Below, in pieces: positions 1 to 64,000 of a stretch of DNA of 64,000 bases (position 1 is the stretch's first letter; each line of letters opens with the position of its first letter). The stretch is from positions 93,631 through 157,630 of the forward strand of contig CBDBBM010000005.1 of NCBI GenBank assembly GCA_965203015.1. Direction: 5' to 3'. The position numbers and the translations under genes were made by a program. The notes under the pieces are model-generated. The model did not search any database. It worked only from the letters and a program-made list of their open reading frames with translations, and was not told where the DNA came from. Origin of the DNA: Chloroflexota bacterium (lineage in GTDB: Bacteria > Chloroflexota > UBA11872 > VXNJ01).

Positions 1-385
1 TTCTCCGCGGGGTGCGGTTGGGAGCCGGACCCGGTTTTTGCGGCACTCGACGGCGGCTGGGTCGGCTTTCAGTTTCCGGCACGGTCATTCCTCCCGCGCC
101 GGCCCATGGCCCGCCCGGAACGGACGCTTTTCGCGGTTGCAGGTCACAACGGCGGTGCCGTTCCACGGATCGACTTCCATTGTTCCATCCTCAATTTCCG
201 ACTCGATTGCGGTTGCATCAATGAACGCTGGCCAGCATATCGGACATTACGCAATGCGCAGCGCAAAACAGACTGCGCGCGGCATTTGAAAACCAGGCGT
301 GACCGCGCCGCATCCGTGGACACTATCCGCCCATTCAAACGGGACCGGGGATTGCAGCATTTATCAATAATGGTCAAACTGCAAA

Positions 386-1544
386 TTGAATGGATGTTTG
401 ACCGTGATTGACTGGCTCGGCATAGACCACCTGCTTGATCTCTCCGGGACCGAAGCCCTCGCGGGTTTCCTTACGCCGCTGGCGGTGTTTGCGGTGTTTT
501 TTCTGGCCCAGATAATCCTGCCCGCGCGCCGGGTCCCCGGTTACGTCGTTAACCCCGACACCGGCGAGCCGCGCAATTACCGGCTGAACGGCCTGCTTGT
601 TTTCGGAATCGCCGTGGTCGTTTGGGCGTTTGAACTTACCGGCATGCCGCGCGACTGGTTCTACCGCTCGGCAATTTACGCGGTGGCCGGCGGGACGGTG
701 TTCTGCCTGCTTTTTTCGTTGTTTGCAGTCTTCAGTCAGCCGCAGGGCGAGATCAAGAACTCGTTCCTGGCCTTGTGGGAAGGACGCGCTCTCGAGCTGC
801 CCTTCTTCAACGAACGCTTCGACGTGAAGATGTACCTCTACGTGGTCGGCGGGACGATGCTCGTGCTCAACGCCCTTTCCGGCGCGGCCTACCACTACCA
901 GCTCTTCGGCGATGATTCCAACCCCGGCGTTTTTCTCTACACGGCATTCTTCACGTTCTACATATTCGATTACATGGTCTTTGAGCGAGTCCAGCTCTAC
1001 ACCTACGACCTGATCCATGAGATGCTCGGTTTCAAGCTCATCTGGGGCGGGCTGATCATCTACGGGCTGGCTTTACATACTGCCGCTCTGGGGCATGGCG
1101 GTCCATCCCGATCCCGGGTTTTCGACGGCCTGGACTTACCTCTGGCTGATCGGGGCCACGGTCCTGTTTCTGTTTGGCTGGAGTTTTTCCCGCGGCGGGA
1201 ACCTGCAGAAGTACTGGTTCAAACGCTGGCCGGAGAGAAAGTTCCTGGGCATCATCGAGCCCGAGTACATCCAGGCCGGCGACCGCAGGATCCTGTGCAG
1301 CGGATTCTGGGGCCTCGCTCGCCATTTCAATTACCTGGGCGAGGGAATCATCTGCATTTCGATCGGCCTGGTGTTCGGGCATTTTGCCAACCCCTGGGCC
1401 TGGACCTACCTGGTATTCATAGTGTCTCTGTTCACCTGGCGTCAGCGCCTGGACGATAAGGTCTGCGCCGAGAAATACGGCGCGCAGAAATGGGCCGAAT
1501 ACCAGGCAAGGGTCAAGTACCGGATTATCCCGGGCATCTACTAG
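386..1544 (+). pseudogene. Sterol reductase family protein (ERG4/ERG24/7-dehydrocholesterol reductase-like), frameshifted copy
   Basis: ORF 386..1459 (N-terminal part) and ORF 1095..1544 (C-terminal part) both align residue by residue to the intact downstream paralog (1748..2887). The shift maps to the GGG run at 1064-1066: the paralog reads tac-ggc-tgg (YGW), here tac-ggg-ctgg. The C-terminal part carries LCSGFWGLARHFNYLGE and the ...YRIIPGIY tail typical of sterol reductases. Likely true start is the GTG at 404 (VIDWLG, matching MTDWLG of the paralog). Could also be a homopolymer sequencing error. Confidence 0.6.
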
Positions 1545-1747
1545 CGAGACCCCCGATGAATCGGATGGGGCCATGGTCGGGGCCGGCCAAGGGTTGACGT
1601 CGAGTTCGTGCCGCGCATCTACCTGCGCCCGCATCGGTCAAGGGCTCCGGAATTGGATTCGGTCTACTGCCAAGGTGCCTACCCGGGGTCAGTTTGGCGC
1701 GGGCCTGGAGGGCAAACGCTGCTTGGGTGGGATCGGCCTGGTGATCC

Positions 1748-2887
1748 GTGACCGATTGGCTCGGAATAGGCCACCTGCTTGAGCTTTCCGCGCCGGAGGC
1801 CGCAGCCGGATTCTTCACGCCACTGGCGATCTTCGCCGCGTTTTTCCTGGCCCAGTTGGTCCTCCCGGGCGTACGCGTGCCCGGTTACGTCGTCGACTCA
1901 CGCACCGGGCAGACCCGCAGGTACCGCCTGAACGGCATCCTGGTGTTTGCCATCGCCCTGGCGGTTTGGGCGTTGGAACTGACCGGCATGCCGCGCGACT
2001 GGTTCTACAGGTCCTCGATCTTCGCCGTGGCCGGCGGGACGGTCTTTACGGCGATCTTTACCGCCATCGCGGTTCTCACCCGGCCGGCGGATTCGTCAAA
2101 AGGGCTGCTGGAGGCGCTGTGGGTGGGGCGGGTCCGGGAACTGTCCTTCTTCAACCACCGCCTGGACCTGAAGATGTATTTCTATGTCGTCGGCGGGACG
2201 ATGCTGTCGCTCAACGCCCTCTCCGGGGCCGCCTACCACCACGGGCGATTCGGCGACGCGTTCAATCCCGGAGTTTTCCTGTACGCGGGGTTCCTGACGT
2301 TCTACGTGCTGGACTACTTCGTATTCGAACGGGTCCAGCTCTACACCTTCGATGTGATCCACGAAAAGCTGGGATTCAAGATGTTCTGGGGCGGCATGGT
2401 GGTCTTCGGGTGGTTGTTCATCCTCCCTTTGTGGGGCATGGCCGCGTACCCGAACCCCGAATTCCCATCACCGTGGGGGTATGCATGGCTTGTCGGGGCG
2501 CCCGTGTTGTACCTGATCGGAAACGGGATTGCGCGGGTCACCAACATGCAGAAATACACGTTCAAGCGCTGGCCTGAACGCAAATTCCTTGGAATCTTCG
2601 AGCCCGAGTACATCCAGGCCGGCGACCGCAAGATCCTCTGCAGTGGATTCTGGGGCCTGGCCCGCCACCTAAATTACCTGGGTGAGCTGCTGATGTCCAT
2701 AGCGATCGTGCTGGTATTTGGCTATTTCACCAACCCCTGGGCGTGGATCTATCTTGTCTACGTGGTGACGCTGTTTACCATTCGCCAACGTGAAGACGAT
2801 CGCTACTGCGCCGCCAAGTACGGTGAAGAAAAATGGGCCGAGTACCAGGCGAGGGTGCGCTACCGGATCATTCCGGGAATCTACTGA
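1748..2887 (+). CDS. Sterol reductase family protein (ERG4/ERG24/7-DHCR-like), intact paralog
   Basis: 379 aa polytopic membrane protein. C-terminal LCSGFWGLARHLNYLGE motif and DDRYCAAKYGEEKWAEYQARVRYRIIPGIY tail resemble eukaryotic DHCR7/TM7SF2/LBR C-termini (from memory). GTG start. Confidence 0.75.
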   Translation: MTDWLGIGHLLELSAPEAAAGFFTPLAIFAAFFLAQLVLPGVRVPGYVVDSRTGQTRRYRLNGILVFAIALAVWALELTGMPRDWFYRSSIFAVAGGTVFTAIFTAIAVLTRPADSSKGLLEALWVGRVRELSFFNHRLDLKMYFYVVGGTMLSLNALSGAAYHHGRFGDAFNPGVFLYAGFLTFYVLDYFVFERVQLYTFDVIHEKLGFKMFWGGMVVFGWLFILPLWGMAAYPNPEFPSPWGYAWLVGAPVLYLIGNGIARVTNMQKYTFKRWPERKFLGIFEPEYIQAGDRKILCSGFWGLARHLNYLGELLMSIAIVLVFGYFTNPWAWIYLVYVVTLFTIRQREDDRYCAAKYGEEKWAEYQARVRYRIIPGIY

Positions 2888-2893
2888 AGGAAC

Positions 2894-3283
2894 TCAATAA
2901 ACCCTGGCGTCGGGACGTCCGGATTCGATGCCTTGATCGGCAAACACCTCGCTGTTCAAATCAAACGGCGGGACATGGACAAGGAAAAGATCCACCCGGT
3001 CATCGCTGGCGTTGCGGTAGCTGAACCACTCGTTGCGCTGGACCACCAGCAGGTCCAGCGGGCTTAGCTGGATTTGTTCTCCATTGACCTCGAATGTCGG
3101 CTTACCACGGAAACATATGTAAAGTTTGTCGCTCCGGGTCGATTTCGCCGCGGCATGGGATGCTCCCGGCGCGACCTCGATATGGGCGACTGAAGCCGAA
3201 GCCAGGAAGTGAGGAATCAAGTCCCTCACGCCAAGGCCTCCGAAGTCAACTGGGGTCACGCTAAGGCTGCTGACGTATTTCAT
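2894..3283 (-). CDS. Cupin domain protein
   Basis: 129 aa. Small beta-barrel-like sequence with His-containing cupin-like motifs. Family-level call only. Confidence 0.45.
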   Translation of the reverse strand: MKYVSSLSVTPVDFGGLGVRDLIPHFLASASVAHIEVAPGASHAAAKSTRSDKLYICFRGKPTFEVNGEQIQLSPLDLLVVQRNEWFSYRNASDDRVDLFLVHVPPFDLNSEVFADQGIESGRPDARVY

Positions 3284-3507
3284 CGCCCATCCCTGAAGTC
3301 CGAATCAACATGACGGCACCGCCGCGCCGATATGGCCGGAGACTTGGCGCAAGCGCGCCGCCGCAAATCCAACTCTCCGGCGCCGGGCTTTTGTTCCAAA
3401 TCAATTGGGCGGCTGCCAAATGGCGCCGAAAGTTGAGTTTGCCCAATTGTTCAGCAACGCGGTTCCACGGACAATCGAGAGCCTGCCCGCTTGCCGATTC
3501 GGCGAAT

Positions 3508-4992
3508 TCAGGTTCCGGTGATGATCTCCAGGACCTCCGCGTCCATTCCACGCAGCGTCTCGTCAACCGAGAGTTCTCCGAGAGCGGCTTTTTCGACCCA
3601 CCGGCTCATCGCCGGCTGGACGTCGAAGTGTTCGGGCACGACCTTGCGCGTCTCGCCGAATTGCACGTTTGCGGCGTAGGTCCGATAGGGTTCGGATTGA
3701 TAGAGGTCGTATCCTTCCATTGCGTACCGGCAAGGCATGGAGCGGTCACCCAGCACGTTGATCTCGTAGTTTGGACCGGGGGATGCGAAGTATTTGAGGG
3801 TTTCAAACACCGCATCGGGGTTCCTCGTGAGCTTCCAGGGCATGTATTTGTCGACGTAGAGCTGCATCACCCGCCGTTCGGGGCCTTGCAGCGGCGGGGC
3901 GACTTCCAGATCGTCGAAGACTGCTCCGGCGTTCGTTTCGCAGTTGCCGACGTTTCCCGGCCAAAGCTGCTGAATGGCCACCCGGCCGGCGCAGAAGGCG
4001 TGCAGGTTGGGGACCCGGGAATCGATGCCCTCCCTGGGCATAGAGCCATCCTGCAACCCGTGGCGCACGTGCTGGGCGAGCGCCATTCGGCCGGCCGGAG
4101 TGTCGTTTGACGGCTTGGTCAGGTCTTCGTTGAAGGTGCCTCCGCCGGCTTGGCGCAGCCAGTCTTCGTAGACCTGGGTATGGTGCTGGAGGTTGAATCC
4201 GGCCTGCTCGAATGTGTCGCCGTCGCGGACGGTGAGCTTCGGGGCCAGCTCGTTGAGCTCCTCCCAGGTGCCGGGTGGTTCGGGGGCTAGCCCGGCCCTT
4301 TCAAACATCGAGGGGCGAAACACCACCGAACCGCGGTAGTTCGTGCGGTATGGAATACCCATGACATGGCCGTCGTAGGAAACGTCTTCGCGAACGCCCG
4401 GATAGAAGTCCTCCCATTCGTCCCAGGAGGCCACGTAATCGTCCAGTTCAAGCACCTGGCCTTTCGCCGCAAGCACGGGAGTCCACAACCCGCCGCCGTA
4501 CCAGATGTCAGGCGCACCCTGGCCGGCCGGCGTCCTGGGCCAGACGGTGATCCCGGTCAGCTTGAAGAATTCCACGATCGCGGCCCGCACGGCACCCTCA
4601 CCGGCGGGATTTAGGCCGCCGAACCGGAACGAAATCTCAACTCCATCGAACGGTCGCGGTGGCGGTGCGATCGGGCGTACCGGGGCCACGACTTCTTCGG
4701 GCGGCAGATCCGATGGCGATTGGCCATCCCTCCATGCGAACACGCTCCGCTCGGTGCCGCCAGAAAACGCGTCGACCGGTTCAGGAGCCGTCCGACCGCA
4801 CGCGGACAACAGGGCCAACGAACCCAACCCGATCACCGACGCAATCGCGGCGCGGCGCGAGAGCAGGCGGCCGCCCAGGACACAGCGCCCGGACGATTGC
4901 GTCCCCGCACGGGAACTGGCCGTCCGTCCCATTCCATCAAACCGCATGCAATATCCCCTGAATTTTTCACGCAACGAAGGCACCGTCTCCAC
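3508..4992 (-). CDS. ABC transporter extracellular solute-binding protein (family 1), TAT/lipoprotein signal
   Basis: N-terminal LSRRAAIASVIGLGSLALLSACG combines a twin-arginine motif with a lipobox Cys. Mature part is SBP-like. Start uncertain (M at 4992, 4947 or 4932). No cognate permeases adjacent. Confidence 0.65.
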   Translation of the reverse strand: METVPSLREKFRGYCMRFDGMGRTASSRAGTQSSGRCVLGGRLLSRRAAIASVIGLGSLALLSACGRTAPEPVDAFSGGTERSVFAWRDGQSPSDLPPEEVVAPVRPIAPPPRPFDGVEISFRFGGLNPAGEGAVRAAIVEFFKLTGITVWPRTPAGQGAPDIWYGGGLWTPVLAAKGQVLELDDYVASWDEWEDFYPGVREDVSYDGHVMGIPYRTNYRGSVVFRPSMFERAGLAPEPPGTWEELNELAPKLTVRDGDTFEQAGFNLQHHTQVYEDWLRQAGGGTFNEDLTKPSNDTPAGRMALAQHVRHGLQDGSMPREGIDSRVPNLHAFCAGRVAIQQLWPGNVGNCETNAGAVFDDLEVAPPLQGPERRVMQLYVDKYMPWKLTRNPDAVFETLKYFASPGPNYEINVLGDRSMPCRYAMEGYDLYQSEPYRTYAANVQFGETRKVVPEHFDVQPAMSRWVEKAALGELSVDETLRGMDAEVLEIITGT

Positions 4993-5142
4993 CCAGCGGC
5001 GGAAATTGCGGCAGCGTCAGGCAACGCTGCAAGGACATCGCCGCCGCGATCGAGGCCGCGCCGCCAATACGTGCCATTCCAGTCCGTCCAGTGCCTGGCG
5101 GAGGACTTGGAACCGGCACCATCCATAACAGGGTGACGCGGC

Positions 5143-5166
5143 AACATATGCACTTTACCATATGTT
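5143..5166. promoter_or_regulatory. Inverted repeat AACATATG-n8-CATATGTT in AT-rich divergent intergenic region (SBP gene vs vWA gene)
   Basis: Seen in sequence. Confidence 0.35.
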
Positions 5167-5541
5167 TTATGTGTTCCATTGCGTAAAGCTCTACACATTC
5201 TTCGTATCCTTGGCAATTCCCATAATCTGTTTTTCGCGACTCGCGCTTTATGTATCATGTTGCTACCTGCGCTGTCGTGACGTTGGGTCCGCGAAGCGCC
5301 GGTCTTTTCATATGGCCCCCTCTGGCGAGGGTGTCATGAAATGCCAGGTTTCACCGGATCGTTCAGCGATTTCTTGACTGGATTCGTCAGTGGACATATG
5401 CGACCCGATTGATGGTGAAACGAATATGTGGGTTCCATGCCGGGATCCCGTTGTCGAAAACGACGATCACGCGGGCGCCGAATCCACCATCGCACGTCCC
5501 ACCGGGACGGCCACCGAAACAACACAAAGGACTGCGGACAA

Positions 5542-7407
5542 ATGAAGCAGCGCGTCAAAAAGATTTGGGCAAGCAAGTCGGTTGCGATTCCCCTGGCTAC
5601 GGTTCTGGCCGCAACCATCGCGGTGGTTGTCTTTTCGACCTTCAACCGCGCCGGCGAAACCGCAGTTGAGCATCGGTTGACGCCGAGCGAGGCCATGGAA
5701 TTGGGCGCGCCGCCGGCACCGGCGCCCGTCAGTCCGCGGGAAGTCGAGCGGCGGCCGGAGCCGCGACCGGTTCCATCGGCCCAGGTCGAAGCTGACGCCA
5801 GGATCCTGGCCGGGCAGCTCGAAAACGTATCCATCGGTGGAGATGATTGGGCGGCCAGTTTCCAGCAAGCCGGCTCGACTTCCCGGTGGAGGGCACCCGC
5901 CGCGCCGGCCCAAGGATCCGGCTCCAAATCTCGGCGAACTGCCCCGGCCGCCGGGTCAAGCGCAGGGACCGCGACCGCAACTCCGGCGGCGACCAACTTT
6001 CGCGACTATCTGCGCACCCGCGCGGTCTCGACCGATGCTGATGCGGTTTCCACCTTCAGCCTGGACACGGATCGCACGTCCTTCCAGCTGGCGCTGAACT
6101 GGGTCAACTCCGGATATGCCGTAGAGCCGGATTCGGTACGTGCCGAGGAGTGGATCAACGCATTCGACTACCAATACGATCAACCGCTGCGCCGTGACAG
6201 CTTCGCCGTTACCAGCGCGTTGGTTGAACACCCGCTCAGGCAAGGCCAGTACCTGGCCAGATTGGCATTTCAAGCGCCCAAGATCGAAGACGATTCGCCG
6301 ATCAACGTGACCCTGGTCATGGACGCTTCGGGGTCAATGGGCGAAGGTAACCGTATCGCCATCGCCCACGCCGCCGCGGAGGCCATCCGCCGCAGCCTCA
6401 GGCCGCAGGACCGCATCGCGGTCGTGCAGTTCTCCAACGAGGTGATCAGCGAGCTGACGGTCGAGCATGCCGACCCCAGCGCCTATCAAGTGATCAGCGC
6501 CATTGAAGCGCTGCAGCCGCGCAATATGACCAATGTTCAGGCCGGACTCGACCTCGGGGTGCGGCTGGCCGATCAGGCCCGGCGCGAGCGACCCGACGCG
6601 TACAACTACTTGATCCTGTTCTCAGACGGTGTGGCCAACGTCGATGCCACCGATCCGTTCGGAATACTGGAGAGCGTTGGCGGGGATGCGGGCGACAACC
6701 CGCTGCGGCTCATCACAATCGGGGTCGGGGTCGAGAACTTCAACGATTACCTGCTCGAGCAGCTTGCCCAGCACGGCAACGGCTGGTACCGCTACCTTGC
6801 CGACGTTGAGCAGGCCCGCACCACGTTTGCGCGCGACAACTGGCTGGCGATCTCGATTCCGTTTGCCGACCAAGCGCGGGCCCAGGTCAGCTGGGACGAG
6901 GACGCGGTGCGGTCTTGGCGGCTGATCGGTTATGAAAACCGGATTGCTGACGATGCCGCATTTACCCAGGCCCGGCGCGAGTTCGCCGAAATCCCGGCCG
7001 GGTCCGCCACGACCGCCTTCTATGAGATCGAACTGGTGCGAACACCTCGGCCAGGTCAACGGCTGGGTGAAGTGGAGCTCCGGTGGAACACTCCGCTGTC
7101 GGGCGCGTCCAACCGGCAGCACGCGGCGATATTGGCCAATCCCGGCGGTGAGCGCCAAGACTCGGATGCGCTGCTGCGTTTCGGAGCAATCGTTGCTCTG
7201 GCTTCCGACCGCTACAGCAGCCTGCCGGATTCAAGTGCTGCAAACAGGCAGGTTTCGTCCGAGTTGGCGGCACTGCGTGACGAATTGCGCTACCTGGAAA
7301 ACCAACTCGGCGGGTCAAATGCGTACGCTGATTTCAAGTCCGTGCTCGGGCACCTTGCGGCGCTGCCGGCGTACAGCGAGTCGGCGCGCTCGGGATACAG
7401 TCCCTGA
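5542..7407 (+). CDS. von Willebrand factor type A domain protein, YfbK/DUF3520-like, N-terminal membrane anchor
   Basis: MKQRVKKIWASKSVAIPLATVLAATIAVVVF transmembrane anchor, Pro-rich linker, then LALNWVNSGYAVEPDSVRAEEWINAFDYQY followed by the MIDAS motif DASGSMGEGNRIA. Start taken at the ATG at 5542 inside longer ORF 5428..7407. Confidence 0.7.
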   Translation: MKQRVKKIWASKSVAIPLATVLAATIAVVVFSTFNRAGETAVEHRLTPSEAMELGAPPAPAPVSPREVERRPEPRPVPSAQVEADARILAGQLENVSIGGDDWAASFQQAGSTSRWRAPAAPAQGSGSKSRRTAPAAGSSAGTATATPAATNFRDYLRTRAVSTDADAVSTFSLDTDRTSFQLALNWVNSGYAVEPDSVRAEEWINAFDYQYDQPLRRDSFAVTSALVEHPLRQGQYLARLAFQAPKIEDDSPINVTLVMDASGSMGEGNRIAIAHAAAEAIRRSLRPQDRIAVVQFSNEVISELTVEHADPSAYQVISAIEALQPRNMTNVQAGLDLGVRLADQARRERPDAYNYLILFSDGVANVDATDPFGILESVGGDAGDNPLRLITIGVGVENFNDYLLEQLAQHGNGWYRYLADVEQARTTFARDNWLAISIPFADQARAQVSWDEDAVRSWRLIGYENRIADDAAFTQARREFAEIPAGSATTAFYEIELVRTPRPGQRLGEVELRWNTPLSGASNRQHAAILANPGGERQDSDALLRFGAIVALASDRYSSLPDSSAANRQVSSELAALRDELRYLENQLGGSNAYADFKSVLGHLAALPAYSESARSGYSP

Positions 7408-8171
7408 ACGGTAGTTAACCCACCGGCGAGCACTCCCCGGCGGCCGCGGCTTCCAGGGAGGCCGGCAAGCCGGCCCAATGCTGCCGTCGCCTTACGGGAA
7501 GGGGCCTGATTGGCAATCCCGGCCAGGTTCCCCGACACCGAAAACCTATCGGCATCTCGGGAAAAATTCAATCCGCGGTGCGGAACTGCGCAGCCATTTG
7601 ATCGGTCGACTCGGGCGGTTCGATGCGTGCCGCAGGCGACTCGGACAACCAAACCCGAGCGTACTTCGGGGCCCGCGGGCGCAAACGGGCAACACCAATG
7701 ATTTGTGTAAACGCGCAACGGCCGACCGCGTGCAGCCGCCGCGGTCGTGCCCGGGGGGCTCATAGATCGGCGCGAACGATTCATGGGGGTTCGATTGGCC
7801 CGCCCCGTTACCGGGATTGACCGCCCGGTAAGAACGCGGCCGGACGATTCGACGCGGCAAAACCCCGCCCTGCACACGCCCGCGCGCCCAACATGCCGCA
7901 AGCCGAGGCGACGGTTTGGCACGAAACGTTCGCAATTCGAAATCCCACGTTACCGTTGATTGCAGCACCGCGACGGTGGCGCCGGCCAAAAATTGGCTAT
8001 CGGATCGCGATCGACCGATTGCGGGACGCCCTTCGTGCCCGCCGCCGGCCTCGACACGGGCCTGCCAGAAAAAACCAGCGAATCATTCGGGTGGCCCTCC
8101 GACCACATCCTCTTTCCAGCATCCGCGCAATAGCGTGGCTGCTGGTAGCCACTGTCCGCGCCCAGATTCGC

Positions 8172-8900
8172 ATGAGTCGGCGAAATATCGAGGATTTCGT
8201 CATGGTCATTACGCACCCGGTTTACACGCTGGTCTTCATGGCGGTGTTCGTTCACGTTGGGCGCACTGATCTTGCCCCCTACGCGATCGTCGCACCGCTG
8301 CTCATGGGCGTTTTCTCAATGGCGATTTTTGTGGCCAGCGAACTGGTGGCGCGCGAACGAGACGAGCAGGTCCTTGAGATTTCGGTGATCTGTCCGGCGC
8401 CATTTTGGGTGGTCATATTTGCCCGGATATTGGTAATCACGGCGATTTCGTTGGTCGGCGTCATCGAAAGTTGGGCGATTGTCCGGTTCGTTTTCGGCGT
8501 GAGCATTGAAATCCACCACGCCTGGTTATTCGCCGCGGTGATGACATTGACCGCGCTCGCGTCCGCGGGAACCGCTCTGATCGCCGCCGCTTTTTTCTGT
8601 CTGGCGTACGAGGTCAGGACATTCCAAAACTCGATCACCTTCCCGCTGTTCCTGTTTTCCGGAATCCTGGTTCCCGTTTCGGTTTTTCCAGACTGGCTGG
8701 AGCCGATAAGCCGAATCGTGTTCCTTTACTGGTCGGCAAGCCTGTTGCGGGACGCCATGCAACCCGGCCTACCACAAGGTGTATTGCTGGCTCTATTTGC
8801 GCTGCTGGGTCTGGGGTTCGGGTCGGTCCTTTTGGGAGGCGTATTGATCTCGCGAATGGTCGACCACCTCAGACGGGAGGGACGATTGGGGATCCTGTGA
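8172..8900 (+). CDS. ABC-2 type transporter permease
   Basis: Six predicted TM helices. Overlaps the next permease by GTGA. Start uncertain (the ORF opens at 7893 but upstream residues are not membrane-like). ATG at 8172. Confidence 0.6.
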   Translation: MSRRNIEDFVMVITHPVYTLVFMAVFVHVGRTDLAPYAIVAPLLMGVFSMAIFVASELVARERDEQVLEISVICPAPFWVVIFARILVITAISLVGVIESWAIVRFVFGVSIEIHHAWLFAAVMTLTALASAGTALIAAAFFCLAYEVRTFQNSITFPLFLFSGILVPVSVFPDWLEPISRIVFLYWSASLLRDAMQPGLPQGVLLALFALLGLGFGSVLLGGVLISRMVDHLRREGRLGIL

Positions 8901-9685
8901 ACGCCTTGCGCGCCTTCCGCTACAGCCTTTTCGTAGGGTCCAGGGATTTTTCCAACTTTTGGAACTGGAAAACCTGGTTCGCCGGTTGGATGGTCCAGAT
9001 GTTTGCTCAGGCGGCGTTCTTTTCACTTTTTGCCAGATTGTTCGATTCGCCCGAGCAGGAGCAATTCCTGTTGATCGGAAATGCGGTCGCGGTTGGAGCC
9101 GTTGCGGTCGCCTGGACCATTCCATCCATCACATGGGATCGAACTTTCGGCACATACCCACTGCTGGTGATCGCCCCGGCGAGCCTGGTTCCGGCAGTAA
9201 TCGGTCGTACCGCAATCTGGCTCGCAGCGGGCGCAGGGACAACGCTGGTGACATTTGCAATCATGGGATTCGTATTCGGCCTCGACTTGCCATGGCCCAA
9301 CACCCTTTTGATCGTGCCGCTGGTCATATTGACCTCAGCCAGCACCTATTGCATTTCGTTATTCCTGGGCACCCTGGCGATGCGGCAGCCCAGGGCGCGA
9401 CTATTGGTCCTCAATTTCGTTCTGATCGTTGCCAGGGCGTTCTGCGGAGTGAGCGTTCCGGTAGCGTTTTGGCCGGACCCCGTTCAAATCGTCGTCAGTT
9501 TCCTTCCGATAACGCACGGCCTGCGGGCGATTCGGCTGCTGCTTGCGGAAGCGCCGGCCGGTGAAATCCTGCACGCCGCTTCACTTGAGGCGGCGGTGGC
9601 GGTTGGCTGGGTCGTTTTGGCCGTCTTGCTCATGGATCGAATGGCCAATGCCGGCCGGAAGGACGGTTCAATTGAATTTGCGTGA
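8897..9685 (+). CDS. ABC-2 type transporter permease
   Basis: 262 aa, multi-TM, start N-terminus typical of ABC-2 permeases. GTG start overlapping the upstream stop. Confidence 0.65.
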   Translation: MNALRAFRYSLFVGSRDFSNFWNWKTWFAGWMVQMFAQAAFFSLFARLFDSPEQEQFLLIGNAVAVGAVAVAWTIPSITWDRTFGTYPLLVIAPASLVPAVIGRTAIWLAAGAGTTLVTFAIMGFVFGLDLPWPNTLLIVPLVILTSASTYCISLFLGTLAMRQPRARLLVLNFVLIVARAFCGVSVPVAFWPDPVQIVVSFLPITHGLRAIRLLLAEAPAGEILHAASLEAAVAVGWVVLAVLLMDRMANAGRKDGSIEFA

Positions 9686-9712
9686 ATCACGTGTAACCGG
9701 TCCGGGTGCGCC

Positions 9713-10660
9713 TTGATCGCCGTTGCCACAGAGGACCTGCGCCGGATCTACCGGACCAGGGACGCAAATCCAGACGTCGTCGCCCTCGACGGAGTCTCGA
9801 TCGGAGTCGAGGAAGGCGAAATTCACGGACTGCTGGGCCCTAACGGGGCCGGCAAGACGACCCTTGTCAAGGTGTTGTCCACCGTGCTGTTGCCTACAAG
9901 CGGCAAGGCCTCGATCCTCGGGCACGACGTGGTCCACGAAACCAAGATTGTGCGCCGCCTGATCGGCGTGGTGTTGGGGGGCGACCGCGGTCTGTATTGG
10001 AGATTGACAGGACGCGAAAACCTGGAATATTGGGCCGCACTCTACAACGTCCCCGCGGGCAAGACCAGGGAGAGGGTGACCGAGTTACTGGGAGTTGTTG
10101 GTCTCGCAGATCGCGCCGATCACCTGGTGGAAGGGTATTCGCGCGGAATGAAGCAGCGGCTCCATCTCGCAAGGGGTCTGGTGGCCGATCCCTTGGTGGT
10201 GTTCCTCGATGAACCCACCACGGGAATGGATCCGATCGCGTCGCTCGAATTCAGGACCTTCGCCAAGGACCTCAGATCGCAGGGGAAAACGGTTCTGCTG
10301 ACGACGCACGACATGGCCGAGGCCGAGGCTGTATGCGACCGTGTTTCGCTCATTGATCGCGGCAAAATCCTCGCGGTCGAAACCCCAAACTCGCTGGGCA
10401 AGCTGATTGCCGCCCATGAACGGATCGACTTTCAGGGAACCGCGGATGGTTTGGTGGACAAGCTGAAGTCGGTGCCGGGAGTTGCCGCGGTGAAGGCATT
10501 GCCGAACGGCGGACAGCGCGTTGAGATTGCGAACGAATCGGCGTCCCGGCAAGTCCTGGAGGCTCTCGTCGGATCTGGCATTACGTCGATTAACACATCG
10601 CGGCCGAGCCTCGAGGAGGTCTACCTGCACGTGGTCGGGGATGGGCTTCCCGGTCAATGA
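9713..10660 (+). CDS. ABC transporter ATP-binding protein
   Basis: Walker A GPNGAGKTT, signature YSRGMKQRL, Walker B VVFLDEPTTGMD, H-loop TTHDM. Confidence 0.9.
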   Translation: MIAVATEDLRRIYRTRDANPDVVALDGVSIGVEEGEIHGLLGPNGAGKTTLVKVLSTVLLPTSGKASILGHDVVHETKIVRRLIGVVLGGDRGLYWRLTGRENLEYWAALYNVPAGKTRERVTELLGVVGLADRADHLVEGYSRGMKQRLHLARGLVADPLVVFLDEPTTGMDPIASLEFRTFAKDLRSQGKTVLLTTHDMAEAEAVCDRVSLIDRGKILAVETPNSLGKLIAAHERIDFQGTADGLVDKLKSVPGVAAVKALPNGGQRVEIANESASRQVLEALVGSGITSINTSRPSLEEVYLHVVGDGLPGQ

Positions 10661-10771
10661 CGCGGGCCCGCCGCGACGCGGCCGGCACAGATCCTGATTG
10701 AGCGGTCCTGGCTGTGTGACAGCCGGACTAAGTCACACCACTCGAGGGGACACGCCCGCCAGGGATGTGGA

Positions 10772-11500
10772 TCAGGGTTGCAGACGTTGGCCGCGACCTA
10801 CTGACACGGCCGATCCTTCGGCCAAAAAGACCGACGCAGGGGGATTTTCCAGGCACGCACCGAACTCGCGACCATACAAATCCCGGGCATCCAGATTCCA
10901 GGAAGCCACGGTCGCCGGAGCGACACGCCAGCGGGGACGCTCTACGCGGTATTCCACCGTCGCGCCGTCGCGCTGGGTCACGTACCCCCAATGGTGTTCG
11001 GCGACAAAAGAAACATCGGAGTCCAAATCGGGCACCTTTGCCGGGGCGGTCGCTTCGACGGCCAGGTTACTCCAACGTTTCCCTGAACGCCATTCGTAGC
11101 GGGCAAAACCGGGGCCCAGCTCATGCCTCATTGGCATGGTGTGATAGTTCTCGTTGTACACCGATCGCGCGACCATGGTCACGGCGCGCCTGGGAACTAC
11201 TTCCTTGATGAATACGACTCCCCTGCGCAATTCGCCGCCAACTTCGCGGGTCACATAAAAGCGAAGGTTGAGCTCTTCGAAATTGCGGTGCAGCGGGACC
11301 GGTATTCCCAACAGGCGGGTGTTGAGGAACCGGAAGGCCACGATGCTGGCAAAGCACTTGTTCCTCCACAAGCTGACCTCGGTCCCCTCCGGAACAAATC
11401 GCTCGAGATAGCCGGGGTCGACTTCGAAGTTGACCATCGCCAGATCGCGCCATTCGGCGGTAAGGAAAGGTCGGAATCGTCGGACTTCGCGCGCCGTCAT
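10772..11500 (-). CDS. DUF2071 (YqjF-like) family protein
   Basis: LTAEWRDLAMVNFEVDPGYLERFVPEG...FEELNLRFYV matches the DUF2071 N-terminal pattern from memory. Confidence 0.5.
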   Translation of the reverse strand: MTAREVRRFRPFLTAEWRDLAMVNFEVDPGYLERFVPEGTEVSLWRNKCFASIVAFRFLNTRLLGIPVPLHRNFEELNLRFYVTREVGGELRRGVVFIKEVVPRRAVTMVARSVYNENYHTMPMRHELGPGFARYEWRSGKRWSNLAVEATAPAKVPDLDSDVSFVAEHHWGYVTQRDGATVEYRVERPRWRVAPATVASWNLDARDLYGREFGACLENPPASVFLAEGSAVSVGRGQRLQP

Positions 11501-11856
11501 CTCAGATCTTCCCCGGTTCTTCCCGCAACTGCGCGATTCCAGCTTTGCTCGATTCCAAACGGATCACTTTCACGCTCGCCGACGTCAGGTCGGTCCAAGC
11601 GTTCCGCGTGCGTTCGGTCGGGGCTCCGAAGCTGGACCAGCCAATCATCGGAAGCGACAGGCCCCTACTCGGGACAATCTCCGCGTTGCCGGGTCGATTA
11701 CCGACACGGTTGGGGGTAGGACACCGGCGGCCGGGCGCGCGGCTCGACCGTATCCAAGGAGTCTCTTTAGCGGTATTTGTGCCCAGTGTCCGAATAGCTG
11801 CCGCGTTTTGCGGGACCGATCGAAATTTACCCCAATCGGCTTGCGCGCCAGATCGA

Positions 11857-13362
11857 TCAAGGGCTGCCGGCAAAATACACCTCGACTGATGCGCTGACAA
11901 TCAGCGCGCCGTCAACCACGCTCTCTTCCCTGACTTCGACGCGGAGTATTCCGGGCGAACCGATTTCCCGCAAATCGACCGATTTGGTGAAAGTGCCCGG
12001 TCCACCGTATTCGCCCTCAACCGAAATGTAGCTTTCGCCGACGACCGCTCCGGTCCTGTCGTAAATGCGGTAGGTGAGGTTCTTCTCAAATGGCAGGGAA
12101 CTGATCCGTCCACGCAATTCCAGAGTGCCAATTACGGTCGAACCGCTCGCCGGGCGCTCCAGGACCAGCTCGGCGACGGGTTCGCGGCTCGTTCTTCCGT
12201 CGGTCAGCGGGGCGGCTCGCAGTATCACCGCCACGCTCGTGCGGACCGGTCCCATACCGCCGGGTCCATTTGCATCGATGATTTCGATTCGACCCGGCTC
12301 ATCTCTGGCGGCGAAGAAGTCGATCGGTGCCGCGAACTCAGTGGGGTAGTCAGCTTCGAATCCGGCCGCGACCGGGATCGTTCCGGTGCCTATCACTCCC
12401 CCGCGGGCGTCATAGACAAGGTAAGTAAGCGAACCAGATCCCGGCGTCGTGCTGGCGGTACCGCGGACATGGATCCCGTTTGCCACCGTCTCGCCCGCCA
12501 GCGGCGCGTCGATCACCAGGGCCTGCCGGGGCAGGAGCTGGTTCCCGCTGAAAGAGTAGGTCCGGGTGACTTTCAGGCTGGGACAGCAAAGCCCGTCGCC
12601 CGGACGGTGCACGACCGTCTCGGCAGTGATCTCACCACCCGCGACGGTGAGGCCGTCAACGCGAACCCGGTCGCCCAGGAAGGCGCGCGCCGCCTGGTGC
12701 GGCACGCCGTCGCGGTCGAGGAAGGCGACCAGATGAATGAACGTGCCGCTCCCGCCCCCGGAGGTGAAGGCGACGACCGCTGCGTCGGTGTACCCGTCGG
12801 CGTCCAGGTCACCGAATGCGACGCCGTCGCTGACTATCCCGGCGTATTCCCGAATGCCTGGTTCCCGCTCGTCCGCGATGGAGGCCTCGCCGTTTTCAAG
12901 TCGAACCGGGGTGCCGTCCTCGCCCAGCAGCGGCAGACGGAATTCGGCGTTGCGCAGCTGCCCGCGGGTGATTCGCCGCGTTGCCCGGCCGGGGTCGGGC
13001 GCTTCCCACGCGAAGAGTTCATCGCTGAGCCGTTTCTGGATCCCTGCCGGGCCGTTAACCCAGGTGTGCCGGCCATCGCTAAACCCCGTCCAGTTGTCGG
13101 CCTTGCGCCAGATGAGCCGGCCGTTGGCGGTGGCCTGCCGGGTCACCCCGGTTCGCGGATCGTGACGTTCGTTTTCGAGGCACCCGCCAACCACGTCCGG
13201 GATCATGTCGCGCAGGGCCGCAAACCCCAATACAAAGCTGCAGTCCTGGGCAATAAGCGGCCTTGCGGACAGCAGCAGCGCGACCAGGGCGAACAGGAGC
13301 GGCAGGCCCACGCCGAACCCTCGCCGCGCGTTGCCCGGGCCAATGGGTGGAACCATGCCCAT
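11857..13362 (-). CDS. Secreted protein with FG-GAP-like repeat and tandem Ig-like (Gmad2/GerM-like) domains
   Basis: Signal-peptide-like MGMVPPIG...LLFALVALLLSARPLIAQD, then FGDLDADGYTDAAVV (FG-GAP/VCBS-like Ca-binding motif), then two C-terminal beta-rich repeats. Start chosen at the internal Met of ORF 11857..13545. Confidence 0.5.
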   Translation of the reverse strand: MGMVPPIGPGNARRGFGVGLPLLFALVALLLSARPLIAQDCSFVLGFAALRDMIPDVVGGCLENERHDPRTGVTRQATANGRLIWRKADNWTGFSDGRHTWVNGPAGIQKRLSDELFAWEAPDPGRATRRITRGQLRNAEFRLPLLGEDGTPVRLENGEASIADEREPGIREYAGIVSDGVAFGDLDADGYTDAAVVAFTSGGGSGTFIHLVAFLDRDGVPHQAARAFLGDRVRVDGLTVAGGEITAETVVHRPGDGLCCPSLKVTRTYSFSGNQLLPRQALVIDAPLAGETVANGIHVRGTASTTPGSGSLTYLVYDARGGVIGTGTIPVAAGFEADYPTEFAAPIDFFAARDEPGRIEIIDANGPGGMGPVRTSVAVILRAAPLTDGRTSREPVAELVLERPASGSTVIGTLELRGRISSLPFEKNLTYRIYDRTGAVVGESYISVEGEYGGPGTFTKSVDLREIGSPGILRVEVREESVVDGALIVSASVEVYFAGSP

Positions 13363-13552
13363 CCCCGGCTGGCCTCCTCCCGTCAGTCGGCCGGCGCAGC
13401 TGCGCGCCGGTGGTGGGTCCAATTCACCGGTTACCCGGGAGATTTGGCGCCGCCGGGCGGGCGGCAGCCGGGGATCGCAGGCAGGTCGATGCGGCCCGAA
13501 TAAGGCGGCGGGCGCACGGGTCGCGGCCGCCCGACCGGGCCGCACGCGCTAC

Positions 13553-13873
13553 CTAAGCACCTGGTACCCGGTAATCGACCGCTATATCGCCGGCCCGGTC
13601 CATGGTCTCGGGCGTAATGAGGACAACCGTTCCGATTTGGACCGCGCCCGCTTTTGCAATCTCCATCGAAACCGCCGCGGCCGACTCGTCATCGGGCAGG
13701 TCGGCGATGATCACCAGGTCGTTTGGTCCGAATGCATAGTAGAACACCTCCAGGTTGCCGCCCAGTTTTTCGATCATGGCCGCAAACATCGCTCGGCGGC
13801 CGGTTCCGCCTTCACGCTGCAGCCCTTCGATCCCGGACGCCGTGTAACCGGCATTGAACATGAACTTCGGCAT
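13553..13873 (-). CDS. GYD domain protein
   Basis: MPKFMFNAGYTASGIEG...EVFYYAFGPNDLVIIADLPDDESAAAV is a classic GYD-family sequence. Confidence 0.65.
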   Translation of the reverse strand: MPKFMFNAGYTASGIEGLQREGGTGRRAMFAAMIEKLGGNLEVFYYAFGPNDLVIIADLPDDESAAAVSMEIAKAGAVQIGTVVLITPETMDRAGDIAVDYRVPGA

Positions 13874-14265
13874 CGTCTCAATCCTTCCCTCGCGATACCT
13901 GTGCAGACATTGAAACACCCCGGGCCCAGTGGCCCGGTGAATGTCACGGGGTCAGCGCAGCGTCCGCCCCGCCCGACGGTGCGCGATGCAGGTCATTGAC
14001 CGGTGGGTTCTTGGCGGGCGCCGAAAGAGATCGGTGCGCGTGGTCGACGCGCCGGCCGGCCCGAGGGCGGCGGCCGGGGACCGCTTTGAATCCCGCGCCG
14101 GCGCCGGCCACCGATTCGGAAGGATGGGGCACCGCTCGCCGGGCCGGGTTCGGGCCCCCGCCTCCGCATGCATGATCCACGTCCGCTCCGCCCCACGTCC
14201 GGACGGGTACCACCCGGTTCGCGAAGGCACCCTCCGCATCCGGCTGCCCCGCGGAGGGCCTGCGC

Positions 14266-15441
14266 CTACGCGGGCGTCCTGGCCGGCGGCTGGCTCCTGC
14301 GCAGCGGCTGCAGTTTCCGGTACGTGGCGCACCGCCAGATCCATTCAGCCGGTCCGTACAGGAATCGGCTCAACCACAGCTGCGACCACCAGATCTGCAA
14401 CCCCCAGACCGCCGCCACGAACACCAGGACCGCGGCCCGATTGACGATTTCGGCCTCGCCAAGCCAGACGGTGAGAATGAGCACGCCCAGGATCGTTTGG
14501 CTCAGGTAATTGGTCAACGCGAGCCGGCCGACTGCGCAGAGCATCTGCTTGGCCCGCGAATCCGGGCGGTTGCTCCACAGCACGATCAGGCTCAGGTAGC
14601 CAAGGGACGCCGGGATCGTGCCGACGGTATTCGGAATCTGGCCGATGAACGCCACGCCCGCGTCGTAATCGTTGGCGGCGGTGACGAGGACGCCGACCGC
14701 GGCCAGTCCGAGACCGACCGGCAACCCGACCGCGACCACCGCCCGGTAGCGGCCGGCCGGCCAGGTGCCGCTGAGGAAGCCGGTTCGAAACAGCCCCGCG
14801 CCCAGGAGCATCATTCCCAGCGCGCGCGGGATGTAGGCCAGGAGCGCCAGACCGGCAAGGTCCTCGTTTTCTGCGGACGTCTCACCGGGGGTCCAGATGC
14901 CATCCAGGGGCACGCCGGATGAATCGGCATACGCCTGGGCCAGCAGCGCCAGGGGGACCGAGAGCGCAAAGACCGCAATTCCGGCCACTATCAGGGCCCG
15001 GTCGCTCAGTTTGCGGGCAAATATCAGGATGACCGAGGAACCGGCGTAGACCATCAGGATGTCGCCTTCCCAAAGCGCGAAATGAAGGACGCCGATACCC
15101 AGCAGCAGCGCGTTTCGCCACAGATACAGGCCCAGCGCGCGCCGGCCCCTGCTGGCGGCCCGGTCGACGAACAGGATCATCCCGGCGCCGAAGAGCAGCG
15201 AGAAAAGGCCCATGAACTTCTGGTCGACGAAGATCTCGCCGAGGATGCCAACCGCCCAGTCCAGCACCGATTCCGACCCTGCGGCGCTGAGGTTCAGATA
15301 GGCCGGCGTATCAAACCTGAACGAGACCGCGTTCATCAGCAGGATCCCGAGCACCGCCACGCCGCGGATCAGGTCCAGGCTGGAAATCCGCCTCGATTCG
15401 CGGACCGGGCCGGTCCCGGGCGTTTGCTGGTTAGCCGTCAC
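14266..15441 (-). CDS. DUF418 (YeiB-like) family membrane protein
   Basis: SLDLIRGVAVLGILLMN N-terminal motif and about 10 TM helices. Confidence 0.6.
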   Translation of the reverse strand: MTANQQTPGTGPVRESRRISSLDLIRGVAVLGILLMNAVSFRFDTPAYLNLSAAGSESVLDWAVGILGEIFVDQKFMGLFSLLFGAGMILFVDRAASRGRRALGLYLWRNALLLGIGVLHFALWEGDILMVYAGSSVILIFARKLSDRALIVAGIAVFALSVPLALLAQAYADSSGVPLDGIWTPGETSAENEDLAGLALLAYIPRALGMMLLGAGLFRTGFLSGTWPAGRYRAVVAVGLPVGLGLAAVGVLVTAANDYDAGVAFIGQIPNTVGTIPASLGYLSLIVLWSNRPDSRAKQMLCAVGRLALTNYLSQTILGVLILTVWLGEAEIVNRAAVLVFVAAVWGLQIWWSQLWLSRFLYGPAEWIWRCATYRKLQPLRRSQPPARTPA

Positions 15442-15662
15442 GCATCCCCCGGGCAGCTGCCACTGGTGCGCGACCGCCGCGCAATACGACGATCATGTTA
15501 CCTGCCCGGAAACGCGGGCAACCCGCCGGGTGACCTTTCGGCAAAGGAGAAATCAGGCGCGACCCTTTCGCCGTCGCGGCCGCCCCGTGCAGGCTCCGCT
15601 GCCCGCTTGGCCGCAAACCCGATCGGGCGGCAGCGGCATGCCGAAACCAGGCGCCGGAGAAC

Positions 15663-17333
15663 CTAGTCGCCGGCCTTGCGCCGGGCGATCGCCCGCTCCC
15701 CCCGTGGGCTCGACACGCGCTGGGTCGCAACGTTGACCAGGGCCGGTTTGCCGGCCGCAAAGGCGCGCTCCAGGGCCGGGACAAGCTCTTCGGGCCGCCG
15801 TACGAATTCGCCATGGCCGCCGAGTCCTTCGGCCACCAGGTCGTAGCGCGAAGGCAGCAGATCGGTAGCCACCGCCCGCCCGTAGGCGGCGAGCTGGATC
15901 TGGCGGTCGATTCCCCATGCCGAATCGTTGCCCAGCACGGTTACGATGTCCAGTCCGTGCCGGACCGCCGTGTCAAATTCCATCCCGTTGAACCCGAAGC
16001 TGCCGTCGCCGGTGATCAAGACCACCCGCGCGTCGGGCCGCGCAGCCTTGGCGGCGATCGCGGTCGGCATGGCCGAGCCGAGCATTCCGAGATCGGGCAG
16101 CGACCACCAGCTCCGGGGCCGGGCCGGCAGGTAGAGTTTGCCGAAATGGCAGAAATCGCCGCCGTCGAAGACCAGCACGTCATCGGGCCGCAGCAGTTTC
16201 GCCAGGTCCCTGAACACGAAGAGGGGATGCATCGGCGGACCCGGGACAGCCGCCGCCGCCGCCCATTCGGCCTGGTCCGCCAGCTGCCGGCGCAGGGACC
16301 CCAGCCAGGGGCGGTCGGGCCACTCGAGCGCGGAGGCTTCTTGGGCGAGCTGTTCCACCACGCCGGCCACGTCGCCCACGATCCCGACCGCGGCGTCGCG
16401 GTTGCGGCCAATCTGTTCGGGCGCGGGGTCCACCTGGATGACCCTCGCATCGGCCGCCATCACCGGCGGCAGCCCGTATCCAATCGAATGGTCGAGTTTC
16501 TTGCCCAGGATGAGAACAACGTCGGCGTCGCGGATCATGGCCGCCGCCCGGTTCAGGCCGTGATCGAAGAATCCGAAGCAATAGGGGTGGTCGTCGGCAA
16601 CCATTCCGCGCGCGGCTCCCTCGGTGAAGAGCGGAAGACGGGTCAGTTCCAGAAACCGCTGCAGGGATTCGGAGGCCGAGTCCTCGTAACCGGCCGGGTT
16701 CGAGGCCACAACCACTGGCCGTTCCGACCCGTGCAGCAACCGAACCGCCCTCCGGACCTGTTCGCGGTCGGCAACCGTACGCCCCGCGCTGCGCGATGCG
16801 TCCGGGTCCGGAAAAAAGGTCGATTCCTCCTCGACAACTGCCTCCTGAACGTCGATCGGAATGGTCAGGTGGACCGGGCCGCGCCGGCCGGACAGGGCGG
16901 TCCTGATCGCCATCGATATGTACTCGGGCAGACGGTCGGCGTCGCGCACCAACCAGGCCGCCTTGCAGGTTGCCTTGGCCATCCCGATCTGGTCGATCTC
17001 CTGCATCATTCCCCGGTCGTACTTGGAGAGCTTGTCGGATCCGCTGATGTTGAGCACCGGCGCTTCGGTGGCCATTGCGTGAACCAGGCCCGGCAGCGCG
17101 TTGGCGTGTCCCGGCGTGGTCACCATGCACACCCCGATCTGGTCGTTGATCCGCGCCCACGCATCGGCCATGTGCACGACGGCCTGTTCATGACGACCGT
17201 CGATGAATTGGAAATCGAAATCTTCCATCACGTCCAGGACCGGGAGGATGTGATCGCCCGCCAGGGTGAAAACGGTGCGCACCCCTTCCCGCTCGAGGGC
17301 TCGGGCGAAAAGATGGCTGCCGGTGATGCTCAT
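15663..17333 (-). CDS. Thiamine pyrophosphate-dependent enzyme (acetolactate synthase / benzoylformate decarboxylase family)
   Basis: 556 aa. TPP N-terminal domain (HEQAVVHMADAWAR), central domain, TPP-binding GDGSFGFNGMEFDTAVRHGL. Confidence 0.8.
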   Translation of the reverse strand: MSITGSHLFARALEREGVRTVFTLAGDHILPVLDVMEDFDFQFIDGRHEQAVVHMADAWARINDQIGVCMVTTPGHANALPGLVHAMATEAPVLNISGSDKLSKYDRGMMQEIDQIGMAKATCKAAWLVRDADRLPEYISMAIRTALSGRRGPVHLTIPIDVQEAVVEEESTFFPDPDASRSAGRTVADREQVRRAVRLLHGSERPVVVASNPAGYEDSASESLQRFLELTRLPLFTEGAARGMVADDHPYCFGFFDHGLNRAAAMIRDADVVLILGKKLDHSIGYGLPPVMAADARVIQVDPAPEQIGRNRDAAVGIVGDVAGVVEQLAQEASALEWPDRPWLGSLRRQLADQAEWAAAAAVPGPPMHPLFVFRDLAKLLRPDDVLVFDGGDFCHFGKLYLPARPRSWWSLPDLGMLGSAMPTAIAAKAARPDARVVLITGDGSFGFNGMEFDTAVRHGLDIVTVLGNDSAWGIDRQIQLAAYGRAVATDLLPSRYDLVAEGLGGHGEFVRRPEELVPALERAFAAGKPALVNVATQRVSSPRGERAIARRKAGD

Positions 17334-17564
17334 GGTGCCCGCTCCGGGGAAATCTAAACCGTCCCGCCCGACCCCGCCGCGGAGTACGGGCGCTCGGTTC
17401 GGGGACTGGATGGTGAGTCCCTAACTTTCCCCTACCGGCGGACGCGGCTGCGGCCGGACCAAAAGGCCGCGCCACTGCAAAGGACAAGGTCGCACATATA
17501 TTGAAGCGGTGGAAATCCGGCCCCCTGCGGAGGTGGTCATTGCCGGGCGAGGCCGGTTGAGGCG

Positions 17565-19037
17565 ATGAGCGATCGGGAAATCCGCACCCAGGTAGTCGTG
17601 GTCGGCGCCGGCAACGCCGCCATGGCGGCGGCGGTCGCCGCGCGCCAGAACGGCGCCGAAGTGATCGTGCTTGAGAAGGCCCCGCGGGCTCACCGCGGCG
17701 GCAACAGCGCCCTGACAATCCAGATGCGGTTCCCGTATTCGGGCGCCGATGAGCTCGCCCCGCTGATCCCGAACCTTTCCACCGCGGAAGCCGGCGAGTT
17801 GCGTGAGCAGGTCACCGGCTACAGCGAGCAGCAGTACTGGGACGACATCATGTCGGTGACCCAGGGACTCAGCGACCGGGCCCTGGCCGGCACCTTGGTG
17901 CGCGAGGCCTTCCCGACCGTTAAGTGGATGCGGGGCCTGGGGCACGAATGGGAACCGACGTTCAAGAACCCGCTTTCGGCCAACGCGGTCTCTTTTGCCG
18001 GCGGCGGCTACATGCTGCTGGAACGGTGGTTTGCGGCCGGCCGGCGCCTGGGGATCGAGGTCCACTACGATTCCCGCGCGACCGAGCTCCTGCAGGACTC
18101 GCGCGGGAACGTGACCGGCGTCCGCGTACTGCGTCCGTCCGGGTTCCACACCTACCGTGCCGGGGCGGTGGTGCTGGCCTGCGGGAGCTTTGAATCCAGC
18201 CCCGAAATGCGTGCCCGGTACCTTGGGACGGGCTGGGATACCGTCAAGCTGCGCGGGGTTCCCTACAACACCGGCGAAGGCCTCCTGATGGCGATCGGAA
18301 TCGGCGCGTTGCCGTACGGGTCCTGGACCACCTGCCACGCCTCGCCGCAGGATTTCGAGCGACCGGCCTACGATCTGCCCGGCCCCGGAGTCGCCGGCGA
18401 CTACTGGAGTCGCTACGCCTATCCGTACTCGGTAATGGTCAATCTCGACGGCCGGCGATTCGTCGACGAGGGAGCGACCTGGCGGGGCCTCACCTACGCC
18501 AGGATGGGGCGCGCGATCCTGGCCCAACCGGAGGCGAAAGCTTTCCAGATATTCGACGCCAGGCACCGCGACATCGGGATCCTGCGGCGCTACGGGGACG
18601 CCGCGGTCGTGCGGGCCGGTTCGCTGGAATCGCTGGCCCGCGGACTCGGCATCCGCGACGTTGCCACCTTCGTCGCCACCCTGCGCGAGTACAACGCCGC
18701 CGTGCTGCCGGGCGAATTTGACGCGTTCAGGCCGGACGGCAAAGCGGCGGCCAACATCGATCCGCCGCGGCTCAACTGGGCGCTGCCGATAGATTCGCCC
18801 CCGTTTGAGGGTTACGCGGTGACCTGCGGGATGACGTTCTGCTACGGGGGCCTGCAGATCTCAGCCCGGGGCGAAGTGCTCCATACCCTGGACCGGCCGA
18901 TTGGCGGCCTTTACGCGGCCGGCGAAATGGTCGGTGGGCTCTGGGCCTGGAATTACCCGTCCGGCGGCGGGATGATGGCCGGCGCGGTCTACGGGCGCAT
19001 CGCCGGCCAGGCCGCTGCCCGCTTCGCCACCGCTTAG
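17565..19037 (+). CDS. FAD-dependent oxidoreductase, TcuA (tricarballylate dehydrogenase)-like flavoprotein
   Basis: VVVVGAGNAAMAAAVAARQNGAEVIVLEKAPRAHRGGNS dinucleotide-binding N-terminus resembling TcuA/fumarate-reductase flavoproteins. Confidence 0.65.
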   Translation: MSDREIRTQVVVVGAGNAAMAAAVAARQNGAEVIVLEKAPRAHRGGNSALTIQMRFPYSGADELAPLIPNLSTAEAGELREQVTGYSEQQYWDDIMSVTQGLSDRALAGTLVREAFPTVKWMRGLGHEWEPTFKNPLSANAVSFAGGGYMLLERWFAAGRRLGIEVHYDSRATELLQDSRGNVTGVRVLRPSGFHTYRAGAVVLACGSFESSPEMRARYLGTGWDTVKLRGVPYNTGEGLLMAIGIGALPYGSWTTCHASPQDFERPAYDLPGPGVAGDYWSRYAYPYSVMVNLDGRRFVDEGATWRGLTYARMGRAILAQPEAKAFQIFDARHRDIGILRRYGDAAVVRAGSLESLARGLGIRDVATFVATLREYNAAVLPGEFDAFRPDGKAAANIDPPRLNWALPIDSPPFEGYAVTCGMTFCYGGLQISARGEVLHTLDRPIGGLYAAGEMVGGLWAWNYPSGGGMMAGAVYGRIAGQAAARFATA

Positions 19038-19065
19038 GCTGGGCCGCCGCCCGGCGGCATTGAAT

Positions 19066-19938
19066 TCAGGGCCAGGGGACCTTCATCAGTTCCTCGCCCC
19101 AGATGATCGGGCCGTCCCAGGCCCGGCGGGCCTCCAGTTCGCGGGCCTCGCGCATCTCCGGGCCGGTCAGCCGTTCGCCGACATGGACCATGACCAGCTG
19201 GCGCACTCCGGCCGCGGCGGCCGTTCGGGCGGCGCCTTCGATCGAGCAGGTCCCCAGGGCAAGGTCGGTGCCATCGATCACCTCGCCGGACTCCCAGCAC
19301 ATCATCAACAGGATGTCGGCCCCCCGGGCAAGTCCGGTAACCGAATCACAGGGACGCGAGTCGCCGGCGACCACGATCGACCCTTCGGCGGTGTCGAGGC
19401 GATAGGCGAGCGATTCGAGATAGGGCTGCACATGCTCGGCGCGGGCCGCGCTGATCTGCCAGCAGGACCCCTGCAGGACAAAATCCGGACCGATATCGCG
19501 CGCCGCAATCCGGGGCTGGGTCCGGGGCAGCCGACCGCCGCGGTCGCGGTAGGTCACCTGGCTCAACGGGTGGTGGACCCGGGCCTGCCAGTCGTGGGCA
19601 AAAAGCCCGCTGTCGGCGTCGACGATCCCGTTGGCAAACCGGGCCGTCGGCGGCGGGCCGTAGACCTGCAGCGGGCGGTCGGTCGGGACCAACTGGTCCC
19701 ACCGCGAGAGCACGAACGTTGGGAAGTCGGCGTCGTGGTCAAAGTGGTGATGGGTGAAGAAAACGGTGTCGATATCGGCCGGCGAGATTCCAACCTTGGC
19801 CAGCTTGAACGTGGTGGCCGGGCCGCAGTCGAAGAGCAGCTTTTCGCCACCGGCATCAACCACGTAGGCAGAACCGAAGCGGTCCGGCGTCGGGGTCGGT
19901 GTGCCGCATCCGATGATGGTGATATTCGGAAAACTCAT
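19066..19938 (-). CDS. MBL-fold metallo-hydrolase
   Basis: HHHFDHD metal-binding motif. Start taken at MSFPNITIIGCG. Confidence 0.7.
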   Translation of the reverse strand: MSFPNITIIGCGTPTPTPDRFGSAYVVDAGGEKLLFDCGPATTFKLAKVGISPADIDTVFFTHHHFDHDADFPTFVLSRWDQLVPTDRPLQVYGPPPTARFANGIVDADSGLFAHDWQARVHHPLSQVTYRDRGGRLPRTQPRIAARDIGPDFVLQGSCWQISAARAEHVQPYLESLAYRLDTAEGSIVVAGDSRPCDSVTGLARGADILLMMCWESGEVIDGTDLALGTCSIEGAARTAAAAGVRQLVMVHVGERLTGPEMREARELEARRAWDGPIIWGEELMKVPWP

Positions 19939-20108
19939 CGCCACCGCCCCCTGGCCTGGCCCGGAAAGGCCTCCGCATGCAGCCAATCAATTTCACCCGA
20001 GGGGAAGCCGGTGCGGCCTGATTTGCCGCAATCGATGTTAGGGCGGAAGTATGACTCCGCACCGGGTCAGCGACCGGCGATGAACCAGACGGAGGGGCGG
20101 ACGCCGAG

Positions 20109-21140
20109 ATGGGGCTAATGCGCGCCGTTGCCGCCCGCGCCGGGCGGCTCGAGCTGGTTGAATTGCCTCGCCCAGAGCCCGGTGAAGGGCAGATCCTGGT
20201 CAGGATCCTGGCCTGCGGAATCTGCACCTCCGACGTTCACTTCCTAGCGCACGGGCCGGAATTTGTTCGGACTTCAGTCGAATCCGGCGGCCGCTTTGCG
20301 CTCGACCTTTCCCGGGACGTGATCATGGGTCACGAGTTCTGCGGGGAGGTCGTGGCCAGCGGCCCCGGCTGCGCCGGGGTTTTGCGGCCCGGGGCGCGGG
20401 TCACGTCGGTACCCCCGCACGGGGCTTTCAGTACCGATTACTCCGGGGCATATGCCGAGTTCATGCTCATGAATGAACGCCAGGCGCTCAGGGTCCCGGG
20501 CCACGTACCGGCCGAGCTTGCCGCCATGACCGAGCCCCTGGCGGTGGGCCGCCATGCCGTCGCTGCGGCCGGATTCGAAGGGGGCGAACCGGCCATCGTC
20601 TACGGCTGTGGTCCGATCGGCCTGGCCGTAATCGCCCACCTGCGGGCCGCCGGCGCCGGCCTGATCATTGCCAGCGACTTCGCCGCCTCGCGGCGCGGTC
20701 TGGCCCTGACGATGGGGGCAGACATGGTTCTCGACCCGCGGGAGCATCAGCCGGTTGAGGCGCTCTATGTCTCGGGCGGCTACGGGCCCGGTCAGGATTT
20801 GATGATGTTTGATGCGATCGGCGCCCCGGGCTCGATGGCCCTGCTGATGCGTGAGGCTCCGCTGCGCGGGGCCCGGATCGTTGTGGTCGGAGCTTGCCTG
20901 CAGAAGGACCTGATCGCCCCGATGGCCGGGATAGAAAAGGAGCTCGAGATTAAATTCGTCCTCGCCTACACGGCGGCTGAGTTTCGGGCGACCCTGGAAA
21001 GCATCTGCCGCGGCGAAATCGACCCCACGCCGCTTATCAGCGGGCGGATCGGACTCGATGAAATCGCGGCGGCTTTCAAGGCGCTGGAAGACCCCGAGCG
21101 ACATTGCAAGATCGTGGTATTGCCTGAACGCTCTGATTAA
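20109..21140 (+). CDS. Zinc-dependent alcohol dehydrogenase (MDR family)
   Basis: GHEFCGEV catalytic Zn motif, GCGPIGLAV Rossmann motif. Confidence 0.85.
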   Translation: MGLMRAVAARAGRLELVELPRPEPGEGQILVRILACGICTSDVHFLAHGPEFVRTSVESGGRFALDLSRDVIMGHEFCGEVVASGPGCAGVLRPGARVTSVPPHGAFSTDYSGAYAEFMLMNERQALRVPGHVPAELAAMTEPLAVGRHAVAAAGFEGGEPAIVYGCGPIGLAVIAHLRAAGAGLIIASDFAASRRGLALTMGADMVLDPREHQPVEALYVSGGYGPGQDLMMFDAIGAPGSMALLMREAPLRGARIVVVGACLQKDLIAPMAGIEKELEIKFVLAYTAAEFRATLESICRGEIDPTPLISGRIGLDEIAAAFKALEDPERHCKIVVLPERSD

Positions 21141-21157
21141 TTCGACCGGCTCTTGCC

Positions 21158-21174
21158 AATCGGTTGACCCGATT
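21158..21174. terminator. Short hairpin AATCGG-ttgac-CCGATT between convergent adh and TIR genes
   Basis: 6 bp stem seen in sequence. Overlaps the TIR gene stop codon. Weak. Confidence 0.2.
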
Positions 21175-21950
21175 CAATCGGTCACAGGACTCTGAATCAA
21201 TTGTGCGATTTCATCGGCGATTTCTGCGACAGTGTGCACGGATGTGCTGCGGGCAACTTTGTCCGCAAGCGAAGGGCTGAAATCAATCACCTTTTGCTTG
21301 GTAACGTCGTGCCAGATAGGAAGCACAACTTGCCCGCCAGCGTTCGATTGGGTGATGATTCCGTCCAATTCGTAGTTCGTCCAGCCTTTTTGCATAAATG
21401 CGGGTGAGAGCACAACTACCGCAAATCGCGATCGCGAGATTCCTCTGTCGATCAATCGGCGCAAGCTGTCACCTATCTTCAGTTCCAAATCGTCGTACCA
21501 AACGTCCAGCCCGTTTGCGATCAGTGCTTCGACCAATGGCTCGGCAACTTCCGACGCGTCCTCTTTCGCATGCGCGATGAACACGTCTTTCGGATCAGAT
21601 CCCCCTTCGCTGCGGATGCGATGCGCATCGCGTATCAAGGTCGGCACCGACGAAAGCGGGGCTTCCCGGATTGGCGGCAATGGGCTGGGGATAATGCGCA
21701 GCGACGACTTGACGCTGCCGCGCAATCCTTGCATGTCGATTGCAATATGCCAGTGCCCTGAATGAGGAATTGCAAGCCTTACCGGCGACTGTGTGGCACG
21801 ACCCCCGAAATACCGGTGCTTTCGGCCGTTTCGGTAGCTGGAGAAATTCGAACCGTCCAGAAGCCTGACGTTTGCGGCGTGGCCCGACAGGACTACTTCC
21901 GCAATCTCGCCTCGCTCCCGGTAGCCCAGATCGTAATGCGTAAATTTCAC
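21174..21950 (-). CDS. DUF1883-like N-terminal domain fused to a TIR domain (predicted NADase effector)
   Basis: C-terminal TIR: DVFIAHAKEDASEVAEPLVEAL...GLDVWYDDLELKIGDSLRRLIDRGISRSRFAVVVLSPAFMQKGWTNYELDGI, with the conserved catalytic Glu in W-x-x-x-E-L. N-terminal MKFTHYDLGYRERGEIAEVVLSGHAANVRLLDGSNFSSYRNGRKHRYFGGRATQSPVRLAIPHSGHWHIAID resembles DUF1883 (from memory). Low-GC gene. ATGA overlap with the upstream gene. Confidence 0.8.
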   Translation of the reverse strand: MKFTHYDLGYRERGEIAEVVLSGHAANVRLLDGSNFSSYRNGRKHRYFGGRATQSPVRLAIPHSGHWHIAIDMQGLRGSVKSSLRIIPSPLPPIREAPLSSVPTLIRDAHRIRSEGGSDPKDVFIAHAKEDASEVAEPLVEALIANGLDVWYDDLELKIGDSLRRLIDRGISRSRFAVVVLSPAFMQKGWTNYELDGIITQSNAGGQVVLPIWHDVTKQKVIDFSPSLADKVARSTSVHTVAEIADEIAQLIQSPVTD

Positions 21951-23155
21951 GCTGACGCACCCAAAGCATCAACGTCGGCCAGATCTTTAATGGTGCCGAC
22001 CCAATCTCCGGCGTACGCTGGATCACTGATCGCGAATGAATGCTCGATCTGCAGGGTTTCACAACTACTCGACCAAGAGTAGAAGTGGTTTAAGCCGGGA
22101 TGGTAGTGGCTGGAAATCAGTTGTTCCCATTCGAGTCGGGACACCACCATAAATGGCGGCGTATCGATCGAAAGTGCGAATTCCCAAATGTCATCGCTCT
22201 TAAATCGCCCTTGGGCGCAGAACGAGCGCCATCTTTCTTCGGGGATGATATTTGCCCACGCGAAGGAATCTGCTTCTTGTTCGACTGCAGGTGGTTCGAA
22301 ATCGATATCGAAACCGTCCAAATGGACCTTGCGATCCCCCTGATGGCGCAGCAGATGTCCGGCCAAATGGTAGAACGACAGCCAAAACGAGTCCGCAGTT
22401 TGCTCATCGGCGCCCAATTGAATCAACGCGCGTTGTTTGTTCAACCAGCGAGCTGCTCCCTTGATGGGTGCGTTGGGGAACGATTCAATCCATCGAAAAA
22501 CGACGCCCGAGTTCGCGCAAACTTGCTCCAGCATCGGCAATAACGCCGCGGGCGGATACTCCATCATCAGGCGGATTTCACCCATTGCTTGCTCGAACAC
22601 TTTGGCGTTGAAATCTGCAACTTCCGCGATTTCCGCTTCCAATTCGCCTTTTCGCAGCCAAGCGTAAAGAGATCCGATCGTGTCCGCTGCTAGCTCGCTT
22701 GAGGGCAATTTGACACCCGCGGATTCGATGCACCGGGTTGGATCGGCATCGAAAGCTCCGAGGAAATCCAGTAGGGACGCCGCCAACGCTTCGGTATCGA
22801 GCGTCGAGTCCAGCCAGCCGCGGTGCGTCATGGCGTCGGTCGGATATGCGCTCAGCCATGCTTCATTGTTTCGCGAGTTCTGTCGTTCGCGTTGTCGCGC
22901 TAGGACCAGTTGATACGTGTTCTCTAGATTGAGCCAGTACTGAGGATCGTGCCCCAGCACTGTTCCCAATTGAATAGCGGTGTCCGGCGTAATGGCTTTT
23001 TTGGCGTTGGCAATTTCACTGATTACCTGATACGGCCGCCCCATTCTTCCGGCTAATTCTTTTTGGGACATCCCTCTCGCTGCCAATTCCTCAACAAGGA
23101 ATTCACCGGGAGGAATTGGCAAGTCTGAGTGGACGCGGGACGATTTATTGGTCAT
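21947..23155 (-). CDS. HigA-family XRE HTH antitoxin-like domain fused to COG2856/ImmA-IrrE-like domain with degenerate HEXXH (HLAGH)
   Basis: N-terminal IPPGEFLVEELAARGMSQKELAGRMGRPYQVISEIANAKKAITPDTAIQLGTVLGHDPQYWLNLENTY is HigA/VapI-like. The C-terminal region FWLSFYHLAGHLLRH...EQEADSFAWANIIPEE matches the spacing of RFTLAHELGHLLLH...E..AN.FA of ImmA/IrrE, but the Glu of HEXXH is replaced by Leu. Confidence 0.7.
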   Translation of the reverse strand: MTNKSSRVHSDLPIPPGEFLVEELAARGMSQKELAGRMGRPYQVISEIANAKKAITPDTAIQLGTVLGHDPQYWLNLENTYQLVLARQRERQNSRNNEAWLSAYPTDAMTHRGWLDSTLDTEALAASLLDFLGAFDADPTRCIESAGVKLPSSELAADTIGSLYAWLRKGELEAEIAEVADFNAKVFEQAMGEIRLMMEYPPAALLPMLEQVCANSGVVFRWIESFPNAPIKGAARWLNKQRALIQLGADEQTADSFWLSFYHLAGHLLRHQGDRKVHLDGFDIDFEPPAVEQEADSFAWANIIPEERWRSFCAQGRFKSDDIWEFALSIDTPPFMVVSRLEWEQLISSHYHPGLNHFYSWSSSCETLQIEHSFAISDPAYAGDWVGTIKDLADVDALGASA

Positions 23156-23444
23156 AGTGATTGGTAACTTCTTTCACGACAACTACCCGCTGGTCCGCGG
23201 TTGGGACCAGAATCAGCCTCCACGTAGAGTCAATGTCAGCGGCGTATTCCCCTGATCGAGACCCCTTCAACGGATGCAGGCGCAACGCACGAATCCTGTG
23301 CAAGTCATCGAATGTCTGCACGGCATAAATCTGTTCAATTCGCATCACATACTTGCGTCCGACTACCGGCCCCCACTTTCGAATTGCTTTCTCAGAATCC
23401 TCGTAATTTCTTTGCAGCTGTCTATTGGCAAAAACTATTTCCAT
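23145..23444 (-). CDS. higB: HigB-like toxin (RelE/ParE superfamily mRNA interferase)
   Basis: 99 aa. LHPLKGSRSGEYAADIDSTWRLIL...HYDQ matches HigB family (LHPLKGDR.G.WS.R.N..WR..F...Y.DYH). Sits upstream of and overlapping the HigA-like gene. Confidence 0.75.
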   Translation of the reverse strand: MEIVFANRQLQRNYEDSEKAIRKWGPVVGRKYVMRIEQIYAVQTFDDLHRIRALRLHPLKGSRSGEYAADIDSTWRLILVPTADQRVVVVKEVTNHYDQ

Positions 23445-23445
23445 G

Positions 23446-23464
23446 ATTCACCCTATAGGTGAAT
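23446..23464. promoter_or_regulatory. Perfect palindrome ATTCACC-ctata-GGTGAAT abutting the higB start codon (candidate operator)
   Basis: Seen in sequence. 7 bp arms, 5 bp spacer, one nucleotide from the ATG at 23444. Confidence 0.45.
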
Positions 23465-23728
23465 GCTAGCAAATACAGGATTCTGCGGACGCTTTTCGGA
23501 TCGCACCGGAAGCTCGCCGGTGATGGGTCAGATTGTTCCGAATGCACCGTGGTAACCCCAGCAAATATGGCTCCAAATTACTTGTGGGCGGCACAGGGGT
23601 TGGACATCGGCAAACTCCACGTTGCGATTTCATATGCCTGGACCGGGGAAATCGAAGACGGCTGCAATCGTTACGATCAAGCATTGGGCATAATCGCCGC
23701 GGAATCGGCACGCTAAACGGACCCCTGC

Positions 23729-24493
23729 TTGCGCCCGCAAACCTACGCCCAGTTGATGCCCCGTTATGAGCAGTTGGGCAAGCTTCCCGGGGTCAGCATC
23801 GAACGGTTCCGGATACCGGACCGGTCGCACCAGTTGCTGGGGATCAGCGTGGGTCCGGACAAAGGGGCCGAGATCTCGGTGGGTCTGAGCGCCGGAGCGC
23901 ACGGCGACGAACCGGCGCCGGTCCAGGCCACGCTCCAGTTCCTGGAGGAAGAGCGCTGGCGGAACTGGGCGAACGTGAGGATGCGGATCCTGCCGTGCCT
24001 GAATCCGACCGGGTTCGACCTGCGAACCAGGGAAAACGACAAGGGCCAGGACGTTAACCGGACATTCAAGTGGGGCAACAGCCCGGAGTCGCTGGCGGCG
24101 ATGGTGCTGATCGGGCTGGACAGGGTCGATCTGTGGATCGACGCCCACGAGGACCCGGTCGAAGACGGTTTCTACTGCTTCTCGCGCCTGCCTTCGGATT
24201 GGGGCCCGCCGCTGGTCGCCGCGGTCGCCGCCGAGGGGCCGATCTACCCGCGCCCGGAAGTGGATGAAATGACGGTCAAGGACGGGATCGTGCAGTTCGA
24301 CGCCGACCGCCGGAGCGAGCGGCGGAGGCGGATGCGCGAAAGCGGTTCCTGGGGTCTCTCGGCGCACATCGATGCCCAGATTTCCGATAAGTCGGTCACC
24401 CTGGAGACACCGGGCGTGATCGAGCTCGAAACAAGGATCCGGATGCAGCTGGCCGCCTATTCGGCCCTGCTCGACTTGGTGACCGCGCGCTAG
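23729..24493 (+). CDS. M14-family zinc carboxypeptidase / succinylglutamate desuccinylase-aspartoacylase (AstE/AspA)-like protein, copy 1
   Basis: GAHGDEP zinc motif, HxxE. Paralogous to 25868..26698. Confidence 0.6.
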   Translation: MRPQTYAQLMPRYEQLGKLPGVSIERFRIPDRSHQLLGISVGPDKGAEISVGLSAGAHGDEPAPVQATLQFLEEERWRNWANVRMRILPCLNPTGFDLRTRENDKGQDVNRTFKWGNSPESLAAMVLIGLDRVDLWIDAHEDPVEDGFYCFSRLPSDWGPPLVAAVAAEGPIYPRPEVDEMTVKDGIVQFDADRRSERRRRMRESGSWGLSAHIDAQISDKSVTLETPGVIELETRIRMQLAAYSALLDLVTAR

Positions 24494-24678
24494 CATTCCG
24501 CCCGGCGACGAGCGTTGCGGCACCGGTCCGCGCAATCCCTTCCCGGTCGTGCGTCGCAGTTATCGGCCGGACCTCCGGGTGGGCAATCCGACGGCTTACG
24601 GAGCGTTGACTTGGGCTCCCGGTCGCCCTCTAACGTAAAAATCTGATTCGCCATTCGCAATTCCAAGGCGCCGACCGG

Positions 24679-25785
24679 ATGCAGATCACCGACATCACCA
24701 CCACCCACCTCTTCTATCCGCATGCCCGGCCGATCCAGGATGCCACGATCCCCGACCCGCCGCCCTGGGCCGGCGGCCGCGGCAACGTATTCGTGCACAT
24801 CCACACCGACGAGGGAGTGGAAGGACTCGGCGTCGGCCTCGCCTACCCGGGCGTGCGACAGATCATCGACGCCCAGTTCCGAAAGCTCCTGGTCGGCAAA
24901 GACCCCTTCAACATCGAGCAGATCTGGGACGACATGTTCTGGCACATCCGCGGCTGGGGTCGCAAGGGCATCGCGATCGCCGCCATCTCGGCGGTCGACA
25001 TCGGGCTCTGGGACCTGAAAGCCAAGGCCCTCGGGCTGCCGGTCTACAAACTGCTGGGGCCCTACCAAGAGTCGGTCCCCATCTACGGGAGCGGCGGTTG
25101 GACCAACTTCAACGAGCAGGAGCTGGTAGCCGAGATGGTCGATTATGTCGAGCAGGGTATTCCCCGCGTGAAGATGAAGGTCGGCAAGGATTTCGGTCAG
25201 TCCGAACGCGAGGACGTTGCCCGCCTGAAAGCGGTCCGCGACGCGGTCGGCGACGACGTCGAGATTTACATCGACGCCAACAACGGTTACAACGCCAAGC
25301 AGGCCATCTACATGGCCCGCGAATTTGAAGAATTCAATGTCGGATGGTACGAGGAGCCCCTGATCCCGGACGATATCCGCGGCCTGGCCAGGGTTCGCGA
25401 CGCCGTCAACATCCCGGTGGCCACCGGCGAGCACGAGTACACCAAATTCGGATTCGCCGAGCTGATCGCCGGCGGCGGAGCCGACATCTGCCAGCCCGAC
25501 GTGGGGCGCTGCGGGGGAATCACCGAGTGGCTCAAGATTTCCCATCTGGCCCACGGCGCAAACCTTCCGGTGGCCCCGCACTCGGTCCAGATCGTCCACC
25601 TGCACGTAACGTGTGCGGCGCCGAACCTCAAGGTCGTCGAATACATGAACACCAACCTGGAGACCGACCGGATCTGGTTCAAGGAGTACCCGCAACAAGT
25701 GGACGGCGTCTGGGCCCCGTTCCCCGACAAACCCGGGCTCGGGCTCGAGCTGGTGCCCGAGGCGGTCGAGAAGTGGGCGATTTGA
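24679..25785 (+). CDS. Enolase-superfamily enzyme (mandelate racemase / muconate lactonizing enzyme family; possible dipeptide epimerase or N-acyl amino acid racemase)
   Basis: KMKVGKD, IDANNGY, EEP and GEHE metal- and catalytic-residue motifs in MR/MLE spacing. Confidence 0.8.
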   Translation: MQITDITTTHLFYPHARPIQDATIPDPPPWAGGRGNVFVHIHTDEGVEGLGVGLAYPGVRQIIDAQFRKLLVGKDPFNIEQIWDDMFWHIRGWGRKGIAIAAISAVDIGLWDLKAKALGLPVYKLLGPYQESVPIYGSGGWTNFNEQELVAEMVDYVEQGIPRVKMKVGKDFGQSEREDVARLKAVRDAVGDDVEIYIDANNGYNAKQAIYMAREFEEFNVGWYEEPLIPDDIRGLARVRDAVNIPVATGEHEYTKFGFAELIAGGGADICQPDVGRCGGITEWLKISHLAHGANLPVAPHSVQIVHLHVTCAAPNLKVVEYMNTNLETDRIWFKEYPQQVDGVWAPFPDKPGLGLELVPEAVEKWAI

Positions 25786-25867
25786 GCTGGCTGGCCGAGG
25801 GAATGGGCCGCGCCTGGCGGCATTGGATTTCGATAATCGACGCGCCGCGCCAAAAGCAAAGAGATTA

Positions 25868-26698
25868 ATGCCCAGAGCAAGCAATTACCAGGAGTTGTTC
25901 AGGCGCTACCTTGCCCTGCAGGGCGCACCCGGCGTTCGGCTGATCCGACACAACCTGCTCGAACGCGGTCTCGACCTGGTTCGCCTGGAGCTCTGCGCGT
26001 CGCCCGATCCGCAATTTACGGTCGCCATGTTCTCGGGTACGCACGGCGACGAGCCCGCCCCGGTGCACGCGGTGCTGCAGTTCCTCGAGGAAGAGCGCTG
26101 GCGGGCCTGGCCGCAAATCCGGTTCAAGGTCATGCCGTGCATCAACCCGACCGGTTTTGACCTGGGGATCCGCGAAAACGTCGACGGCCAGGACGTGAAC
26201 CGGACGTTCAAGCTGGGCGAGAGTCCCGAGTCGAGGGTCGGAACCGAGATGATCGGCACCGAGCCGTTCGACATGTGGATTGACGCCCACGAGGACCCGG
26301 TCGAGGACGGTTTCTACTGTTTCTCGCAGCTCCCCAACCCCTGGTCGGACGCGCTGGTGGCCGAGGTCGGTCGGCACGGCCCGATCTTCGCCAAGCCGGA
26401 AGTTGATGAAATGCCGGTTTCAGCCGGGGTCGTGCACCGCAGCGAGGGCGAGGAAGACGGGGCGCTCAACGAGGAAATCGAGGAATGGGTGCGCGAACGG
26501 ACCAACTGGCCGCTGCCGTTCTACGTGATGGTGAACCTGGCGCGGCTGGGGGTGACCCTGGAGACGCCCGGGGTGATCGATCTGGAAGCGCGGGTCCGTA
26601 TGCAGCTGGCCGGTTACGACATTCTGTTGGACCTCCTCTGCGGGCGTCGCGATCCGGTCGCCACCGTTGCGGCGGCAAGGGAAGCGAGCCGGGCCTAA
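25868..26698 (+). CDS. M14-family zinc carboxypeptidase / AstE-AspA-like protein, copy 2
   Basis: GTHGDEPAP, INPTGFDL, WIDAHEDPVEDGFYCF all shared with copy 1. Start taken at MPRASNYQ (ATG at 25868) by alignment with copy 1. Confidence 0.6.
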   Translation: MPRASNYQELFRRYLALQGAPGVRLIRHNLLERGLDLVRLELCASPDPQFTVAMFSGTHGDEPAPVHAVLQFLEEERWRAWPQIRFKVMPCINPTGFDLGIRENVDGQDVNRTFKLGESPESRVGTEMIGTEPFDMWIDAHEDPVEDGFYCFSQLPNPWSDALVAEVGRHGPIFAKPEVDEMPVSAGVVHRSEGEEDGALNEEIEEWVRERTNWPLPFYVMVNLARLGVTLETPGVIDLEARVRMQLAGYDILLDLLCGRRDPVATVAAAREASRA

Positions 26699-26753
26699 CA
26701 ATCCCGCGACGCCGGCCTCGCGTGGCGCACCGTCGCGCCGGGGCCTGACTTAA

Positions 26754-27971
26754 CTAGCCAGACTGGAAATCGGCAGCCTCCTCCGAACCGCCCGTGGTGT
26801 TCCCTTCGCTGTACGAGTGGGCCCCGGTACCGGCCAGGGCACCGCCCTGCACGATCAGGTATTCGTCGCGGATCGGCCGGCCGGCGAACCAGCACTCCAG
26901 GATCTCGCGCACGCCGGCGGCGTAGCGGGCCTGGGCCGAAAGGGACGTGCCGGAGGTATGCGGGGTCAGGGCGTGGTTCGGCATCGCCCGCCAGGGGTGA
27001 TCGTTCGGGGGCGGCTGCGGGAACCAGACGTCGCCCGCGTAGCCCGCCAGCTGGCCGCTGTCCAGCGCGCGAACGACCGCATCGCGGTCGCAGATCTTCC
27101 CGCGCGCCGTGTTGACGATATAGGAGCCGCGCTTCATCTTGCCGATCAGTTCGTCGTCGAACATGTGCTCGGTCTCGGGATGCAGCGGGCAGTGGATGCT
27201 GACCACGTCGCACACCCTGACCAGCGATTCGACCGATTCGTGGAAGGTCAGGCCAAGCTCCTCCTCGACTTCCCGGGAGAGCCGGTGGCGGTCGTTGTAG
27301 TGGAGTTTGACGTCGAACGGCTTCATGCGGCGCAGCACGCCCAGGCCGATCCGCCCGGCCGCGACGACCCCGACATCCATTCCCTCAACGTCGTAAGAGC
27401 GCGAGACGGCGTCGGCGATGTTCCAGCCGCCCCGGACCACCCAGCCGTACTGGGGGATGTAGTCGCGCACCAGCGCCAGGATCTGCATCACGGCGTGTTC
27501 GGAGACGCTCACGCTGTTGCACCAGGTCACCTCGCAGACCGTGATACCGCGGTCGATGGCGGCCTGCAGGTCGACGTGGTCCGAGCCGATGCCGGCGGTG
27601 ACCGCGAGTTTCAGTCGCCCGGCCTTGGCAATCCGTTCGGCCGTCAGATAACCGGGCCAGAACGGTTGCGAGATCACCACGTCGGCGTCGACCAGCTCGC
27701 GTTCAAAAGCCGAATCCGGACCGTCCTTGTCCGCGGTGACCACGAATTCGTGGCCGGCTTCGGCCAGGAACTGGCCAAGCCCCAGACCGCCGGATACCGA
27801 CCCCAGCAGCTCGCCGGGCCTGAAACTCAGGCCGGCCGGCGTCGGCAGGGATTGCCCGTCCGGGTACCTGGAGAGTTGCGGGATTTGGTCGCGGGCATAG
27901 GCAGGCGGGTACCCGGCGACCGGGTCATCGTAGAGGACGCAGAGAACTTTCTGCGGCGAACCTTGGGTCAT
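26754..27971 (-). CDS. fdh: NAD-dependent formate dehydrogenase
   Basis: KVLCVLYDDPVAGYP...GSDHVDL...GRIG...GDVWFPQP...IVQGGALAGTGAHSYS is near-identical in motif content to characterised bacterial NAD-FDH (from memory of Pseudomonas sp. 101 FDH). Confidence 0.9.
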   Translation of the reverse strand: MTQGSPQKVLCVLYDDPVAGYPPAYARDQIPQLSRYPDGQSLPTPAGLSFRPGELLGSVSGGLGLGQFLAEAGHEFVVTADKDGPDSAFERELVDADVVISQPFWPGYLTAERIAKAGRLKLAVTAGIGSDHVDLQAAIDRGITVCEVTWCNSVSVSEHAVMQILALVRDYIPQYGWVVRGGWNIADAVSRSYDVEGMDVGVVAAGRIGLGVLRRMKPFDVKLHYNDRHRLSREVEEELGLTFHESVESLVRVCDVVSIHCPLHPETEHMFDDELIGKMKRGSYIVNTARGKICDRDAVVRALDSGQLAGYAGDVWFPQPPPNDHPWRAMPNHALTPHTSGTSLSAQARYAAGVREILECWFAGRPIRDEYLIVQGGALAGTGAHSYSEGNTTGGSEEAADFQSG

Positions 27972-28111
27972 CTGCTCAACCTGACGTCTCATCAATAAAT
28001 CGGAATGTGGCAATCGCGTACCGATTTTGCCCCGCGGCCCGCGTGAAGCCGTTTATGTGCCCGCCCGCCACCGGCGCCGGGAGCCATTGGGGACAGCAGG
28101 AGATCTGCCGC

Positions 28112-29374
28112 TCAGCCCATTTCGCGCAGGTACTGGCCCGCCGACATGGCGACCGCGGCCCCTTCGCCGGCGGCCGTGGCGACGTACTTGGAGCTGTTCT
28201 TGCGGATATCGCCGGCGGCGAATATCCCCGGCACGGACGTTTCGAAAAGCCCCGGCTGGGCGGCCGGTGAATCCTCCAGGAGCGCCATCAGTTCGGCCGC
28301 TTCCGCGTCCGGCGGCGGCGCGTCCGGACCGGTGCGGACAAACCCCCAGTCGTCCAGGGCAACGGCACTGCTTTTCAGGAATCCCGAGTTGGGCACCATT
28401 CCGATGAAAACGAACGCGCCGCGGGCCTCGATCTCGCGCATCTCGCCGCTGATCTGATCCCGGACCTGCACCGATTCGAAATGATCGCGGCCGCGGAATT
28501 CGCGCACGTCCAGGTGATATTGGACGTCCACGTTCGGCACCTCGAGCAGCCGCTGGGCCAGTATCGAGTTGGCGGTCAGGCTGTCGCCGCGCACCAGCAG
28601 GTAGACCCGGGCCGCGTGTTCGGAAAGCGCCAGCGCGGCCTCGGCCGCCGAGTTGCCGCCGCCCACCACCGCCACTTCCTCACCGGCATAGGCGAACGCG
28701 TCGCTGGCGGCGCAGTAGTGCACCCCGGCGTTCATGAATTTTGATTCCCCTGGCACCCGCATGCGCCGGTAGGTGCTGCCGGCGGCGATGATCAGGGCGA
28801 AACAGCTGTATTCGGCCCCGTCGGCGGTGACCACGGTGTGGTACCGGCCCAGGCTGTCGACCTCGACCACATCGGCCGCCTGGATCATTTCGACGTTGGC
28901 CCGGCGGGCCTGTTCGCGCAGGCGGTCGCTCAGTTCGAAACCGCTGATCGAATCCGGGAATCCGGGCATGTTTTCAACCTGGCCGGAAACGTTCGCGTTG
29001 CCCCCGCCGAGATCGCGCTCGATGACCAGGGTGTCGATCCCGTCCTGGGTGGCAAATATCGCGGCCGTCAGTCCGGCCGGACCGCCGCCCACGATGATCA
29101 GCGGCCAGTAACGGCGCGCGCTGCCGATCTCGATTTCCAGCGCACCCGCAAGCTCGGCGTTGCTGGGGCGGAAAAGGGTCGCTCCGCCCTCAATCAGCAC
29201 CGTCGGCAGGACCGGACGTCCCTCTCCCAGCTCTTCGAACTCGGCGGCCGCGGCCGGTTGCTCGACCAGGTCGACCCAGCGGAATCTGACGCCCTGTTCG
29301 CCCAGGAACTTCCTGCTCCGACGGCAGTCGGGGCACCACCGGATTCCGTAAATCGTGACTTTTGGGTTGGCCAT
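28112..29374 (-). CDS. Glutaredoxin-like (NrdH/Grx, CPDC) domain fused to thioredoxin-reductase-like flavoprotein with CAAS in place of CxxC
   Basis: N-terminal VTIYGIRWCPDCRRSRKFL, then FAD GGGPAGLTAA and NAD(P) GGGNSAAEAA motifs. The active-site position reads HYCAASDAF versus canonical CATCDGF. Confidence 0.7.
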   Translation of the reverse strand: MANPKVTIYGIRWCPDCRRSRKFLGEQGVRFRWVDLVEQPAAAAEFEELGEGRPVLPTVLIEGGATLFRPSNAELAGALEIEIGSARRYWPLIIVGGGPAGLTAAIFATQDGIDTLVIERDLGGGNANVSGQVENMPGFPDSISGFELSDRLREQARRANVEMIQAADVVEVDSLGRYHTVVTADGAEYSCFALIIAAGSTYRRMRVPGESKFMNAGVHYCAASDAFAYAGEEVAVVGGGNSAAEAALALSEHAARVYLLVRGDSLTANSILAQRLLEVPNVDVQYHLDVREFRGRDHFESVQVRDQISGEMREIEARGAFVFIGMVPNSGFLKSSAVALDDWGFVRTGPDAPPPDAEAAELMALLEDSPAAQPGLFETSVPGIFAAGDIRKNSSKYVATAAGEGAAVAMSAGQYLREMG

Positions 29375-29614
29375 GGCGGGTTCCCGGCCCGGTGGCGGGG
29401 TCTCGGACTATGGCTTTCCCCGGTCCGGCCGTTTCCCCATTCTTGCGCACGATCCAGCGCCCGCCGGAGCGATTGGGGGCGGAGTTGCGCACCACCGCGG
29501 CATTCGGCCAAATTAACCTAATTGACGGACCGGCAACGGCGCTGCCGCACGGCGGTCAGAAGTCGCGCCCGGGCGCGATCGTCCGACCGGCGCCGGTCGC
29601 AAGCGAGGCGGGTC

Positions 29615-30793
29615 ATGGCGCGATTCTGGGAAGTCCTGCTGGTCGCCACGCGCCTGGGCCTGACCTCCTTCGGCGGCCCGATCGCCCACATCGGCTATTT
29701 CCGCGAAGAGTACGTGGTCCGCCGCAAATGGCTCAGCGATGCGCGGTTCGCCGAACTGGTCGCGCTGTGCCAGTTCCTGCCCGGCCCGGCCAGTTCGCAG
29801 CTTGGGATCGCGATCGGGTTCGGCCGCGCCGGTTACCTTGGGGCACTGCTGGCCTGGCTGGGTTTCACGCTGCCTTCGGCCGCGGCCATGATCCTCTTTG
29901 CCTACGGGGTCACCGAATTCGGCGGTGAGGATGCCGGCTGGCTGCGCGGCCTGCAGATCGTGGTGGTCGCGGTCGTGGCCAACGCCCTCTGGGGAATGGC
30001 CAATCAACTCGCCCCCGACCGAGCGCGCATCACGGTCGCGGTGCTGGCGGCGATCGCGCTGCTTCTGTTCGGCGGCGTGGCCGTGCAGCTGGCGGTCATC
30101 GCCGCCGGCGCCGCCCTGGGGCTGGTCTTCCTGCGCCCCGAGCCTGAAAACCAGGCCGCTCCACCGATTCGGCGCCGCGGCATCGGCATTGCGGCGCTGG
30201 CCCTGGTGGTATTTGCGGGACTGCTGGTGATTCTGCCGGTGGCCAGCCGGCTTGCCGCAGATCCGGTCCTTGAGGCTTTCGAGAGTTTCTACCGCTCCGG
30301 GTCGCTGGTCTTCGGCGGGGGCCACGTGGTCCTGCCGCTGCTGCAGGCCGAAGTGGTCGGACCGGGCTGGGTCTCGGCCAACGATTTCGTCGCCGGTTAC
30401 GGTGCCGCGCAGGCGATCCCGGGCCCGCTCTTTACCTTCTCGGCCTACCTCGGAACGATCATGGGGATAACCGGCCCGGCCTGGCTGGGCGGGTTGATCG
30501 CGCTGGCGGCCGTGTTCCTGCCGTCTTTCCTGCTGGTCCTGGGCCTGCTGCCGATCTGGGACCGGGTCCGCACCATCCAGTCCGTGCGCAGGGCGCTGAT
30601 GGGCGTGAATGCCGCCGTAGTCGGGATCCTGCTGGCGGCGCTCTATGACCCGGTTTTCTCCGGGGCGATTTCATCGGCGCCGGATTTTGCCCTAGCGGCG
30701 GCCGCATTCGCGCTGCTTTCGTTCTGGAAGGTCCCGCCCTGGCTGGTGGTCGTGCTGACCGCGGCGGGAGGGGTTCTGCTGCAGGTGATTTAG
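29615..30793 (+). CDS. chrA: Chromate transporter ChrA (CHR family)
   Basis: GLTSFGGPIAHIGYF and the duplicated-half architecture FGGGHVVLPLLQ. ATG at 29615. Confidence 0.8.
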   Translation: MARFWEVLLVATRLGLTSFGGPIAHIGYFREEYVVRRKWLSDARFAELVALCQFLPGPASSQLGIAIGFGRAGYLGALLAWLGFTLPSAAAMILFAYGVTEFGGEDAGWLRGLQIVVVAVVANALWGMANQLAPDRARITVAVLAAIALLLFGGVAVQLAVIAAGAALGLVFLRPEPENQAAPPIRRRGIGIAALALVVFAGLLVILPVASRLAADPVLEAFESFYRSGSLVFGGGHVVLPLLQAEVVGPGWVSANDFVAGYGAAQAIPGPLFTFSAYLGTIMGITGPAWLGGLIALAAVFLPSFLLVLGLLPIWDRVRTIQSVRRALMGVNAAVVGILLAALYDPVFSGAISSAPDFALAAAAFALLSFWKVPPWLVVVLTAAGGVLLQVI

Positions 30794-31081
30794 CAGCGGC
30801 TCCGGAGCCGGCCGGTAGCGCGGGCCGGCAAAGCCGCCAGCCCGGGTGCAATCATCGCCGGGCGAACGCCACCCGTCCGGGTTGGCGGGAGGCGCGATCG
30901 CGGCGGGGCCGCCCGGCGCGGCCACGGGGGCCCCCGCCGATGCGGCCCGCCTGCCCGCGCCGCAGCTCGGCCTCGATCCGCCCGCCGCCGGGCCGCCCGG
31001 CCCCGTGTTACCGGGCGCCAATGCCTGTACGCGTTGCGAGCCGGGCGTTGCAGCGGCAATTCTTGACTAAAACACCTGAAT

Positions 31082-32332
31082 ATGCCAAGATTCGCAATGA
31101 GTTCGCTTGCGGCTGCCGCCCGCGCGATGGATCGCTCGACGGCCGGCGGTCTGTTATCGCTTGCCGGTCTCGCAGTCGTTTACCTCCTCGCGCTGAGCGC
31201 CGACGCTGCATGGCCGGTGTTCTGGGTCGTTGGAGTCGCCTTCGGGGCGATTTGTCAGCGCAGCCGGTTCTGCTTCGTGGCCGGATTTCGCGACCTTTTC
31301 CTTATGCGCCAGGGCCGCATGCTGCGCGGCATCATAGCCGGCCTGGCCGTCGCCACCGCCGGATTCGCGATGGTGATGGCAACCATCGTTCCCAACCCCG
31401 GGTCGGGGGTGTTGCCCTCCGACGCCCACATCCTCCCGCTCGGGATCGCCACCGTACTGGGCGGACTCCTCTTTGGCTACGGCATGGTCATCGCCGGCGG
31501 CTGCGTGAGCGGATCGCTCTACCGCATGGGCGAGGGCTACATCGGTTCCTGGGTGGCGATCGGCGGAGTGCTGATCGGACTTTATGCGCTGAACCGCACC
31601 TGGAACTGGTGGTGGGACAACCAGATCAGCGGCGACATCATCGCCTGGATTCCGACCAGCTTCACCTATACCTGGGCGATCGTGACGACGCTGGTGCTGC
31701 TGGCGCTCGCGTTCGCCGCCGTTTCCTGGTGGGAACGGCGCGGTTTTACCGCCATGTCGGTGGCCATTCCCATCAGCTCGGCCGCTCCGCAGCCCGCCGG
31801 CCCGGACACCACGCTGGCGGCCGTTGCCCGGAAGGTTTTCCGGGCCGAATGGACCCCGCTGATCGGCGGCATCGCGCTGGCCGCCGTCAACATCCTGCTC
31901 TTTATCCGCTATCGCCCGCTGGGCGTGGTCGGCGAACTATCGCGCTGGGTCTCCGACCTCGCCGACAGCGTTGGCGCCGGCGTCGGCGAACTGAACGGGA
32001 TCAGCGACCTTCCCGGTTGCGTGCCGCGCTTTGTCGAGGGAACCTGGTTCACCGACGCGTTCATGCTCAACGCCGGAATAATCGCCGGCGCTTTCACGGC
32101 CGCGCTGCTGGCGCGTGAATTTCGCCTGCGCATCCCGCGCAGCCCCCGCCGCTACCTGCAATCGCTCGGCGGCGGCGTGGTGATGGGCTACGGCGCCGGG
32201 CTGGGCCTGGGGTGCACGATCGGGGCGTTCTTCTCGGCAATCCCCTCGCTTGCCCTCAACGGCTGGGTGTACGCGCTGGCGCTGGCCGTGGGCGCATACG
32301 CCGGGACCGCGTTCATCAGGAGATTCCCGTGA
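31082..32332 (+). CDS. YeeE/YedE family sulfur-compound (thiosulfate) transporter
   Basis: Two halves with conserved Cys motifs (QRSRFCF, AGGCVSG, GLGLGCTIG). Confidence 0.75.
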   Translation: MPRFAMSSLAAAARAMDRSTAGGLLSLAGLAVVYLLALSADAAWPVFWVVGVAFGAICQRSRFCFVAGFRDLFLMRQGRMLRGIIAGLAVATAGFAMVMATIVPNPGSGVLPSDAHILPLGIATVLGGLLFGYGMVIAGGCVSGSLYRMGEGYIGSWVAIGGVLIGLYALNRTWNWWWDNQISGDIIAWIPTSFTYTWAIVTTLVLLALAFAAVSWWERRGFTAMSVAIPISSAAPQPAGPDTTLAAVARKVFRAEWTPLIGGIALAAVNILLFIRYRPLGVVGELSRWVSDLADSVGAGVGELNGISDLPGCVPRFVEGTWFTDAFMLNAGIIAGAFTAALLAREFRLRIPRSPRRYLQSLGGGVVMGYGAGLGLGCTIGAFFSAIPSLALNGWVYALALAVGAYAGTAFIRRFP

Positions 32333-32601
32333 GCGTGAAAACCCTTGACCTGCGGGGCCGGCCGGCCCCGGAACAGATGCGGCTGGCCCAGGCCGCGGTC
32401 GGGAAAGCGGCCGCCGGCAAAGCGCTGCAGATCAGCACCGACCTTGAAATCGTCGCCACCTCGGTGCTGGCGGCGGCGGCCGGCCAGGGCCTGGCGGGCC
32501 GCGTCGAACCACCCGCCGACGGGGCGCGAACAATAACCATCTCGCCGGGCAACCGCCCGGCCGCGGCAAACCCAAACGAGGAAAAGGAGACCATCCGATG
32601 A
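32329..32601 (+). CDS. TusA-like protein lacking the catalytic cysteine
   Basis: KTLDLRGRPAPEQMRLAQ aligns to the TusA LDLRGLxCPxPLL motif with CP replaced by RP. GTGA overlap with yeeE and ATGA overlap with the next gene. Confidence 0.45.
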   Translation: MSVKTLDLRGRPAPEQMRLAQAAVGKAAAGKALQISTDLEIVATSVLAAAAGQGLAGRVEPPADGARTITISPGNRPAAANPNEEKETIR

Positions 32602-32855
32602 CTCAGGAAAACAAGGCGCCGGTACTCGACGTACGCGGCGAGATCTGCCCATACCCGATGCTGCGCACCACCCGCGAACTCGACAACGTGCGTCCGGGCG
32701 CGCCGGAGCTGCTGGTCTGGACCGACCACCCGCCGGCGCTGGCGACCATCCCGCCGGAAGCGTTCAAGCGCGGTTACGGCTGCGAAATATCCGAACGCCG
32801 GGCCGGCGAGTGGGAGATCCACATCTTCAACGCCGAAGCGGCGGCCGACAAATAA
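32598..32855 (+). CDS. TusA-family sulfurtransferase (YeeD/TsuB-like)
   Basis: LDVRGEICPYPMLRTTRELD with a canonical CPxP motif. Confidence 0.75.
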   Translation: MTQENKAPVLDVRGEICPYPMLRTTRELDNVRPGAPELLVWTDHPPALATIPPEAFKRGYGCEISERRAGEWEIHIFNAEAAADK

Positions 32856-32923
32856 CCCTGCCCAACTCAATTCAACGGGGCGATTTCGTCGCTCCACCAA
32901 CCACAGACATCAAGAGAGGTTTT

Positions 32924-33901
32924 ATGAACATCTGGTCTGGAATATCTGGCGGCCTTGGGCGACTTGGCCGCAAAACCGGTTTGCTGGCCCTGGTCATGCT
33001 GTCGGTGGCCGCCCTGGCCGTGGCCTGCAACCCCTTCGAGGAGGAAGCTCCCGAACTTGCCACCGGCCTGGACGACCGCGGTTATGCCAACACCGAACGG
33101 CTGGTCACGACCCAGTGGATCGAGGACAACCTCGACAACGACCGGGTCTTCCTCCTGGACGTGCGCAAGGAAGAGCAGTACGCCGAGGGTCACATCCCGG
33201 GCGCGGTCCGGGTTACGCCCAACGAAGCTTTCCAGCAGGAGATTAACGGTGTCGCCGGGCTGATCCCGCCGGCATCCCACGTCGCCGGAGTGCTGGCCAG
33301 CATCGGCGCCACGCCCGATGACACCATCGTCATCTACGACCAGCGCGCCTCGCTCTGGGCTTCGCGCGGTCTCTGGGTGCTCGACGTATACGGTCACGAA
33401 GACGTCCGGATCCTCGACGGCGACTTCCCGCTCTGGGAGTCCGAGGGCCGCGAGGTCAGCACCGTAGCCCCGTCAGTTTCGGCTTCCGACTATGAGTTCA
33501 GCGGGACGCCGAACAACGACATCATCGCCAGCTGGGACGACATCATCGCATCGATCGAGGACCCGAGCGTCCTGGTCTGCGATGCCCGCTCGGCCGAAGA
33601 GTACGCCGGTCGCGACGTGCGCGCCGAGCGCGGCGGCCACATCCCCGAATCCGTAAACGTGGACTGGGCCCGCGCCGTGGGCGAGGACGGACGATTCCTG
33701 TCGGCCGCCGAATTGCGCGGGATCTACCAGGGCGAGGGCGTAGAGGCCAACGGTACGGTCTACACGCTCTGCCAGACGGCGGTTCGCGCAACCCACTCGT
33801 GGTTCGTGCTCTCTGACCTGCTCGGTTATCCCGACGTGAAGGTCTACGACGGATCGTGGACCGAGTACGGCAACCGCGCCGACTCCCCGATCGAAACCTA
33901 A
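32924..33901 (+). CDS. Thiosulfate sulfurtransferase (tandem rhodanese), lipoprotein
   Basis: Lipobox LAVAC signal, two rhodanese domains, active-site Cys in TLCQTAVRA. Confidence 0.75.
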   Translation: MNIWSGISGGLGRLGRKTGLLALVMLSVAALAVACNPFEEEAPELATGLDDRGYANTERLVTTQWIEDNLDNDRVFLLDVRKEEQYAEGHIPGAVRVTPNEAFQQEINGVAGLIPPASHVAGVLASIGATPDDTIVIYDQRASLWASRGLWVLDVYGHEDVRILDGDFPLWESEGREVSTVAPSVSASDYEFSGTPNNDIIASWDDIIASIEDPSVLVCDARSAEEYAGRDVRAERGGHIPESVNVDWARAVGEDGRFLSAAELRGIYQGEGVEANGTVYTLCQTAVRATHSWFVLSDLLGYPDVKVYDGSWTEYGNRADSPIET

Positions 33902-34085
33902 AACCCTGCCGGGGCGTCGCGCGACCCGCGACGCCCCGGTACATCTTCCCGGGCCGGACCCGCAAGCGGGATCGGCCCGTCCTTTCAGGGCCCCCGTCCG
34001 CTCGTCGGGAAGAAGGTCCCTGGCGCGCGTCCGGCCGGGACCGGCCGGGTGGGACCCTGGGCGCCCGACTGCGCGGGCGCCGGGC

Positions 34086-35066
34086 TCAATTGGGAGCAGC
34101 TACCCTCGCCAGGCGCAGTTCGTGGGCCCCGTCCTCGCGACCGAGTTCGTAGAAATAAAGCAACTCATCGCCGTAGCGGACGCATTCAAGGTAGCGCAGG
34201 CAGCCGGTGCCGTAGGGACCTTCCAGGATCGGACCGTCCACGGAGTGCTTGACCACGTGGACCAGGTCAAGGGACGAACAGACCCCGGTCTTGTCCTCGT
34301 AGACGTCACCGTCGGTCACGCGGCCGTCGTAAAAGATGACAAATCCCTGCTCGTGCATGACCACCGAGGAGATTCGGGCCACGTTTCGGTCCCAGCCGTT
34401 GCCGGGCGTGGTTATGTCGCGCTGAAATTGGAACCTGCGTCCGCAGGCCGATGTCCATAGTCCGGTCGGGTGCAGCACCAGACCGGTGGTGAACACGTTT
34501 TCGGTCGAGTGCAGGTCCTCGTAGCTGGACCCCGGAACCACCGATTCGCGCGGCGCGTAGGGGACGAACATGTACGTCAACCCGCCGATGAAGAGCACCA
34601 CCGGGTCCTTTACGCCTTCGGTCAGCGTGGAGGCCGGATCGAGAACCCGGATCCGCTTGGCGGGATCGAACGCGCGCGGATCCTCGGCTTCCAGCAGGTC
34701 GATTACCCACCGTCGGTCCGAATCCACGTATGAGATGTAGTAGCGCCAGCTGCCGTCGGGCGCCCGGGCCAGCGCGCTGCGTTCGATCGACGAGGTATCA
34801 AAATCCCCGGCAAAACAGGCCCAGATCTCCTCGAATTCGTCGCCGCCGTCGGAAACGCTGATCGCCGATTTCCAGCCGCGACCGTCATTCAAGGGACGGC
34901 GATGGCGGGTGCTCAGGTAGATCTCACGGCCATCCACCCAGGCGCTGGGGGCGCCCACCCAGTAGCCGTTGCCGGCGGCCTCGGGCTCTTTGATGACCTT
35001 TCCCGCCGCGGGATCGAACAGGGGCAGGGATCCGATCGATTTCACGCCAGTTGGCAACTCATCCAC
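34086..35066 (-). CDS. Hypothetical protein, possible five-bladed beta-propeller glycosidase-like fold
   Basis: ORF only; weak resemblance to the GH43/GH32/GH130 superfamily. Not assignable. Confidence 0.3.
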   Translation of the reverse strand: MDELPTGVKSIGSLPLFDPAAGKVIKEPEAAGNGYWVGAPSAWVDGREIYLSTRHRRPLNDGRGWKSAISVSDGGDEFEEIWACFAGDFDTSSIERSALARAPDGSWRYYISYVDSDRRWVIDLLEAEDPRAFDPAKRIRVLDPASTLTEGVKDPVVLFIGGLTYMFVPYAPRESVVPGSSYEDLHSTENVFTTGLVLHPTGLWTSACGRRFQFQRDITTPGNGWDRNVARISSVVMHEQGFVIFYDGRVTDGDVYEDKTGVCSSLDLVHVVKHSVDGPILEGPYGTGCLRYLECVRYGDELLYFYELGREDGAHELRLARVAAPN

Positions 35067-35219
35067 TCCTGCGGCCTGGGGAATGTCGCCGCCGCCGCGA
35101 ACGCGTCAGGAGTCCGACTCAGGCACGGCCGGCACGGCGATCAGCCAGATTATCAACGCCACCCGCGGCCGGTTTGCTTCCTCCCCGCAAGTGGGGGGCG
35201 GACACCGCGCCGGTCGGGC

Positions 35220-36404
35220 CTAGCCAATCAGCGGCGAGCTGCGGAAACGCCATGCCGCGACCAGTGAAAAGGCGGCCGCGAACCCGAGCAGGGCAATCAG
35301 TTCGCCGGCAACCGATTCGAACTGGCCGCCGAAGAGCATCAGGCGGTTGAAGGCGGTATTGGCCCAGCCGTGCGGGGTGATCAACGCCAGCGACTGCATC
35401 CAGTCCGGGGTTATGAACAGCGGCCACCAGCACCCGCCGAGCGGGGCGGCGACCAGCGCCGCCAGGATGGCGGCCGGGGTCGCGGCGCGTTCGGTCCGCA
35501 CAAGGCTCGCCAGCAGGATTGCGAACGCCGACGAAACCAAAACCATCAGCAACGCCACCAGGACCGTCGCCAGCGGGGCCAGGCCAAGGTCCATGCCGAA
35601 CACCAGTACTCCGAACAGTCCCAGCGCGGCGACCTGCGTCAGCCCCAGGGCGGCGGCCGAGAGGAATTTTCCAAACAGGACCTGCGCCGGGCTGGCGCCG
35701 GCCGCAACCATCCGCGCCAGCGTTCCCGACGCGCGCTCGCGGGCGAGCTCGGCGGCCGCAAACGCGGCCGCCATGAAAACGAACATGACAAGGTAACCCG
35801 GGACCGTGAAGTCGGCCGGGTTGGGCGGTTCGATGCTGCCGACGTCGACCTCGGAGAAACTAACGCCCGTGTCCGGGGGCGCCGCCCGGGCCGCCGGCGG
35901 GGCGTTGAGCGAGGACAGCGTGGCCGCGAGCGCCATCTGCAGTTGGATCTGGCGGGCGATCGAATCGGCGAACGATTCGAGGGCCGCCTGCTGCTGCGGG
36001 TCCGAATCGGCCACGACCTCCAGCCTGGTCCCGGTGCCCGAGAAGATGCCCGGGCCAAAGTCCGGCGGGAAAAGGATGTAGCCCGAAAGCTCGCCCGATT
36101 CGAGCCCGTCCGCGGCCGCCGCATTGTCGAGGGATATGAATTCGATTCCTTCGACCGGAGCCTGGACCAGCGCATCGATCATCGCCCGGGAGAACGCCTG
36201 CGGCCCGGGCTCGGCGGTCGCGAGCGCGATTGTGGGCGGCGGCGCGCTCTCGGCGGTTTCGGAAAGGCCCGGCCCGAGCATGAAAAAGAACGCGACCGCA
36301 AACGCCACCGGGAATCCCAGCGCGAACGCCAGCCCGAAGCGGTCCCGGCGCAGCCGCAGCAGGTCTTTGCCGGCCACGGCCAGTACCACCCGGATGCCCG
36401 CCAT
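35220..36404 (-). CDS. ABC-2 type transporter permease with large extracytoplasmic loop
   Basis: N-terminal VLAVAGKDLLRLRRDRFGLAFALGFPV, about 200 aa loop, C-terminal five-TM bundle. Confidence 0.65.
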   Translation of the reverse strand: MAGIRVVLAVAGKDLLRLRRDRFGLAFALGFPVAFAVAFFFMLGPGLSETAESAPPPTIALATAEPGPQAFSRAMIDALVQAPVEGIEFISLDNAAAADGLESGELSGYILFPPDFGPGIFSGTGTRLEVVADSDPQQQAALESFADSIARQIQLQMALAATLSSLNAPPAARAAPPDTGVSFSEVDVGSIEPPNPADFTVPGYLVMFVFMAAAFAAAELARERASGTLARMVAAGASPAQVLFGKFLSAAALGLTQVAALGLFGVLVFGMDLGLAPLATVLVALLMVLVSSAFAILLASLVRTERAATPAAILAALVAAPLGGCWWPLFITPDWMQSLALITPHGWANTAFNRLMLFGGQFESVAGELIALLGFAAAFSLVAAWRFRSSPLIG

Positions 36405-36410
36405 GGCGAC

Positions 36411-37601
36411 CTAACCCCCCGGTCGCGCGGTGCTGAACAGCAACCGCCCCAGAACCAGCAGACCCACTGCGACGCCGGCCAGCACCGCCATCTCAAGGCC
36501 ATGGTCGGTCAGGCTGGTACCGTCCTCGATCAGTCCCCGCAGCGCGTCGTTGGCGTAGCGGTTGATGGTCGCGTACCCGACAAGGTCCAGCGCCCCTTCG
36601 AGGTCGCCCTGGAAGAACGATCCGCCGAGCGTTGCCATGACCAGGGTGATGGTCACTCCGGCCCAGTTGGCCTGGGCCTGGCTGCGGGCCAGGCCGGCGA
36701 TCAGCATGCCGACCGCGGCCGCGGCGGCGGCCATGAGCAGGCCGATCAGCAGGATCTGGACGACCTGGACCGGTGAAAACGAACGGTTGATCGCCCAGGC
36801 GAGCGCGGTCAGCAGGAACGCAGGCGCAAAACCGCGGGCCAGGGCCCCCAGGTACTTGCCCAGGAAAATCCCGGTCGCCCCCAGCCGGGTTATCAGCAGG
36901 CGTTCGAGGGTCCCGTTCTCACGCTCGAGGACTATCGCGGCGACCGACGTTGCCACCGTGAACATCACGATCATGGTCAGGATGCCGCTGAAGGTGCGAT
37001 CGAAGGCGTCGACCGTGCCGACGTTCTCGGGCGTGACCACCGCGACCAGCGGCTGGCGCTCCCAGGCGGCCAGCTGGTCCAGGAAACCGGATTCGGCGGC
37101 GGCCGGATCGGTCCCCGGCACCGCGGCCGCGGCCGCCCGGATGCTCCGCAGCGCGGCAGCGGCTGCCGCCTGCCGCCCGGCCAGCGAGCGCACGATGGCG
37201 GCCACCACCCGGCCCTCATCGCCGCCGCCGCCGCGGGAATGGAACTGGATGGCCGGCAGGGATGGGCCCGCAGCCAGCGATTCCCCGTAGCCGGGTTGAA
37301 CGTGGGTTACCAGCAGGCGCTGCGAACCGTCAAGCAGCTGCCGGGCCCGGTCGGCCTCGAGCAGTTCCACCGTCAGGCCCGGACGGTCCTCGATGAGCCG
37401 GATCAGCTCCTCTGATTCGGGGCTGCGGTCCAGGTCGACGATGCTGGCGGTCGCCGAGAAATCGCCGCTGCCGCCGAACGCCCCCACCATCACCGCCAGC
37501 AGCGCCACCGGCAGGGCCAGCGAGAGCAATAGCGCCTGGCGGTCGCGGGCGTAGCGCTTTAACTCGGTGAGCCCAAGGTCCAGCGGCGCGATGATCTTCA
37601 T
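36411..37601 (-). CDS. ABC-2 type transporter permease with large extracytoplasmic loop
   Basis: N-terminal MKIIAPLDLGLTELKRYARDRQALLLSLALPV; same architecture as the neighbouring permease. Confidence 0.65.
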   Translation of the reverse strand: MKIIAPLDLGLTELKRYARDRQALLLSLALPVALLAVMVGAFGGSGDFSATASIVDLDRSPESEELIRLIEDRPGLTVELLEADRARQLLDGSQRLLVTHVQPGYGESLAAGPSLPAIQFHSRGGGGDEGRVVAAIVRSLAGRQAAAAAALRSIRAAAAAVPGTDPAAAESGFLDQLAAWERQPLVAVVTPENVGTVDAFDRTFSGILTMIVMFTVATSVAAIVLERENGTLERLLITRLGATGIFLGKYLGALARGFAPAFLLTALAWAINRSFSPVQVVQILLIGLLMAAAAAAVGMLIAGLARSQAQANWAGVTITLVMATLGGSFFQGDLEGALDLVGYATINRYANDALRGLIEDGTSLTDHGLEMAVLAGVAVGLLVLGRLLFSTARPGG

Positions 37602-37606
37602 TGGCT

Positions 37607-38360
37607 CTATTCGCGCAGCGAACGACCGGTCAGGCCCAGAAAAACCTGCTCCAGGGTCACTTCTGCCGGGTCCCCGATGGCCGACTTGAGTTCGCGCGGG
37701 GAGCCCTGGGCCACGATCCGCCCCAGGTCGATGACCACCACGTGGTCGCAAAGGCGGTCGGCTTCCTCCATGTAGTGCGTCGTGTACACGATCGTCATTC
37801 CCTCATCGCGCAGCGATTCGACCACTTCGAATATCCGGTTGCGCGACTGTGGATCGACCCCGACGGTCGGTTCGTCAAGCAGGAGCAGGCGCGGGCTGGC
37901 CACCAGCGCCACGGCGATGTTGAGGCGCCGCTTCATCCCGCCCGAGTAGGTCCCGGCCCGGTCGGATGCCCGGTCGGTGAGCCCCACCAGCTCAAGTTGC
38001 GCTTCAGCGCTGGCCCGGGCCGCGCGGCGTGAAAGGCCGGAGAGGCGCCCAAAGAAGGACACGTTTTCCTGGCCGGTCAGGTCTTCGTAGATCGCAAGGT
38101 CCTGCGGGGCACACGCCCAGCTGGGCGCGAACCGCCCCGGGGTCGGCGTTCACCGAGATTCCGCCCACGGCGATGTCGCCGGAGTCGGCGGGGAGGATCG
38201 TCGTGAGAATCCGCAGAAACGTGGTCTTGCCGGCCCCGTTCGGTCCCAGCAACCCGGTTATTCCACCGCCGTCCACTTCAAAACTGATCCCGTCGAGGGC
38301 CACGCGGGTACCGAAACTCTTGCCGACCGCTTCTACTGAGATCAGCGGACTTGAGGGCAA
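37607..38360 (-). pseudogene. ABC transporter ATP-binding protein, frameshifted
   Basis: ORF 38004..38360 carries the Walker A motif (GPNGAGKTT). ORF 37607..38062 carries the signature YSGGMKRRL and Walker B LLLLDEPT. The frames join at the GGGG run at 38106-38109 (expected VCPQDLAIYEDL). Possible homopolymer sequencing error. Confidence 0.6.
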
Positions 38361-38460
38361 TTTAAACCTCCGCTTGCGACCCGGGATTGCACGCCAGTCA
38401 GCACCGTTTGGGGCATTTGCCTTCGCAGAGGCGTAGCGCCCGCCGGCCAGACTGTTATCT

Positions 38461-38477
38461 AGTTTGTATCACAAACT
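38461..38477. promoter_or_regulatory. Perfect palindrome AGTTTGT-atc-ACAAACT in AT-rich spacer upstream of the second ABC exporter operon
   Basis: Seen in sequence. A TTTGTATC repeat follows at 38481-38488. Confidence 0.35.
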
Positions 38478-38563
38478 CTTTTGTATCCCAAAGTTTATCC
38501 GGGTCCGGGAGTCCGCTTTGCACGGCCGGGACCGGGGCGCGCGACGCCGGGCGCAAAAGGGGT

Positions 38564-39247
38564 TCAGCCCCGTCCGGATGCGGGCACCGGCTGCGCGGGG
38601 GCAGAACGCGGCTGGAAACCGAACCCGCGGGCAAAGGCGTGCGCAAACTCGTCGGCCACCGCCTCGAGCGGGACCGCCCGGCCCAGCTGCCGGCCGATCG
38701 AGGTAACCGCGGCCCCGGGCAGTCCGCAGGGGACGATCGCTTCGAAGGGGCGCAGGTCAAGATTCACGTTGATGGCGATCCCGTGCCGGGTGACCCCGCG
38801 CTGGCAGCGGACCCCGACCGCCGCGATCTTGGCCCCTTCCACCCAGACTCCGGGCCGGGCCGGGTCGGCGGCGGCCCCGATTCCGTAGCCGGCCAGCACG
38901 CTTACGATCACGTCCTCGAGGCGGTGCACGTAGTCCGAGGGGCCCAGTCCTATCCGCTCCAGCAGCAGGATCGGGTAGGCCACCAGCTGGCCGGGCCCAT
39001 GGTAGGTGATGTCGCCGCCGCGGTCGACGTCGACCACCTCGATTCCCCGGTCACCCAGCTCGGACTCTTCGGCCAGCAGGCTGGCGCGACCCCCGCGCGC
39101 GCCCATGGTGTACACGGGCTCGTGCTCGAGCAGGCCCAGCACGTCCGGACAGCTGCCCGCACGGACCCGGTCGGCGGCCCTGTACTGCCATTCCAGCCCG
39201 TCGCGGTAGGCGATGCGGCCCAGATTCTGAACGTCCAATTGCAGCAT
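38564..39247 (-). CDS. lipB: Lipoyl(octanoyl) transferase
   Basis: LEHEPVYTMG...GGDITYHGPGQLVAYPIL...GAKIAAVGVR motifs of LipB. Confidence 0.85.
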   Translation of the reverse strand: MLQLDVQNLGRIAYRDGLEWQYRAADRVRAGSCPDVLGLLEHEPVYTMGARGGRASLLAEESELGDRGIEVVDVDRGGDITYHGPGQLVAYPILLLERIGLGPSDYVHRLEDVIVSVLAGYGIGAAADPARPGVWVEGAKIAAVGVRCQRGVTRHGIAINVNLDLRPFEAIVPCGLPGAAVTSIGRQLGRAVPLEAVADEFAHAFARGFGFQPRSAPAQPVPASGRG

Positions 39248-39368
39248 CGGATCAGGCGGCCTCCGGCGCCGGCCGGCGCGCTTCCGGCCCATACCCAATT
39301 AACATTAATTGAGTATCCGGTGACCAGGGCGGCTCCGCCCAGTGGGGCGATTAGGGAACCCTTAGTCA

Positions 39369-42062
39369 ATGCACACCGACCCGGCGACCGTTGCCAATGG
39401 CGAGCTCGCAATCGATGAGCTTGAACTGCTCGATTGGACCCAGGCCCTCCAGGACGTGCTGCACGCACGCGGCCCCGACAGGGTCAAGCGCTTGCTTGAA
39501 GACCTGCAGATATACGCCCAGCGGGCCGGGGTGTGGTCGCCCGAGGCGCTGAACACACCTTATGTAAACACGATCCCGGTCCATCTGCAGTCCGACTACC
39601 CGGGCAATCAGGCCCTGGAACGCCGGATCAAGAGCATCATCCGCTGGAACGCGATGGCCATGGTGGTGAAGGCCAACATGGAATCGGACGGGATCGGCGG
39701 CCATATTTCCACGTTCGCTTCCGCGGCGACCCTTTATGAGGTCGCCCAGAACCATTTCTTCAAGGGCCCCGACCACCCGTCCGGCGGCGACATCATCTAC
39801 TTCCAGGGCCACGCCTCCCCGGGGATGTACGCGCGGGCATTCATGGAGGGGCGGCTCGACCAGTCGCAGCTGACCAATTTCCGGCGCGAACTGCAGGAAC
39901 AACCCGGCCTTTCCTCGTATCCGCACCCCTGGCTGATGCCGGAGTTCTGGAACTACCCCACGGTCTCGATGGGGCTGGGCCCGTTGATGTCGATCTACCA
40001 GGCCCGGTTCATGCGCTACATGCAGGCCCGCGGTCTGGAGGCGCCATCCGAACGCAAGGTCTGGGCGTTTGTCGGCGACGGTGAAATCGATGAGCCCGAG
40101 AGCCTGGCCGGCATTTCCCTGGCCACCCGCGCGATGCTCGACAACCTGATCTGGGTGGTCAATTGCAACCTGCAGCGCCTGGACGGTCCGGTGCGCGGGA
40201 ACTCCAAGATCATCCAGGAACTGGAGGCCATCTTCCGCGGGGCCGGCTGGCACGTGATCAAGGTGCTGTGGGGCTCGGATTGGGACGAGCTGTTCGAGCG
40301 CGACCAGAAAGGCCTGATCGCGCGGCGCCTGCGCACCGTCGTCGACGGGGACTTCCAGAAGTACTCGGTCTCCGATGGCGCCTATCTGCGTCAGCATTTC
40401 TGGAACGCCGACCCCGAGCTTGGGGCCCTGGTCGCCGACAAGAGCGACGACGAGCTCTGGCGGATGACCCTGGGCGGCCACGATCCGATCAAGGTCTACG
40501 CCGCCTATCACCAGGCGATGCGCAACCGCGGCGCGCCGACCGTGATCCTGGCCCGGACGATCAAGGGCTACGGGCTGGGCGAGGCCGGCGAGGGACGCAA
40601 CATCACCCATCAGCAGAAAAAACTAAACCACGACGAACTGCTGGCGTTCCGCGACCGCTTCCAGATTCCGATCTCCGATCAGGTCGCATCGGACCTGGAT
40701 TTCCACAACCCCGGTCCGGGCAGCCGCGAAGTCATCTACATGAAAGAGCGTCGGCGCCAGCTCGGCGGCTCAATCCCGGAGCGCAGGGTCACGGCCAGCT
40801 CGATCCGGGCCCCTTCAGATGAATTCATCGAGGAGTTCCTGGTCGGTTCGGGCGAGCGCGCCGCCTCGACCACGATGGCCTACGTCCGCATCCTGACCAA
40901 GCTTCTGCGCGATCCCGAACTGGGGCGCTACGTCGTGCCCATTGTTCCCGACGAGGCCCGCACGTTCGGGATGGAGGCCCTGTTCCGCCAGTGCGGGATC
41001 TTCTCGCCGGTCGGGCAAAGATACGAGCCGGTCGATTCAGCCAGTCTGCTGCCCTACCGCGAAACGGTCGACGGCCAGATACTGCAGGAGGGCATCAACG
41101 AGGCCGGTTCCATGGCCTCGTTCATTGCCGCCGGGACGTCGCTGATGAATTTCGGCCAGCCGATGATCCCCTTCTACACGTATTACTCGATGTTCGGGAT
41201 GCAGCGGGTCGGGGACCTGGTGTGGGCGGCGGCCGACGCGCGGACGCGCGGTTTCCTGGTCGGCGGGACCGCCGGGCGCACGACCCTGGCCGGCGAGGGC
41301 CTCCAGCACCAGGACGGTCACAGCCATCTGCTCGCCTCGGCGGTGCCCAACCTCTACAGTTACGATCCGGCCTTTGCCTACGAGATCGCGGTGATCATCC
41401 AGGACGGCATCCGGCGCATGTTCCAGGAAGATCAGGAAATCTGCTACTACCTGACGGTCGGCAACGAAAACTACCGCCAGCCCCCGATGCCGGCCGACGC
41501 CGGCGTGCGGGAAGGGATCGTCAAGGGGCTCTACAAGTTCTCGTCCTCCCCGTTGCCGGAGGCGCCCCTGCAGGTGAACCTGATCGGCAGCGGACCGATG
41601 CTCAACGAGGCGGTCGTGGCCCAGGCCGAGCTTGCCGAACGCTTCGACATAGGCGCCGACGTCTGGTCGGCGACCAGCCTGGGCCTGCTGCGCAGCGACG
41701 CCGACGCGATCGAGCGCTGGAACATGCTCCACCCCAACGACCCGCCCAGGGTCCCGTACGTCCGGCGCTGCCTGGGCGATGAGCCGCGGGTCTCGGTAAG
41801 TTCGTCCGACTACGTCAAGGCCATGGCCGATTCGCTGGGCCGCTGGACCGCCGGCCCGTTCCTGGCCCTGGGAACCGACGGATTCGGACGGTCCGAGGCC
41901 CGGGCCGAACTGCGCGACTTTTTCGAAATCGATCACCGGTACATGGTGCTGGCGGCGCTGGGGGCGCTGGCCAAGCGCGGCGAGGTCGAGAATTCGGTTG
42001 CGCGAGCAGCGATCGCGCATTTTCAGATCGATCCCGAAAAAGCCAATCCGGTGCTGAGTTGA
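39369..42062 (+). CDS. aceE: Pyruvate dehydrogenase E1 component (homodimeric AceE type)
   Basis: 897 aa, AceE-type sequence throughout. Confidence 0.9.
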   Translation: MHTDPATVANGELAIDELELLDWTQALQDVLHARGPDRVKRLLEDLQIYAQRAGVWSPEALNTPYVNTIPVHLQSDYPGNQALERRIKSIIRWNAMAMVVKANMESDGIGGHISTFASAATLYEVAQNHFFKGPDHPSGGDIIYFQGHASPGMYARAFMEGRLDQSQLTNFRRELQEQPGLSSYPHPWLMPEFWNYPTVSMGLGPLMSIYQARFMRYMQARGLEAPSERKVWAFVGDGEIDEPESLAGISLATRAMLDNLIWVVNCNLQRLDGPVRGNSKIIQELEAIFRGAGWHVIKVLWGSDWDELFERDQKGLIARRLRTVVDGDFQKYSVSDGAYLRQHFWNADPELGALVADKSDDELWRMTLGGHDPIKVYAAYHQAMRNRGAPTVILARTIKGYGLGEAGEGRNITHQQKKLNHDELLAFRDRFQIPISDQVASDLDFHNPGPGSREVIYMKERRRQLGGSIPERRVTASSIRAPSDEFIEEFLVGSGERAASTTMAYVRILTKLLRDPELGRYVVPIVPDEARTFGMEALFRQCGIFSPVGQRYEPVDSASLLPYRETVDGQILQEGINEAGSMASFIAAGTSLMNFGQPMIPFYTYYSMFGMQRVGDLVWAAADARTRGFLVGGTAGRTTLAGEGLQHQDGHSHLLASAVPNLYSYDPAFAYEIAVIIQDGIRRMFQEDQEICYYLTVGNENYRQPPMPADAGVREGIVKGLYKFSSSPLPEAPLQVNLIGSGPMLNEAVVAQAELAERFDIGADVWSATSLGLLRSDADAIERWNMLHPNDPPRVPYVRRCLGDEPRVSVSSSDYVKAMADSLGRWTAGPFLALGTDGFGRSEARAELRDFFEIDHRYMVLAALGALAKRGEVENSVARAAIAHFQIDPEKANPVLS

Positions 42063-43348
42063 CGGTCGAAGAACCCGCCGCGGCGGTTACCCATCTGAAC
42101 ATGCCCTACCTCGGCGACGGCGCCGGGGAAGCCGACATCCTCAAGGTGATGGTCGCCGAAGGTGACGAGATCGCCATCGAGCAACCGGTGATCGAGATCG
42201 AAACCGACAAGGCCACGGTCGAGGTGCCGTCCGACCTTGCCGGGAAGGTCCTGAAGCTCCTGGTCACGCCCGGTCAACAGATCAGCAGCGGCGATGCGAT
42301 CCTGGAGATCGCGGCCCGGCCGGCCAGCGACCCTGCCCCGTCGGGGCCCGCCACTCCGGCGCCTGGGCCCGCGCCGACCCCCGGCCCCCAGCGGGAATCG
42401 GCCGGCCCGGCCGGGGCCGGCTACGGCGCGGCCCCCCAGGCTCGGCCGCGCCCGCCCGCCGCGCCGCCGCCGACGCGGCAGGGCCAGGGACCGGTGTTTG
42501 CATCGCCGAGCGTGCGCGCGCTGGCGCGCGAAATCGGGGTCGATATCTATCAGGTCCCGGGCAGCGGCCCCGCCGGACGGATCTCCCCCGACGACGTGAA
42601 GGCCTTTGCCCGCAGTCGCCCGGGCGGGACGCCTTCGGCCCCCGCCCCGTTGCCGGATTTCTCCGAGTACGGGGAGACCGAGGAGGTGGATCTCTCGCGC
42701 CTGCGGCGGACCATCGCCCGCAACCTGGGTAGTTCCTGGAACCAGATTCCCCACGTCACCCTGCACGCCCACGCCGAGATTGACGAGCTCAACCGGCAGC
42801 GGCGGGCCCTGCGCGACAGCGGCCGGCCGGCCAGCATAACCGCGGTCCTGGTCCAGCAGGTCGTGGCCGCCCTGCAGGCCGAGCCGGTCATAAATTCCAG
42901 CTTTGACGCCGGCGCCGGCAAGTTGGTGCTCAAGCGGTACTACAACATCGGAATCGCCGTAGACACCGAGCGCGGTCTGGTGGTGCCGGTAATCCGGGAT
43001 GCCGATTCGAAGCCGCTGGCCGATCTGGCGGCCGAACTATCCGACTTGGCCGAACGCGCCCGGGCGGGAAAAATATCCCCCGACGAACTCAGCGGCGCCA
43101 GCTTCACCATCACGAATCTCGGCACCCTCGGGATCGGCGAATTCACCCCGATCATCAATCCGCCCGAGGTGGCGATCCTGGGCGTGGGCGCGTCCGAGTC
43201 ACGGCCGACCTGGAACGGGGAGAGTTTCGAGCCAAGGCTCGCGCTGCCGCTGTCGCTGTCGATCGATCACCGCGCCGTCGACGGCGCCGACGGGGCCAGG
43301 TTCCTGTCCGCGCTAACGCGCGGTCTTGCCGCGCCCGGCCTTATCTGA
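42059..43348 (+). CDS. Dihydrolipoamide acetyltransferase (E2)
   Basis: Lipoyl domain IEIETDKATVEV, Pro/Ala linker, PSBD, catalytic DHRAVDGA. Start at the TTG at 42059 or the ATG at 42101. Confidence 0.9.
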   Translation: MTVEEPAAAVTHLNMPYLGDGAGEADILKVMVAEGDEIAIEQPVIEIETDKATVEVPSDLAGKVLKLLVTPGQQISSGDAILEIAARPASDPAPSGPATPAPGPAPTPGPQRESAGPAGAGYGAAPQARPRPPAAPPPTRQGQGPVFASPSVRALAREIGVDIYQVPGSGPAGRISPDDVKAFARSRPGGTPSAPAPLPDFSEYGETEEVDLSRLRRTIARNLGSSWNQIPHVTLHAHAEIDELNRQRRALRDSGRPASITAVLVQQVVAALQAEPVINSSFDAGAGKLVLKRYYNIGIAVDTERGLVVPVIRDADSKPLADLAAELSDLAERARAGKISPDELSGASFTITNLGTLGIGEFTPIINPPEVAILGVGASESRPTWNGESFEPRLALPLSLSIDHRAVDGADGARFLSALTRGLAAPGLI

Positions 43349-44801
43349 CCGACGATCCGCCCAGAGCAACCGGGAGACTGAATTGGCAACCGACCAGCAG
43401 GCCCTGAGGGTCGCCGTCATCGGCGGCGGGCCGGGCGGATACCCGGCCGCGTTCGCGGCCGCGCGCGCCGGTCATCAGGTGACGTTGATCGACGAGAACG
43501 CGGCACTGGGCGGGGTCTGCCTGCGCTGCGGCTGCATCCCCTCGAAAACGCTCCTGCACGCGGCCGACATCATGGCCGCCGCCGAAGGCGCCAAGCAGTT
43601 CGGGATCGAATTCGGAGAGCCCCGGATCTCGGTCGATGGCTTGCTGGGCTGGAAAAACAAGGTCATCGACCAGATGTCGGGCGGGATCGCCATGCTGGCC
43701 CGTCAGCAGAAGGTAACCGTGCTCTGCGGGCGGGCGCGCTTTGACGGGCCCGGCCGCCTGGCGGTGGAAGGCCCGGACGGCCAGCTGGTCGAATTCGACC
43801 GCGCGGTGATCGCCACCGGCTCCAGCCCGCTGCAGCTGCCGATGTTCCCCGACGACCCGCGGGTCCTGGATTCGACCACGGCCCTGGAAATCAGCGGGCC
43901 GCCCAAAAACCTGCTGGTAGTCGGCGGGGGCTACATCGGACTCGAGCTGGGTTCGGTGTACGCGGCCCTGGGCACCCGCGTGAGCGTGGTCGAGATGACC
44001 GCCGGCCTGCTGCCGGGCGCCGACCGCGACCTGGTGCGGCCGCTGCAGCGGCGCCTGGGGAAAGAGTTCGAGAACATCTGGCTGCGGACACGGGTCGTGA
44101 GGGCGGGCGCCTTCCCGGGCGGAATCCGCTGCGAATTCCAGGGCGAGGACGCCGACGTGGCCCCGGCCTGGTTCGACCAGGTGCTGGTCGCGGTCGGGCG
44201 AAAACCCAACAGCGCCGACCTTGGCCTGGACAGGGTCGAAGTGAGTACCGACGAGCGCGGGTTCATCGTCATCGACAGCCAGCAGCGCACCAGCAATCCC
44301 TCGATATTTGCGGTCGGTGATGTCGTCGGCGGCTCGATGCTGGCCCACAAGGCGACCGCCGAGGCCAGGGTCGCCGTCGAAGCCATGAACGGCGAGCCGG
44401 CCCAGTTCGATCACGTCGCGATCCCGGCGGTCGTGTTCACCGACCCCGAGATCGCCTGGTGCGGCCTGACCGAGACCCAGGCGCGCGCCGAAGGCCGCGA
44501 GATCCGGATCGTCCGCTTCCCGTGGGCCGCCCTGGGCCGGGCCACGGCGATGGGGCGCAACGAGGGTATGAGCAAGCTCGTCATCGACCCGGTCGACGAG
44601 CGCGTGCTCGGGGCCGGCGTGGTCGGGGTCGGCGCCGGCGAGTTGATCGCCGCCCAGGTCATCGCCATGGAAATGGGTGCGGTCGCGTCCGAAGTGGCGC
44701 ATGCAATTCACCCCCATCCGACCACCTCGGAGTCGGTGATGGAAGCGGCCGAAATTTTCTACGGAGCAAGCCCGCACTACCTAGGGAGGGTCGCCAAGTG
44801 A
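43326..44801 (+). CDS. lpdA: Dihydrolipoyl dehydrogenase (E3)
   Basis: GGGPGGY, redox disulfide GGVCLRCGCIPSK, C-terminal HAHPTTSE. Start may be the TTG at 43383 rather than the overlapping ATG at 43326. Confidence 0.9.
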   Translation: MPRPALSDRRSAQSNRETELATDQQALRVAVIGGGPGGYPAAFAAARAGHQVTLIDENAALGGVCLRCGCIPSKTLLHAADIMAAAEGAKQFGIEFGEPRISVDGLLGWKNKVIDQMSGGIAMLARQQKVTVLCGRARFDGPGRLAVEGPDGQLVEFDRAVIATGSSPLQLPMFPDDPRVLDSTTALEISGPPKNLLVVGGGYIGLELGSVYAALGTRVSVVEMTAGLLPGADRDLVRPLQRRLGKEFENIWLRTRVVRAGAFPGGIRCEFQGEDADVAPAWFDQVLVAVGRKPNSADLGLDRVEVSTDERGFIVIDSQQRTSNPSIFAVGDVVGGSMLAHKATAEARVAVEAMNGEPAQFDHVAIPAVVFTDPEIAWCGLTETQARAEGREIRIVRFPWAALGRATAMGRNEGMSKLVIDPVDERVLGAGVVGVGAGELIAAQVIAMEMGAVASEVAHAIHPHPTTSESVMEAAEIFYGASPHYLGRVAK

Positions 44802-45946
44802 TCCCCAGCCTCAGTCCCGCAGCCTGCCGCGCGCGCCGCGAGCGGCTATGGAACGCAGTCTCATCATCACGCGAGGGAATCGAGGCGCTGCTGGTGTCGC
44901 GGCCCGAGCACGTGTACTACCTATCCGGTTTCCTGCACGACCCCAACAACATCAACAACCGCGCCCCGCAGTACCTGCTTATCGACGCCGACGGCGGCGC
45001 GACGCTGTTAATCGACGGATTCGGTCCCAACCGCCCCGGGCTTGCCCTGATGGCCGAGATCGGCATCGAGGTGATCAGCGGCGGATGGGCCGCATTCGAT
45101 CCGCTGGTCCCGCGCACCATCGCGGCCGCCCGCGCGGTTTCGGCCGAGATTGAGCGGCGCGGCATCGGGCGCCTGGGCGCCGAACCCGCCCACCTGCCGC
45201 GCGCGGCCGCCGGCGAAGAGGCGATAGTGCTTGACATCGAGCCCCTAATCACCCGGATGCGGCGCCGCAAGGACGACGACGAACTGGCGATCATCCGCGC
45301 CGCGATCGGGGTCGGCGAACGCTTTCACCGGGCCGCCCGCGAACGGATCCGACCCGGAGTTTCCGAGGTGGACCTGTACGCCGAGATCGTGGCCGAGGCG
45401 ACCAAGGAAGCCGAACAGCCGCTGGTGATGATGTGCGACTTCCGCTCCGGCCCGCCAATGCGCACCGGCCTGGGGCCGACCCAGCGGGTAATCGAACCGG
45501 GCGACAACCTGCTGCTCGACATCTACCCCTACATGAAGGGGTACCGCTGCGACATCACCAACACCCTGAACGCGGGCGGGCGTCCGACCGCGCTGCAGGA
45601 GAAGGCGATGGAAGCGGCGATCGCGGGGCTGAACGCCTGCGCCGAAGCCGGCCGCCCGGGCGTCAGCGGCGACGACTTCTACCGGATCCAGACCGACGCG
45701 ATCGCCGAGTACGATCCGGCCTGGAAAAAGATGCAGGGCCACGCCGGGCACTCGCTCGGACTCGAACACCCGGAGGCGCCGGACTTTCGCACCGGCAATC
45801 TGGAGACGATCACCGAAGGTGACGTGATCACGTTCGAGCCGCACGTCTTCGGCGACCCGTTCCAGGGCTGCCGCATCGAACACAACTACCTTGTAACCGC
45901 CGACGGTCTGGAGCAGCTCTCCCAGCACGACATCGGGCTCTGCTGA
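44798..45946 (+). CDS. M24 family metallopeptidase (Xaa-Pro aminopeptidase/creatinase-like)
   Basis: Creatinase_N-like N-terminus, pita-bread fold with metal ligands (D, D, H, E, E). GTG start overlapping the lpd stop. Confidence 0.75.
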   Translation: MIPSLSPAACRARRERLWNAVSSSREGIEALLVSRPEHVYYLSGFLHDPNNINNRAPQYLLIDADGGATLLIDGFGPNRPGLALMAEIGIEVISGGWAAFDPLVPRTIAAARAVSAEIERRGIGRLGAEPAHLPRAAAGEEAIVLDIEPLITRMRRRKDDDELAIIRAAIGVGERFHRAARERIRPGVSEVDLYAEIVAEATKEAEQPLVMMCDFRSGPPMRTGLGPTQRVIEPGDNLLLDIYPYMKGYRCDITNTLNAGGRPTALQEKAMEAAIAGLNACAEAGRPGVSGDDFYRIQTDAIAEYDPAWKKMQGHAGHSLGLEHPEAPDFRTGNLETITEGDVITFEPHVFGDPFQGCRIEHNYLVTADGLEQLSQHDIGLC

Positions 45947-46032
45947 GATCCGGTCCCAGATGTGGGACCGAGCGTCGAACGGTCCTGCGTTTGCGTGGCG
46001 GGGCCGAAGATGAGGTTCCAACGCGCAGATTG

Positions 46033-46452
46033 CTAAACCGTGGCGAATCCCTCCAGCCGGGCGGCTTCCGCGAGCCGCCGATCATTGCAGACGAATTCAA
46101 TAGTGTTCGAGAGCTCATGAACCGCAAACAGCGCGGCGGCAAGCTGCAACCCGTCGGCCGCGCGCAGCGGATGCACCCTTAGTAGTCGCCTGGCCCGGGA
46201 GCGGATCTGGTCCTCGGGCGGCACTTCGATCCAGTTTTGGGCAAGGTCCTCGAGTCCCGCCACCGCTGCCTGCACTGGCGCCGAATCATTACCGGGGCGC
46301 CGCCTGAAACTGGCCAACGCAGATTCGCATTCCACCAACGATCCCCACCAGACGACGATGACTGGATCCGATTCGTGCAGCGCCCGGCGAGCGCCGCTCG
46401 ATGGCTCTTCCACCAGCAGCGGGACTAATGCCGACGAATCCCAGAACCTCAA
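46033..46452 (-). CDS. vapC: PIN-domain toxin VapC
   Basis: MRFWDSSALV... PIN acidic residues. ATGA coupled to the upstream antitoxin. Confidence 0.7.
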   Translation of the reverse strand: MRFWDSSALVPLLVEEPSSGARRALHESDPVIVVWWGSLVECESALASFRRRPGNDSAPVQAAVAGLEDLAQNWIEVPPEDQIRSRARRLLRVHPLRAADGLQLAAALFAVHELSNTIEFVCNDRRLAEAARLEGFATV

Positions 46453-46754
46453 TAGCGTTCTTTCCGCACCCAGTCAATCAGGTCTTGCGCAGTCATCCCT
46501 GGCGGCAATTTGGGGCGCTCCCAAGACCGGAACTTATCCAGGTCGATTCCCTTGCCACTGCGCGGCGGGCGGACAACCCCTCTGGCGACCATATCCGCCA
46601 ATAGCTCGTCGTCGCTTAGACCCTTCAGATCGTACGGCGCCAGAGTCGCGATCGGTCTGCCGCGAGACGTAATCAGAACGGTTTCGCCACGCTCGACTTC
46701 TTGGAGGAGGGCGCTGAGTCCGTTTTTGGCCTCGGACACGCTTGCTTTTTTCAT
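46449..46754 (-). CDS. vapB: Type II antitoxin (Phd/YefM- or VapB-type)
   Basis: MKKASVSEAKNGLSALLQEVERGETVLITSRGRPIATL is the Phd/YefM N-terminal fold. Confidence 0.65.
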   Translation of the reverse strand: MKKASVSEAKNGLSALLQEVERGETVLITSRGRPIATLAPYDLKGLSDDELLADMVARGVVRPPRSGKGIDLDKFRSWERPKLPPGMTAQDLIDWVRKERY

Positions 46755-46772
46755 GAGGACGCTCTGGCTATC

Positions 46773-46788
46773 AGAATATAGCTATTCT
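46773..46788. promoter_or_regulatory. Palindrome AGAATA-tagc-TATTCT upstream of vapB (candidate operator)
   Basis: Seen in sequence, 19 bp upstream of the antitoxin start. Outer GGCTA/TAGCC arms extend it imperfectly. Confidence 0.4.
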
Positions 46789-46913
46789 AGCCTTTTCATA
46801 CGCGAATCCGATTGGTGCCACGTTTTCTGGAGCGTGTGCGGCAAGGGATTTGCAGATCGCCAGGCGGACTGTCCCCGGCAATGATCGATCGATCCTTGGA
46901 TTAGGGTCCGCAG

Positions 46914-47693
46914 TCAAGCGCGACCGCGCAGCACCACCTCGTCGGGGTGCTCGGAAAAGTCGGGGCCTTCGTACCAGGGAAGATCCTCGACCGGCAACGC
47001 GTTGCCGTAGGTCGGGACCTTGCCGCGCGGCGCCGCAACGTAGGCAATCCCGTTGGCGATCACGTGCAGGACGTTCCGGTCATGGTAAATGGGAAGGGTC
47101 TCATGACCGGGCCGGAAATAGAAGATCTTGCCCGCGCCGCGGTGGAAAACGCAACCCGACCGGAACACCTCGCCGCCCTGGAACCAGCTGACAAAAACCA
47201 GCTCGTCGGGGGCCGGGATGTCGAAATGCTCGCCGTACATCTCTGATTTTTCGAGTTCAAAGTACTCGCCCAGGCCGGCCGCGATGGGGTGCGCCGGGTC
47301 CACGACCCAGATCCGCTCGCGCTCGTCGGCCTCGCGCCACTTTAGCCAGCAGGAAGTTCCCATCAGCTTCTTGAAAATCTTGGACAGGTGTCCGGAATGC
47401 AGCACCACCAGTCCCATGCCCTGCATGATCCGATCATGGACGCGGTCGACGATTTCGTCATCGACTTCGCCATGGGCCATGTGGCCCCACCAGATCAGTA
47501 CGTCGGTGTCATCCAGGACCGCTTCGGTCAGCCCGTGCTCAGGTTCATCCAGAGTGGCGGCCCTGATGTTCAGGTTTTCGTTCTTGGCCAGCCCGGCCGC
47601 TATCGCGCCGTGGATCCCGTCCGGGTAGATGGCGGCGATTTTCTTGCTCGCCTTTTCGTGGCGAAATTCGTTCCAGATGGTCACGTTGATCAT
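46914..47693 (-). CDS. ThuA-like (trehalose utilisation / class I glutamine amidotransferase-like) protein
   Basis: ThuA-family sequence throughout ([13 protein letters not shown]..., HSGH...). Confidence 0.6.
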
Positions 47694-47761
47694 CGGCGTT
47701 CCTTAGTTTCCGGGATGTTTGCGGCGACCGGCGGGCCCGCCGGTCGAGCCTAAATTCTGCG

Positions 47762-48902
47762 TTAGGTGGGAGCTTTGGACCGCAGTCGGCGGGCCAGATC
47801 GGGGTCGTCGGCCAGCAGTGCCGCGAGGCGTTCGGCGGCAAGCGGGTCGCCCGGATCCCCTCCGGCGCGCCGCAGCAGCGCACGGGCCTCGAGCAGGCGG
47901 CGGCGGCGGTTCCGGGTCCGGGCCCCCACCGCCACCAGGGCCAGCGCCAGGCCGGCCAGGACGGCAGCCAACGCCGCCGTCCGCGCCTCCAGGGCGCCGC
48001 CGAGCCGGTCGCCGAGCCCGTAGGCCGGATCGCTGATCCGCAGCGCCACCGTTTCCCCGGCGGCAAAGTCCCGGCCCTCGTAGATGGCCAGGCGGGCACG
48101 CTCGTTCATCTGCAGCCCGGGCTGCTGGATCAGTCGCGGCGCCGCTATCCGGACCTGGCTCTCGACTCCCCATACGCGGAAAAGGGCGGCGGGCGCGGGC
48201 ATGTCGGATGTCAAAGGCCTGTCCGGCCCGGTCCCAGGGGAACTGGTACTCGAAGGAGAACGTGGATTCCCCGGGCGGCAGGGTAGCCGCGCCCAGTATC
48301 TGGTCACCGCCGGGGCCCACCTCCCAGGAAGCCGGTCCGGCCAGGGCCGAGACCTGGGTCGTTGACGGCGGCAGCGGAAACCGGAGCAGCGGACTTGGCG
48401 GATCGATCGCCAGCGCGCGGTCGCCGGGCAACCGGAAGGTGACCGTGTGGACGGCGCGGATGCGCGCGCCGCCGGCTTCGCGGGCCAGGACCAGCGAGTA
48501 ATCGGTCAGAAAGGCGCCCGGGTCACCGGGCGCCGGCTCGAAGACCCGCAGCCGGGCCTGCGCCCCGGGACCCTCGGCCAGGCTGACCGGCTCGCTGGCG
48601 AAGGTGAGCCCCTTGTAGTTGGTAGTGGCAACGTATACCCAGGACGGATCGGGGTCGAGTCCCCGGGCGAGGTGCCGACCCCCCTCGTCCCGCTCAAGAT
48701 CGCGCCAGGTCCCGGCCAGGACTTCGCCCCGGAATCCGAGCAGTTCGACCTCGATTGCGCCGGGGTCGGGGGCTCCGGCGGTGCCGTTCTCAACCACTAT
48801 CGCCAGGTTTCCCTCCTCCTGGGCCAGCGCCGCGCCCGGCGCCAGCAGAAGCCAGATCAGGCCCAGCAGGACCGCCGCCGGGCGGGGGCGGGCTAGGCCC
48901 AA
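47762..48902 (-). pseudogene. Secreted, C-terminally membrane-anchored hypothetical protein, apparently frameshifted
   Basis: N-terminal part from the TTG at 48902 (signal peptide LLGLIWLLLAPGAALA) lies in the frame of ORF 47703..49565. A plausible C-terminal part with a TM anchor (AALAAVLAGLALALVAVGA) lies in the frame of ORF 47762..48307. The junction is near the G/C-rich stretch around 48190-48215. Confidence 0.35.
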
Positions 48903-49936
48903 CTGCGTCCGCCGTCGCGGCTGCGGTAGAGGTTGCCGGAGACATCGACCGCCCAGACGATCTGGTGGTGCCGCCCATCCCCGTACACCGCCCGCGCGGC
49001 GATTCCGCCCGGCAGCGGCGCCCACGCGGCTCCCCCGTCCAGGGAGCGGTAAAGGCCCTGGTCGGTGGCAGCGTACAGCGCCCCCGCGAACACGCTGCCG
49101 GCCGCGCCGGCGGTGCTGTCGCCGCTGTCGGGGTCGTAATCGATGTCGAATATCCGCGCCGTCGGCAGGGCCCCGTTGACGAACCCGTTGGCCCCGCCCC
49201 AGCCGGCATCGCCGTCCCCGACCAGGACGCCCTGGATGGACGTCGCCGCCCAGATCCGGGCGTCGGCGTCGCTGGGCGAGAGCGCCTGCAGGCCCTCCGG
49301 CGCCCCGGCCCGCCCCCCGCGCCAGCTGGCCCCGCCGTCTTCGGATATGAAAAGCCGCCCAGCCGCATCGGCCGCCGCGACGCGGGCCCCGCTGCGCGAG
49401 GATCCGATTACCGTAATTCCATCCGGCAGCGGCAGGGACTGGCGCTGCGAACCGATCCAGCGGGCCCCGTCGGCCCCGAGGGTCCCCGACCCGGCCCCGG
49501 CCGCGATCGGAAGGGTCTCCTCCCGGGCGCGCCGCAGGTCGGGCGCCAGCGGCGGCGCGGTCCATACGCCGTCACCGGCGCCCACCACCAGGAACTGCCC
49601 GTCGGCGGTCACGAAGAGGTCGGGGGTCGGGGCCGATTCGAGCCGCGCCACCGGGTCGGCCCGGACCGGCGCATCGGTCCGCAGCGCGGCCGCCGCCAGC
49701 AGGACCGCCAGGGCGACGAAAGCGAGCGATCCGGCCAGACCCAGCAGCTGCCCCCGGTTCACCCGCGCCCGGCGCGGGCGGGCCGGCCGCGGCCGGGGCG
49801 GCCGGGTCAGTTTTTCGAGATGGTCCGGCCCCAGGCGCGGCGCCGCGGGGGCCGGGGATCCGAGCAGGGGCTCGAGCGCGATCCCGAGTGCGACCAGGGT
49901 GGTGAGCCCCAGCAGGGCGGCGAAGTAGACGGTCAC
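48893..49936 (-). CDS. BNR/Asp-box repeat beta-propeller protein (Ycf48-like), membrane anchored
   Basis: Repeated S-x-D-G-G-x-x-W motifs (SEDGGASW, SLDGGAAW, SRDGGRSW). GTG start overlapping the ccmH stop (GTGA). Confidence 0.55.
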   Translation of the reverse strand: MTVYFAALLGLTTLVALGIALEPLLGSPAPAAPRLGPDHLEKLTRPPRPRPARPRRARVNRGQLLGLAGSLAFVALAVLLAAAALRTDAPVRADPVARLESAPTPDLFVTADGQFLVVGAGDGVWTAPPLAPDLRRAREETLPIAAGAGSGTLGADGARWIGSQRQSLPLPDGITVIGSSRSGARVAAADAAGRLFISEDGGASWRGGRAGAPEGLQALSPSDADARIWAATSIQGVLVGDGDAGWGGANGFVNGALPTARIFDIDYDPDSGDSTAGAAGSVFAGALYAATDQGLYRSLDGGAAWAPLPGGIAARAVYGDGRHHQIVWAVDVSGNLYRSRDGGRSWA

Positions 49937-50337
49937 TCGCGCCGCCGGCGCCGGCCGGGACGGAAGAAATCGAACCGGCTGGCGGCGATGGCCAGGCCGG
50001 CCGCCACGATCGCCACCGGACCGATCCACACCCACAGCTGCGGTCCCGATTTGGGCGGGTCGAGCAGGATTTCCTCGCCGTAGCGCTCGACCATGAATTC
50101 GATCACCTGCGCCTCGCTGCGGCCGCGCCGCAGCTGCTCGGATATCGCGGCCCGCATCTGCACCGCCAGTTCGGCGCCCGAATCCTTGACGCTCTGGCCC
50201 GCGCAGACCGGACAGGCGAGCTTGCCGGCTATCGCCCAGGTCTTTTCCTGCAGCAGATCTTCGTCGGCGGGGCCCTGGCCGGTCAGGGCCAGCAGCAGCC
50301 CGGCAAGCAGCAGCGCTGCCGTCAGACGCCGCGCCAT
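49933..50337 (-). CDS. ccmH: Cytochrome c-type biogenesis protein CcmH
   Basis: Signal/TM then LACPVCAGQSVKDS (LRCxxC-type motif), C-terminal TM. Confidence 0.7.
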   Translation of the reverse strand: MARRLTAALLLAGLLLALTGQGPADEDLLQEKTWAIAGKLACPVCAGQSVKDSGAELAVQMRAAISEQLRRGRSEAQVIEFMVERYGEEILLDPPKSGPQLWVWIGPVAIVAAGLAIAASRFDFFRPGRRRRRE

Positions 50338-52316
50338 GCCTGCCAGGCCAGAGACTTGTCGCCGGATTCCCGCGCCGCCGCCGCCAGGCGCGGGACCGCG
50401 CCCGGCCAGAAAACGATCAACACGCCGAGGAAGAAGACCAGGCCGCCCACCCACATCCAGCCGATTGCGGGATTGACCAGCACCCGCAGGCTGACCTGCT
50501 CAAAACCGTCCCCCCAGCCCGAGAGCACCACGTAGACATCGCTCAGCTGCGGAAAACTGGTGCGGATCCCGACGTCGGACACCGGCTGGCTCTCCCAGCC
50601 GCGGTGCACCCGCCGCCCGGCCACCAATTCGTCGACCCGGCCGGCGGCGGCAACGTCGAACCGGGCGTCGACGTGGGTGACGCCGCCGCGCACGAAACTG
50701 TCCGCCCCGCGGTAGGTGATCTGATACTGCCCGACACTGGCCGACTCGTTAAGCCCCAGGGTTACGGCCCGCTCGGTCCCGAATCCGCTGGCCCCGACCG
50801 CCCCCACCGCCACCAGCACCACGCCAAGGTGCACCACGTAGCCGCCCCAGCGCCTCCGCTCGCCCGCAAACCGCCGCCAGGCCGCGGCCGGGCCGCGCCG
50901 CAGGGGGCCGGCGATCTCGACCGCCACCGCCGCCGCCGTAAAGGCGCAGGCGCCGACCGCCACCAGCAGCAGGGCCTGCGATATGCCCGAGAGCAGGAAG
51001 GCCGCGCTCACCAGCCCGCCGGCCAGCAGGGCCGGCGCCAGGCGCCGGACGAACGCCCGTCCCGCCGTCCTGCGCCAGGCCAGCAGCGGCCCCACCCCGG
51101 CCAGTATCACTAGACCGACCAGCAGCGGGGCGTTGACCTGGCCGTAGTAGGGAGCTCCGACCGCGACCTGGCGCCCGGTCAGGAGCTCGGAAATCAGCGG
51201 GAATATGGTGCCCCAGAAGGTGGTCGCGGCCAGCGACGCCAGCAACAGGTTGTTCAGCAGAAATCCCGATTCGCGCGAGCCGACCGATTCAAATCGCCGC
51301 GAGCTGGCCAGCAGCGGGGCCCGGTAGAGGATCAGCAGCACCGCGACCGTGAGCAGCACTCCGAACCAGACGAAAAAGTAGGGACCGATCAGCGACTGGG
51401 CGAACGAATGCACCGAGGTCAAGACCCCGGACCGGACGATGAAGGTGCCAAATATCGCCAGCACGTAGCAGAGCAGGCAGAGGGCGATGTTCCAGGTCTT
51501 GAGCATCCCGCGCCGCTCCTGGACCATCGCCGAATGCAGATAGGCGGTGGCCAGCAGCCAGGGGATCAGGGCCACGTTCTCCACCGGGTCCCAGCCCCAG
51601 AACCCTCCCCAGCCCAGGACGCGGTAGGCCCACCATGCGCCCAGGATCAGCCCGGCCGCCTGCAACGACCAGGCCAGCAGCATCCACGGCCGGTTCAGGG
51701 CCAGCCAGGCCGAACCGACCTGGCCGGTGGCCAGGGCCGCGACCGCGATCGCAAACGGGGTCACGAAACTCACGTATCCGGCGGTGAGCAGCGGCGGGTG
51801 AATCTGCATCGCCAGGTCCCAGAGCAGGGGGTTCAGGCCCCGCCCGTCGGCCGGGGCCGGGACCAGGCGTTCGAACGGCGAACTCTCGAACGAAAGTACG
51901 GCCAGAAAGAAGAGCAGCACCGCCCCCACGACCAGCGCGACATAGGGTCCGAAGGCGGGCCGGCGGCGCCAGATGAGCGGAACCGCGATGCCGGCATGCA
52001 GCGAGGTCAGCCAGGCCCAGAGCAGGAGCGAACCGGCCTGGCCGCCCCAGATCGCGGCAAACGTCAGGCCGGGCGGCATGCCCAGCGCGGAGGTTTCGGC
52101 CACCGCCGAAATCGAAAAATCCGAGGTGATGAACCCGGCCGCCAGGACCGCCATGGCCAGGGTCGTTGCCAAGCCGGCCCCGACAAGGGCGCCGCGGGCC
52201 GAGCGGGCCAGGCGGTCGTCGCGCAGCCAGACCGCAAGCCCCGACCCGCCGACCCCGTAGCAGGTCAGCGCCAGGGCCAGCAGCAGCGAGAGTCGACCGA
52301 GTGCGGCTAGGTCCAA
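50322..52316 (-). CDS. ccmF: Cytochrome c-type biogenesis protein CcmF (heme lyase)
   Basis: 664 aa polytopic, WWD domain WGGFWGWDPVEN. Confidence 0.9.
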   Translation of the reverse strand: MDLAALGRLSLLLALALTCYGVGGSGLAVWLRDDRLARSARGALVGAGLATTLAMAVLAAGFITSDFSISAVAETSALGMPPGLTFAAIWGGQAGSLLLWAWLTSLHAGIAVPLIWRRRPAFGPYVALVVGAVLLFFLAVLSFESSPFERLVPAPADGRGLNPLLWDLAMQIHPPLLTAGYVSFVTPFAIAVAALATGQVGSAWLALNRPWMLLAWSLQAAGLILGAWWAYRVLGWGGFWGWDPVENVALIPWLLATAYLHSAMVQERRGMLKTWNIALCLLCYVLAIFGTFIVRSGVLTSVHSFAQSLIGPYFFVWFGVLLTVAVLLILYRAPLLASSRRFESVGSRESGFLLNNLLLASLAATTFWGTIFPLISELLTGRQVAVGAPYYGQVNAPLLVGLVILAGVGPLLAWRRTAGRAFVRRLAPALLAGGLVSAAFLLSGISQALLLVAVGACAFTAAAVAVEIAGPLRRGPAAAWRRFAGERRRWGGYVVHLGVVLVAVGAVGASGFGTERAVTLGLNESASVGQYQITYRGADSFVRGGVTHVDARFDVAAAGRVDELVAGRRVHRGWESQPVSDVGIRTSFPQLSDVYVVLSGWGDGFEQVSLRVLVNPAIGWMWVGGLVFFLGVLIVFWPGAVPRLAAAARESGDKSLAWQAWRGV

Positions 52317-52350
52317 GCGCGCTCCAGCTTCCAGATCGCAGAGACCGGCA

Positions 52351-52545
52351 TCAATCCGGCCGGCGCCGGCCCGCCGTCAGCCTTTTTCGCCGGGCCGCCC
52401 GGGGCAATCCCCGGCACGGCGGTCGGGATCGGATGCGAGCGCCCGAATCCGGCCCCTGGCGTAGACCGCCCCAGCCGGCCACTCCAAGAAAGAACGTAAG
52501 GTAGGCGATCGCCAGCATCAGCAGGTTCGAGTCCCAGGCCGGCAT
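52351..52545 (-). CDS. ccmD: CcmD-like small single-TM protein
   Basis: 64 aa, TM LLMLAIAYLTFFLGVAGW. Located between ccmC and ccmF. Confidence 0.4.
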   Translation of the reverse strand: MPAWDSNLLMLAIAYLTFFLGVAGWGGLRQGPDSGARIRSRPPCRGLPRAARRKRLTAGRRRPD

Positions 52546-52546
52546 G

Positions 52547-53233
52547 TCAGGCCAACCCCTCCAGGCGGTCGGCGGCCCGTTCGATTCCCAGCTGCCACCA
52601 GAGCATCAGGCCCCAGACCAGCATCACCGCGGCGGCCGCCCCGATGAGGGTGTACGCCATCGCCGGCGGCAGTCCCGGTGAATCCGGTGCAATCACCGTT
52701 GGCTGCGGGTGCAGGGTGCGCCACCAGTAGGCCGACATGTAGTTGACCGGCACGATGACCGCGCCCAGGATCCCGATGTAGGCGGCCAGGCGGCCGCGGC
52801 GCCGCGGGTCATCTATCCAGCCGCGCAGCAGCAGGTAGCCGGCCTGGACGAACCAGAGCACCAGGGTGGTCGTCAGCCTGGCGTCCCAGGTCCACCAGAC
52901 CCCCCAGACCGCCCGGCCCCAGACCGCCCCGGTCGCCAGCACGATGGTGGTGAACACCACCCCGACGATGGCGGCCGAGCGGGCCAGCCGGTCGGCGCCG
53001 GCGCCGCGGCCGGCAAGCACCGCGACGCTGGCGGCGGCGGTGACCAGGAATGAGACATAGGCCGCCAGCGCGGTTCCGACGTGGATGTAGAGGACCCGCT
53101 GGACCTCGCCCTGCACCGCCTCGCGCGGCGCGTAGAAAAATATCGCGGCCAGCGCGCCCAGCAGCGCCAGCGCGGTGACCGCGATGAAGGGCGCTGGCGG
53201 GGCGGTCTTGCTACTCAACCAGGATCTCCTCAA
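52547..53233 (-). CDS. ccmC: Heme exporter protein CcmC
   Basis: WD motif WGVWWTWDARLT. Confidence 0.85.
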   Translation of the reverse strand: MRRSWLSSKTAPPAPFIAVTALALLGALAAIFFYAPREAVQGEVQRVLYIHVGTALAAYVSFLVTAAASVAVLAGRGAGADRLARSAAIVGVVFTTIVLATGAVWGRAVWGVWWTWDARLTTTLVLWFVQAGYLLLRGWIDDPRRRGRLAAYIGILGAVIVPVNYMSAYWWRTLHPQPTVIAPDSPGLPPAMAYTLIGAAAAVMLVWGLMLWWQLGIERAADRLEGLA

Positions 53234-54668
53234 TTGCCAGGATTGAAACTGCGCCGATCAGGGCCGCGTAGGCAACCCCCAGGCCGGCCGCCTGCAGGGT
53301 CTGCAAAACACTAGTCTGGCCGATCGCTTGCGGCGCCGTCAGGACCCCGGCCAGCACCACCGGCAGGACCGCCGGCAGCATGAGCAGCGGGCCCAGGACG
53401 GCCCGGGCCGAGACCATGGCCAGCAGGGCGCCATATGCGGCCGCGACCGCCGCCAGCGCCAGCGCCCCGGCGCCGGCCAGCAGGATCATCGCCGGGGTCA
53501 GCAGGTTGGTCTCGAAGAAAAAACTGGCCGCCGCCAGCCCCAAAAGCGCGGTCGGCAGGAGCCGCACCAGCTGGGTGATGGTCTGCGTGACCAGCACCGC
53601 CGGGCGCGAAACGGGGAGCGCCAGCAGCAGCTCCAGCGATCCGGCCTGGCGCAGCTGCGGGAAACCGTAGTGGGCCCCGGTCACGGTCGCAAACACCATC
53701 GAAGCCCAGAATCCGCCGACCGCGGCGTCGGCCGCATCCGCGAATGGAGTCTGCAGGGCCAGGCTCACGGTCAGCATGATCAGGACCGCGAACGCCAGCA
53801 GCGCGCCGATGTCGCGGCGCGACCGCCAGGCCTGCGCAAGCTCCATCCGCGAAAGCGCCAGCACGTCCCGCCAGCGCCCGATCGCGGGCGGGCCGGACGT
53901 CGGCGGCCGGGCCCGGGTTCCCGGCGCCTGGGGCTGGCCGCCGGCGGCCTCGGCCTGAGCCCGGACCGGATCGGTCGCGGCGGCCGGGCGGTCCGAAACC
54001 AGGCGGCCCCCGCGCAGCACGACGACCCGGTCGGCCAGCGCCCACACATCCTCCGGATCGTGGGAGGTCAGGATCACGGTCACGCCGGCGGGAAGCTCTC
54101 CGATATAGGCCCTCAGGGCGTCGGTGCTGGCCCGATCCAGGCCCGCGAAGGGTTCGTCCAGGAGCAGCAGGCCGGGCGAGCGCGCCACGGCCATGGCCAG
54201 TTCCAGCCGTTTGCGCTGGCCGGCCGACAGCGCGGCGGCCGCCCGCCCGGCCACCGGCTCCAGGTCGAACCTTGCCAGCAGGGCCGCCGCCGATGGAGCC
54301 GTCTCAGGATCCAGCGAGCGGACGAAATCCAGGTTCTCGCGCACCGTGGCCAGCGGGTAGGCCCGCCCGCGATGGCCGATCCCGGCGGTTGCGCGGCGCC
54401 GCCGCCAGGAACCGGTCCCGATCCGCCGGCCGCCGAAACTGGCGTGGCCGGCGTCGGGGCGGATCACGCCTTCCAGGATCCGCAGCAGGGTCGATTTGCC
54501 GGCCCCGTTGGCGCCCAGCAGCAGGCAGACTTGGCCCGGCGCCAGGGCAAGGTCCAGCCGGTCCAGGGCGAGGGTCCGGCCGTAGCGGCGCGAGAGCCCG
54601 CGTACCGCCAGCCCGGATTCAGGAGATGGCGGTTCGCCGGTTATGGGCTGGCCCCCGCCGCGCCAAGC
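53211..54668 (-). CDS. Fused CcmA (heme exporter ATPase) - CcmB (heme exporter permease)
   Basis: Walker A LLGANGAGKSTLLRIL lies at 54490-54540, in frame upstream of the annotated ORF start; that start is an internal GTG, the ORF track's leading M notwithstanding. Signature LSAGQRKRL, Walker B LLLLDEPFAGLD, then a CcmB-like six-TM permease half. No canonical start codon in frame upstream (see findings). Confidence 0.65.
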   Translation of the reverse strand, partial: AWRGGGQPITGEPPSPESGLAVRGLSRRYGRTLALDRLDLALAPGQVCLLLGANGAGKSTLLRILEGVIRPDAGHASFGGRRIGTGSWRRRRATAGIGHRGRAYPLATVRENLDFVRSLDPETAPSAAALLARFDLEPVAGRAAAALSAGQRKRLELAMAVARSPGLLLLDEPFAGLDRASTDALRAYIGELPAGVTVILTSHDPEDVWALADRVVVLRGGRLVSDRPAAATDPVRAQAEAAGGQPQAPGTRARPPTSGPPAIGRWRDVLALSRMELAQAWRSRRDIGALLAFAVLIMLTVSLALQTPFADAADAAVGGFWASMVFATVTGAHYGFPQLRQAGSLELLLALPVSRPAVLVTQTITQLVRLLPTALLGLAAASFFFETNLLTPAMILLAGAGALALAAVAAAYGALLAMVSARAVLGPLLMLPAVLPVVLAGVLTAPQAIGQTSVLQTLQAAGLGVAYAALIGAVSILAIEEILVE

Positions 54669-55102
54669 TCATCGACGGCCTTGAATTCCGGTCCGTGCTG
54701 GACCAGCAGGTTGCTGGCCTCCAGCCGGCCGTCCTGCCAGTGGCCCTCGACCACCACCTCCTGGTACTTCTGATCGTCGGAATAACCCAGAAGGTCCGGC
54801 GGGGTCCCCTGGTAGCTGACCGGGAAGCCCTTGGTGCCGTCGGTGAGTTCGAATTCGATCCAGAGCCGCGTATCGTCCTGGCGGATCGATCCGTCGGCGA
54901 TCCTCCCCTGGACCCTGACCGCGCGGCCGGCGAGTTCGTCGGTCTGACCGACCAGCTCGTCGACGGTCAGGTAGTAGACGGCCGCCGACTGGGCGGCCGA
55001 ATAGGCCAGGTAGGCCACCGCCAGGACGATGCACGCGATCGCGATGGCCAGCGTCGGGGTTATCTTGCGCCGGGCCGGCGTCAGGGGTGCCGATGATTGC
55101 AT
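54641..55102 (-). CDS. ccmE: Cytochrome c-type biogenesis protein CcmE (heme chaperone)
   Basis: N-terminal TM, OB-fold core VRVQGRIADGSI...VSYQGTPPDLL, His in LLVQHGPEF. Confidence 0.7.
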   Translation of the reverse strand: MQSSAPLTPARRKITPTLAIAIACIVLAVAYLAYSAAQSAAVYYLTVDELVGQTDELAGRAVRVQGRIADGSIRQDDTRLWIEFELTDGTKGFPVSYQGTPPDLLGYSDDQKYQEVVVEGHWQDGRLEASNLLVQHGPEFKAVDELGAAGASP

Positions 55103-55186
55103 CAGGTCGAGGTGCTCGCCGGCGGAACTTGGGCGGCAGATTCTACGTGCGCGGGCCGGTCGGGGCGCGCCGCGCAGCAGGGTTTT

Positions 55187-55645
55187 TCAGCCACCTTCGA
55201 TCAGCTGCTGCATCAACAGCGACACCGGATACGCCACAAGGCCGATCCAGGCCGCCAGGCCGACCCGGCCGCGCATGAAACGGGGCCCGGAATCGGGCCA
55301 CCGGCGCAGTCGCGGCGGCAGCCCGGCGCCGCCCCGCCACACCAGCAGGAACGCCAGAAAGGCCAGGGCCAGCTTCAGCGCCAGCAGGGCCAGATAGGCG
55401 GCGGTGGCGTTCGGGTCGGCGAGCCGGACGAATACCAGGGCCGCGCCGGTGAGCAGAAAGACGGACACCGAATGCGACATCGCCCGCCCCAGCCGGGCCG
55501 CCAGCGCGGGGCCGTCCGCACCGGTCCGCGGCGCCACCAGGTAAAGGAAAAGCAGACCGCCGCCCACCCAGAACGCCGCCGCCAGGACGTGCAGCAGTCT
55601 TACCAGCAGGATCAGCCCGGCGAGCACCGCCGGGACTTCAGCCAC
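55187..55645 (-). CDS. Hypothetical four-TM membrane protein (CopD-like?)
   Basis: Hydrophobicity only. Confidence 0.3.
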   Translation of the reverse strand: MAEVPAVLAGLILLVRLLHVLAAAFWVGGGLLFLYLVAPRTGADGPALAARLGRAMSHSVSVFLLTGAALVFVRLADPNATAAYLALLALKLALAFLAFLLVWRGGAGLPPRLRRWPDSGPRFMRGRVGLAAWIGLVAYPVSLLMQQLIEGG

Positions 55646-56234
55646 CCATCTCCCGCAGGATATCCCGGGTCAGGTCGTCAAGCGATCCCGGCGAAAGCGG
55701 ACCGACCCAGCGCGCCCGCAGGACGCCCAGGTGATCGACGACCAGGGTTTCAGGGATGCCGGCGACGCCGTACTCGACCCCGACGGCGCCGTCCGGATCC
55801 AGGGCCAGCGGAAAACTGACCCCGTAGGTTGCGGCAAATTCGACGGCGTCATCGTGCTGGTCCCAGAGCCCGACCCCCAGGACCGCCACCCGCGCCGGAT
55901 CGGAAGCCTCCCAGTAGTCCTCCAGGACGGGGGCCTCCAGCTTGCAGGGGACGCACCAGGAGGCGAAGAAATTCAGGACCACGACCCGCCCCCGCAGGCC
56001 CGACATCGACACCGGATTCCCTTCCAGGTCGACCAGCGAAAAGTCCGGCGCCGGCCGGGGATCGATCACGCTGTTGCGGGCCAGCGTGTTGACCCCCGGC
56101 TGCGAGCGCGATTGCTCGCCGAGGGCAACACCCAGGGTCACCAGGAGGCCCACCACGACCGCCGCGCCGAAGAACCCGATCAGCCACTGGCCCAGGGTCA
56201 GCCCTCCGATCCACACCCTGGCGCGGGCCAGCAT
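55638..56234 (-). CDS. ccmG: Thiol:disulfide interchange protein CcmG/DsbE/ResA (TlpA-like thioredoxin)
   Basis: N-terminal TM, WCVPC active site. Confidence 0.8.
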   Translation of the reverse strand: MLARARVWIGGLTLGQWLIGFFGAAVVVGLLVTLGVALGEQSRSQPGVNTLARNSVIDPRPAPDFSLVDLEGNPVSMSGLRGRVVVLNFFASWCVPCKLEAPVLEDYWEASDPARVAVLGVGLWDQHDDAVEFAATYGVSFPLALDPDGAVGVEYGVAGIPETLVVDHLGVLRARWVGPLSPGSLDDLTRDILREMGG

Positions 56235-56242
56235 GGCGGGGG

Positions 56243-56734
56243 TCAGTCCAGTCCCGCGAAAAGCTGGTAGGGCGTCCCGTCCGGGCCGATCATCTCGGCC
56301 GGCAGCAGGACCGGCGGATCGGTTGACAGCGCCAGCTGGGCGACGCGGGCGTTGATGGCGGGCAGCTTGTCGAGTCCGGCCAGGTCCTCGAGTCCGATCC
56401 AGCGCGCCCGGTCGGTCTCGACCCCGTCCGGGGTCGGTTCGCCGGATTCGTAATCGAGCAGGAACACCACGTAGGTGCTGTTGTAGTCGTCGGTCCGCGA
56501 GCGCAGGCCCAGGACCCCGCGCACCCGGGACCTGACCCCGGCCTCCTCCTCGACTTCGCGTATGACCGCCTGCTCAAGGGTCTCGTCGCGCTCGATGAAC
56601 CCGCCCGGAATCTGCCAGTTGCCGCGACCGTAGCTGGATGCCCGCCGGACCATCAACAGCTTCCCGTCGCGAACGACCGCGCCGCCGACGCCGACGTTGT
56701 AGCCGCGGTTGTAGGCCAGGAAGGTGGAACTCAA
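56243..56734 (-). CDS. NUDIX hydrolase
   Basis: Nudix box GGFIERDETLEQAVIREVEEEAGV. Start uncertain: a TTG at 56734 was chosen and the ORF extends further upstream antisense to lon. Confidence 0.65.
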   Translation of the reverse strand: MSSTFLAYNRGYNVGVGGAVVRDGKLLMVRRASSYGRGNWQIPGGFIERDETLEQAVIREVEEEAGVRSRVRGVLGLRSRTDDYNSTYVVFLLDYESGEPTPDGVETDRARWIGLEDLAGLDKLPAINARVAQLALSTDPPVLLPAEMIGPDGTPYQLFAGLD

Positions 56735-56881
56735 CGGGAAACGTCCGTCCGCGGAGGGGGAACTAGGGGTTGGTGGGGGCAGTCCGCCGCCGCCAATCCA
56801 GGCAAAGTCTAGATGTCCATACAGCCGTGGACGGCCACCGGGTTCGGGATAATCGCGAAAATGTGAGCCGGCCGCGAAAAC

Positions 56882-59236
56882 TTGCCTGATTCTCCCGCTC
56901 CGCGCAGCCCTGCCGCTGACGCGGTCAAAAACAACCTGCGAATCGTGCTGGCGGTGCGCGGCACCGTCCTGTTTCCGATCCGCGATTCCCTGACGCCGCT
57001 GCTGGTTTCGCGCGAGAAGAGCCTGGCGGCGCTCGAGGCCGCGATGATTGCCGACCGCTCGGTCCTGGTCGTCACGCAGCGCGAGATCGAGACCGAGGAC
57101 GTCGAGGGGGACGACCTGTTCACGGTCGGCACCCTGGCCGCCATAAACCGGATTCTGCGCCTGCCCGACGGGACGACCTCGGTTCTGGTGGAAGGCCGGA
57201 CGCGGATGCACCTGCGGCAAATCACCCAGACCAGCCCGCATCTGCAGGCCCGGGCCGAGGCGATCGACCCGCATCACGATGACTCCGACCGCGCCCGGGC
57301 CGTCGCCGAAAGGGTCCTGGGATTGTTCGAGGAGGCGGTCGAACGGTCCGACGAGCTGGACAAGGAGGCCTACGTGCGGGCGCTGAACGCGTCCACCCCG
57401 GGGGAGCTGGCCGACGTGGTTGCCTCCAGCCTGGAGCTTCCCTACCTGCAGGCCCAGGAACTGCTGGAAATGGAGCAGCCGATCGACCGCCTGCGGCGGG
57501 TGCGGTCGATGCTGGAGCTTGAGCTGGCGGTCCTGGCCGCCCAGAACCAGATCCACGACCGGATTTCAAACCGGGTCGAGGATGATCGGCACGAACAGAT
57601 CCTGCGCGGCCAGCTGCAGGCGATCATGGACGAGATCGCCGAGACCGACGCCCCATCGCGCGATGTCCGCGAACTGCGGTCCCGGCTCGAGGCGGGCCGC
57701 TACCCCGAGTCCATCCGGGCCCGCGTCGAAAAAGACCTGATTCGCCTGGCCGACATGCCGACCGGTTCGCCCGAGGTGAATGTGCTGCGCAACTACATCG
57801 AGTGCCTCCTCGACCTGCCCTGGCGGCGATATACGCGCGACCGCATCGACATCGGCCGGGCCAAGGAGATCCTGAACCGCGACCACCACGGCCTCGACGA
57901 CGTCAAGGAGCGCATCCTGGAGTTCCTGGCGGTGCGCAAGCTGACCCGGTCGCGGCGCGGACCGATCCTGTGCCTGGAAGGCCCGCCCGGGGTGGGCAAG
58001 AGCAGCCTGGGCCGGGCCATCGCGGCGGCGATGGGGCGCAAGCTGGTGCGGGTCTCGCTGGGCGGGGTCCGCGACGAGGCCGAGATCCGGGGGCATCGCC
58101 GCACCTACGTGGGGGCCATGCCCGGCCGCATAATCGCCTCGCTGCGCGATGCCGGGTCGGCCAACCCGGTTTTCATCCTCGACGAGATCGACAAGCTCGG
58201 GGTCGATTTCCGGGGCGATCCCGCCACGGCCCTGCTGGAGGCCCTCGACCCGGAGCAGAACTCCGAGTTCTCGGACCATTACGTCGAGGAGCCGTTCGAC
58301 CTCTCGCGGGTCTTTTTCATCACCACCGGCAATGACATTTCCGGTCTTCCGGCGGCGCTCGTCGACCGCATGGAAATAGTCAAGATCCCCGGATACACCG
58401 ACGCCGAGAAGACCACCATCGCAAGGCGCCACCTGGTGCCGCGGCTGCTGCGCCAGCACGGCCTGGAGGACGGCCAGCTCACCGTCTCCGACGGCGCTCT
58501 CGACCGGATCATCTCCACCTACACGCGCGAGGCCGGCGTCCGCGAACTGGAGCGGCAGCTGGCCGCGCTCTGCCGGCGCGCCGCGGTGCGGACGGTGGAA
58601 GGTCCGGCCGAATCCACCCGCGTCACGCTCCGGAACCTGGCCGGCCTGCTGGGCAAACCGCGTTTCGAGCAGCAGCTGCAGCTCGCCGCGAACTCGGTGG
58701 CCGCGGCCAACACGGTGTTTTCAAATGCCTGGGGAGGTGCCCTGGCGCCGGTCGAAATAAACATGGCGCAGGGGGTCGGCAAGCTCTCTCTGACCGGCCG
58801 GCTGGATCCGGTTCTGAAGGAATCGGTGCAGGCCGCGCGGACGTACTGGCGGGTCCACGCCGAGGATCTTGGGACCAGTACCGAGGACTTTGACAAACTC
58901 GACTTTCACGTCCACATTCCGGCCGGCGCCCAGCCCAAGTCGGGCGCATCGGCGGGCATGTCGATCTGCGTGGCGATGCACTCGGCGCTTACCGGTCGGC
59001 CGGTGCGGGCCGACACCGTGCTCTCGGGCGAGATCACGCTCCAGGGGCGGGTCCTGAAAACCCAGGACGTCAAGGCCAAGGTTCTGGCCATCGGCCGGGC
59101 CGGATTGGGTCGGTTCGTCCTTCCGGCCGAGAATGGAGACGACCTTGAGGAAGTGCCATCGCAATTGCGGAAAGGGATCGACTTTATCCTGGTGCGCAGC
59201 GTTGACGAAGTTCTAGCCGCGGCCCTGGCCCGGTAG
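56882..59236 (+). CDS. lon: ATP-dependent Lon protease
   Basis: LON N-terminal domain, AAA+ GPPGVGKSS, protease PKSGASAGMSI with catalytic Ser. Confidence 0.95.
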   Translation: MPDSPAPRSPAADAVKNNLRIVLAVRGTVLFPIRDSLTPLLVSREKSLAALEAAMIADRSVLVVTQREIETEDVEGDDLFTVGTLAAINRILRLPDGTTSVLVEGRTRMHLRQITQTSPHLQARAEAIDPHHDDSDRARAVAERVLGLFEEAVERSDELDKEAYVRALNASTPGELADVVASSLELPYLQAQELLEMEQPIDRLRRVRSMLELELAVLAAQNQIHDRISNRVEDDRHEQILRGQLQAIMDEIAETDAPSRDVRELRSRLEAGRYPESIRARVEKDLIRLADMPTGSPEVNVLRNYIECLLDLPWRRYTRDRIDIGRAKEILNRDHHGLDDVKERILEFLAVRKLTRSRRGPILCLEGPPGVGKSSLGRAIAAAMGRKLVRVSLGGVRDEAEIRGHRRTYVGAMPGRIIASLRDAGSANPVFILDEIDKLGVDFRGDPATALLEALDPEQNSEFSDHYVEEPFDLSRVFFITTGNDISGLPAALVDRMEIVKIPGYTDAEKTTIARRHLVPRLLRQHGLEDGQLTVSDGALDRIISTYTREAGVRELERQLAALCRRAAVRTVEGPAESTRVTLRNLAGLLGKPRFEQQLQLAANSVAAANTVFSNAWGGALAPVEINMAQGVGKLSLTGRLDPVLKESVQAARTYWRVHAEDLGTSTEDFDKLDFHVHIPAGAQPKSGASAGMSICVAMHSALTGRPVRADTVLSGEITLQGRVLKTQDVKAKVLAIGRAGLGRFVLPAENGDDLEEVPSQLRKGIDFILVRSVDEVLAAALAR

Positions 59237-59263
59237 TGGGCCCGGAATCGGCGGCCGGCGCCG

Positions 59264-60316
59264 GTGCTTAGGCTCCTGACGGACCTCCTCGGAGTCTTCT
59301 CCGCCGATATCGGGATAGACCTTGGCACCGCCAACACGCTGGTGTACGTGCGCGGCCGGGGAGTGGTCATAAACGAGCCCTCGGTAATCGCCATCGAGCA
59401 ACGCTCGGGCCGAATCCTGGCCGTCGGCAGCCCGGCCAAGGCCATGGTCGGCCGGACTCCGCAGAACATCGTCGCCCACCGGCCCCTGCACGACGGCGTG
59501 ATCGCTGACTTTGACGTGGTCGAGCAGATGCTGCGGTACTTCATCTCGCGCGTACACCCCGGAAACTTCTTCCTGCCGCGGCCGCGGGTCATCGTCGGAA
59601 TTCCCTCCGGGGTGACCGAGGTCGAAAAGCGCGCCGTCCAGGAGGCGGCCGTTTCGGCCGGGGCGCGCGACGCCTACCTGGTCGAGGAGCCGATGGCGGC
59701 CGCCATCGGGGCCAACATGCCGATCCAGGACGCGGTCGGCAACATCATCGTCGACATCGGCGGGGGCACGACCGAAACCGCGGTGATCTCGCTGGGCGGG
59801 GTGGTGCTGGCCCACTCGGTGCGGGTCGCCGGAACCGAACTGGACCAGGCAATCATCGACTACATGCGCGCCGAGCACGGACTGCTCATCGGTGAGCGTT
59901 CGGCCGAAGCCTGCAAGATCGAGGTTGGCTCGACGCTCCCCTTCGAGGGCGAGGGGACGGCGGTCGTGCGCGGCCGCGACCTGGCCACGCGCCTGCCGCG
60001 TTCCTTCGAGGTCTCCAGCGGCCAGATACGCGAGGCAATTACGCCGGTGGTGTCCGAGATCCTCAACTGCGTAAACACCGCCCTCGAATCGACCCCGCCC
60101 GAGCTGCTGGCCGACATCATGATCTCGGGGATCTGCCTGGCCGGCGGCGGGGCGCTGCTGCGCGGGGTCGAATCGAGCATCGAGAGCGTCACCGGCATTT
60201 CCGCCTACGTAACCGATCGCCCGCTGGAGGCGGTCGCGATGGGCACCGGGATATGCCTCGAGAACATAGACCTCTATCGCGACGTTTTCGTCGGCGACGG
60301 GGTCGCGGCCCGTTAA
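59264..60316 (+). CDS. mreB: Rod shape-determining protein MreB
   Basis: DIGIDLGTANTLVYV actin-fold motifs. Confidence 0.95.
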   Translation: MLRLLTDLLGVFSADIGIDLGTANTLVYVRGRGVVINEPSVIAIEQRSGRILAVGSPAKAMVGRTPQNIVAHRPLHDGVIADFDVVEQMLRYFISRVHPGNFFLPRPRVIVGIPSGVTEVEKRAVQEAAVSAGARDAYLVEEPMAAAIGANMPIQDAVGNIIVDIGGGTTETAVISLGGVVLAHSVRVAGTELDQAIIDYMRAEHGLLIGERSAEACKIEVGSTLPFEGEGTAVVRGRDLATRLPRSFEVSSGQIREAITPVVSEILNCVNTALESTPPELLADIMISGICLAGGGALLRGVESSIESVTGISAYVTDRPLEAVAMGTGICLENIDLYRDVFVGDGVAAR

Positions 60317-60332
60317 AAGGAACGCGCTGCCG

Positions 60333-61154
60333 GTGGGCCGCCCCCGAATTCCGCTTCTGGCCCTCGTCGCGGGGGCCGGGCTGTGCCTGCTGCTGGCCAT
60401 CCTGCACAACAACGGCCTGCTCAGCCCCATCGAGGACACCACCCTGCGCGCCGCCGCACCGGTCCAACGGGGCCTGCGCCGCGTGGCCGAGGGGGTCGGC
60501 AGCACTCTCCAGGCGGTGCCGCGGCTGGGGTCCTACGCCGAGGAAAACCGCCAGCTGCAGGAATCGGTGGACCTCCTCCAGGCCGAGCTGGCCCGCCTGC
60601 GGCAGCAGGCGCGCGACGACGCCGAGTTGGTAGCGGCGGCCAACTTCGCGGCCGCCTATCCCGAATTTGAGCTGGTCCGGGCCAACGTGGTGGCGCGCGA
60701 CGGTTCGGCCCTGCACGAGCTGCTCCAGATCGACCGCGGCAGCGACAACGGCCTGGCCACCGGAATGGCCGTAATCTCGACCGGCGGCCTGGTGGGAAGG
60801 GTGGTCGACGTGGCCCGGGATTCGGCAAGGGTGCTGCCCATCAACAGCCCGGATTCCTCGGTGGCGGTTTCCGTCCAGGGGGAATCTGAGGACATCGTCG
60901 GGTCGGTCCAGGGGACCGGCACGGCGCTGCTGGAGATGGACAACGTTCTGCTCGGAGACAAGATCATCCCGGGACATTTCGTCGTCACGTCGGGGCTCGG
61001 ATCGCAGATTCCGCGCGGGATATTGGTGGGGCAGATCGTGAAGGTGCGCGACCGCGTCGACATCATCACCCGTTCGGCCGACGTGCGCCCGGCGGTCAAC
61101 AACGACGAACTGCAGCAGGTCCTGGTGATCCTGGCCGAGGTCGAATCAGGATGA
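60333..61154 (+). CDS. mreC: Rod shape-determining protein MreC
   Basis: N-terminal TM, coiled coil, MreC beta domains. GTG start. Confidence 0.8.
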   Translation: MGRPRIPLLALVAGAGLCLLLAILHNNGLLSPIEDTTLRAAAPVQRGLRRVAEGVGSTLQAVPRLGSYAEENRQLQESVDLLQAELARLRQQARDDAELVAAANFAAAYPEFELVRANVVARDGSALHELLQIDRGSDNGLATGMAVISTGGLVGRVVDVARDSARVLPINSPDSSVAVSVQGESEDIVGSVQGTGTALLEMDNVLLGDKIIPGHFVVTSGLGSQIPRGILVGQIVKVRDRVDIITRSADVRPAVNNDELQQVLVILAEVESG

Positions 61155-61732
61155 ACACCGGCCCGCGCGAGGTGATCCTGGTCGGCCGCGACCGGCGGCG
61201 TCCCTGGACCGAACTGAGCATGGCGGCCGGGCTGGCGGCGGTCAGCGTGATCCAGGCCAGCTGGGAGGGCGTGCTATCGGTGTTCGGGCAACTGCCCGAC
61301 CTGGCGCTCGTCCTGCTGGTGCTCTGGGCAGTCCGCTCGCGCCGCAGCACGGTGCTCTGGGCGGCCATCGGGGCGGGGCTGTTGGCCGACGTGCTGGGCG
61401 GGACCGTGCCCGGCGGCCAATCGGCGGCGTTGATGCTGGCGGTCGCGCCGGCGGTGACCTGGCGTTTCGTCCTTTTCGGCAGCACCCTGGCCTGGGCGGT
61501 CTGTGCGGTGGCTGCCGCGAGCGCAATCTTCTACCTGGTCTTCGGGGCGCTCCTCTCGCTGCAGGGGCTGACCGTGGCGGCCGATTCGGCCCTGGCCGCC
61601 GGCGCGTACGCGGTCCTGCTCAATTGCCTCCTGGCGGCGGCCGTGCACTGGGTCGGCGACCGGGTGAGCGGCTACCTCTGGCCGCAATCGATGCGTCTGA
61701 GCGAGCGCCGCGGCGGACGAACCTGGCGATGA
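61151..61732 (+). CDS. mreD: Rod shape-determining protein MreD
   Basis: Polytopic membrane protein following mreC with ATGA coupling. Confidence 0.7.
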   Translation: MNTGPREVILVGRDRRRPWTELSMAAGLAAVSVIQASWEGVLSVFGQLPDLALVLLVLWAVRSRRSTVLWAAIGAGLLADVLGGTVPGGQSAALMLAVAPAVTWRFVLFGSTLAWAVCAVAAASAIFYLVFGALLSLQGLTVAADSALAAGAYAVLLNCLLAAAVHWVGDRVSGYLWPQSMRLSERRGGRTWR

Positions 61733-63633
61733 GCCAGAATCCGGGCCGCACCGATCAGCGCGCCAGGGACCTGACCACCCGGCGCAAGCTGATCCTGGGC
61801 ACGGCGGCCGGCGGCGCCGGCGCGCTCCTGGTCGGGCGGATGTGGCAGCTGCAGATCTTCCAGCACGAGGATCTGGCGCTGGAGGCCGAGGCCAACCGGA
61901 CCCGCGTCGAAGAGGTGCCGCCGGTGCGGGGCATGGTTTTCGACGCCAGCGGACGGCGCCTGGCCGACAACGTCCCGGTGTTTGATTTCTGGCTAGATTC
62001 CACCGGCGTCGACATCGAAACGCTCCCCGACCTCGTCGAGTCGACCGCGGCCACGATCGAGGCCGATCCGGGCGAATTGTTCCGCACCCTCGAACGGGCG
62101 ATACTGAACGGGTTCGGCGAGATCGAAATCGCCCGCAACCTCGATCGGAATTCGGCGCTGGCGGTGCGCGAGAACACCTTTCGGTGGCCCGGAATCGAGC
62201 TGCGGCCGCGCTATCGCCGCGAATACTTCGACGGTCCCACCATGGGCCAGTTGGTGGGGTTCACCGGCCCGATTCCGGCCGAGTCCCGGGATGCCTACCT
62301 GGACCGCGGGGTGAGCCTTGCCGAAGACGTCGGCCTGTCCGGGATCGAGATGCGCTTCCAGGACGATCTGCGCGGTACCAGCGGACGCCGCCTGCTGGAA
62401 GTGGGGGCGCTCAAGCAGGACATTCGCGAACTACACTACACCGCCCCGGTGACCGGCGCCAACATTCACCTGACGATCGACACCCCGTTCCAATCGGGGA
62501 TCACCGCGATTCTGGAGCGATTCCTTTCGCCCGAAGGGGCGGGCGTGGTAATCGTGCTCGATCCGCGCAACGGCAACGTGCTGGCCCTGGTGGACTACCC
62601 GACGTTCGACAATTCGTCGTTTGCGGCCGGAATCTCAGACGATGAGTTTCAAGGCCTGATCGCAGACCCCCGCCATCCGCTAATCAACCATGCGATTTCC
62701 GGCCTCTATCCACCCGGTTCCACTTTCAAGATCGTCGCCGCGGCGGCGGCCCTCGGGGAAGGGGTGGTCAACGCCGAAACCCCATTTCAATGCGCGGGGC
62801 ATCTGATCCTGCCTTCGGGCTGGATCTTCCACGACTGGCTCGCGAACGGGCACGGTACGGTCGACCTGCACCGGGCAATCGCCGAATCCTGCAACGTGTA
62901 CTTCTACAAGATCTCGGGTGGAGACCCCTACGCCGGCTTCAGCGGGGTCCGCGATAAAGCGCTCGCGCGCTATGCGCGCGATTTCGGGTTCGGCCGGGCC
63001 ACCGGGATCGATCTCCCTCACGAGTCGGTCGGAACCGTCCCCGACCGGACCTGGAAGCAGACCGCGCTGGGAGCTCCCTGGGTCACCGGGGATACCTACC
63101 AGGCGGCGATCGGACAGGGATTTGTTCAGGTCAATCCCTTGCAGTTGGCCAACATGTACGCCGCCATCGGCAACGGCGGCACCCTCTACCGGCCGCGGCT
63201 GGTGACGCATCTGACCAACTCCAACGGCGCCACCATTCGCCGGATCGAATCGGAGGCCATCGGCCAGCTGCCGGTGACCGGGGCCCACCTGGCCCTGATC
63301 CGCCACGCCCTGGACGAGGCGGTCCAGGGCATAAATGGGACCGGGTTCCGGGCCCGCACCGGCACGGTGCGGTTCGCGGCCAAGACCGGTACCGCCGAAT
63401 ACGCCGGCCGGCGCGACGAGAACGGCAACCTGCCCTCGCACTCCTGGTTTGCCGGTTACGCGCCGCATGAGGATCCCGAGATCGCGTTCGCGGTGCTGAT
63501 CCGCGACGGCGGTGAAGGCTCCCACACCGCCGCCCTGGTTGCCCGCGACGTGCTCGAGTTCCACTTCGGGGGCAAGGTCCCGCCGCTGCGCTACCCCACC
63601 CTGGCCGCCATCCGCGCGGAGGTGCAGGCGTGA
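61729..63633 (+). CDS. mrdA: Penicillin-binding protein 2 (peptidoglycan D,D-transpeptidase MrdA)
   Basis: STFK, SCN and KTGTAE motifs. ATGA overlap with mreD. Confidence 0.9.
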   Translation: MSQNPGRTDQRARDLTTRRKLILGTAAGGAGALLVGRMWQLQIFQHEDLALEAEANRTRVEEVPPVRGMVFDASGRRLADNVPVFDFWLDSTGVDIETLPDLVESTAATIEADPGELFRTLERAILNGFGEIEIARNLDRNSALAVRENTFRWPGIELRPRYRREYFDGPTMGQLVGFTGPIPAESRDAYLDRGVSLAEDVGLSGIEMRFQDDLRGTSGRRLLEVGALKQDIRELHYTAPVTGANIHLTIDTPFQSGITAILERFLSPEGAGVVIVLDPRNGNVLALVDYPTFDNSSFAAGISDDEFQGLIADPRHPLINHAISGLYPPGSTFKIVAAAAALGEGVVNAETPFQCAGHLILPSGWIFHDWLANGHGTVDLHRAIAESCNVYFYKISGGDPYAGFSGVRDKALARYARDFGFGRATGIDLPHESVGTVPDRTWKQTALGAPWVTGDTYQAAIGQGFVQVNPLQLANMYAAIGNGGTLYRPRLVTHLTNSNGATIRRIESEAIGQLPVTGAHLALIRHALDEAVQGINGTGFRARTGTVRFAAKTGTAEYAGRRDENGNLPSHSWFAGYAPHEDPEIAFAVLIRDGGEGSHTAALVARDVLEFHFGGKVPPLRYPTLAAIRAEVQA

Positions 63634-64000
63634 GGCTGACCCGACGTCTGGCGGCGCTGGCGGCACGCTTTGAGCGACGCGACGCGATCCTGTTCATCGG
63701 CGTGGCCGGACTGATTACCGCCAGCCTGGTCGCACTGGCATTCCTGGGCGAGCCGCTGAGCGCGGGCCTGGGCTCGCAGGTGCTGCGGCAATCGATTTTC
63801 GTGGCCCTGGGCGCGGCCGCCTACCTGGCGCTGTCGCGGCTCAGCTACCGCGTCTGGTGGTCGCTTTCCTGGACCACCTACGCCCTGGCCCTCATCCTGT
63901 TGCTGGCGGTGCTCGTGTTCGGAGTCGAACGGGGCGGTTCGCAGCGCTGGTTCCTCCTGGGCGAAATCCAGTTCCAGCCCTCCGAATTTGCCAAAATCGC
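63630..64000 (+). CDS. rodA: Rod shape-determining protein RodA (SEDS family), 5' partial at window end
   Basis: GTGA overlap with mrdA. SEDS-like N-terminal TM helices. Truncated by the window end. Confidence 0.75.
   Translation, partial: MRLTRRLAALAARFERRDAILFIGVAGLITASLVALAFLGEPLSAGLGSQVLRQSIFVALGAAAYLALSRLSYRVWWSLSWTTYALALILLLAVLVFGVERGGSQRWFLLGEIQFQPSEFAKI

Follow-up and report, generated by a model that had tools for sequence, protein, structure and literature searches.

The 64-kb stretch of Chloroflexota DNA analyzed here (64,000 nucleotides, hereafter the window) carries two adjacent genes on the forward strand which, judged from sequence and modelled fold, are homologues of the ERG4/ERG24-family sterol reductases. 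The upstream gene (404..1544) runs from a GTG at 404 to a TAG at 1542–1544. It stays in frame for 221 codons, after which one G must be removed from a GGG run at 1064..1066 (TACGG[G]CTGG), a single-base insertion that shifts the frame where relatives have GG (TAC GGC TGG, encoding Y-G-W). With one G removed, the frame is open through to the C-terminal ...YRIIPGIY and comprises 379 codons. Because homologues begin M/V-I-D-W-L-G, the true start is most likely GTG 404 rather than TTG 386. Downstream of the insertion, a residual ORF from the ORF list (1095..1544, forward strand) encodes the C-terminal 149 residues of this copy; it begins at a native and conserved methionine, Met231 (where its first 20 residues fall on the corrected protein), and contains the signature motif together with the NADPH-binding one, N309, E313, and R346 lying inside it. 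The downstream gene (1748..2887, forward strand; GTG at 1748, TGA at 2885–2887) is intact and encodes an unbroken protein of 379 aa. In the 203-bp spacer between the copies (1545..1747), a simple scan predicted neither promoter nor terminator, the scan of the locus being uninformative, and RNA genes and tRNAs looked for in the window were not found. GC3 is 0.81 in both copies, as in host genes.

A preliminary description of this DNA had recognized a tandem pair of sterol-reductase paralogues, one of them interrupted, whose full-length alignment calls for a +1 frame change at the GGG run. Both observations hold: after correction the two 379-aa proteins align over 379 of 379 residues without a gap (69% identity, 548 bits), and the direction of the change, one base skipped, is as claimed. 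The C-terminal motifs quoted there, ILCSGFWGLARH[F/L]NYLGE and YRIIPGIY, are present in both copies. We take the PGI[YF] ending to resemble that of DHCR7.

Comparison With Solved Sterol Reductases

The Pfam family ERG4_ERG24 (PF01222, cutoff 27 bits) matched the corrected upstream translation with 119 bits and the downstream protein with 124.8 bits. The match spans the protein and scores four to five times higher than the weak secondary matches to DUF1295 (22–30 bits) and ICMT (17 bits, under the ICMT cutoff), so the family named in the preliminary description is not displaced by a better-matching one. NCBIfam has no model for either protein, its sole match being ICMT at 18 bits. As to database names, many homologues are called “DUF1295 domain-containing protein” at NCBI, while the JGI name, given by similarity alone, is “delta14-sterol reductase.”

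In a sequence search, the best solved relative of the downstream copy was the delta14-sterol reductase MaSR1 of Methylotuvimicrobium alcaliphilum (4QUV; E 3e-34, residues 26–379). The AF2 model (pTM 0.74; pLDDT 66, a middling confidence) contains 9–10 long helices, and in Foldseek 4QUV was its sole match at E < 0.001 (TM-score 0.71, E 4e-10). MaSR1 and its eukaryotic homologues ERG24, TM7SF2, and LBR have the Pfam family in common with the window proteins, and the alignment reaches the C-terminal end. At the other end, the PF01222 match begins at profile position 74–77 of 432, leaving positions 1–73 unmatched, and the MaSR1 alignment begins at its residue 74, both window proteins being N-terminally shorter by about 48 residues. 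Rather than the full-length family architecture (ten TM segments, about 430 profile positions), the two proteins have an N-terminally shortened variant of it.

For MaSR1, Y241 and D363 have been proposed as the catalytic Tyr/Asp pair (PMC12489058), and the NADPH-binding residues N359 and R395 correspond to N547 and R583 of LBR (PMC4951196). Y241, N359, and R395 are equivalent to Y186, N309, and R346 here, which every one of the 90 clade members keeps; in place of D363 all of them have Glu (E313), a conservative but non-canonical change that leaves the partner Tyr (Y186) in place. Among the residues invariant in the 90 members are N309, R346, W302, R306, H307, Y310, G312, D350, K357, and Y358. 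The window proteins are like MaSR1 in predicted fold, catalytic Tyr, NADPH-binding Asn and Arg, and the W-G-x-A-R-H-x-N-Y-x-G signature, but differ from it in overall identity (∼34%), in the shorter N terminus and the Glu for Asp, and in a genome region without an adjacent CYP51 or cyclase.

The Conserved Pair and the Extra G

Both copies are intact in the nearest relative (locus L001, 96.6% nucleotide identity), where the upstream gene lies at 4659–5798 and its product is 98.7% identical. The pair is intact too in the more distant L002, L003, and L004, its conservation reaching relatives of about 82% amino acid identity. The interrupted upstream copy is under strong purifying selection without relaxation: its omega was 0.106, 0.068, and 0.074, not above that of its intact downstream neighbour (0.115, 0.089, and 0.100), and on the branch to L001 (0.106) the 5′ and 3′ parts were similar.

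The two copies are separated by a dS of about 1.2. Mean identity to 79 single-copy homologues from other phyla is 75% for the upstream and 71% for the downstream copy, which places the interrupted gene nearer to the homologues of other phyla than to its own neighbour (69%). At sites conserved in at least 95% of the rest of the clade, the downstream copy carries eight private substitutions and the upstream copy two; the downstream-specific changes include W259N, G264A/V, and G314L/F, the last adjoining the predicted catalytic Glu. Not one of 100 bootstraps grouped the two copies exclusively with each other, in trees that were neighbour-joining only and in which long-branch attraction could pull the fast-evolving downstream copy rootward. 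These alignments and trees indicate that the pair is old and conserved, that its copies are not mutual closest relatives, and that the upstream copy is the more canonical, better conserved member, the downstream one being the more derived paralogue.

Relative to L001, which has GG at the site and an intact ORF, the extra G is the sole indel within the upstream gene and, over the 7.6 kb that the window and L001 share, the only one to break a frame, all others being intergenic or multiples of three. Neither the GG nor the GGN version of the exact DNA pattern across the site had a match in JGI metagenomes, and an exact-protein look-up (V or M start; C-terminal ORF) returned no independent copies of the frameshifted allele. 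A pseudogene would combine a lesion with relaxed constraint or further lesions; here there is one lesion, and omega to the nearest relative is 0.106. Because one extra G lies in a three-base run and other damage is absent, it is either an error of assembly or consensus calling or else a mutation too recent to have left any other trace. With GG in the nearest relative and an interruption of a single base, a sequencing artefact is a possible source. A freshly made duplicate in decay does not explain the interruption.

Distribution and Sterol-Gene Context

The preliminary description had called the family uncommon in bacteria. This needs qualifying, as at least 562 relatives of the 379-aa clade occur among GTDB species representatives and bacterial ERG24 homologues, the present sponge-symbiont set among them, have been published (PMC9531527 and PMC8237579). 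The clade is tight, all members having 379 aa, and is found in Chloroflexota, Dadabacteria, Acidobacteriota, Gemmatimonadota, Binatia, Nitrospirota, and others. Its Dadabacteria member is 85% identical to that of Nitrospirales, 84% to that of Acidobacteria, and 79% to that of Dehalococcoidia, and the gene tree interleaves phyla, at odds with taxonomy. Near-identical length, cross-phylum identity well in excess of species divergence, and conflict between tree and taxonomy, the marks of the horizontally shared sponge-symbiont ERG24 set, were all found. Many of the related MAG names denote sponge bins (COS, RHO, SB06, jk18x, Spongia_Bin9, Ca. Palauibacter); these names and the literature, rather than sample metadata, suggest a sponge habitat for the present genome. 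Beyond the clade’s own relatives (48 and 42%), the next matches are 35–42% identical and include proteins of Monosiga and Corallochytrium.

Within the 64-kb window no further gene for sterols, hopanoids, or squalene turned up, in agreement with the preliminary description, which had noted no other sterol or hopanoid pathway gene there. Of 39 ORFs of the window scanned with Pfam, none matched a cyclase, squalene synthase, P450, or methyltransferase, and none of the Dadabacteria sterol-cluster genes had a homologue in the window. The flanks of L001–L004 contain no cyclase, CYP51, methyltransferase, or squalene genes, and CYP51 and oxidosqualene cyclase co-occur neither within the window nor in these flanks. 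A search for oxidosqualene/squalene-hopene cyclases in the window and all 83 loci gave no match, a weak negative given the unverified human lanosterol synthase query. Several frequent neighbour clusters were considered as cyclases and rejected; from their translations, read without a family search, they were judged to encode, among other things, a histidine kinase, a molybdopterin oxidoreductase, pyruvate carboxylase, and HtpG.

Most of the 80 related loci have no sterol neighbours. In Dadabacteria-type loci and in the Dehalococcoidia loci L047 and L078, a single-copy orthologue is flanked by a Sterol_MT_C methyltransferase and a CYP51-like P450 (divergent, and adjoining the orthologue, in the Dadabacteria-type loci only), as well as by a Rieske/KshA_C oxygenase and a transporter of the MMPL type that bears a sterol-sensing domain. 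Among known systems, the Dadabacteria steroid pathway genes (Hoshino and Gaucher, 2021, PNAS 118:e2101276118) are comparable: Dadabacteria-type loci hold an orthologue that is 72–76% identical, present in single copy and placed amid sterol methyltransferase, P450, Rieske oxygenase, and transporter genes, whereas the window lineage belongs to Chloroflexota and has two copies and none of those neighbours.

Kelly et al. (2022, Microbiome 10:164; PMC9531527) report an enrichment of ERG24 (TM7SF2, K00222) among Ircinia symbiont MAGs from 10 phyla, the genes being “scattered ... or in doublets” or lying in ERG24-CYP51-LSS operons; they infer horizontal transfer, give an omega of 0.13, and have an alignment of 1167 nt. 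Our genes are like theirs in length class, low omega, horizontal transfer, and doublets, in the phyla concerned (including Dehalococcoidia, Binatia, Nitrospiria, Gemmatimonadetes, and Acidobacteriae), and in the link to sponges, the closest loci here including jk18x, COS, RHO, and SB06 sponge bins. The focus there is on the ERG24-CYP51-LSS operon, however, which occurs in 0 of the 80 loci closest to the window. Non-sister paralogues of which one is systematically derived were not found in the sections of the study drawn on here.

Discussion

We consider it probable that the two genes, conserved as an array, encode integral-membrane sterol C=C reductases of the ERG4/ERG24 family that depend on NADPH and belong to a horizontally spread clade. 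The analysis shows that the proteins fall in this family, have its fold, and keep its residues, that the pair is conserved and under selection, and that the lesion consists of one base; the substrate, the bond reduced, a division of labour between the copies, and a sponge habitat for this genome are inferred. Both proteins belong to a compact 379-aa bacterial clade that would have passed horizontally among many phyla, largely of sponge dwellers. By analogy with MaSR1 and ERG24, NADPH would bind in a cytoplasm-facing pocket of the C-terminal half (N309, R346, K357, Y358), the sterol would come in from the bilayer, and the Y186/E313 pair would protonate the double bond, with hydride supplied by NADPH. 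The most likely target would be the delta14 bond left by 14-alpha-demethylation, and delta14-sterol reductase (EC 1.3.1.70, K00222) is the candidate specificity suggested by similarity-based names. The upstream gene would be this lineage’s copy of a widely shared enzyme, and the downstream gene either a paralogue that is older and has diverged or one acquired separately, with another double bond or another sterol as its possible target. Two copies under selection hint at two activities. DHCR7 (delta7) and ERG4 (delta24(28)), which have their family in common with the window proteins, are paralogues that reduce different sterol double bonds; both arose within eukaryotes, as inferred by Hoshino and Gaucher. 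The comparisons made here showed no particular affinity of the window proteins to either.

For the interruption itself, we put at about one in two the chance that the extra G arose in assembly or consensus building, or reflects a minor strain variant in the consensus, and that the organism has two intact reductase genes. One base is inserted in a G run that reads GG in the nearest relative, whose ORF is unbroken, no further lesion accompanies it, omega to that relative is low in the 5′ and 3′ parts alike, and the interrupted copy is the most conserved of the pair. Against an error speak the shortness of a three-G run as a site of homopolymer error, the long intact ORFs elsewhere in the window (an 897-aa PDH E1, a 784-aa Lon, a 669-aa PBP), and the fact that every other indel relative to L001 avoids coding frames; the assembly is therefore not indel-prone in general. 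A real but very recent frameshift, by which the strain has just lost or split its canonical reductase and now depends on the diverged paralogue downstream, is a serious contender, if somewhat short of an even chance. The given sequence does read GGG, the intact downstream paralogue under purifying selection would make the loss tolerable, and the ORF from the native Met231 still codes for the entire cofactor-binding half; yet a second lesion is absent, dN/dS is not raised, the gene is intact in four of four related genomes, and an N-terminal product would bear 131 out-of-frame residues. The preliminary description had proposed, next to an artefact, a recent tandem duplicate whose redundant upstream copy is decaying into a pseudogene, as tandem arrangement on one strand, equal length, and 69% gapless identity might suggest. 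This we regard as very improbable in view of the dS of ∼1.2, a pair kept intact in L001–L004, the low omega, sister copies in none of the 100 bootstraps, and an interrupted copy that is closer to the homologues of other phyla and has two private changes against eight. Programmed +1 ribosomal frameshifting or transcriptional slippage restoring the full-length protein is scarcely credible: the lesion does require exactly a +1 shift at the G run, but the nearest relatives encode the protein in a single frame, the site has no zero-frame stop or rare codon, the zero frame being open for 131 codons, and three Gs are too short a run for efficient slippage. It was rejected on these grounds.

As to function, it is unlikely that the proteins are non-sterol members of the ICMT/DUF1295/SRD5A superfamily that reduce a hopanoid, carotenoid, or polyprenol double bond or act as methyltransferases. 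The weak DUF1295 and ICMT matches and the NCBI names point that way, as do the clade-wide Asp-to-Glu change and the lack of sterol neighbours at most loci, the window’s included. However, the far higher ERG4_ERG24 score covers the whole protein, 4QUV is the only significant fold match, and conserved neighbourhoods, where present, are sterol-specific (Sterol_MT_C, CYP51-like P450, KshA_C Rieske, sterol-sensing domain). An extension of the sterol-reductase reading, to which we give a small but slightly better chance than to the non-sterol one, is that the lineage makes no sterols itself and uses two reductases of differing specificity, for example delta14 or delta7 versus side-chain delta24(28), for remodelling sterols taken from the sponge it lives in. 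A new specificity would then have evolved in the derived downstream copy (W259N, G264A/V, G314L/F), and the 379-aa clade at large would represent a “host-sterol tailoring” gene traded horizontally among sponge symbionts.

Bacterial sterol-modifying enzymes bear on the reading of sterane biomarkers and on how symbionts handle host lipids. To this the locus adds a small point, namely a shared reductase accompanied by a second, diverged paralogue under selection in one Chloroflexota lineage. The published picture of ERG24-type reductases enriched and horizontally exchanged among sponge-associated bacteria is unchanged, and the interrupted gene is a one-base matter rather than a new biological phenomenon. 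Host-sterol tailoring, if true, would bear on who makes the unusual sponge sterols used as biomarkers. In the sarasinoside cluster of a Melophlus symbiont, msbC is a membrane sterol reductase.

Results and Discussion

According to the ORF list and the raw sequence, the plus strand carries an ORF at 386-1459, which is continued in another frame by an ORF at 1095-1544, and an intact gene of 379 codons at 1748-2887 (+). When one G of the GGG run at 1064-1066 is dropped (TAC GG[G] CTG G becoming TAC GGC TGG), the first two ORFs are fused to a gene of 379 codons that ends at 1544 with ...YRIIPGIY-TAG. The corrected upstream and the downstream protein align over 379 of 379 residues without a gap (69% identity, 548 bits), and both contain the motif ILCSGFWGLARH[F/L]NYLGE as well as the terminal YRIIPGIY. 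The gap-free alignment and the common motifs therefore bear out in every detail the preliminary description of a tandem pair with one interrupted copy that is realigned by a one-base correction; only the start was amended to GTG 404, the likely start since the homologues begin with M/V-I-D-W-L-G. Without correction, the upstream gene would yield a product whose first 221 residues are native and whose last 131 are out of frame, and a second ORF starting at native Met231 covers the entire C-terminal cofactor-binding part.

The assignment to the sterol reductases, also proposed in that description, was upheld by the profile search: the two proteins match Pfam ERG4_ERG24 (PF01222) with 119 and 124.8 bits (cutoff 27), DUF1295 reaches 22-30 bits, ICMT remains under its cutoff, and no NCBIfam model was found for either protein. 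The closest solved structure is MaSR1, the Δ14-sterol reductase of Methylotuvimicrobium alcaliphilum (PDB 4QUV; E 3e-34, residues 26-379). The AlphaFold model of the downstream copy (pLDDT 66, pTM 0.74) has 4QUV as its sole significant fold match (TM-score 0.71, E 4e-10), with SRD5A2 far behind. NADPH binding has been assigned to N359 and R395 of MaSR1, equivalent to N547 and R583 of LBR (PMC4951196), and catalysis to Y241 and D363 of MaSR1 (PMC12489058). N359, R395, Y241, and D363 correspond here to N309, R346, Y186, and E313; the first three are unchanged in 90 of 90 members of the bacterial clade to which the pair belongs, and all 90 have Glu in place of Asp. Compared with MaSR1, the window proteins lack about 48 N-terminal residues, and the Pfam match begins at profile position 74-77. 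Given the profile scores, the matches to 4QUV, the mapped residues, and the N-terminal shortfall, both proteins truly belong to the ERG4/ERG24 family, in a subtype that is shortened at the N terminus and bears Glu.

By homology to MaSR1 and ERG24, NADPH would dock in the C-terminal pocket and the sterol would come in from the membrane, its double bond being protonated by the Tyr186/Glu313 pair and the hydride supplied by NADPH. The Δ14 bond would be the default target, and a different bond, e.g., Δ7 or the side-chain Δ24(28) bond made by methyltransferases, may be reduced by the second paralogue.

In the preliminary description, the interrupted gene was thought to be either a recent duplicate decaying into a pseudogene or a sequencing artifact. 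The tandem pair is found in the window and in four related contigs with both copies intact (L001-L004), all from one Chloroflexota lineage, in which identity among the downstream copies is 82-98%. Locus L080 has an independent pair, and the other 78 related loci have a single copy. The dS between the two copies in the window is about 1.2, and both have a host-like GC3 of 0.81. With 79 single-copy homologues of other phyla, the upstream protein shares 75% identity on average and the downstream protein 71%, compared with 69% between the two. In a neighbour-joining tree rooted with MaSR1, the upstream and downstream clades have bootstrap values of 93 and 100%, respectively, and form exclusive sisters in 0 of 100 replicates, with the caveat that a rapidly evolving branch can be placed wrongly in distance trees. 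Where the single-copy homologues are conserved to at least 95%, eight private changes are fixed in the downstream lineage (Y201F, Y220F, F255Y, W259N, G264A/V, G314L/F, A321V, F338Y), of which G314L/F adjoins the catalytic Glu, and the upstream lineage has two. Taken together, the distribution of the pair, the dS, the identities, the tree, and the private changes indicate that the interrupted upstream gene is the canonical copy and the intact downstream gene a derived paralogue or a second acquisition. The reading as a recent, decaying duplicate is thus wrong. The lesion amounts to a single base. The independent pair of the same clade in L080 (8001-10369; Dehalococcoidia MAG OY761846.1) includes a second copy that has a basal position in the clade and is only 58% identical to the downstream protein of the window.

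The nearest public contig, L001 (ENA ERZ23495205 scaffold_309), is 96.6% identical over window positions 1-7619 and carries an unbroken copy of each gene. Relative to L001, the upstream gene has a single indel, the extra G at 1064, and the remaining five indels over 7.6 kb are intergenic or 3 bases long. Elsewhere in the window long ORFs are intact, so the assembly is not generally rich in indels. Nei-Gojobori estimates of ω for the corrected upstream copy are 0.106 against L001 (14 synonymous and 5 non-synonymous differences), 0.068 against L004, and 0.074 against L002, with similar behaviour of the segments 5' and 3' of the frameshift; the corresponding values for the downstream copy are 0.115, 0.089, and 0.100. 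Since the upstream ω is low, like that of the intact copy, there is no sign of relaxed constraint in these three comparisons. The extra G therefore stems either from an error in the assembly or consensus, or from a mutation that is too recent for other traces to have formed. Exact-protein look-ups with the window's reductase products gave no match in the exact-match collection, and the DNA pattern of the frameshift site was not found in JGI metagenomes. Programmed frameshifting at the GGG is very unlikely, because the relatives use a single frame and no stop interrupts the zero frame over 131 codons.

A set of 5.8 billion proteins contains more than 1000 matches, the best 120 of them being nearly all exactly 379 residues long and 70-98% identical. 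In a library of 50%-identity representatives, the clade is covered, in essence, by a single full-length representative; the nearest sequences beyond it have 48 and 42% identity, followed by ordinary family members at 35-42%, including proteins of Monosiga and Corallochytrium. Among GTDB species genomes there are at least 562 relatives, the best 80 of which belong to Chloroflexota/Dehalococcoidia/SAR202, Dadabacteria (filed under Thermodesulfobacteriota), Acidobacteriota, Gemmatimonadota, Binatia, Nitrospirales, Nitrospinota, Latescibacterota, Rhodospirillales, and Opitutales. Cross-phylum identities of up to 79-85% and the interleaving of phyla in the tree point to a spread of the clade by horizontal transfer. 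Many of the MAG names are those of sponge-microbiome bins (COS, RHO, SB06, jk18x, Spongia_Bin9, Ca. Palauibacter), and a sponge origin of the window itself is only inferred. If the genome is without a cyclase, the reductases would work on sterols of the host.

The neighbourhood of the reductase is variable in most loci, except for the Dadabacteria-type loci and the Dehalococcoidia loci L047 and L078. In these, it lies beside one or two sterol methyltransferases (Sterol_MT_C), one to three GPP34-P450 fusions, a Rieske/KshA_C oxygenase, an amine-oxidase-type flavoprotein, an MMPL transporter with a sterol-sensing domain, and a LolA-like protein, and no other contextual evidence speaks as strongly for an action of the clade on sterols. 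A conserved block next to the single-copy reductase in L065, L066, L067, L069, L070, and L082 (~9200-15600), and also in L047 and L078, combines the one or two methyltransferases, the LolA-like protein, and the transporter with a DUF1302-like protein, in some loci with the Rieske/KshA_C oxygenase added, and looks like a cluster for the modification and transport of sterols. The fusions of GPP34 (Golgi phosphoprotein 3) and cytochrome P450, of about 672 residues, stand directly upstream of the reductase in one to three tandem copies (L017 3498-7716, L022 356-7427, L067 3335-7643, L070, and other Dadabacteria-type loci). The best solved relatives of their P450 part are CYP51 enzymes, at only 71 bits, and the architecture, beside sterol genes, is unusual for bacteria. 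In Acidobacteriota loci (L014 1569-2423, L021 7030-7956, L024, L028, L054), a 308-residue DUF1295 protein (146 bits), a distant member of the reductase's superfamily, is encoded on the same strand directly upstream of the reductase, so this other phylum has a two-reductase pairing of a different kind.

The family context is already published, and the feature is real and rightly called an ERG4/ERG24 pair. Kelly et al. [quoted passage not shown] The genes occur in 115 of 537 MAGs, from 10 phyla, and are "scattered ... or in doublets" or arranged in ERG24-CYP51-LSS operons, with gene trees indicating HGT and an ω of 0.13. Such a reductase, msbC, is part of the sarasinoside cluster of a Melophlus symbiont (PMC7074536), and steroid pathways have been described in 14 bacterial phyla including Dadabacteria (Hoshino and Gaucher, 2021; PNAS 118:e2101276118). 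With this published set, the window genes agree in length, taxa, transfer, and selection. The modest addition made here is that one Chloroflexota lineage pairs the shared gene with a conserved, systematically diverged partner, and that the broken-looking copy is the canonical one.

Pfam scans of 39 ORFs over the 64 kb identified transporters, a VWA protein, DUF2071, a TPP enzyme, dehydrogenases, PDH E1/E2, cytochrome c maturation proteins, Lon, and PBP, and none of these ORFs matched a cyclase, squalene synthase or epoxidase, P450, or sterol methyltransferase. Tblastn with the Dadabacteria cluster proteins was likewise empty, in agreement with the earlier remark that no other sterol genes accompany the pair within the window, and a search with an unverified lanosterol synthase sequence found no homologue there. 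A 490-residue FAD_binding_2 flavoprotein is encoded at 17565-19037 (+). This family takes in enzymes of both the fumarate reductase and the 3-ketosteroid dehydrogenase type. No other ORF of the window could conceivably have a tie to steroid metabolism.

At 21174-23152 (-), a DUF1883+TIR protein that matches the PADLOC candidate system PDC-S66 (8e-61) and ThsB-like TIR models adjoins an HTH_3 protein resembling PD-Lambda-2_B (6e-19). The region has a GC of 0.54-0.55 and a GC3 of 0.59-0.62, compared with about 0.67 and 0.8 elsewhere in the window, and is probably a horizontally acquired defence islet. The G+C content of positions 1-12000, which include the reductase pair, is 0.59-0.64 and thus lower than in most of 12001-64000 (0.66-0.75); the GC3 of the pair is host-like despite this lower G+C.

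Follow-up and report, generated by a model that had tools for sequence, protein, structure and literature searches.

Do three overlapping genes for a HigB-like protein, a HigA-type regulator fused to a protease-like domain and a TIR protein form one defence system, and does such a system already have a name? On present evidence, the trio is a rare lineage-specific three-gene variant of known phage-defence-type modules rather than a new kind of system. Coordinates refer to the window, i.e., the whole 64-kb stretch of DNA analysed.

23445-23728, minus strand: intergenic leader/promoter region of low GC (0.54)
23447-23463, no strand assigned: palindrome TTCACC-N5-GGTGAA, 2 nt upstream of the geneA ATG
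23145-23444, minus strand: geneA, 99 aa, HigB-like (RelE-fold) protein
21947-23155, minus strand: geneB, 402 aa, HigA-type helix-turn-helix (HTH), helical linker, M78-fold pseudo-protease and C-terminal tail
22892-23119, minus strand: HigA/XRE HTH of geneB (aa 13-88)
22073-22465, minus strand: M78-fold domain of geneB (aa ~231-361, from the alignment with relatives)
21950-22072, minus strand: C-terminal extension of geneB (aa 362-402), missing from relatives of ~365 aa
21174-21950, minus strand: geneC, 258 aa, DUF1883 (aa 1-89) followed by an AbTIR-type TIR domain (aa ~121-253)

Layout, composition and recurrence of the cassette

The cassette consists of three overlapping minus-strand open reading frames (21174-23444) and is AT-richer than both flanks. 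The 11-nt overlap of geneA and geneB (ATGACCAATAA) and the translational coupling of these genes, both part of the original prediction, are borne out by the coordinates of the reading frames. The junction of geneB and geneC has the expected length of 4 nt but had been misread as ATGA; the sequence is GTGA because geneC starts with GTG and not ATG. Homologues carry ATGA (L164) or TTGA (L003) at this junction. The GC content of the cassette genes is 0.49-0.56 compared to 0.64-0.69 in the flanks, GC3 is 0.54-0.62 compared to 0.78-0.86, and the cassette is the lowest-GC stretch within the 64-kb window. Purifying selection acts on each of the three genes, with dN/dS of 0.05-0.29 across the tested genes and domains apart from the geneB tail in the comparison with L001.

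The tight trio is rare. It was found on about seven contigs, and makes up one 50%-identity cluster in the best 150 of 595 matches at E<=1e-30. Co-occurrence of the three genes outside the window is nevertheless real, as the trio is found at two unrelated genomic sites with the same overlaps. L001-L003 carry it at a syntenic site, and the L164 trio lies among genes for a KAP-NTPase, an AAA_23 (SMC-like) protein and an IS3 transposase. The flanking genes of the syntenic relatives are just 82-97% identical, and the same cassette at the same chromosomal site in such diverged relatives indicates that the insertion was not recent. Of the horizontal insertion proposed originally, the composition foreign to the flanks stands. 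A search for insertion marks at the cassette found no direct repeats on its flanks and no tRNA genes, integrases or Rfam elements. Housekeeping genes surround the cassette in the window, and the setting is not a defence island. A more precise name for the neighbour described as an M14 peptidase is AstE/AspA-like protein (succinylglutamate desuccinylase/aspartoacylase).

A position between housekeeping genes, with one site kept over long divergence, could point to a selfish addiction cassette without a role in phage defence. Loss of such a cassette would kill the cell, with the TIR NADase acting as a second and stronger toxin. NCBI annotates the family of geneA and geneB as addiction-module proteins, and members are found on plasmids. 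We consider this reading improbable, as the validated relatives PD-lambda-2 and RosmerTA protect against phages, the neighbours of the L164 copy are typical of defence or mobile islands, and other DUF1883-TIR genes occur within type I restriction operons.

The three proteins and the systems they resemble

GeneA is probably HigB-like. It matches the Pfam HigB-like_toxin model with E 2.8e-5 and 24.9 bits, slightly short of the gathering cut-off (27), and aligns with HigB of Proteus vulgaris over LHPLKG.R.G...WR (phmmer E 0.002). The catalytic residues of HigB are His54, Arg73, Asp90, Tyr91 and His92 in P. vulgaris numbering (PMC5027501). GeneA has equivalents of His54, Lys57, Arg60, Arg73 and Tyr91. 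The alignment covers the equivalents of His54 and Arg73, and the C-terminal end, which was compared by eye, reads NHYDQ for EDYH in HigB, so that the Asp90/His92 pair appears permuted and the Tyr is kept. The P. vulgaris HigB-HigA pair likewise has the toxin gene first; geneA shares the HigB signature and most catalytic residues and geneB the HigA HTH. The pair differs in the C-terminal triad (DYH in HigB, HYD in geneA), in lacking a third gene, and in the antitoxin, with geneB being four times longer than HigA because of the added pseudo-protease domain. GeneA has a dN/dS of 0.09, and neither geneA nor its homologues match any PADLOC model.

The HTH is the best-conserved part of geneB (dN/dS 0.04). 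The M78-fold domain (dN/dS 0.10) has CapP as the top structural match of the C-terminal domain, and retains the downstream E-x-E-A-D-x-F-A element. The HExxH motif of M78 metallopeptidases is replaced by HLAGH (aa 263-267, nt 22355-22369), and the HTH followed by a degenerate ImmA/IrrE domain described for geneB is confirmed. The pairs ImmR/ImmA, CapH/CapP and DdrO/IrrE equally combine an XRE-type HTH with an M78-fold domain. In these pairs, an active protease cleaves the repressor; geneB instead has both domains in one chain and an inactivated protease site.

GeneA and geneB belong to a large known family of HigB-like proteins encoded with a HigA-HTH/ImmA-IrrE fusion, normally as a two-gene module. 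The original prediction could not match the trio to a named system. This is incorrect for the pair, whose family includes component B of PD-lambda-2 and resembles RosmerTA antitoxins, and correct for the three-gene combination, which is undescribed. PD-lambda-2 is also a three-gene operon, with a HigB-like first gene followed by a gene for a HigA-type HTH and an ImmA/IrrE peptidase domain. It was validated in E. coli (Vassallo et al. 2022), where component B is toxic alone and neutralised by A, and the third gene C is needed for defence (PMC9519451). GeneB has the architecture of component B, a HigA-like XRE HTH with a C-terminal ImmA/IrrE domain, and PD-Lambda-2_B is its best PADLOC match (5.6e-19; mainstream relatives ~1e-39). 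In contrast to PD-lambda-2, geneB has an additional C-terminal tail and is without the catalytic Glu of HExxH, and geneA has no PADLOC match. Component C is related to a P4 phage antitoxin, whereas the third gene here encodes DUF1883-TIR and geneC does not match the PD-Lambda-2_C model.

In RosmerTA (RmrT/RmrA), the antitoxin joins an HTH to an ImmA-type Zn-peptidase and has a wide range of unrelated toxins as partners (Millman et al. 2022; Ernits et al. 2023; PMC10440598). GeneB matches the RmrA models weakly (8e-7 to 3e-2), with the fold present and the Glu of HExxH absent. RosmerTA is a two-gene system, whereas the trio has three overlapping genes; the peptidase motif of geneB is dead. Ernits et al. 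2023 make no mention of a HigB-like partner or a TIR toxin in their RosmerTA paper (PMC10440598).

GeneC matches DUF1883 (4.9e-34) and TIR_2 (2.3e-19) and has an intact WTNYE (WxxxE) motif at nt 21369-21383, in agreement with the proposed DUF1883-TIR fusion with a conserved catalytic Glu. The TIR domain is a close relative of the characterised NADase AbTIR with equivalents of W204 and E208, and with both the TIR fold and WxxxE present, geneC is predicted to be an NAD+-cleaving enzyme. AbTIR, PdTIR and TcpB(BtpA) have other N-terminal regions than the DUF1883 (2b1y fold) of geneC, which, unlike them, is embedded in a toxin-antitoxin-like operon. Membership in PDC-S66 was rejected, since the match (8e-61) covers profile positions 146-281 of 282, i.e., the TIR half only, and the N-terminal domain lies outside it and differs. 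Membership in CBASS was also rejected.

Matches of geneC to the PADLOC ThsB models (7e-35 and 8e-21) raise the question of whether the TIR domain acts as a signal generator. A cADPR isomer would then activate an effector encoded elsewhere, as in Thoeris, and geneA and geneB would control transcription and stability only. AbTIR-type TIR domains are reported to produce 2'cADPR (bioRxiv 10.1101/2022.05.07.491051). However, no ThsA-like (SIR2/SLOG/Macro) gene was found near the cassette in the window, L001-L003 or L164, and membership in Thoeris was rejected on this ground. Neither was a conserved neighbour found across 80 DUF1883-TIR loci, and expression of AbTIR lowers cellular NAD+. A signalling role of this kind hence appears very unlikely.

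Proposed coupling of the TIR protein to the pseudo-protease

Elsewhere, DUF1883-TIR genes stand alone or are joined to unrelated operons. Genes of the A/B family are adjacent in 0 of 80 sampled genome loci, and the neighbours vary without a universal or conserved partner. One DUF1883-TIR gene overlaps a type I HsdR gene by 4 nt. With most genomes carrying the protein as an autonomous unit, a partner may not be required. Mainstream geneB, in turn, is not followed by a conserved third gene, with PanC, DprA, Rieske, Zn-ribbon or unknown reading frames encoded downstream. Phage carriage of the geneB family amounts to just four weak matches in viral contigs.

Two independent systems on one transcript would fit these distributions. 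A HigB/HigA-M78 toxin-antitoxin pair would share its promoter with a self-contained DUF1883-TIR protein at the 3' end of the module, where DUF1883 senses and TIR executes, comparable to SpbK, without regulation by geneB at the protein level. SpbK is reported to show that a single TIR NADase protein can form a complete abortive-infection system. The strong conservation of DUF1883-TIR across phyla is what an autonomous unit would show, all 80 sampled loci lack the A/B genes, the upstream genes joined to DUF1883-TIR are many and unrelated, and the A/B pair is usually complete alone. Independence leaves three features of the TIR-overlapping clade unexplained, however, and we regard it as rather doubtful. 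The catalytic Glu of HExxH is gone in 7/7 members of the TIR-linked clade and in 2/114 mainstream relatives (HExxH retained in 112/114), a tail on geneB is conserved and confined to this clade, and the TIR domains have six fixed substitutions at sites that are invariant elsewhere, compared to 0-3 in 25 control clades; these clade comparisons share ancestry, with one acquisition on about seven contigs, and are not phylogenetically independent. The loss of HExxH went through different substitutions, with HLAGH, HSAGL, NLAGH, RAASH, HLAGY and HQAGH as variants. Among geneB columns conserved in the mainstream, 28/132 are remodelled in the TIR-linked clade.

We tentatively prefer a reading of the trio as a single operon, in which a two-gene module of the PD-lambda-2 A/B family captured an autonomous DUF1883-TIR NADase as its output. 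Bound to the palindrome by its HigA-type HTH, geneB would repress the operon, with the ratio of the three proteins set by translational coupling. No longer a protease, geneB would keep the TIR protein inactive. The remodelled pseudo-protease domain, the new tail or both would probably serve this purpose, and the HigB-like protein would act as a partner of geneB. A phage-linked disturbance such as loss, titration or rearrangement of geneB could release the TIR domain, which would self-associate and cleave NAD+ at WxxxE, leading to NAD+ depletion or a cADPR isomer. The infected cell would halt growth, i.e., undergo abortive infection, to which the HigB-like protein may contribute ribosome-dependent mRNA cleavage. 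The joint gating of an RNase and a TIR NADase by the HigA-like protein, as suggested originally, becomes more plausible with the loss of HExxH, the gain of the tail and the TIR substitutions. If the coupling is real, a TIR output would be added to the PD-lambda-2/Rosmer class.

The origin of the tail can be approached through the loose trios L084 and L179. Both encode a 367-aa geneB with an intact HExxH, followed by a spacer of 100-101 nt and DUF1883-TIR, an arrangement that, judged from sequence, is precursor-like. In the tight clade, the tail of ~40 residues is predicted to be disordered (pLDDT <50), with conservation across the five full-length members. Its 41 codons show a dN/dS of 0.92 against the near-identical L001, based on four substitutions. 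The stretch equivalent to the tail is a non-coding spacer in L084. From the conserved Y-x-W codon, the TIR start lies 122 nt away in the window and in L084 and 121 nt away in L179. The tail may have arisen by read-through of a former spacer, for which the evidence is the equal 122-nt geometry. In L084, the frame stays open across the spacer (with a chance probability of roughly 0.2), the L179 spacer is shifted by 1 nt and out of frame, and the tail shows no visible resemblance to these spacers in either DNA or protein sequence.

A stronger version of the single-operon reading is effector replacement. The HigA-ImmA/IrrE protein would have given up proteolysis after the TIR gene landed, and the spacer would have been turned by stop loss into a disordered, TIR-neutralising tail. 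We regard this sequence of events as unlikely; if true, a protease-based switch turned into a pseudo-enzyme gating NAD+ destruction. Should geneB and the TIR protein indeed be coupled, loose trios, which have an intact protease, and tight trios, in which the protease is dead and a tail has been gained, are a natural before/after pair. Their comparison could reveal how toxin-antitoxin-type regulators gain effectors and how bacterial TIR NADases stay silent.

The leader and a candidate operator

The cassette and leader contain no match to the sigma-70 promoter consensus, and a scan of the cassette for terminators returned one terminator-like site, which is irrelevant. Conservation of the leader between relatives is limited to its 3' end. 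The alignment of leaders, by which the palindrome TTCACC-N5-GGTGAA was discovered, shows it kept in the window, L001, L002 and L164, and the remaining leader has similarity only to the closest relative, L001. The arms are just 6-7 nt long, which is why a search for inverted repeats missed the palindrome. An RNA hairpin was rejected, as the fold is no better than that of shuffled sequences (z -1.19) and compensatory changes are absent from the arms.

The palindrome is probably the operator of the HigA-type HTH of geneB, a role predicted from its position and distribution. Allowing <=1 mismatch, it is found once in the window (0.13 expected) and at a fixed distance in 40/53 loci with the long form of geneB, down to 27% protein identity. 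Among loci without geneB, just 6/81 carry the palindrome anywhere. TTCACC-N5-GGTGAA is hence a defined candidate operator for the entire HigB/HigA-M78 family.

Composition and recurrence of the cassette

The cassette comprises three overlapping genes preceded by a palindrome:

21174-21950, minus strand, geneC, DUF1883-TIR protein (258 aa)
21947-23155, minus strand, geneB, HigA-type HTH fused to a degenerate ImmA/IrrE (M78-fold) domain (402 aa)
23145-23444, minus strand, geneA, HigB-like protein (99 aa)
23447-23463, palindrome TTCACC-N5-GGTGAA, ending 2 nt before the geneA ATG

The original prediction correctly described the three minus-strand reading frames with their overlaps of 11 nt (geneA/geneB, ATGACCAATAA) and 4 nt (geneB/geneC), as well as the domains of all three genes. 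The 4-nt overlap had been read as ATGA, though. It is GTGA, and geneC starts with GTG, not ATG. Homologues also have their first residues at M-x-F-x-H, so this start is correct; the overlap in homologous cassettes is ATGA or TTGA. The cassette genes are indeed AT-richer than their surroundings, with GC of 0.49-0.56 and GC3 of 0.54-0.62 versus 0.64-0.69 and 0.78-0.86 in the six flanking genes. They form the window's lowest-GC stretch, and their composition is foreign to the flanks. Nearby, two AstE/AspA-like paralogues (23729-24493 and 25823-26698, ~50% identical) enclose an enolase-superfamily (MR_MLE) gene, an arrangement kept in the syntenic relatives L001 and L002.

The recent look of the insertion was overstated. 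The cassette occupies the same site in the syntenic relatives L002 and L003, with flanking proteins 82-97% identical to those of the window, geneC 83%, geneA 69% and geneB 62%. The cassette is therefore either older than the split or the product of an exchange at this site. Synonymous divergence between the window and L003 cassettes, which share their chromosomal site, is saturated (dS ~2). GC3 is ~0.55-0.62 in both (window 21174-23444 versus L003 63-2333), with host genes at ~0.8. The amelioration expected of cassette GC3 has not taken place; the low value may persist through recurrent replacement or through selection for low GC.

Tight trios with the 11-nt and 4-nt overlaps occur at the same chromosomal site in L001 (geneB identity 96%) and L002/L003 (62%). 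Another lies in locus L164 (48%), where the surroundings are entirely different and include KAP NTPase, AAA_23/SMC-like and IS3 genes. Given its presence in both settings, the trio is mobile as a unit. Comparison of match lists suggests about seven contigs in total. Among the 150 best matches in a library of 1.84 billion proteins, the tight clade (geneB proteins of TIR-overlapping trios) had one representative at 50% identity, P0004. Looser trios were found in L084 and L179, with a 99-aa gene, a 367-aa geneB with intact HExxH, a 100-101-nt spacer and DUF1883-TIR. The literature searched holds no description of the trio architecture. By tblastn, L002 carries an intact TIR gene (7206-7979) that is missing from the source annotation, and in L001 geneB and geneC are annotated with shortened N-termini. 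Owing to such gene-call artefacts, protein databases understate how common the trio is.

The HigA-M78 family and its operator-like palindrome

The architecture had been thought to match nothing named, which goes too far. By sequence, the geneA/geneB pair is a member of a large, already known family to which component B of PD-lambda-2 belongs and which resembles the antitoxins of RosmerTA. In PD-lambda-2, an E. coli defence system, component A is HigB-like, and component B is a HigA HTH-peptidase fusion, as is geneB. Component B is toxic alone and neutralised by A, and defence needs a third component (PMC9519451). RosmerTA is likewise defined by HTH-ImmA antitoxins, partnered with many toxins (PMC10440598). 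As the best of the readings, we tentatively suggest that the trio is a PD-lambda-2/Rosmer-type module which adopted a TIR NADase as effector. GeneB would repress its own operon and gate the effector non-catalytically.

The geneB structure model is confident (pLDDT 82) apart from residues 363-402, and the metal motif reads HLAGH. Relatives form 595 clusters (50% identity, E <= 1e-30). Mainstream relatives, i.e., those outside the tight clade, have ~365 aa, match the PADLOC model PD-Lambda-2_B at ~1e-39 and are named 'HigA family addiction module antitoxin' or 'ImmA/IrrE family metallo-endopeptidase' by NCBI. The mainstream module consists of two genes on chromosomes and plasmids, with a 99-aa gene upstream of geneB and an overlap of usually 11 nt as well. 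A purely selfish addiction cassette, which would fit these names and the occurrence on plasmids, is an improbable reading of the trio. Genes downstream of mainstream geneB are varied and often housekeeping (PanC, DprA, Rieske protein, Zn-ribbon protein). In L165/L166 (4597-6015), a pair of conserved ORFs of 121 aa and 343 aa, both without Pfam or PADLOC matches, follows a mainstream module by 4 nt and may be another 'third component'.

GeneA matches Pfam HigB-like_toxin with E 2.8e-5, slightly below the gathering score, and Proteus vulgaris HigB with E 0.002 (phmmer). The catalytic residues of the latter are His54, Arg73, Asp90, Tyr91 and His92 (PMC5027501). GeneA retains the His, Arg and Tyr equivalents, but its C-terminus reads NHYDQ versus EDYH, so RNase competence is at most plausible.

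The palindrome was absent from the original prediction. Within the leader, conservation across the window, L001, L002 and L164 falls mainly on this site. With up to one mismatch, 40 of 53 loci with long-form geneB (HigA-HTH fused to the M78-fold domain) have it at a constant distance, ~2 nt ahead of the HigB-like start codon, down to 27% protein identity (L084 624-640, L164 3797-3813, L165 3193-3209 and ~35 other loci). Among 81 loci that lack geneB, just 6 carry it anywhere at that threshold. The palindrome arms are invariant, and within geneB constraint is strongest on the HTH (dN/dS 0.04). We therefore read the palindrome as an HTH operator and set RNA structure aside; it is probably the operator of the whole long-form family.

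Derived features of the tight clade

Contrasts between the tight clade and the mainstream come from essentially one lineage and are hence suggestive rather than statistical proof. HExxH is retained in 112 of 114 mainstream geneB proteins (121 family members compared), and its Glu is lost in all seven tight-clade proteins by different replacements (HLAGH twice, HSAGL, NLAGH, RAASH, HLAGY, HQAGH), some lacking a His ligand too. The mainstream relatives P0079 (L177 3501-4604) and P0115 also lack this Glu (HQACH, HKACH). There is no TIR gene near P0079, so the loss is not exclusive to TIR-linked copies. Most tight-clade members are altered at 28 of 132 mainstream-conserved columns, including a GAN loop and Asp301. 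The five full-length members share a C-terminal extension of ~40 residues, predicted to be disordered, in which F and W-[IV]-G positions are conserved. The TIR start lies 122 nt from the conserved Y-x-W codon in the window and equally in L084, where the stretch is non-coding. This geometry fits an origin of the tail by stop-codon loss; no sequence similarity backing it was found.

The tight-clade TIR domains share six substitutions (S126A, S129K, K132A, F155L, L171I, G177A; window ~21420-21575), each at a site where 114 other DUF1883-TIR proteins are at least 96% invariant. Control comparisons of 25 clades gave 0-3 such sites. The usual residues are retained in the loose-trio TIRs (P0193, P0203) and in P0192, a close relative of theirs. 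None of the three genes is decaying, with dN/dS versus L003 of 0.09 (geneA), 0.14 (geneB; 0.10 within its dead protease domain) and 0.055 (geneC).

DUF1883-TIR proteins in other settings

GeneC combines DUF1883 (E 4.9e-34, PDB 2b1y) with a TIR domain. Its WxxxE motif (W190, E194), invariant across the family, corresponds to W204/E208 of AbTIR, for which E208A served as catalytically inactive control. A Thoeris-like signalling role, one lacking a linked receptor, is an improbable reading of the trio. The DUF1883-TIR family is very large, with 6,373 matches, and unusually conserved (~57-67% identity) over many phyla. Neither geneA nor geneB adjoins it in any of 80 genome loci. Its surroundings differ between loci (type I restriction genes, small membrane proteins, a Bacteroidales gene set), and 46 of 77 loci have no gene ending in the 40 nt upstream. 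DUF1883-TIR thus acts like a self-contained unit and often sits at the ends of other operons. Two independent systems, only co-transcribed in the trio, are the main alternative; they would be in keeping with such separate occurrence and would leave the tight-clade changes in geneB and geneC unexplained, and we regard them as rather unlikely.

In L178 (993-4780), DUF1883-TIR shares 4 nt with the 3' end of an HsdR gene (type I restriction), and type I R-M genes are also present at several other DUF1883-TIR loci. The protein is common on enterobacterial plasmids (140 records matched, 74 predicted conjugative). The one plasmid record inspected (L175, E. coli IncF plasmid NZ_CP038792.1, 3218-4768) has a copy 60% identical to geneC; it stands back to back with another, divergent TIR-domain gene, and a RelE/ParE-CopG pair is close by. 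L021 (2381-6768) and 7-9 similar Bacteroidales loci share a recurrent upstream gene set encoding a ~740-aa ATPase-like protein, a ~337-aa protein and a ~100-aa ORF with a weak GIY-YIG match, which ends a few nt from the TIR start. This set may be another multi-gene context of the same TIR protein.

Follow-up and report, generated by a model that had tools for sequence, protein, structure and literature searches.

A cysteine-free TusA-fold protein encoded with a YeeE-family channel in a putative sulfur-import module of marine and sponge-associated Chloroflexota

Analysis of a 64,000-nucleotide stretch of Chloroflexota DNA (contig CBDBBM010000005.1; hereafter the window) identified a genuine gene, here termed X, that stands above the level of a chance open reading frame and encodes a cysteine-free TusA-fold protein homologous to the TusA encoded next to it. 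X lies between the genes for a YeeE-family channel and this YeeD-like TusA, which are followed by a gene for a tandem-rhodanese lipoprotein. On the basis of sequence and gene order, we lean slightly towards reading the locus as a four-part module for the import of sulfur (sulfane sulfur or thiosulfate), in which X would act as a non-catalytic, stoichiometric subunit of the channel. The hosts of this module are marine and sponge-associated Chloroflexota.

Organization of the four-gene locus

All four genes are encoded on the forward strand. The channel gene (31082-32332; Pfam Sulf_transp, PF04143, E 9.9e-64) shares the nucleotides GTGA (32329-32332) with X (32329-32601; 90 aa), the GTG start codon of X at 32329 overlapping the TGA stop codon of yeeE (32330-32332). 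X in turn shares ATGA (32598-32601) with tusA (32598-32855; 85 aa; PF01206, E 3.1e-15), whose ATG at 32598 overlaps the TGA stop codon of X (32599-32601). Both internal starts are preceded on the same strand by Shine-Dalgarno-like motifs: AGGAG (32318-32322), within the end of yeeE and 6 nt 5' of the X start, and AAGGAG (32584-32589), within the X tail and 8 nt 5' of the tusA ATG. The GTGA overlap between yeeE and X suggests translational coupling. The rhodanese gene (32924-33901; PF00581, E 1.4e-31, in two stretches) completes the module; its longest open reading frame starts at a GTG at 32810 and ends at 33901, but translation most likely begins at an ATG at position 32924 and not at that GTG. 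The original prediction, made from the DNA alone, had described a yeeE gene, two TusA-fold genes chained by GTGA and ATGA overlaps and then a rhodanese gene, and all four are indeed where it had placed them.

The module is flanked by genes for ChrA, a Grx-TrxR fusion, an unknown protein and ABC-2 permeases. An Rfam scan of positions 30500-34300 at E-values up to 1 returned zero matches, and therefore no riboswitch or leader 5' of yeeE, and a consensus scan for promoters and terminators revealed no signal beyond shuffled expectation. An antisense open reading frame of 194 aa (32316-32900) was rejected as a GC-rich artefact because its GC content by codon position (0.68/0.61/0.73) is atypical.

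The channel protein comprises 416 aa, with an extra N-terminal transmembrane helix at residues 20-38 according to hydropathy. It matches PF04143 with 216 bits (cut-off 27), its C64, C141 and C378 align with C22, C91 and C293 of StYeeE (6leo), and its R70, R148, E151 and E346 align with the StYeeE residues that contact YeeD (R28, R98, E101 and E261), so that the domain, the three relay cysteines and the YeeD-contact residues of a PF04143 channel are all present. The relay cysteines and contact residues are invariant in all 38 members of the YeeE subfamily, in which C313 constitutes a fourth invariant cysteine. Scores against the TsuA models NF052577 and NF041049 (135 and 104 bits) remain under the respective cut-offs of 400 and 645, and by this sequence measure the protein is not a TsuA equivalog.

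TusA carries the catalytic motif LDVRGEIC17PYP and a second cysteine, C62; the CPYP motif attributed to the second small gene by the original prediction is thus in place, within the PF01206 match. The protein was matched by phmmer to TM0983 (1jdq; 9.5e-12) and to the StYeeD part of 8k1r (2.1e-6), and it keeps four of the seven StYeeD residues that contribute to YeeE binding: E15, V16 (as Ile), C17 and D42. Among nine diverse orthologues, 39 of its positions are invariant. The DUF2249 model (PF10006) also matches it weakly (E 0.00024).

The last protein of the module is a tandem rhodanese of two domains, the second of which bears the active-site cysteine loop, CQTAVRA, that is kept in distant orthologues. 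It scores 125.7 bits against the NCBIfam 3-MST model, under the cut-off of 250, and hence is not an equivalog. Its signal peptide ends in LAVAC, the lipobox in the window being less canonical than examples such as AACGSD, SACSST and IGCSSD in other members. The lipoprotein assignment made in the original prediction agrees with a pattern match (positively charged n-region, hydrophobic h-region and Cys) in 77 of the 79 orthologues, and the other two were recognized by eye.

Coding status, fold and cysteine content of X

With 70 open reading frames of at least 50 aa within 9 kb of this DNA, the length of the X frame is uninformative on its own. The abundance of such chance frames, a score under the Pfam threshold and a disordered tail (residues 76-90) that evolves neutrally are features that would also be expected of a spurious frame, or of a pseudogene in decay, within GC-rich DNA. 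We nevertheless reject this reading, to which we attach practically no probability, because the purifying selection acting on the X core is frame-specific: the core (codons 1-75) has a dN/dS of 0.11-0.27 against four relatives, whereas the other two frames of the same DNA, used as an off-frame control, give 1.5-4.7. Over whole genes, dN/dS is 0.18-0.65 for X versus 0.03-0.22 for YeeE and TusA, and the GC content of X by codon position (0.74/0.57/0.81) is similar to that of its neighbours. The gene is intact and occupies the same position in 15 of 15 species-level related genomes, with a GTGA or ATGA overlap at the yeeE/X junction in 14, and every locus examined has an intact X, down to approximately 20% identity. 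The putative coupling overlap, the Shine-Dalgarno-like motif and the confidently predicted fold also speak against a spurious frame. The conservation of gene arrangement in relatives, proposed as a check by the original prediction, thus extends to the four-gene arrangement as well as to X.

Two AF2 runs of X alone, another of the checks proposed, gave the two-layer β-α-β-α-β-β topology of the TusA fold (pLDDT 79.5 and 84.0, and about 91 for the core, residues 1-75). Profile-profile comparison of the X family with the cognate TusA using hhalign aligned the two over their full length and in register, with a probability of 95.3%. Matches to existing family models are far weaker. Against PF01206, X reaches 16.2 bits (E 0.0092; gathering threshold 28.6 bits), and only 9 of 20 X members match this model at E-values up to 1 (best E 2.6e-5). 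Against DUF2249, it reaches 12 bits (E 0.19; gathering threshold 29.5 bits), with weak matches in 9 of 20 members (best E 3.3e-4), all of them under the gathering score. No NCBIfam model, including the TsuB model NF041048, matches X. The suggested alignment to TusA and YeeD models therefore succeeded at the profile-profile level, and did not at the Pfam threshold or in NCBIfam.

Taken with the absence of the carrier cysteine, the predicted fold and the profile homology uphold the original view of the first small gene as a TusA-fold paralogue devoid of the persulfide-carrying Cys, and we regard X as an old paralogue of the neighbouring TusA from which this residue has been lost. X lacks the conserved cysteine that TusA proteins carry in a C-P-x-P motif at the start of helix 1: not one of 138 unique X members has a cysteine at the position aligned with the TusA cysteine or at either adjacent position. 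In the window the aligned position holds an Ala, the profile alignment pairing C17-P18-Y19-P20 of TusA with A13-P14-E15-Q16 of X. The original prediction had set RPAP opposite CPxP; the register was off by two residues, R11-P12-A13-P14 not being the partner, and no cysteine is found in either register.

The window protein has no cysteine at all, and in total 40 of the 138 members are entirely Cys-free. The other 98 (71%) have a cysteine in an (R/K)-C-(R/K) motif on β3, in a column that a number of distinct clades fill with Gly, Ala, Ser, Ile, Val or Met instead, and the window protein with Gly. This β3 cysteine is homologous to the second cysteine of TusA, which is itself dispensable. The two co-occur in 31 of 37 loci, a pattern that shared ancestry can explain. 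Invariant columns are absent across the X family; the best-conserved positions are D7-L8-x-G10 after β1 and T37-D38 before α2.

Association of X with the channel and its possible role

The X family comprises 70 clusters from Chloroflexota/SAR202, none of which carries a Pfam domain, and it has no Pfam or NCBIfam model of its own. Wherever its members are named they are annotated as hypothetical or uncharacterized, except for one JGI "TusA-related sulfurtransferase", and our literature searches found no description of the family. The suggestion that X lies outside the described YeeE-YeeD (TsuA-TsuB) system is in keeping with these results and with its scores against family models. The TusA subfamily, from SAR202/Dehalococcoidia, has more than 538 matches, many of them from marine metagenomes.

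Three gene orders were observed: YeeE-X-TusA-rhodanese (29 loci), TusA-rhodanese-YeeE-X (11 loci), and X-YeeE divergent from TusA-rhodanese (14 loci). X is located 0-18 nt behind YeeE in all 54 resolvable metagenome loci, and is thus the gene immediately downstream of yeeE there as in the window and the 15 genomes; searches starting from X itself found YeeE directly ahead of it in every complete locus. X is separated from TusA in 25 of the 54 loci, by the rhodanese and YeeE genes or by lying on the opposite strand, yet in none of the 54 does it part from YeeE. TusA accompanies the rhodanese in all three orders. X is therefore coupled to YeeE and not to TusA. The original picture of X wedged between yeeE and tusA holds for the order seen in the window; in the other orders X follows YeeE apart from TusA.

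In the reading we favour, the tandem-rhodanese lipoprotein would sit outside the membrane and the YeeE channel would pass sulfur along its three-cysteine relay, with the YeeD-like TusA docking on the cytoplasmic side at the conserved YeeD site and carrying the sulfur away. X, produced together with YeeE through translational coupling, would be located on the cytoplasmic face of the channel and stabilise, gate or adapt it. Here we infer the binding of X to YeeE, its binding site, its effect on transport and the identity of the substrate. Several observations sit uneasily with an accessory subunit: the evolutionary rate of X is several times that of YeeE and TusA; the lack of any invariant residue is unusual for an obligate subunit; and the β3 cysteine present in most members leaves room for some chemistry. 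Moreover, 22 loci retrieved by way of TusA showed no YeeE on the sequence covered, many of them being short contigs. A broader proposal is that YeeE-X and TusA-rhodanese together constitute a previously unrecognised sulfur importer, with the rhodanese capturing sulfane sulfur, for instance that of thiosulfate, the channel cysteines relaying it, TusA carrying it and Cys-less X serving as an obligatory structural or gating subunit, and that this importer is both confined to and widespread in SAR202/Dehalococcoidia of the ocean and sponges. This we put forward as a tentative and rather doubtful possibility.

The original prediction had also raised the idea of a decoy. In this scenario, X would occupy the YeeD/TusA indentation of YeeE as a competitive plug and close or regulate the channel until displaced by persulfide-free TusA. 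The shared YeeD fold, the strict linkage of X to YeeE, the retention of the YeeD-contact residues in the channel and the fact that the best-conserved loops of X correspond to the face with which TusA-family proteins bind their partners are all compatible with such a role. It is weakened by the residues that X itself presents: of the seven StYeeD residues that weaken YeeE binding when mutated X keeps one, D42 (as D38), as opposed to four in TusA. E15 is replaced by Arg, Lys or Gln and V16 by Pro or Ser, the equivalents of Y43, E48 and R49 are missing, and C17, whose mutation to Ala in S. thermophila YeeD abolishes binding to YeeE (PMC11073785), is a hydrophobic residue in X. It would also be odd for a regulator to be produced in a constant 1:1 ratio to the channel it plugs, and we consider a plug rather unlikely. 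The same losses bear on the favoured subunit role, since any binding of X to YeeE must then use another mode or site.

That X might instead partner TusA or the rhodanese, for instance in a heterodimer that shields or positions the persulfide as paired sulfur-relay proteins do, is suggested by the paralogy of X and TusA, by their adjacency, with an ATGA overlap, in 29 of 54 loci as well as in the window, and by the co-occurrence of their cysteines. This co-occurrence is broken in the window, where X has Gly and TusA has Cys, and the gene orders in which X leaves TusA and never YeeE make the partnership improbable. We deem it very unlikely that X carries sulfur on its β3 cysteine. The basic residues that bracket this cysteine in most members would suit a carrier; as an alternative active site, however, it has been lost in several clades including that of the window, it is homologous to a dispensable cysteine of TusA, and, judged by topology, it lies where β3 begins, on the far side of the fold from the active-site loops of TusA. 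There is, finally, only a slim chance that X is a regulator unrelated to transport that binds RNA or DNA, as its matches to IF3-C, Alba and Smr-like folds might suggest. Those matches are generic to the fold and score lower than TusA-family matches, which are also backed by sequence-profile homology; the HGxG motif of Smr is absent, and the strict linkage to YeeE points to a role in transport. A channel subunit remains the reading we prefer.

To our knowledge, the hand-over of sulfur from YeeE-type channels to cytoplasmic carriers was elucidated only between 2020 and 2024, and for a single system, where docking and thiosulfate cleavage both fall to YeeD. In the present module, the same scaffold is accompanied by two TusA-fold paralogues, one with and one without the cysteine, and gene order assigns the Cys-less one to the channel. 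If our reading is correct, "docking" and "carrying" paralogues would split roles joined in the single YeeD of E. coli. Nature would then have carried out a separation-of-function experiment on the YeeE-YeeD mechanism, and a "dead" sulfur carrier would have been put to new use as a subunit. Given its occurrence in SAR202/Dehalococcoidia with many marine matches, the module may bear on how these bacteria acquire reduced sulfur, and the X family could be defined and named.

Comparison with known systems

One close parallel is YeeE-YeeD (TsuA-TsuB), through which E. coli and Spirochaeta thermophila take up thiosulfate (PMC11073785; 6leo, 8j4c, 8k1r) and which has the same three relay cysteines and YeeD-contact residues, a small TusA-fold gene directly 3' of yeeE and a Cys-bearing YeeD-like protein. 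The present module differs from it in that the gene in the YeeD position is X, which has neither an NF041048 match nor the catalytic cysteine and so does not qualify as YeeD/TsuB, whereas the Cys-bearing YeeD-like TusA is encoded separately and travels with the rhodanese. In addition, the channel exceeds its counterpart in length by about 70 residues, has the extra N-terminal helix and the fourth invariant cysteine, and scores far under the NCBIfam TsuA and TsuB cut-offs, and the module includes a rhodanese lipoprotein located outside the cytoplasm.

X resembles DUF2249 (PF10006), which we take to be a cysteine-less TusA-like family, in being a small single-domain protein, with matches under the gathering score. 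Papers naming DUF2249 concern, judged by title and the start of the abstract, denitrification and nitrate respiration and not YeeE.

YedE and YedF of E. coli are a proposed selenium-related membrane protein and a TusA-like protein. Among NCBIfam models, theirs score highest with the channel (NF033796, YedE/FdhT, 175 bits) and with TusA (NF008242, YedF, 37 bits), and the channels are similar in length (~400 aa). These scores, however, are under the cut-offs of 350 and 79, YedF has the cysteine, and no Cys-less third protein is described for that pair.

The type II YTD cluster (yeeE-tusA-dsrEFH) likewise places a YeeE-like channel beside tusA and small sulfur-relay genes long called hypothetical. 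Its extra genes encode DsrE-fold proteins with conserved cysteines, unlike the TusA-fold protein without catalytic cysteine found here; membership in this cluster was rejected because the window module (YeeE, X, TusA and rhodanese) includes no DsrE-like gene.

In the SoxT1A and SoxT1B modules of Hyphomicrobium denitrificans, the SoxT proteins have 330-350 aa, the accessory proteins are SoxS/DsbA outside and Rhd442/TusA inside, and no Cys-less TusA paralogue is described (PMC11582611). The proposed logic is nonetheless the same as that suggested here, with sulfur passing from an outside sulfur protein through a YeeE-like channel to a cytoplasmic TusA or rhodanese.

A four-gene module and the coding status of X

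The forward strand of the window carries four genes between positions 31082 and 33901, and ORF calls, Pfam matches and overlaps read from the sequence agree with the coordinates and description given for them in the original prediction. A 416-aa YeeE/YedE-family membrane protein (31082-32332, +; Pfam Sulf_transp, E 9.9e-64) is followed by the 90-aa cysteine-less ORF (32329-32601, +; hereafter X), by the cognate TusA (32598-32855, +; 85 aa; PF01206, E 3.1e-15), with the motif LDVRGEIC17PYP, and by a protein with two rhodanese domains (+, ending at 33901). The yeeE and X genes overlap at GTGA (X GTG at 32329, yeeE TGA at 32330-32332), and X and tusA at ATGA (tusA ATG at 32598, X TGA at 32599-32601), with Shine-Dalgarno-like AGGAG and AAGGAG sequences 6 nt and 8 nt upstream of the X and tusA starts, respectively. 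X is probably co-translated with YeeE. Whereas the longest rhodanese ORF begins at GTG 32810, the ATG at 32924 is preceded by AGAGAGG and agrees with the N-termini of its orthologues. No riboswitch, promoter or terminator signals were found around the module.

Two genes lie directly upstream of yeeE, one encoding a glutaredoxin-thioredoxin-reductase fusion (28112-29374, -) and the other a protein of the ChrA chromate-transporter family (29522-30793, +). The chrA gene holds this position in the closest relatives (loci L001, L003 and L005) but not in those further away. The next gene downstream of the module (34086-35066, -), for a 326-aa protein without Pfam match, is found in the same position among the closest relatives, at 87-93% identity, with a second, partial copy upstream of yeeE in loci L001 and L004. 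Elsewhere in the window, three genes (21174-23444, -) encoding a DUF1883+TIR-domain protein, a 402-aa HTH_3 protein and a HigB-like toxin show a GC3 of 0.54-0.62, against about 0.83 nearby, and were probably acquired horizontally as a toxin-antitoxin or defence islet.

The DNA has 67% GC, and as many as 70 ORFs of 50 aa or more overlap 9 kb of it; ORF length alone is therefore worthless as evidence for X. Four independent lines (codon GC, selection, conservation and fold) nevertheless establish X as a real gene. Its GC by codon position (0.74/0.57/0.81) follows the pattern of the flanking genes. In comparisons with four relatives, the X core (codons 1-75) yields dN/dS values of 0.11-0.27, against 1.5-4.7 when its +1 and +2 frames are read instead, and the tail (codons 76-90; 32554-32601) is near neutral (about 0.5-1.2). 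A scan with one genome per species returned 15 loci, all from Chloroflexota or Dehalococcoidia MAGs, and the three-gene order recurs throughout, with X intact between YeeE and TusA in 15/15 loci and the yeeE/X overlap kept as GTGA or ATGA in 14. Identity to the window is 49-85% for X, 77-97% for YeeE and 76-98% for TusA, and X evolves faster than its neighbours (whole-gene dN/dS 0.18-0.65 versus 0.03-0.22). The X tail is predicted to be disordered, is absent from many AT-rich orthologues, and in the window mainly carries the tusA ribosome-binding site. A 194-aa antisense ORF across X and tusA (32316-32900, -) has a codon-position GC (0.68/0.61/0.73) that is not gene-like and is thus probably a GC-rich artefact.

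Fold, family and missing cysteine of X

Two AF2 runs on X, with alignments of 11 and then 55 sequences, produced the same confident fold, with b-a-b-a-b-b topology and the last ~15 residues disordered (second model, mean pLDDT 84.0, ~91 over residues 1-70). Fold searches were concordant, as was a Foldseek search with the first model; matches to the IF3-C, SepF, Alba and Smr folds, all generic, ranked lower. Sequence methods detect X weakly (Pfam TusA, 16.2 bits, cut-off 28.6; DUF2249, 12 bits), with no match among NCBIfam models. The proposed TusA relationship falls below the Pfam cut-off but is upheld by this fold and by profile-profile comparison of the X and cognate TusA families, which align in register over their full length (95.3% probability, E 2.3e-8). 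X is a TusA homologue that neither reaches the Pfam threshold nor has the catalytic cysteine, both of which define the family, and should be filed as its own YeeE-associated family within the TusA superfamily.

A profile search of ~5.8 billion proteins identified 70 X clusters, all of 73-118 aa and none with a Pfam domain. Most entries are nameless and descriptive names, on entries of Chloroflexi, Dehalococcoidia, SAR202 or marine-metagenome origin, read 'hypothetical protein' or 'uncharacterized protein', with the single exception of a JGI entry, 'TusA-related sulfurtransferase'. Exhaustive HMMER searching of 1.84 billion representatives with a narrow profile gave no more than 19 hits, of which roughly a dozen are genuine small proteins.

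In the profile-profile register, C17-P18-Y19-P20 of TusA aligns with A13-P14-E15-Q16 of X. The absence of the catalytic cysteine, as originally predicted, is accordingly real, but the assignment of RPAP as the replacement for CPxP was off by two residues. None of 138 unique X-family members has a cysteine at this column or adjacent to it, the residue being Leu, Phe, Ile, Ala, Pro, Met or Val. No cysteine whatever occurs in 40 members, the window protein among them, and the other 98 carry one where beta3 begins, within the motif (R/K)-C-(R/K); the window protein has Gly at this site, and other clades have Ala, Ser, Ile, Val or Met. The beta3 cysteine aligns with the second cysteine of the cognate TusA (C62 in GYGCEI), and from the alignment looks like a mark of shared origin by duplication. 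Both cysteines are present in 31 of 37 metagenome loci (from L026-L105), three having neither and three, like the window (X G57), only that of TusA; such co-occurrence may stem from common ancestry or mark a functional pair. The X family has no invariant column, a pattern more in keeping with a binding or structural protein than with an enzyme.

Linkage of X to the YeeE channel

A metagenome scan with the highly conserved cognate TusA as query returned >538 matches, of which 80 loci were kept and the four genes placed in each by HMMs. Three gene orders were found: YeeE-X-TusA-Rhd (Rhd, the tandem rhodanese; 29 loci), TusA-Rhd-YeeE-X (11 loci), and a divergent arrangement with X-YeeE and TusA-Rhd on opposite strands (14 loci). 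X lies 0-18 nt downstream of yeeE in 54/54 loci with a resolvable yeeE 3' end, and TusA is always directly upstream of the rhodanese, defining [YeeE-X] and [TusA-Rhd] as the conserved units. Searches from distant X members (~20-35% identity) likewise placed YeeE directly upstream in every complete locus; two contig ends cut the region upstream of X, with a partial YeeE visible in one (L019). X is thus co-inherited with the channel and belongs with it. The description of X as wedged between yeeE and tusA holds for the window, which displays merely one way of joining the two units; the earlier interpretation was largely right and is sharpened here, since linkage makes X the probable partner of the channel. 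A gene for a luciferase-like monooxygenase (Pfam Bac_luciferase) adjoins YeeE-X in some loci of SAR202 type (5674-6726 in locus L106, 5258-6148 in L108).

Proposed mechanism and comparison with known systems

The window YeeE aligns with Spirochaeta thermophila YeeE (StYeeE; PDB 6leo) at E 5e-28 and keeps its three relay cysteines (C64, C141 and C378, corresponding to St C22, C91 and C293) and four cytoplasmic YeeD-contact residues (R70, R148, E151 and E346, corresponding to St R28, R98, E101 and E261), all invariant in 38/38 subfamily members. In essentially all 79 orthologues examined, the rhodanese has a positively charged n-region together with a hydrophobic segment and a lipobox cysteine, indicating an extracytoplasmic lipoprotein, as its prediction as a tandem-rhodanese lipoprotein had it, and its second domain keeps a CQTAVRA active-site loop. 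The channel retains its relay and docking residues, and the YeeD-like TusA and the outward-facing rhodanese complete the set.

We consider it somewhat better than an even bet that the rhodanese would capture extracellular sulfane sulfur or thiosulfate, YeeE would move sulfur inward, and TusA would dock at the YeeD site and take it away, with X, a cysteine-less TusA-fold paralogue under purifying selection, serving YeeE as a non-catalytic accessory subunit, whether as stabiliser, gate or adaptor. X may bind YeeE in a mode unlike that of YeeD, perhaps via subfamily-specific elements; candidate substrates are thiosulfate, sulfane sulfur or selenium species.

Alternatively, X might plug the YeeD site competitively, a reading compatible with its fold and the conserved docking residues but one we regard as unlikely. 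Mutations of E15, V16, C17, D42, Y43, E48 and R49 in the partner protein StYeeD weaken YeeE binding (Ikei et al., PMC11073785); X retains D42 only, as D38, whereas the cognate TusA, which resembles StYeeD (8k1r; E 2.1e-6) and TM0983, retains E15, V16 (as Ile), C17 and D42, making it the better candidate for the classical site. Less likely still is a partnership of X with TusA rather than YeeE, given that X remains with YeeE when the gene order changes, even if the two small proteins are paralogous and adjacent in the window. The beta3 cysteine could make X a carrier, which is improbable for a family in which many members lack it, and a nucleic-acid or regulatory role, recalling the lower-ranked IF3-C and Alba folds, appears slightly more remote again. 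That X is a spurious ORF is scarcely credible.

No cysteine-less, TusA-like neighbour of yeeE is described in the literature searched. Best NCBIfam matches of the module lean to YedE, YedF and ExtH, all far below cut-offs, and YeeE is neither a TsuA equivalog (135 and 104 bits, cut-offs 400 and 645) nor a YedE equivalog (YedE/FdhT, 175 bits, cut-off 350). The window protein differs from StYeeE in an additional hydrophobic helix at the N-terminus (residues 20-38), a trait of its subfamily, in the greater length of its middle region and in a fourth cysteine, C313. This cysteine, located in a G-C motif in the loop at residues 300-320, is invariant in 38/38 subfamily members and is not among the three relay cysteines described for StYeeE.
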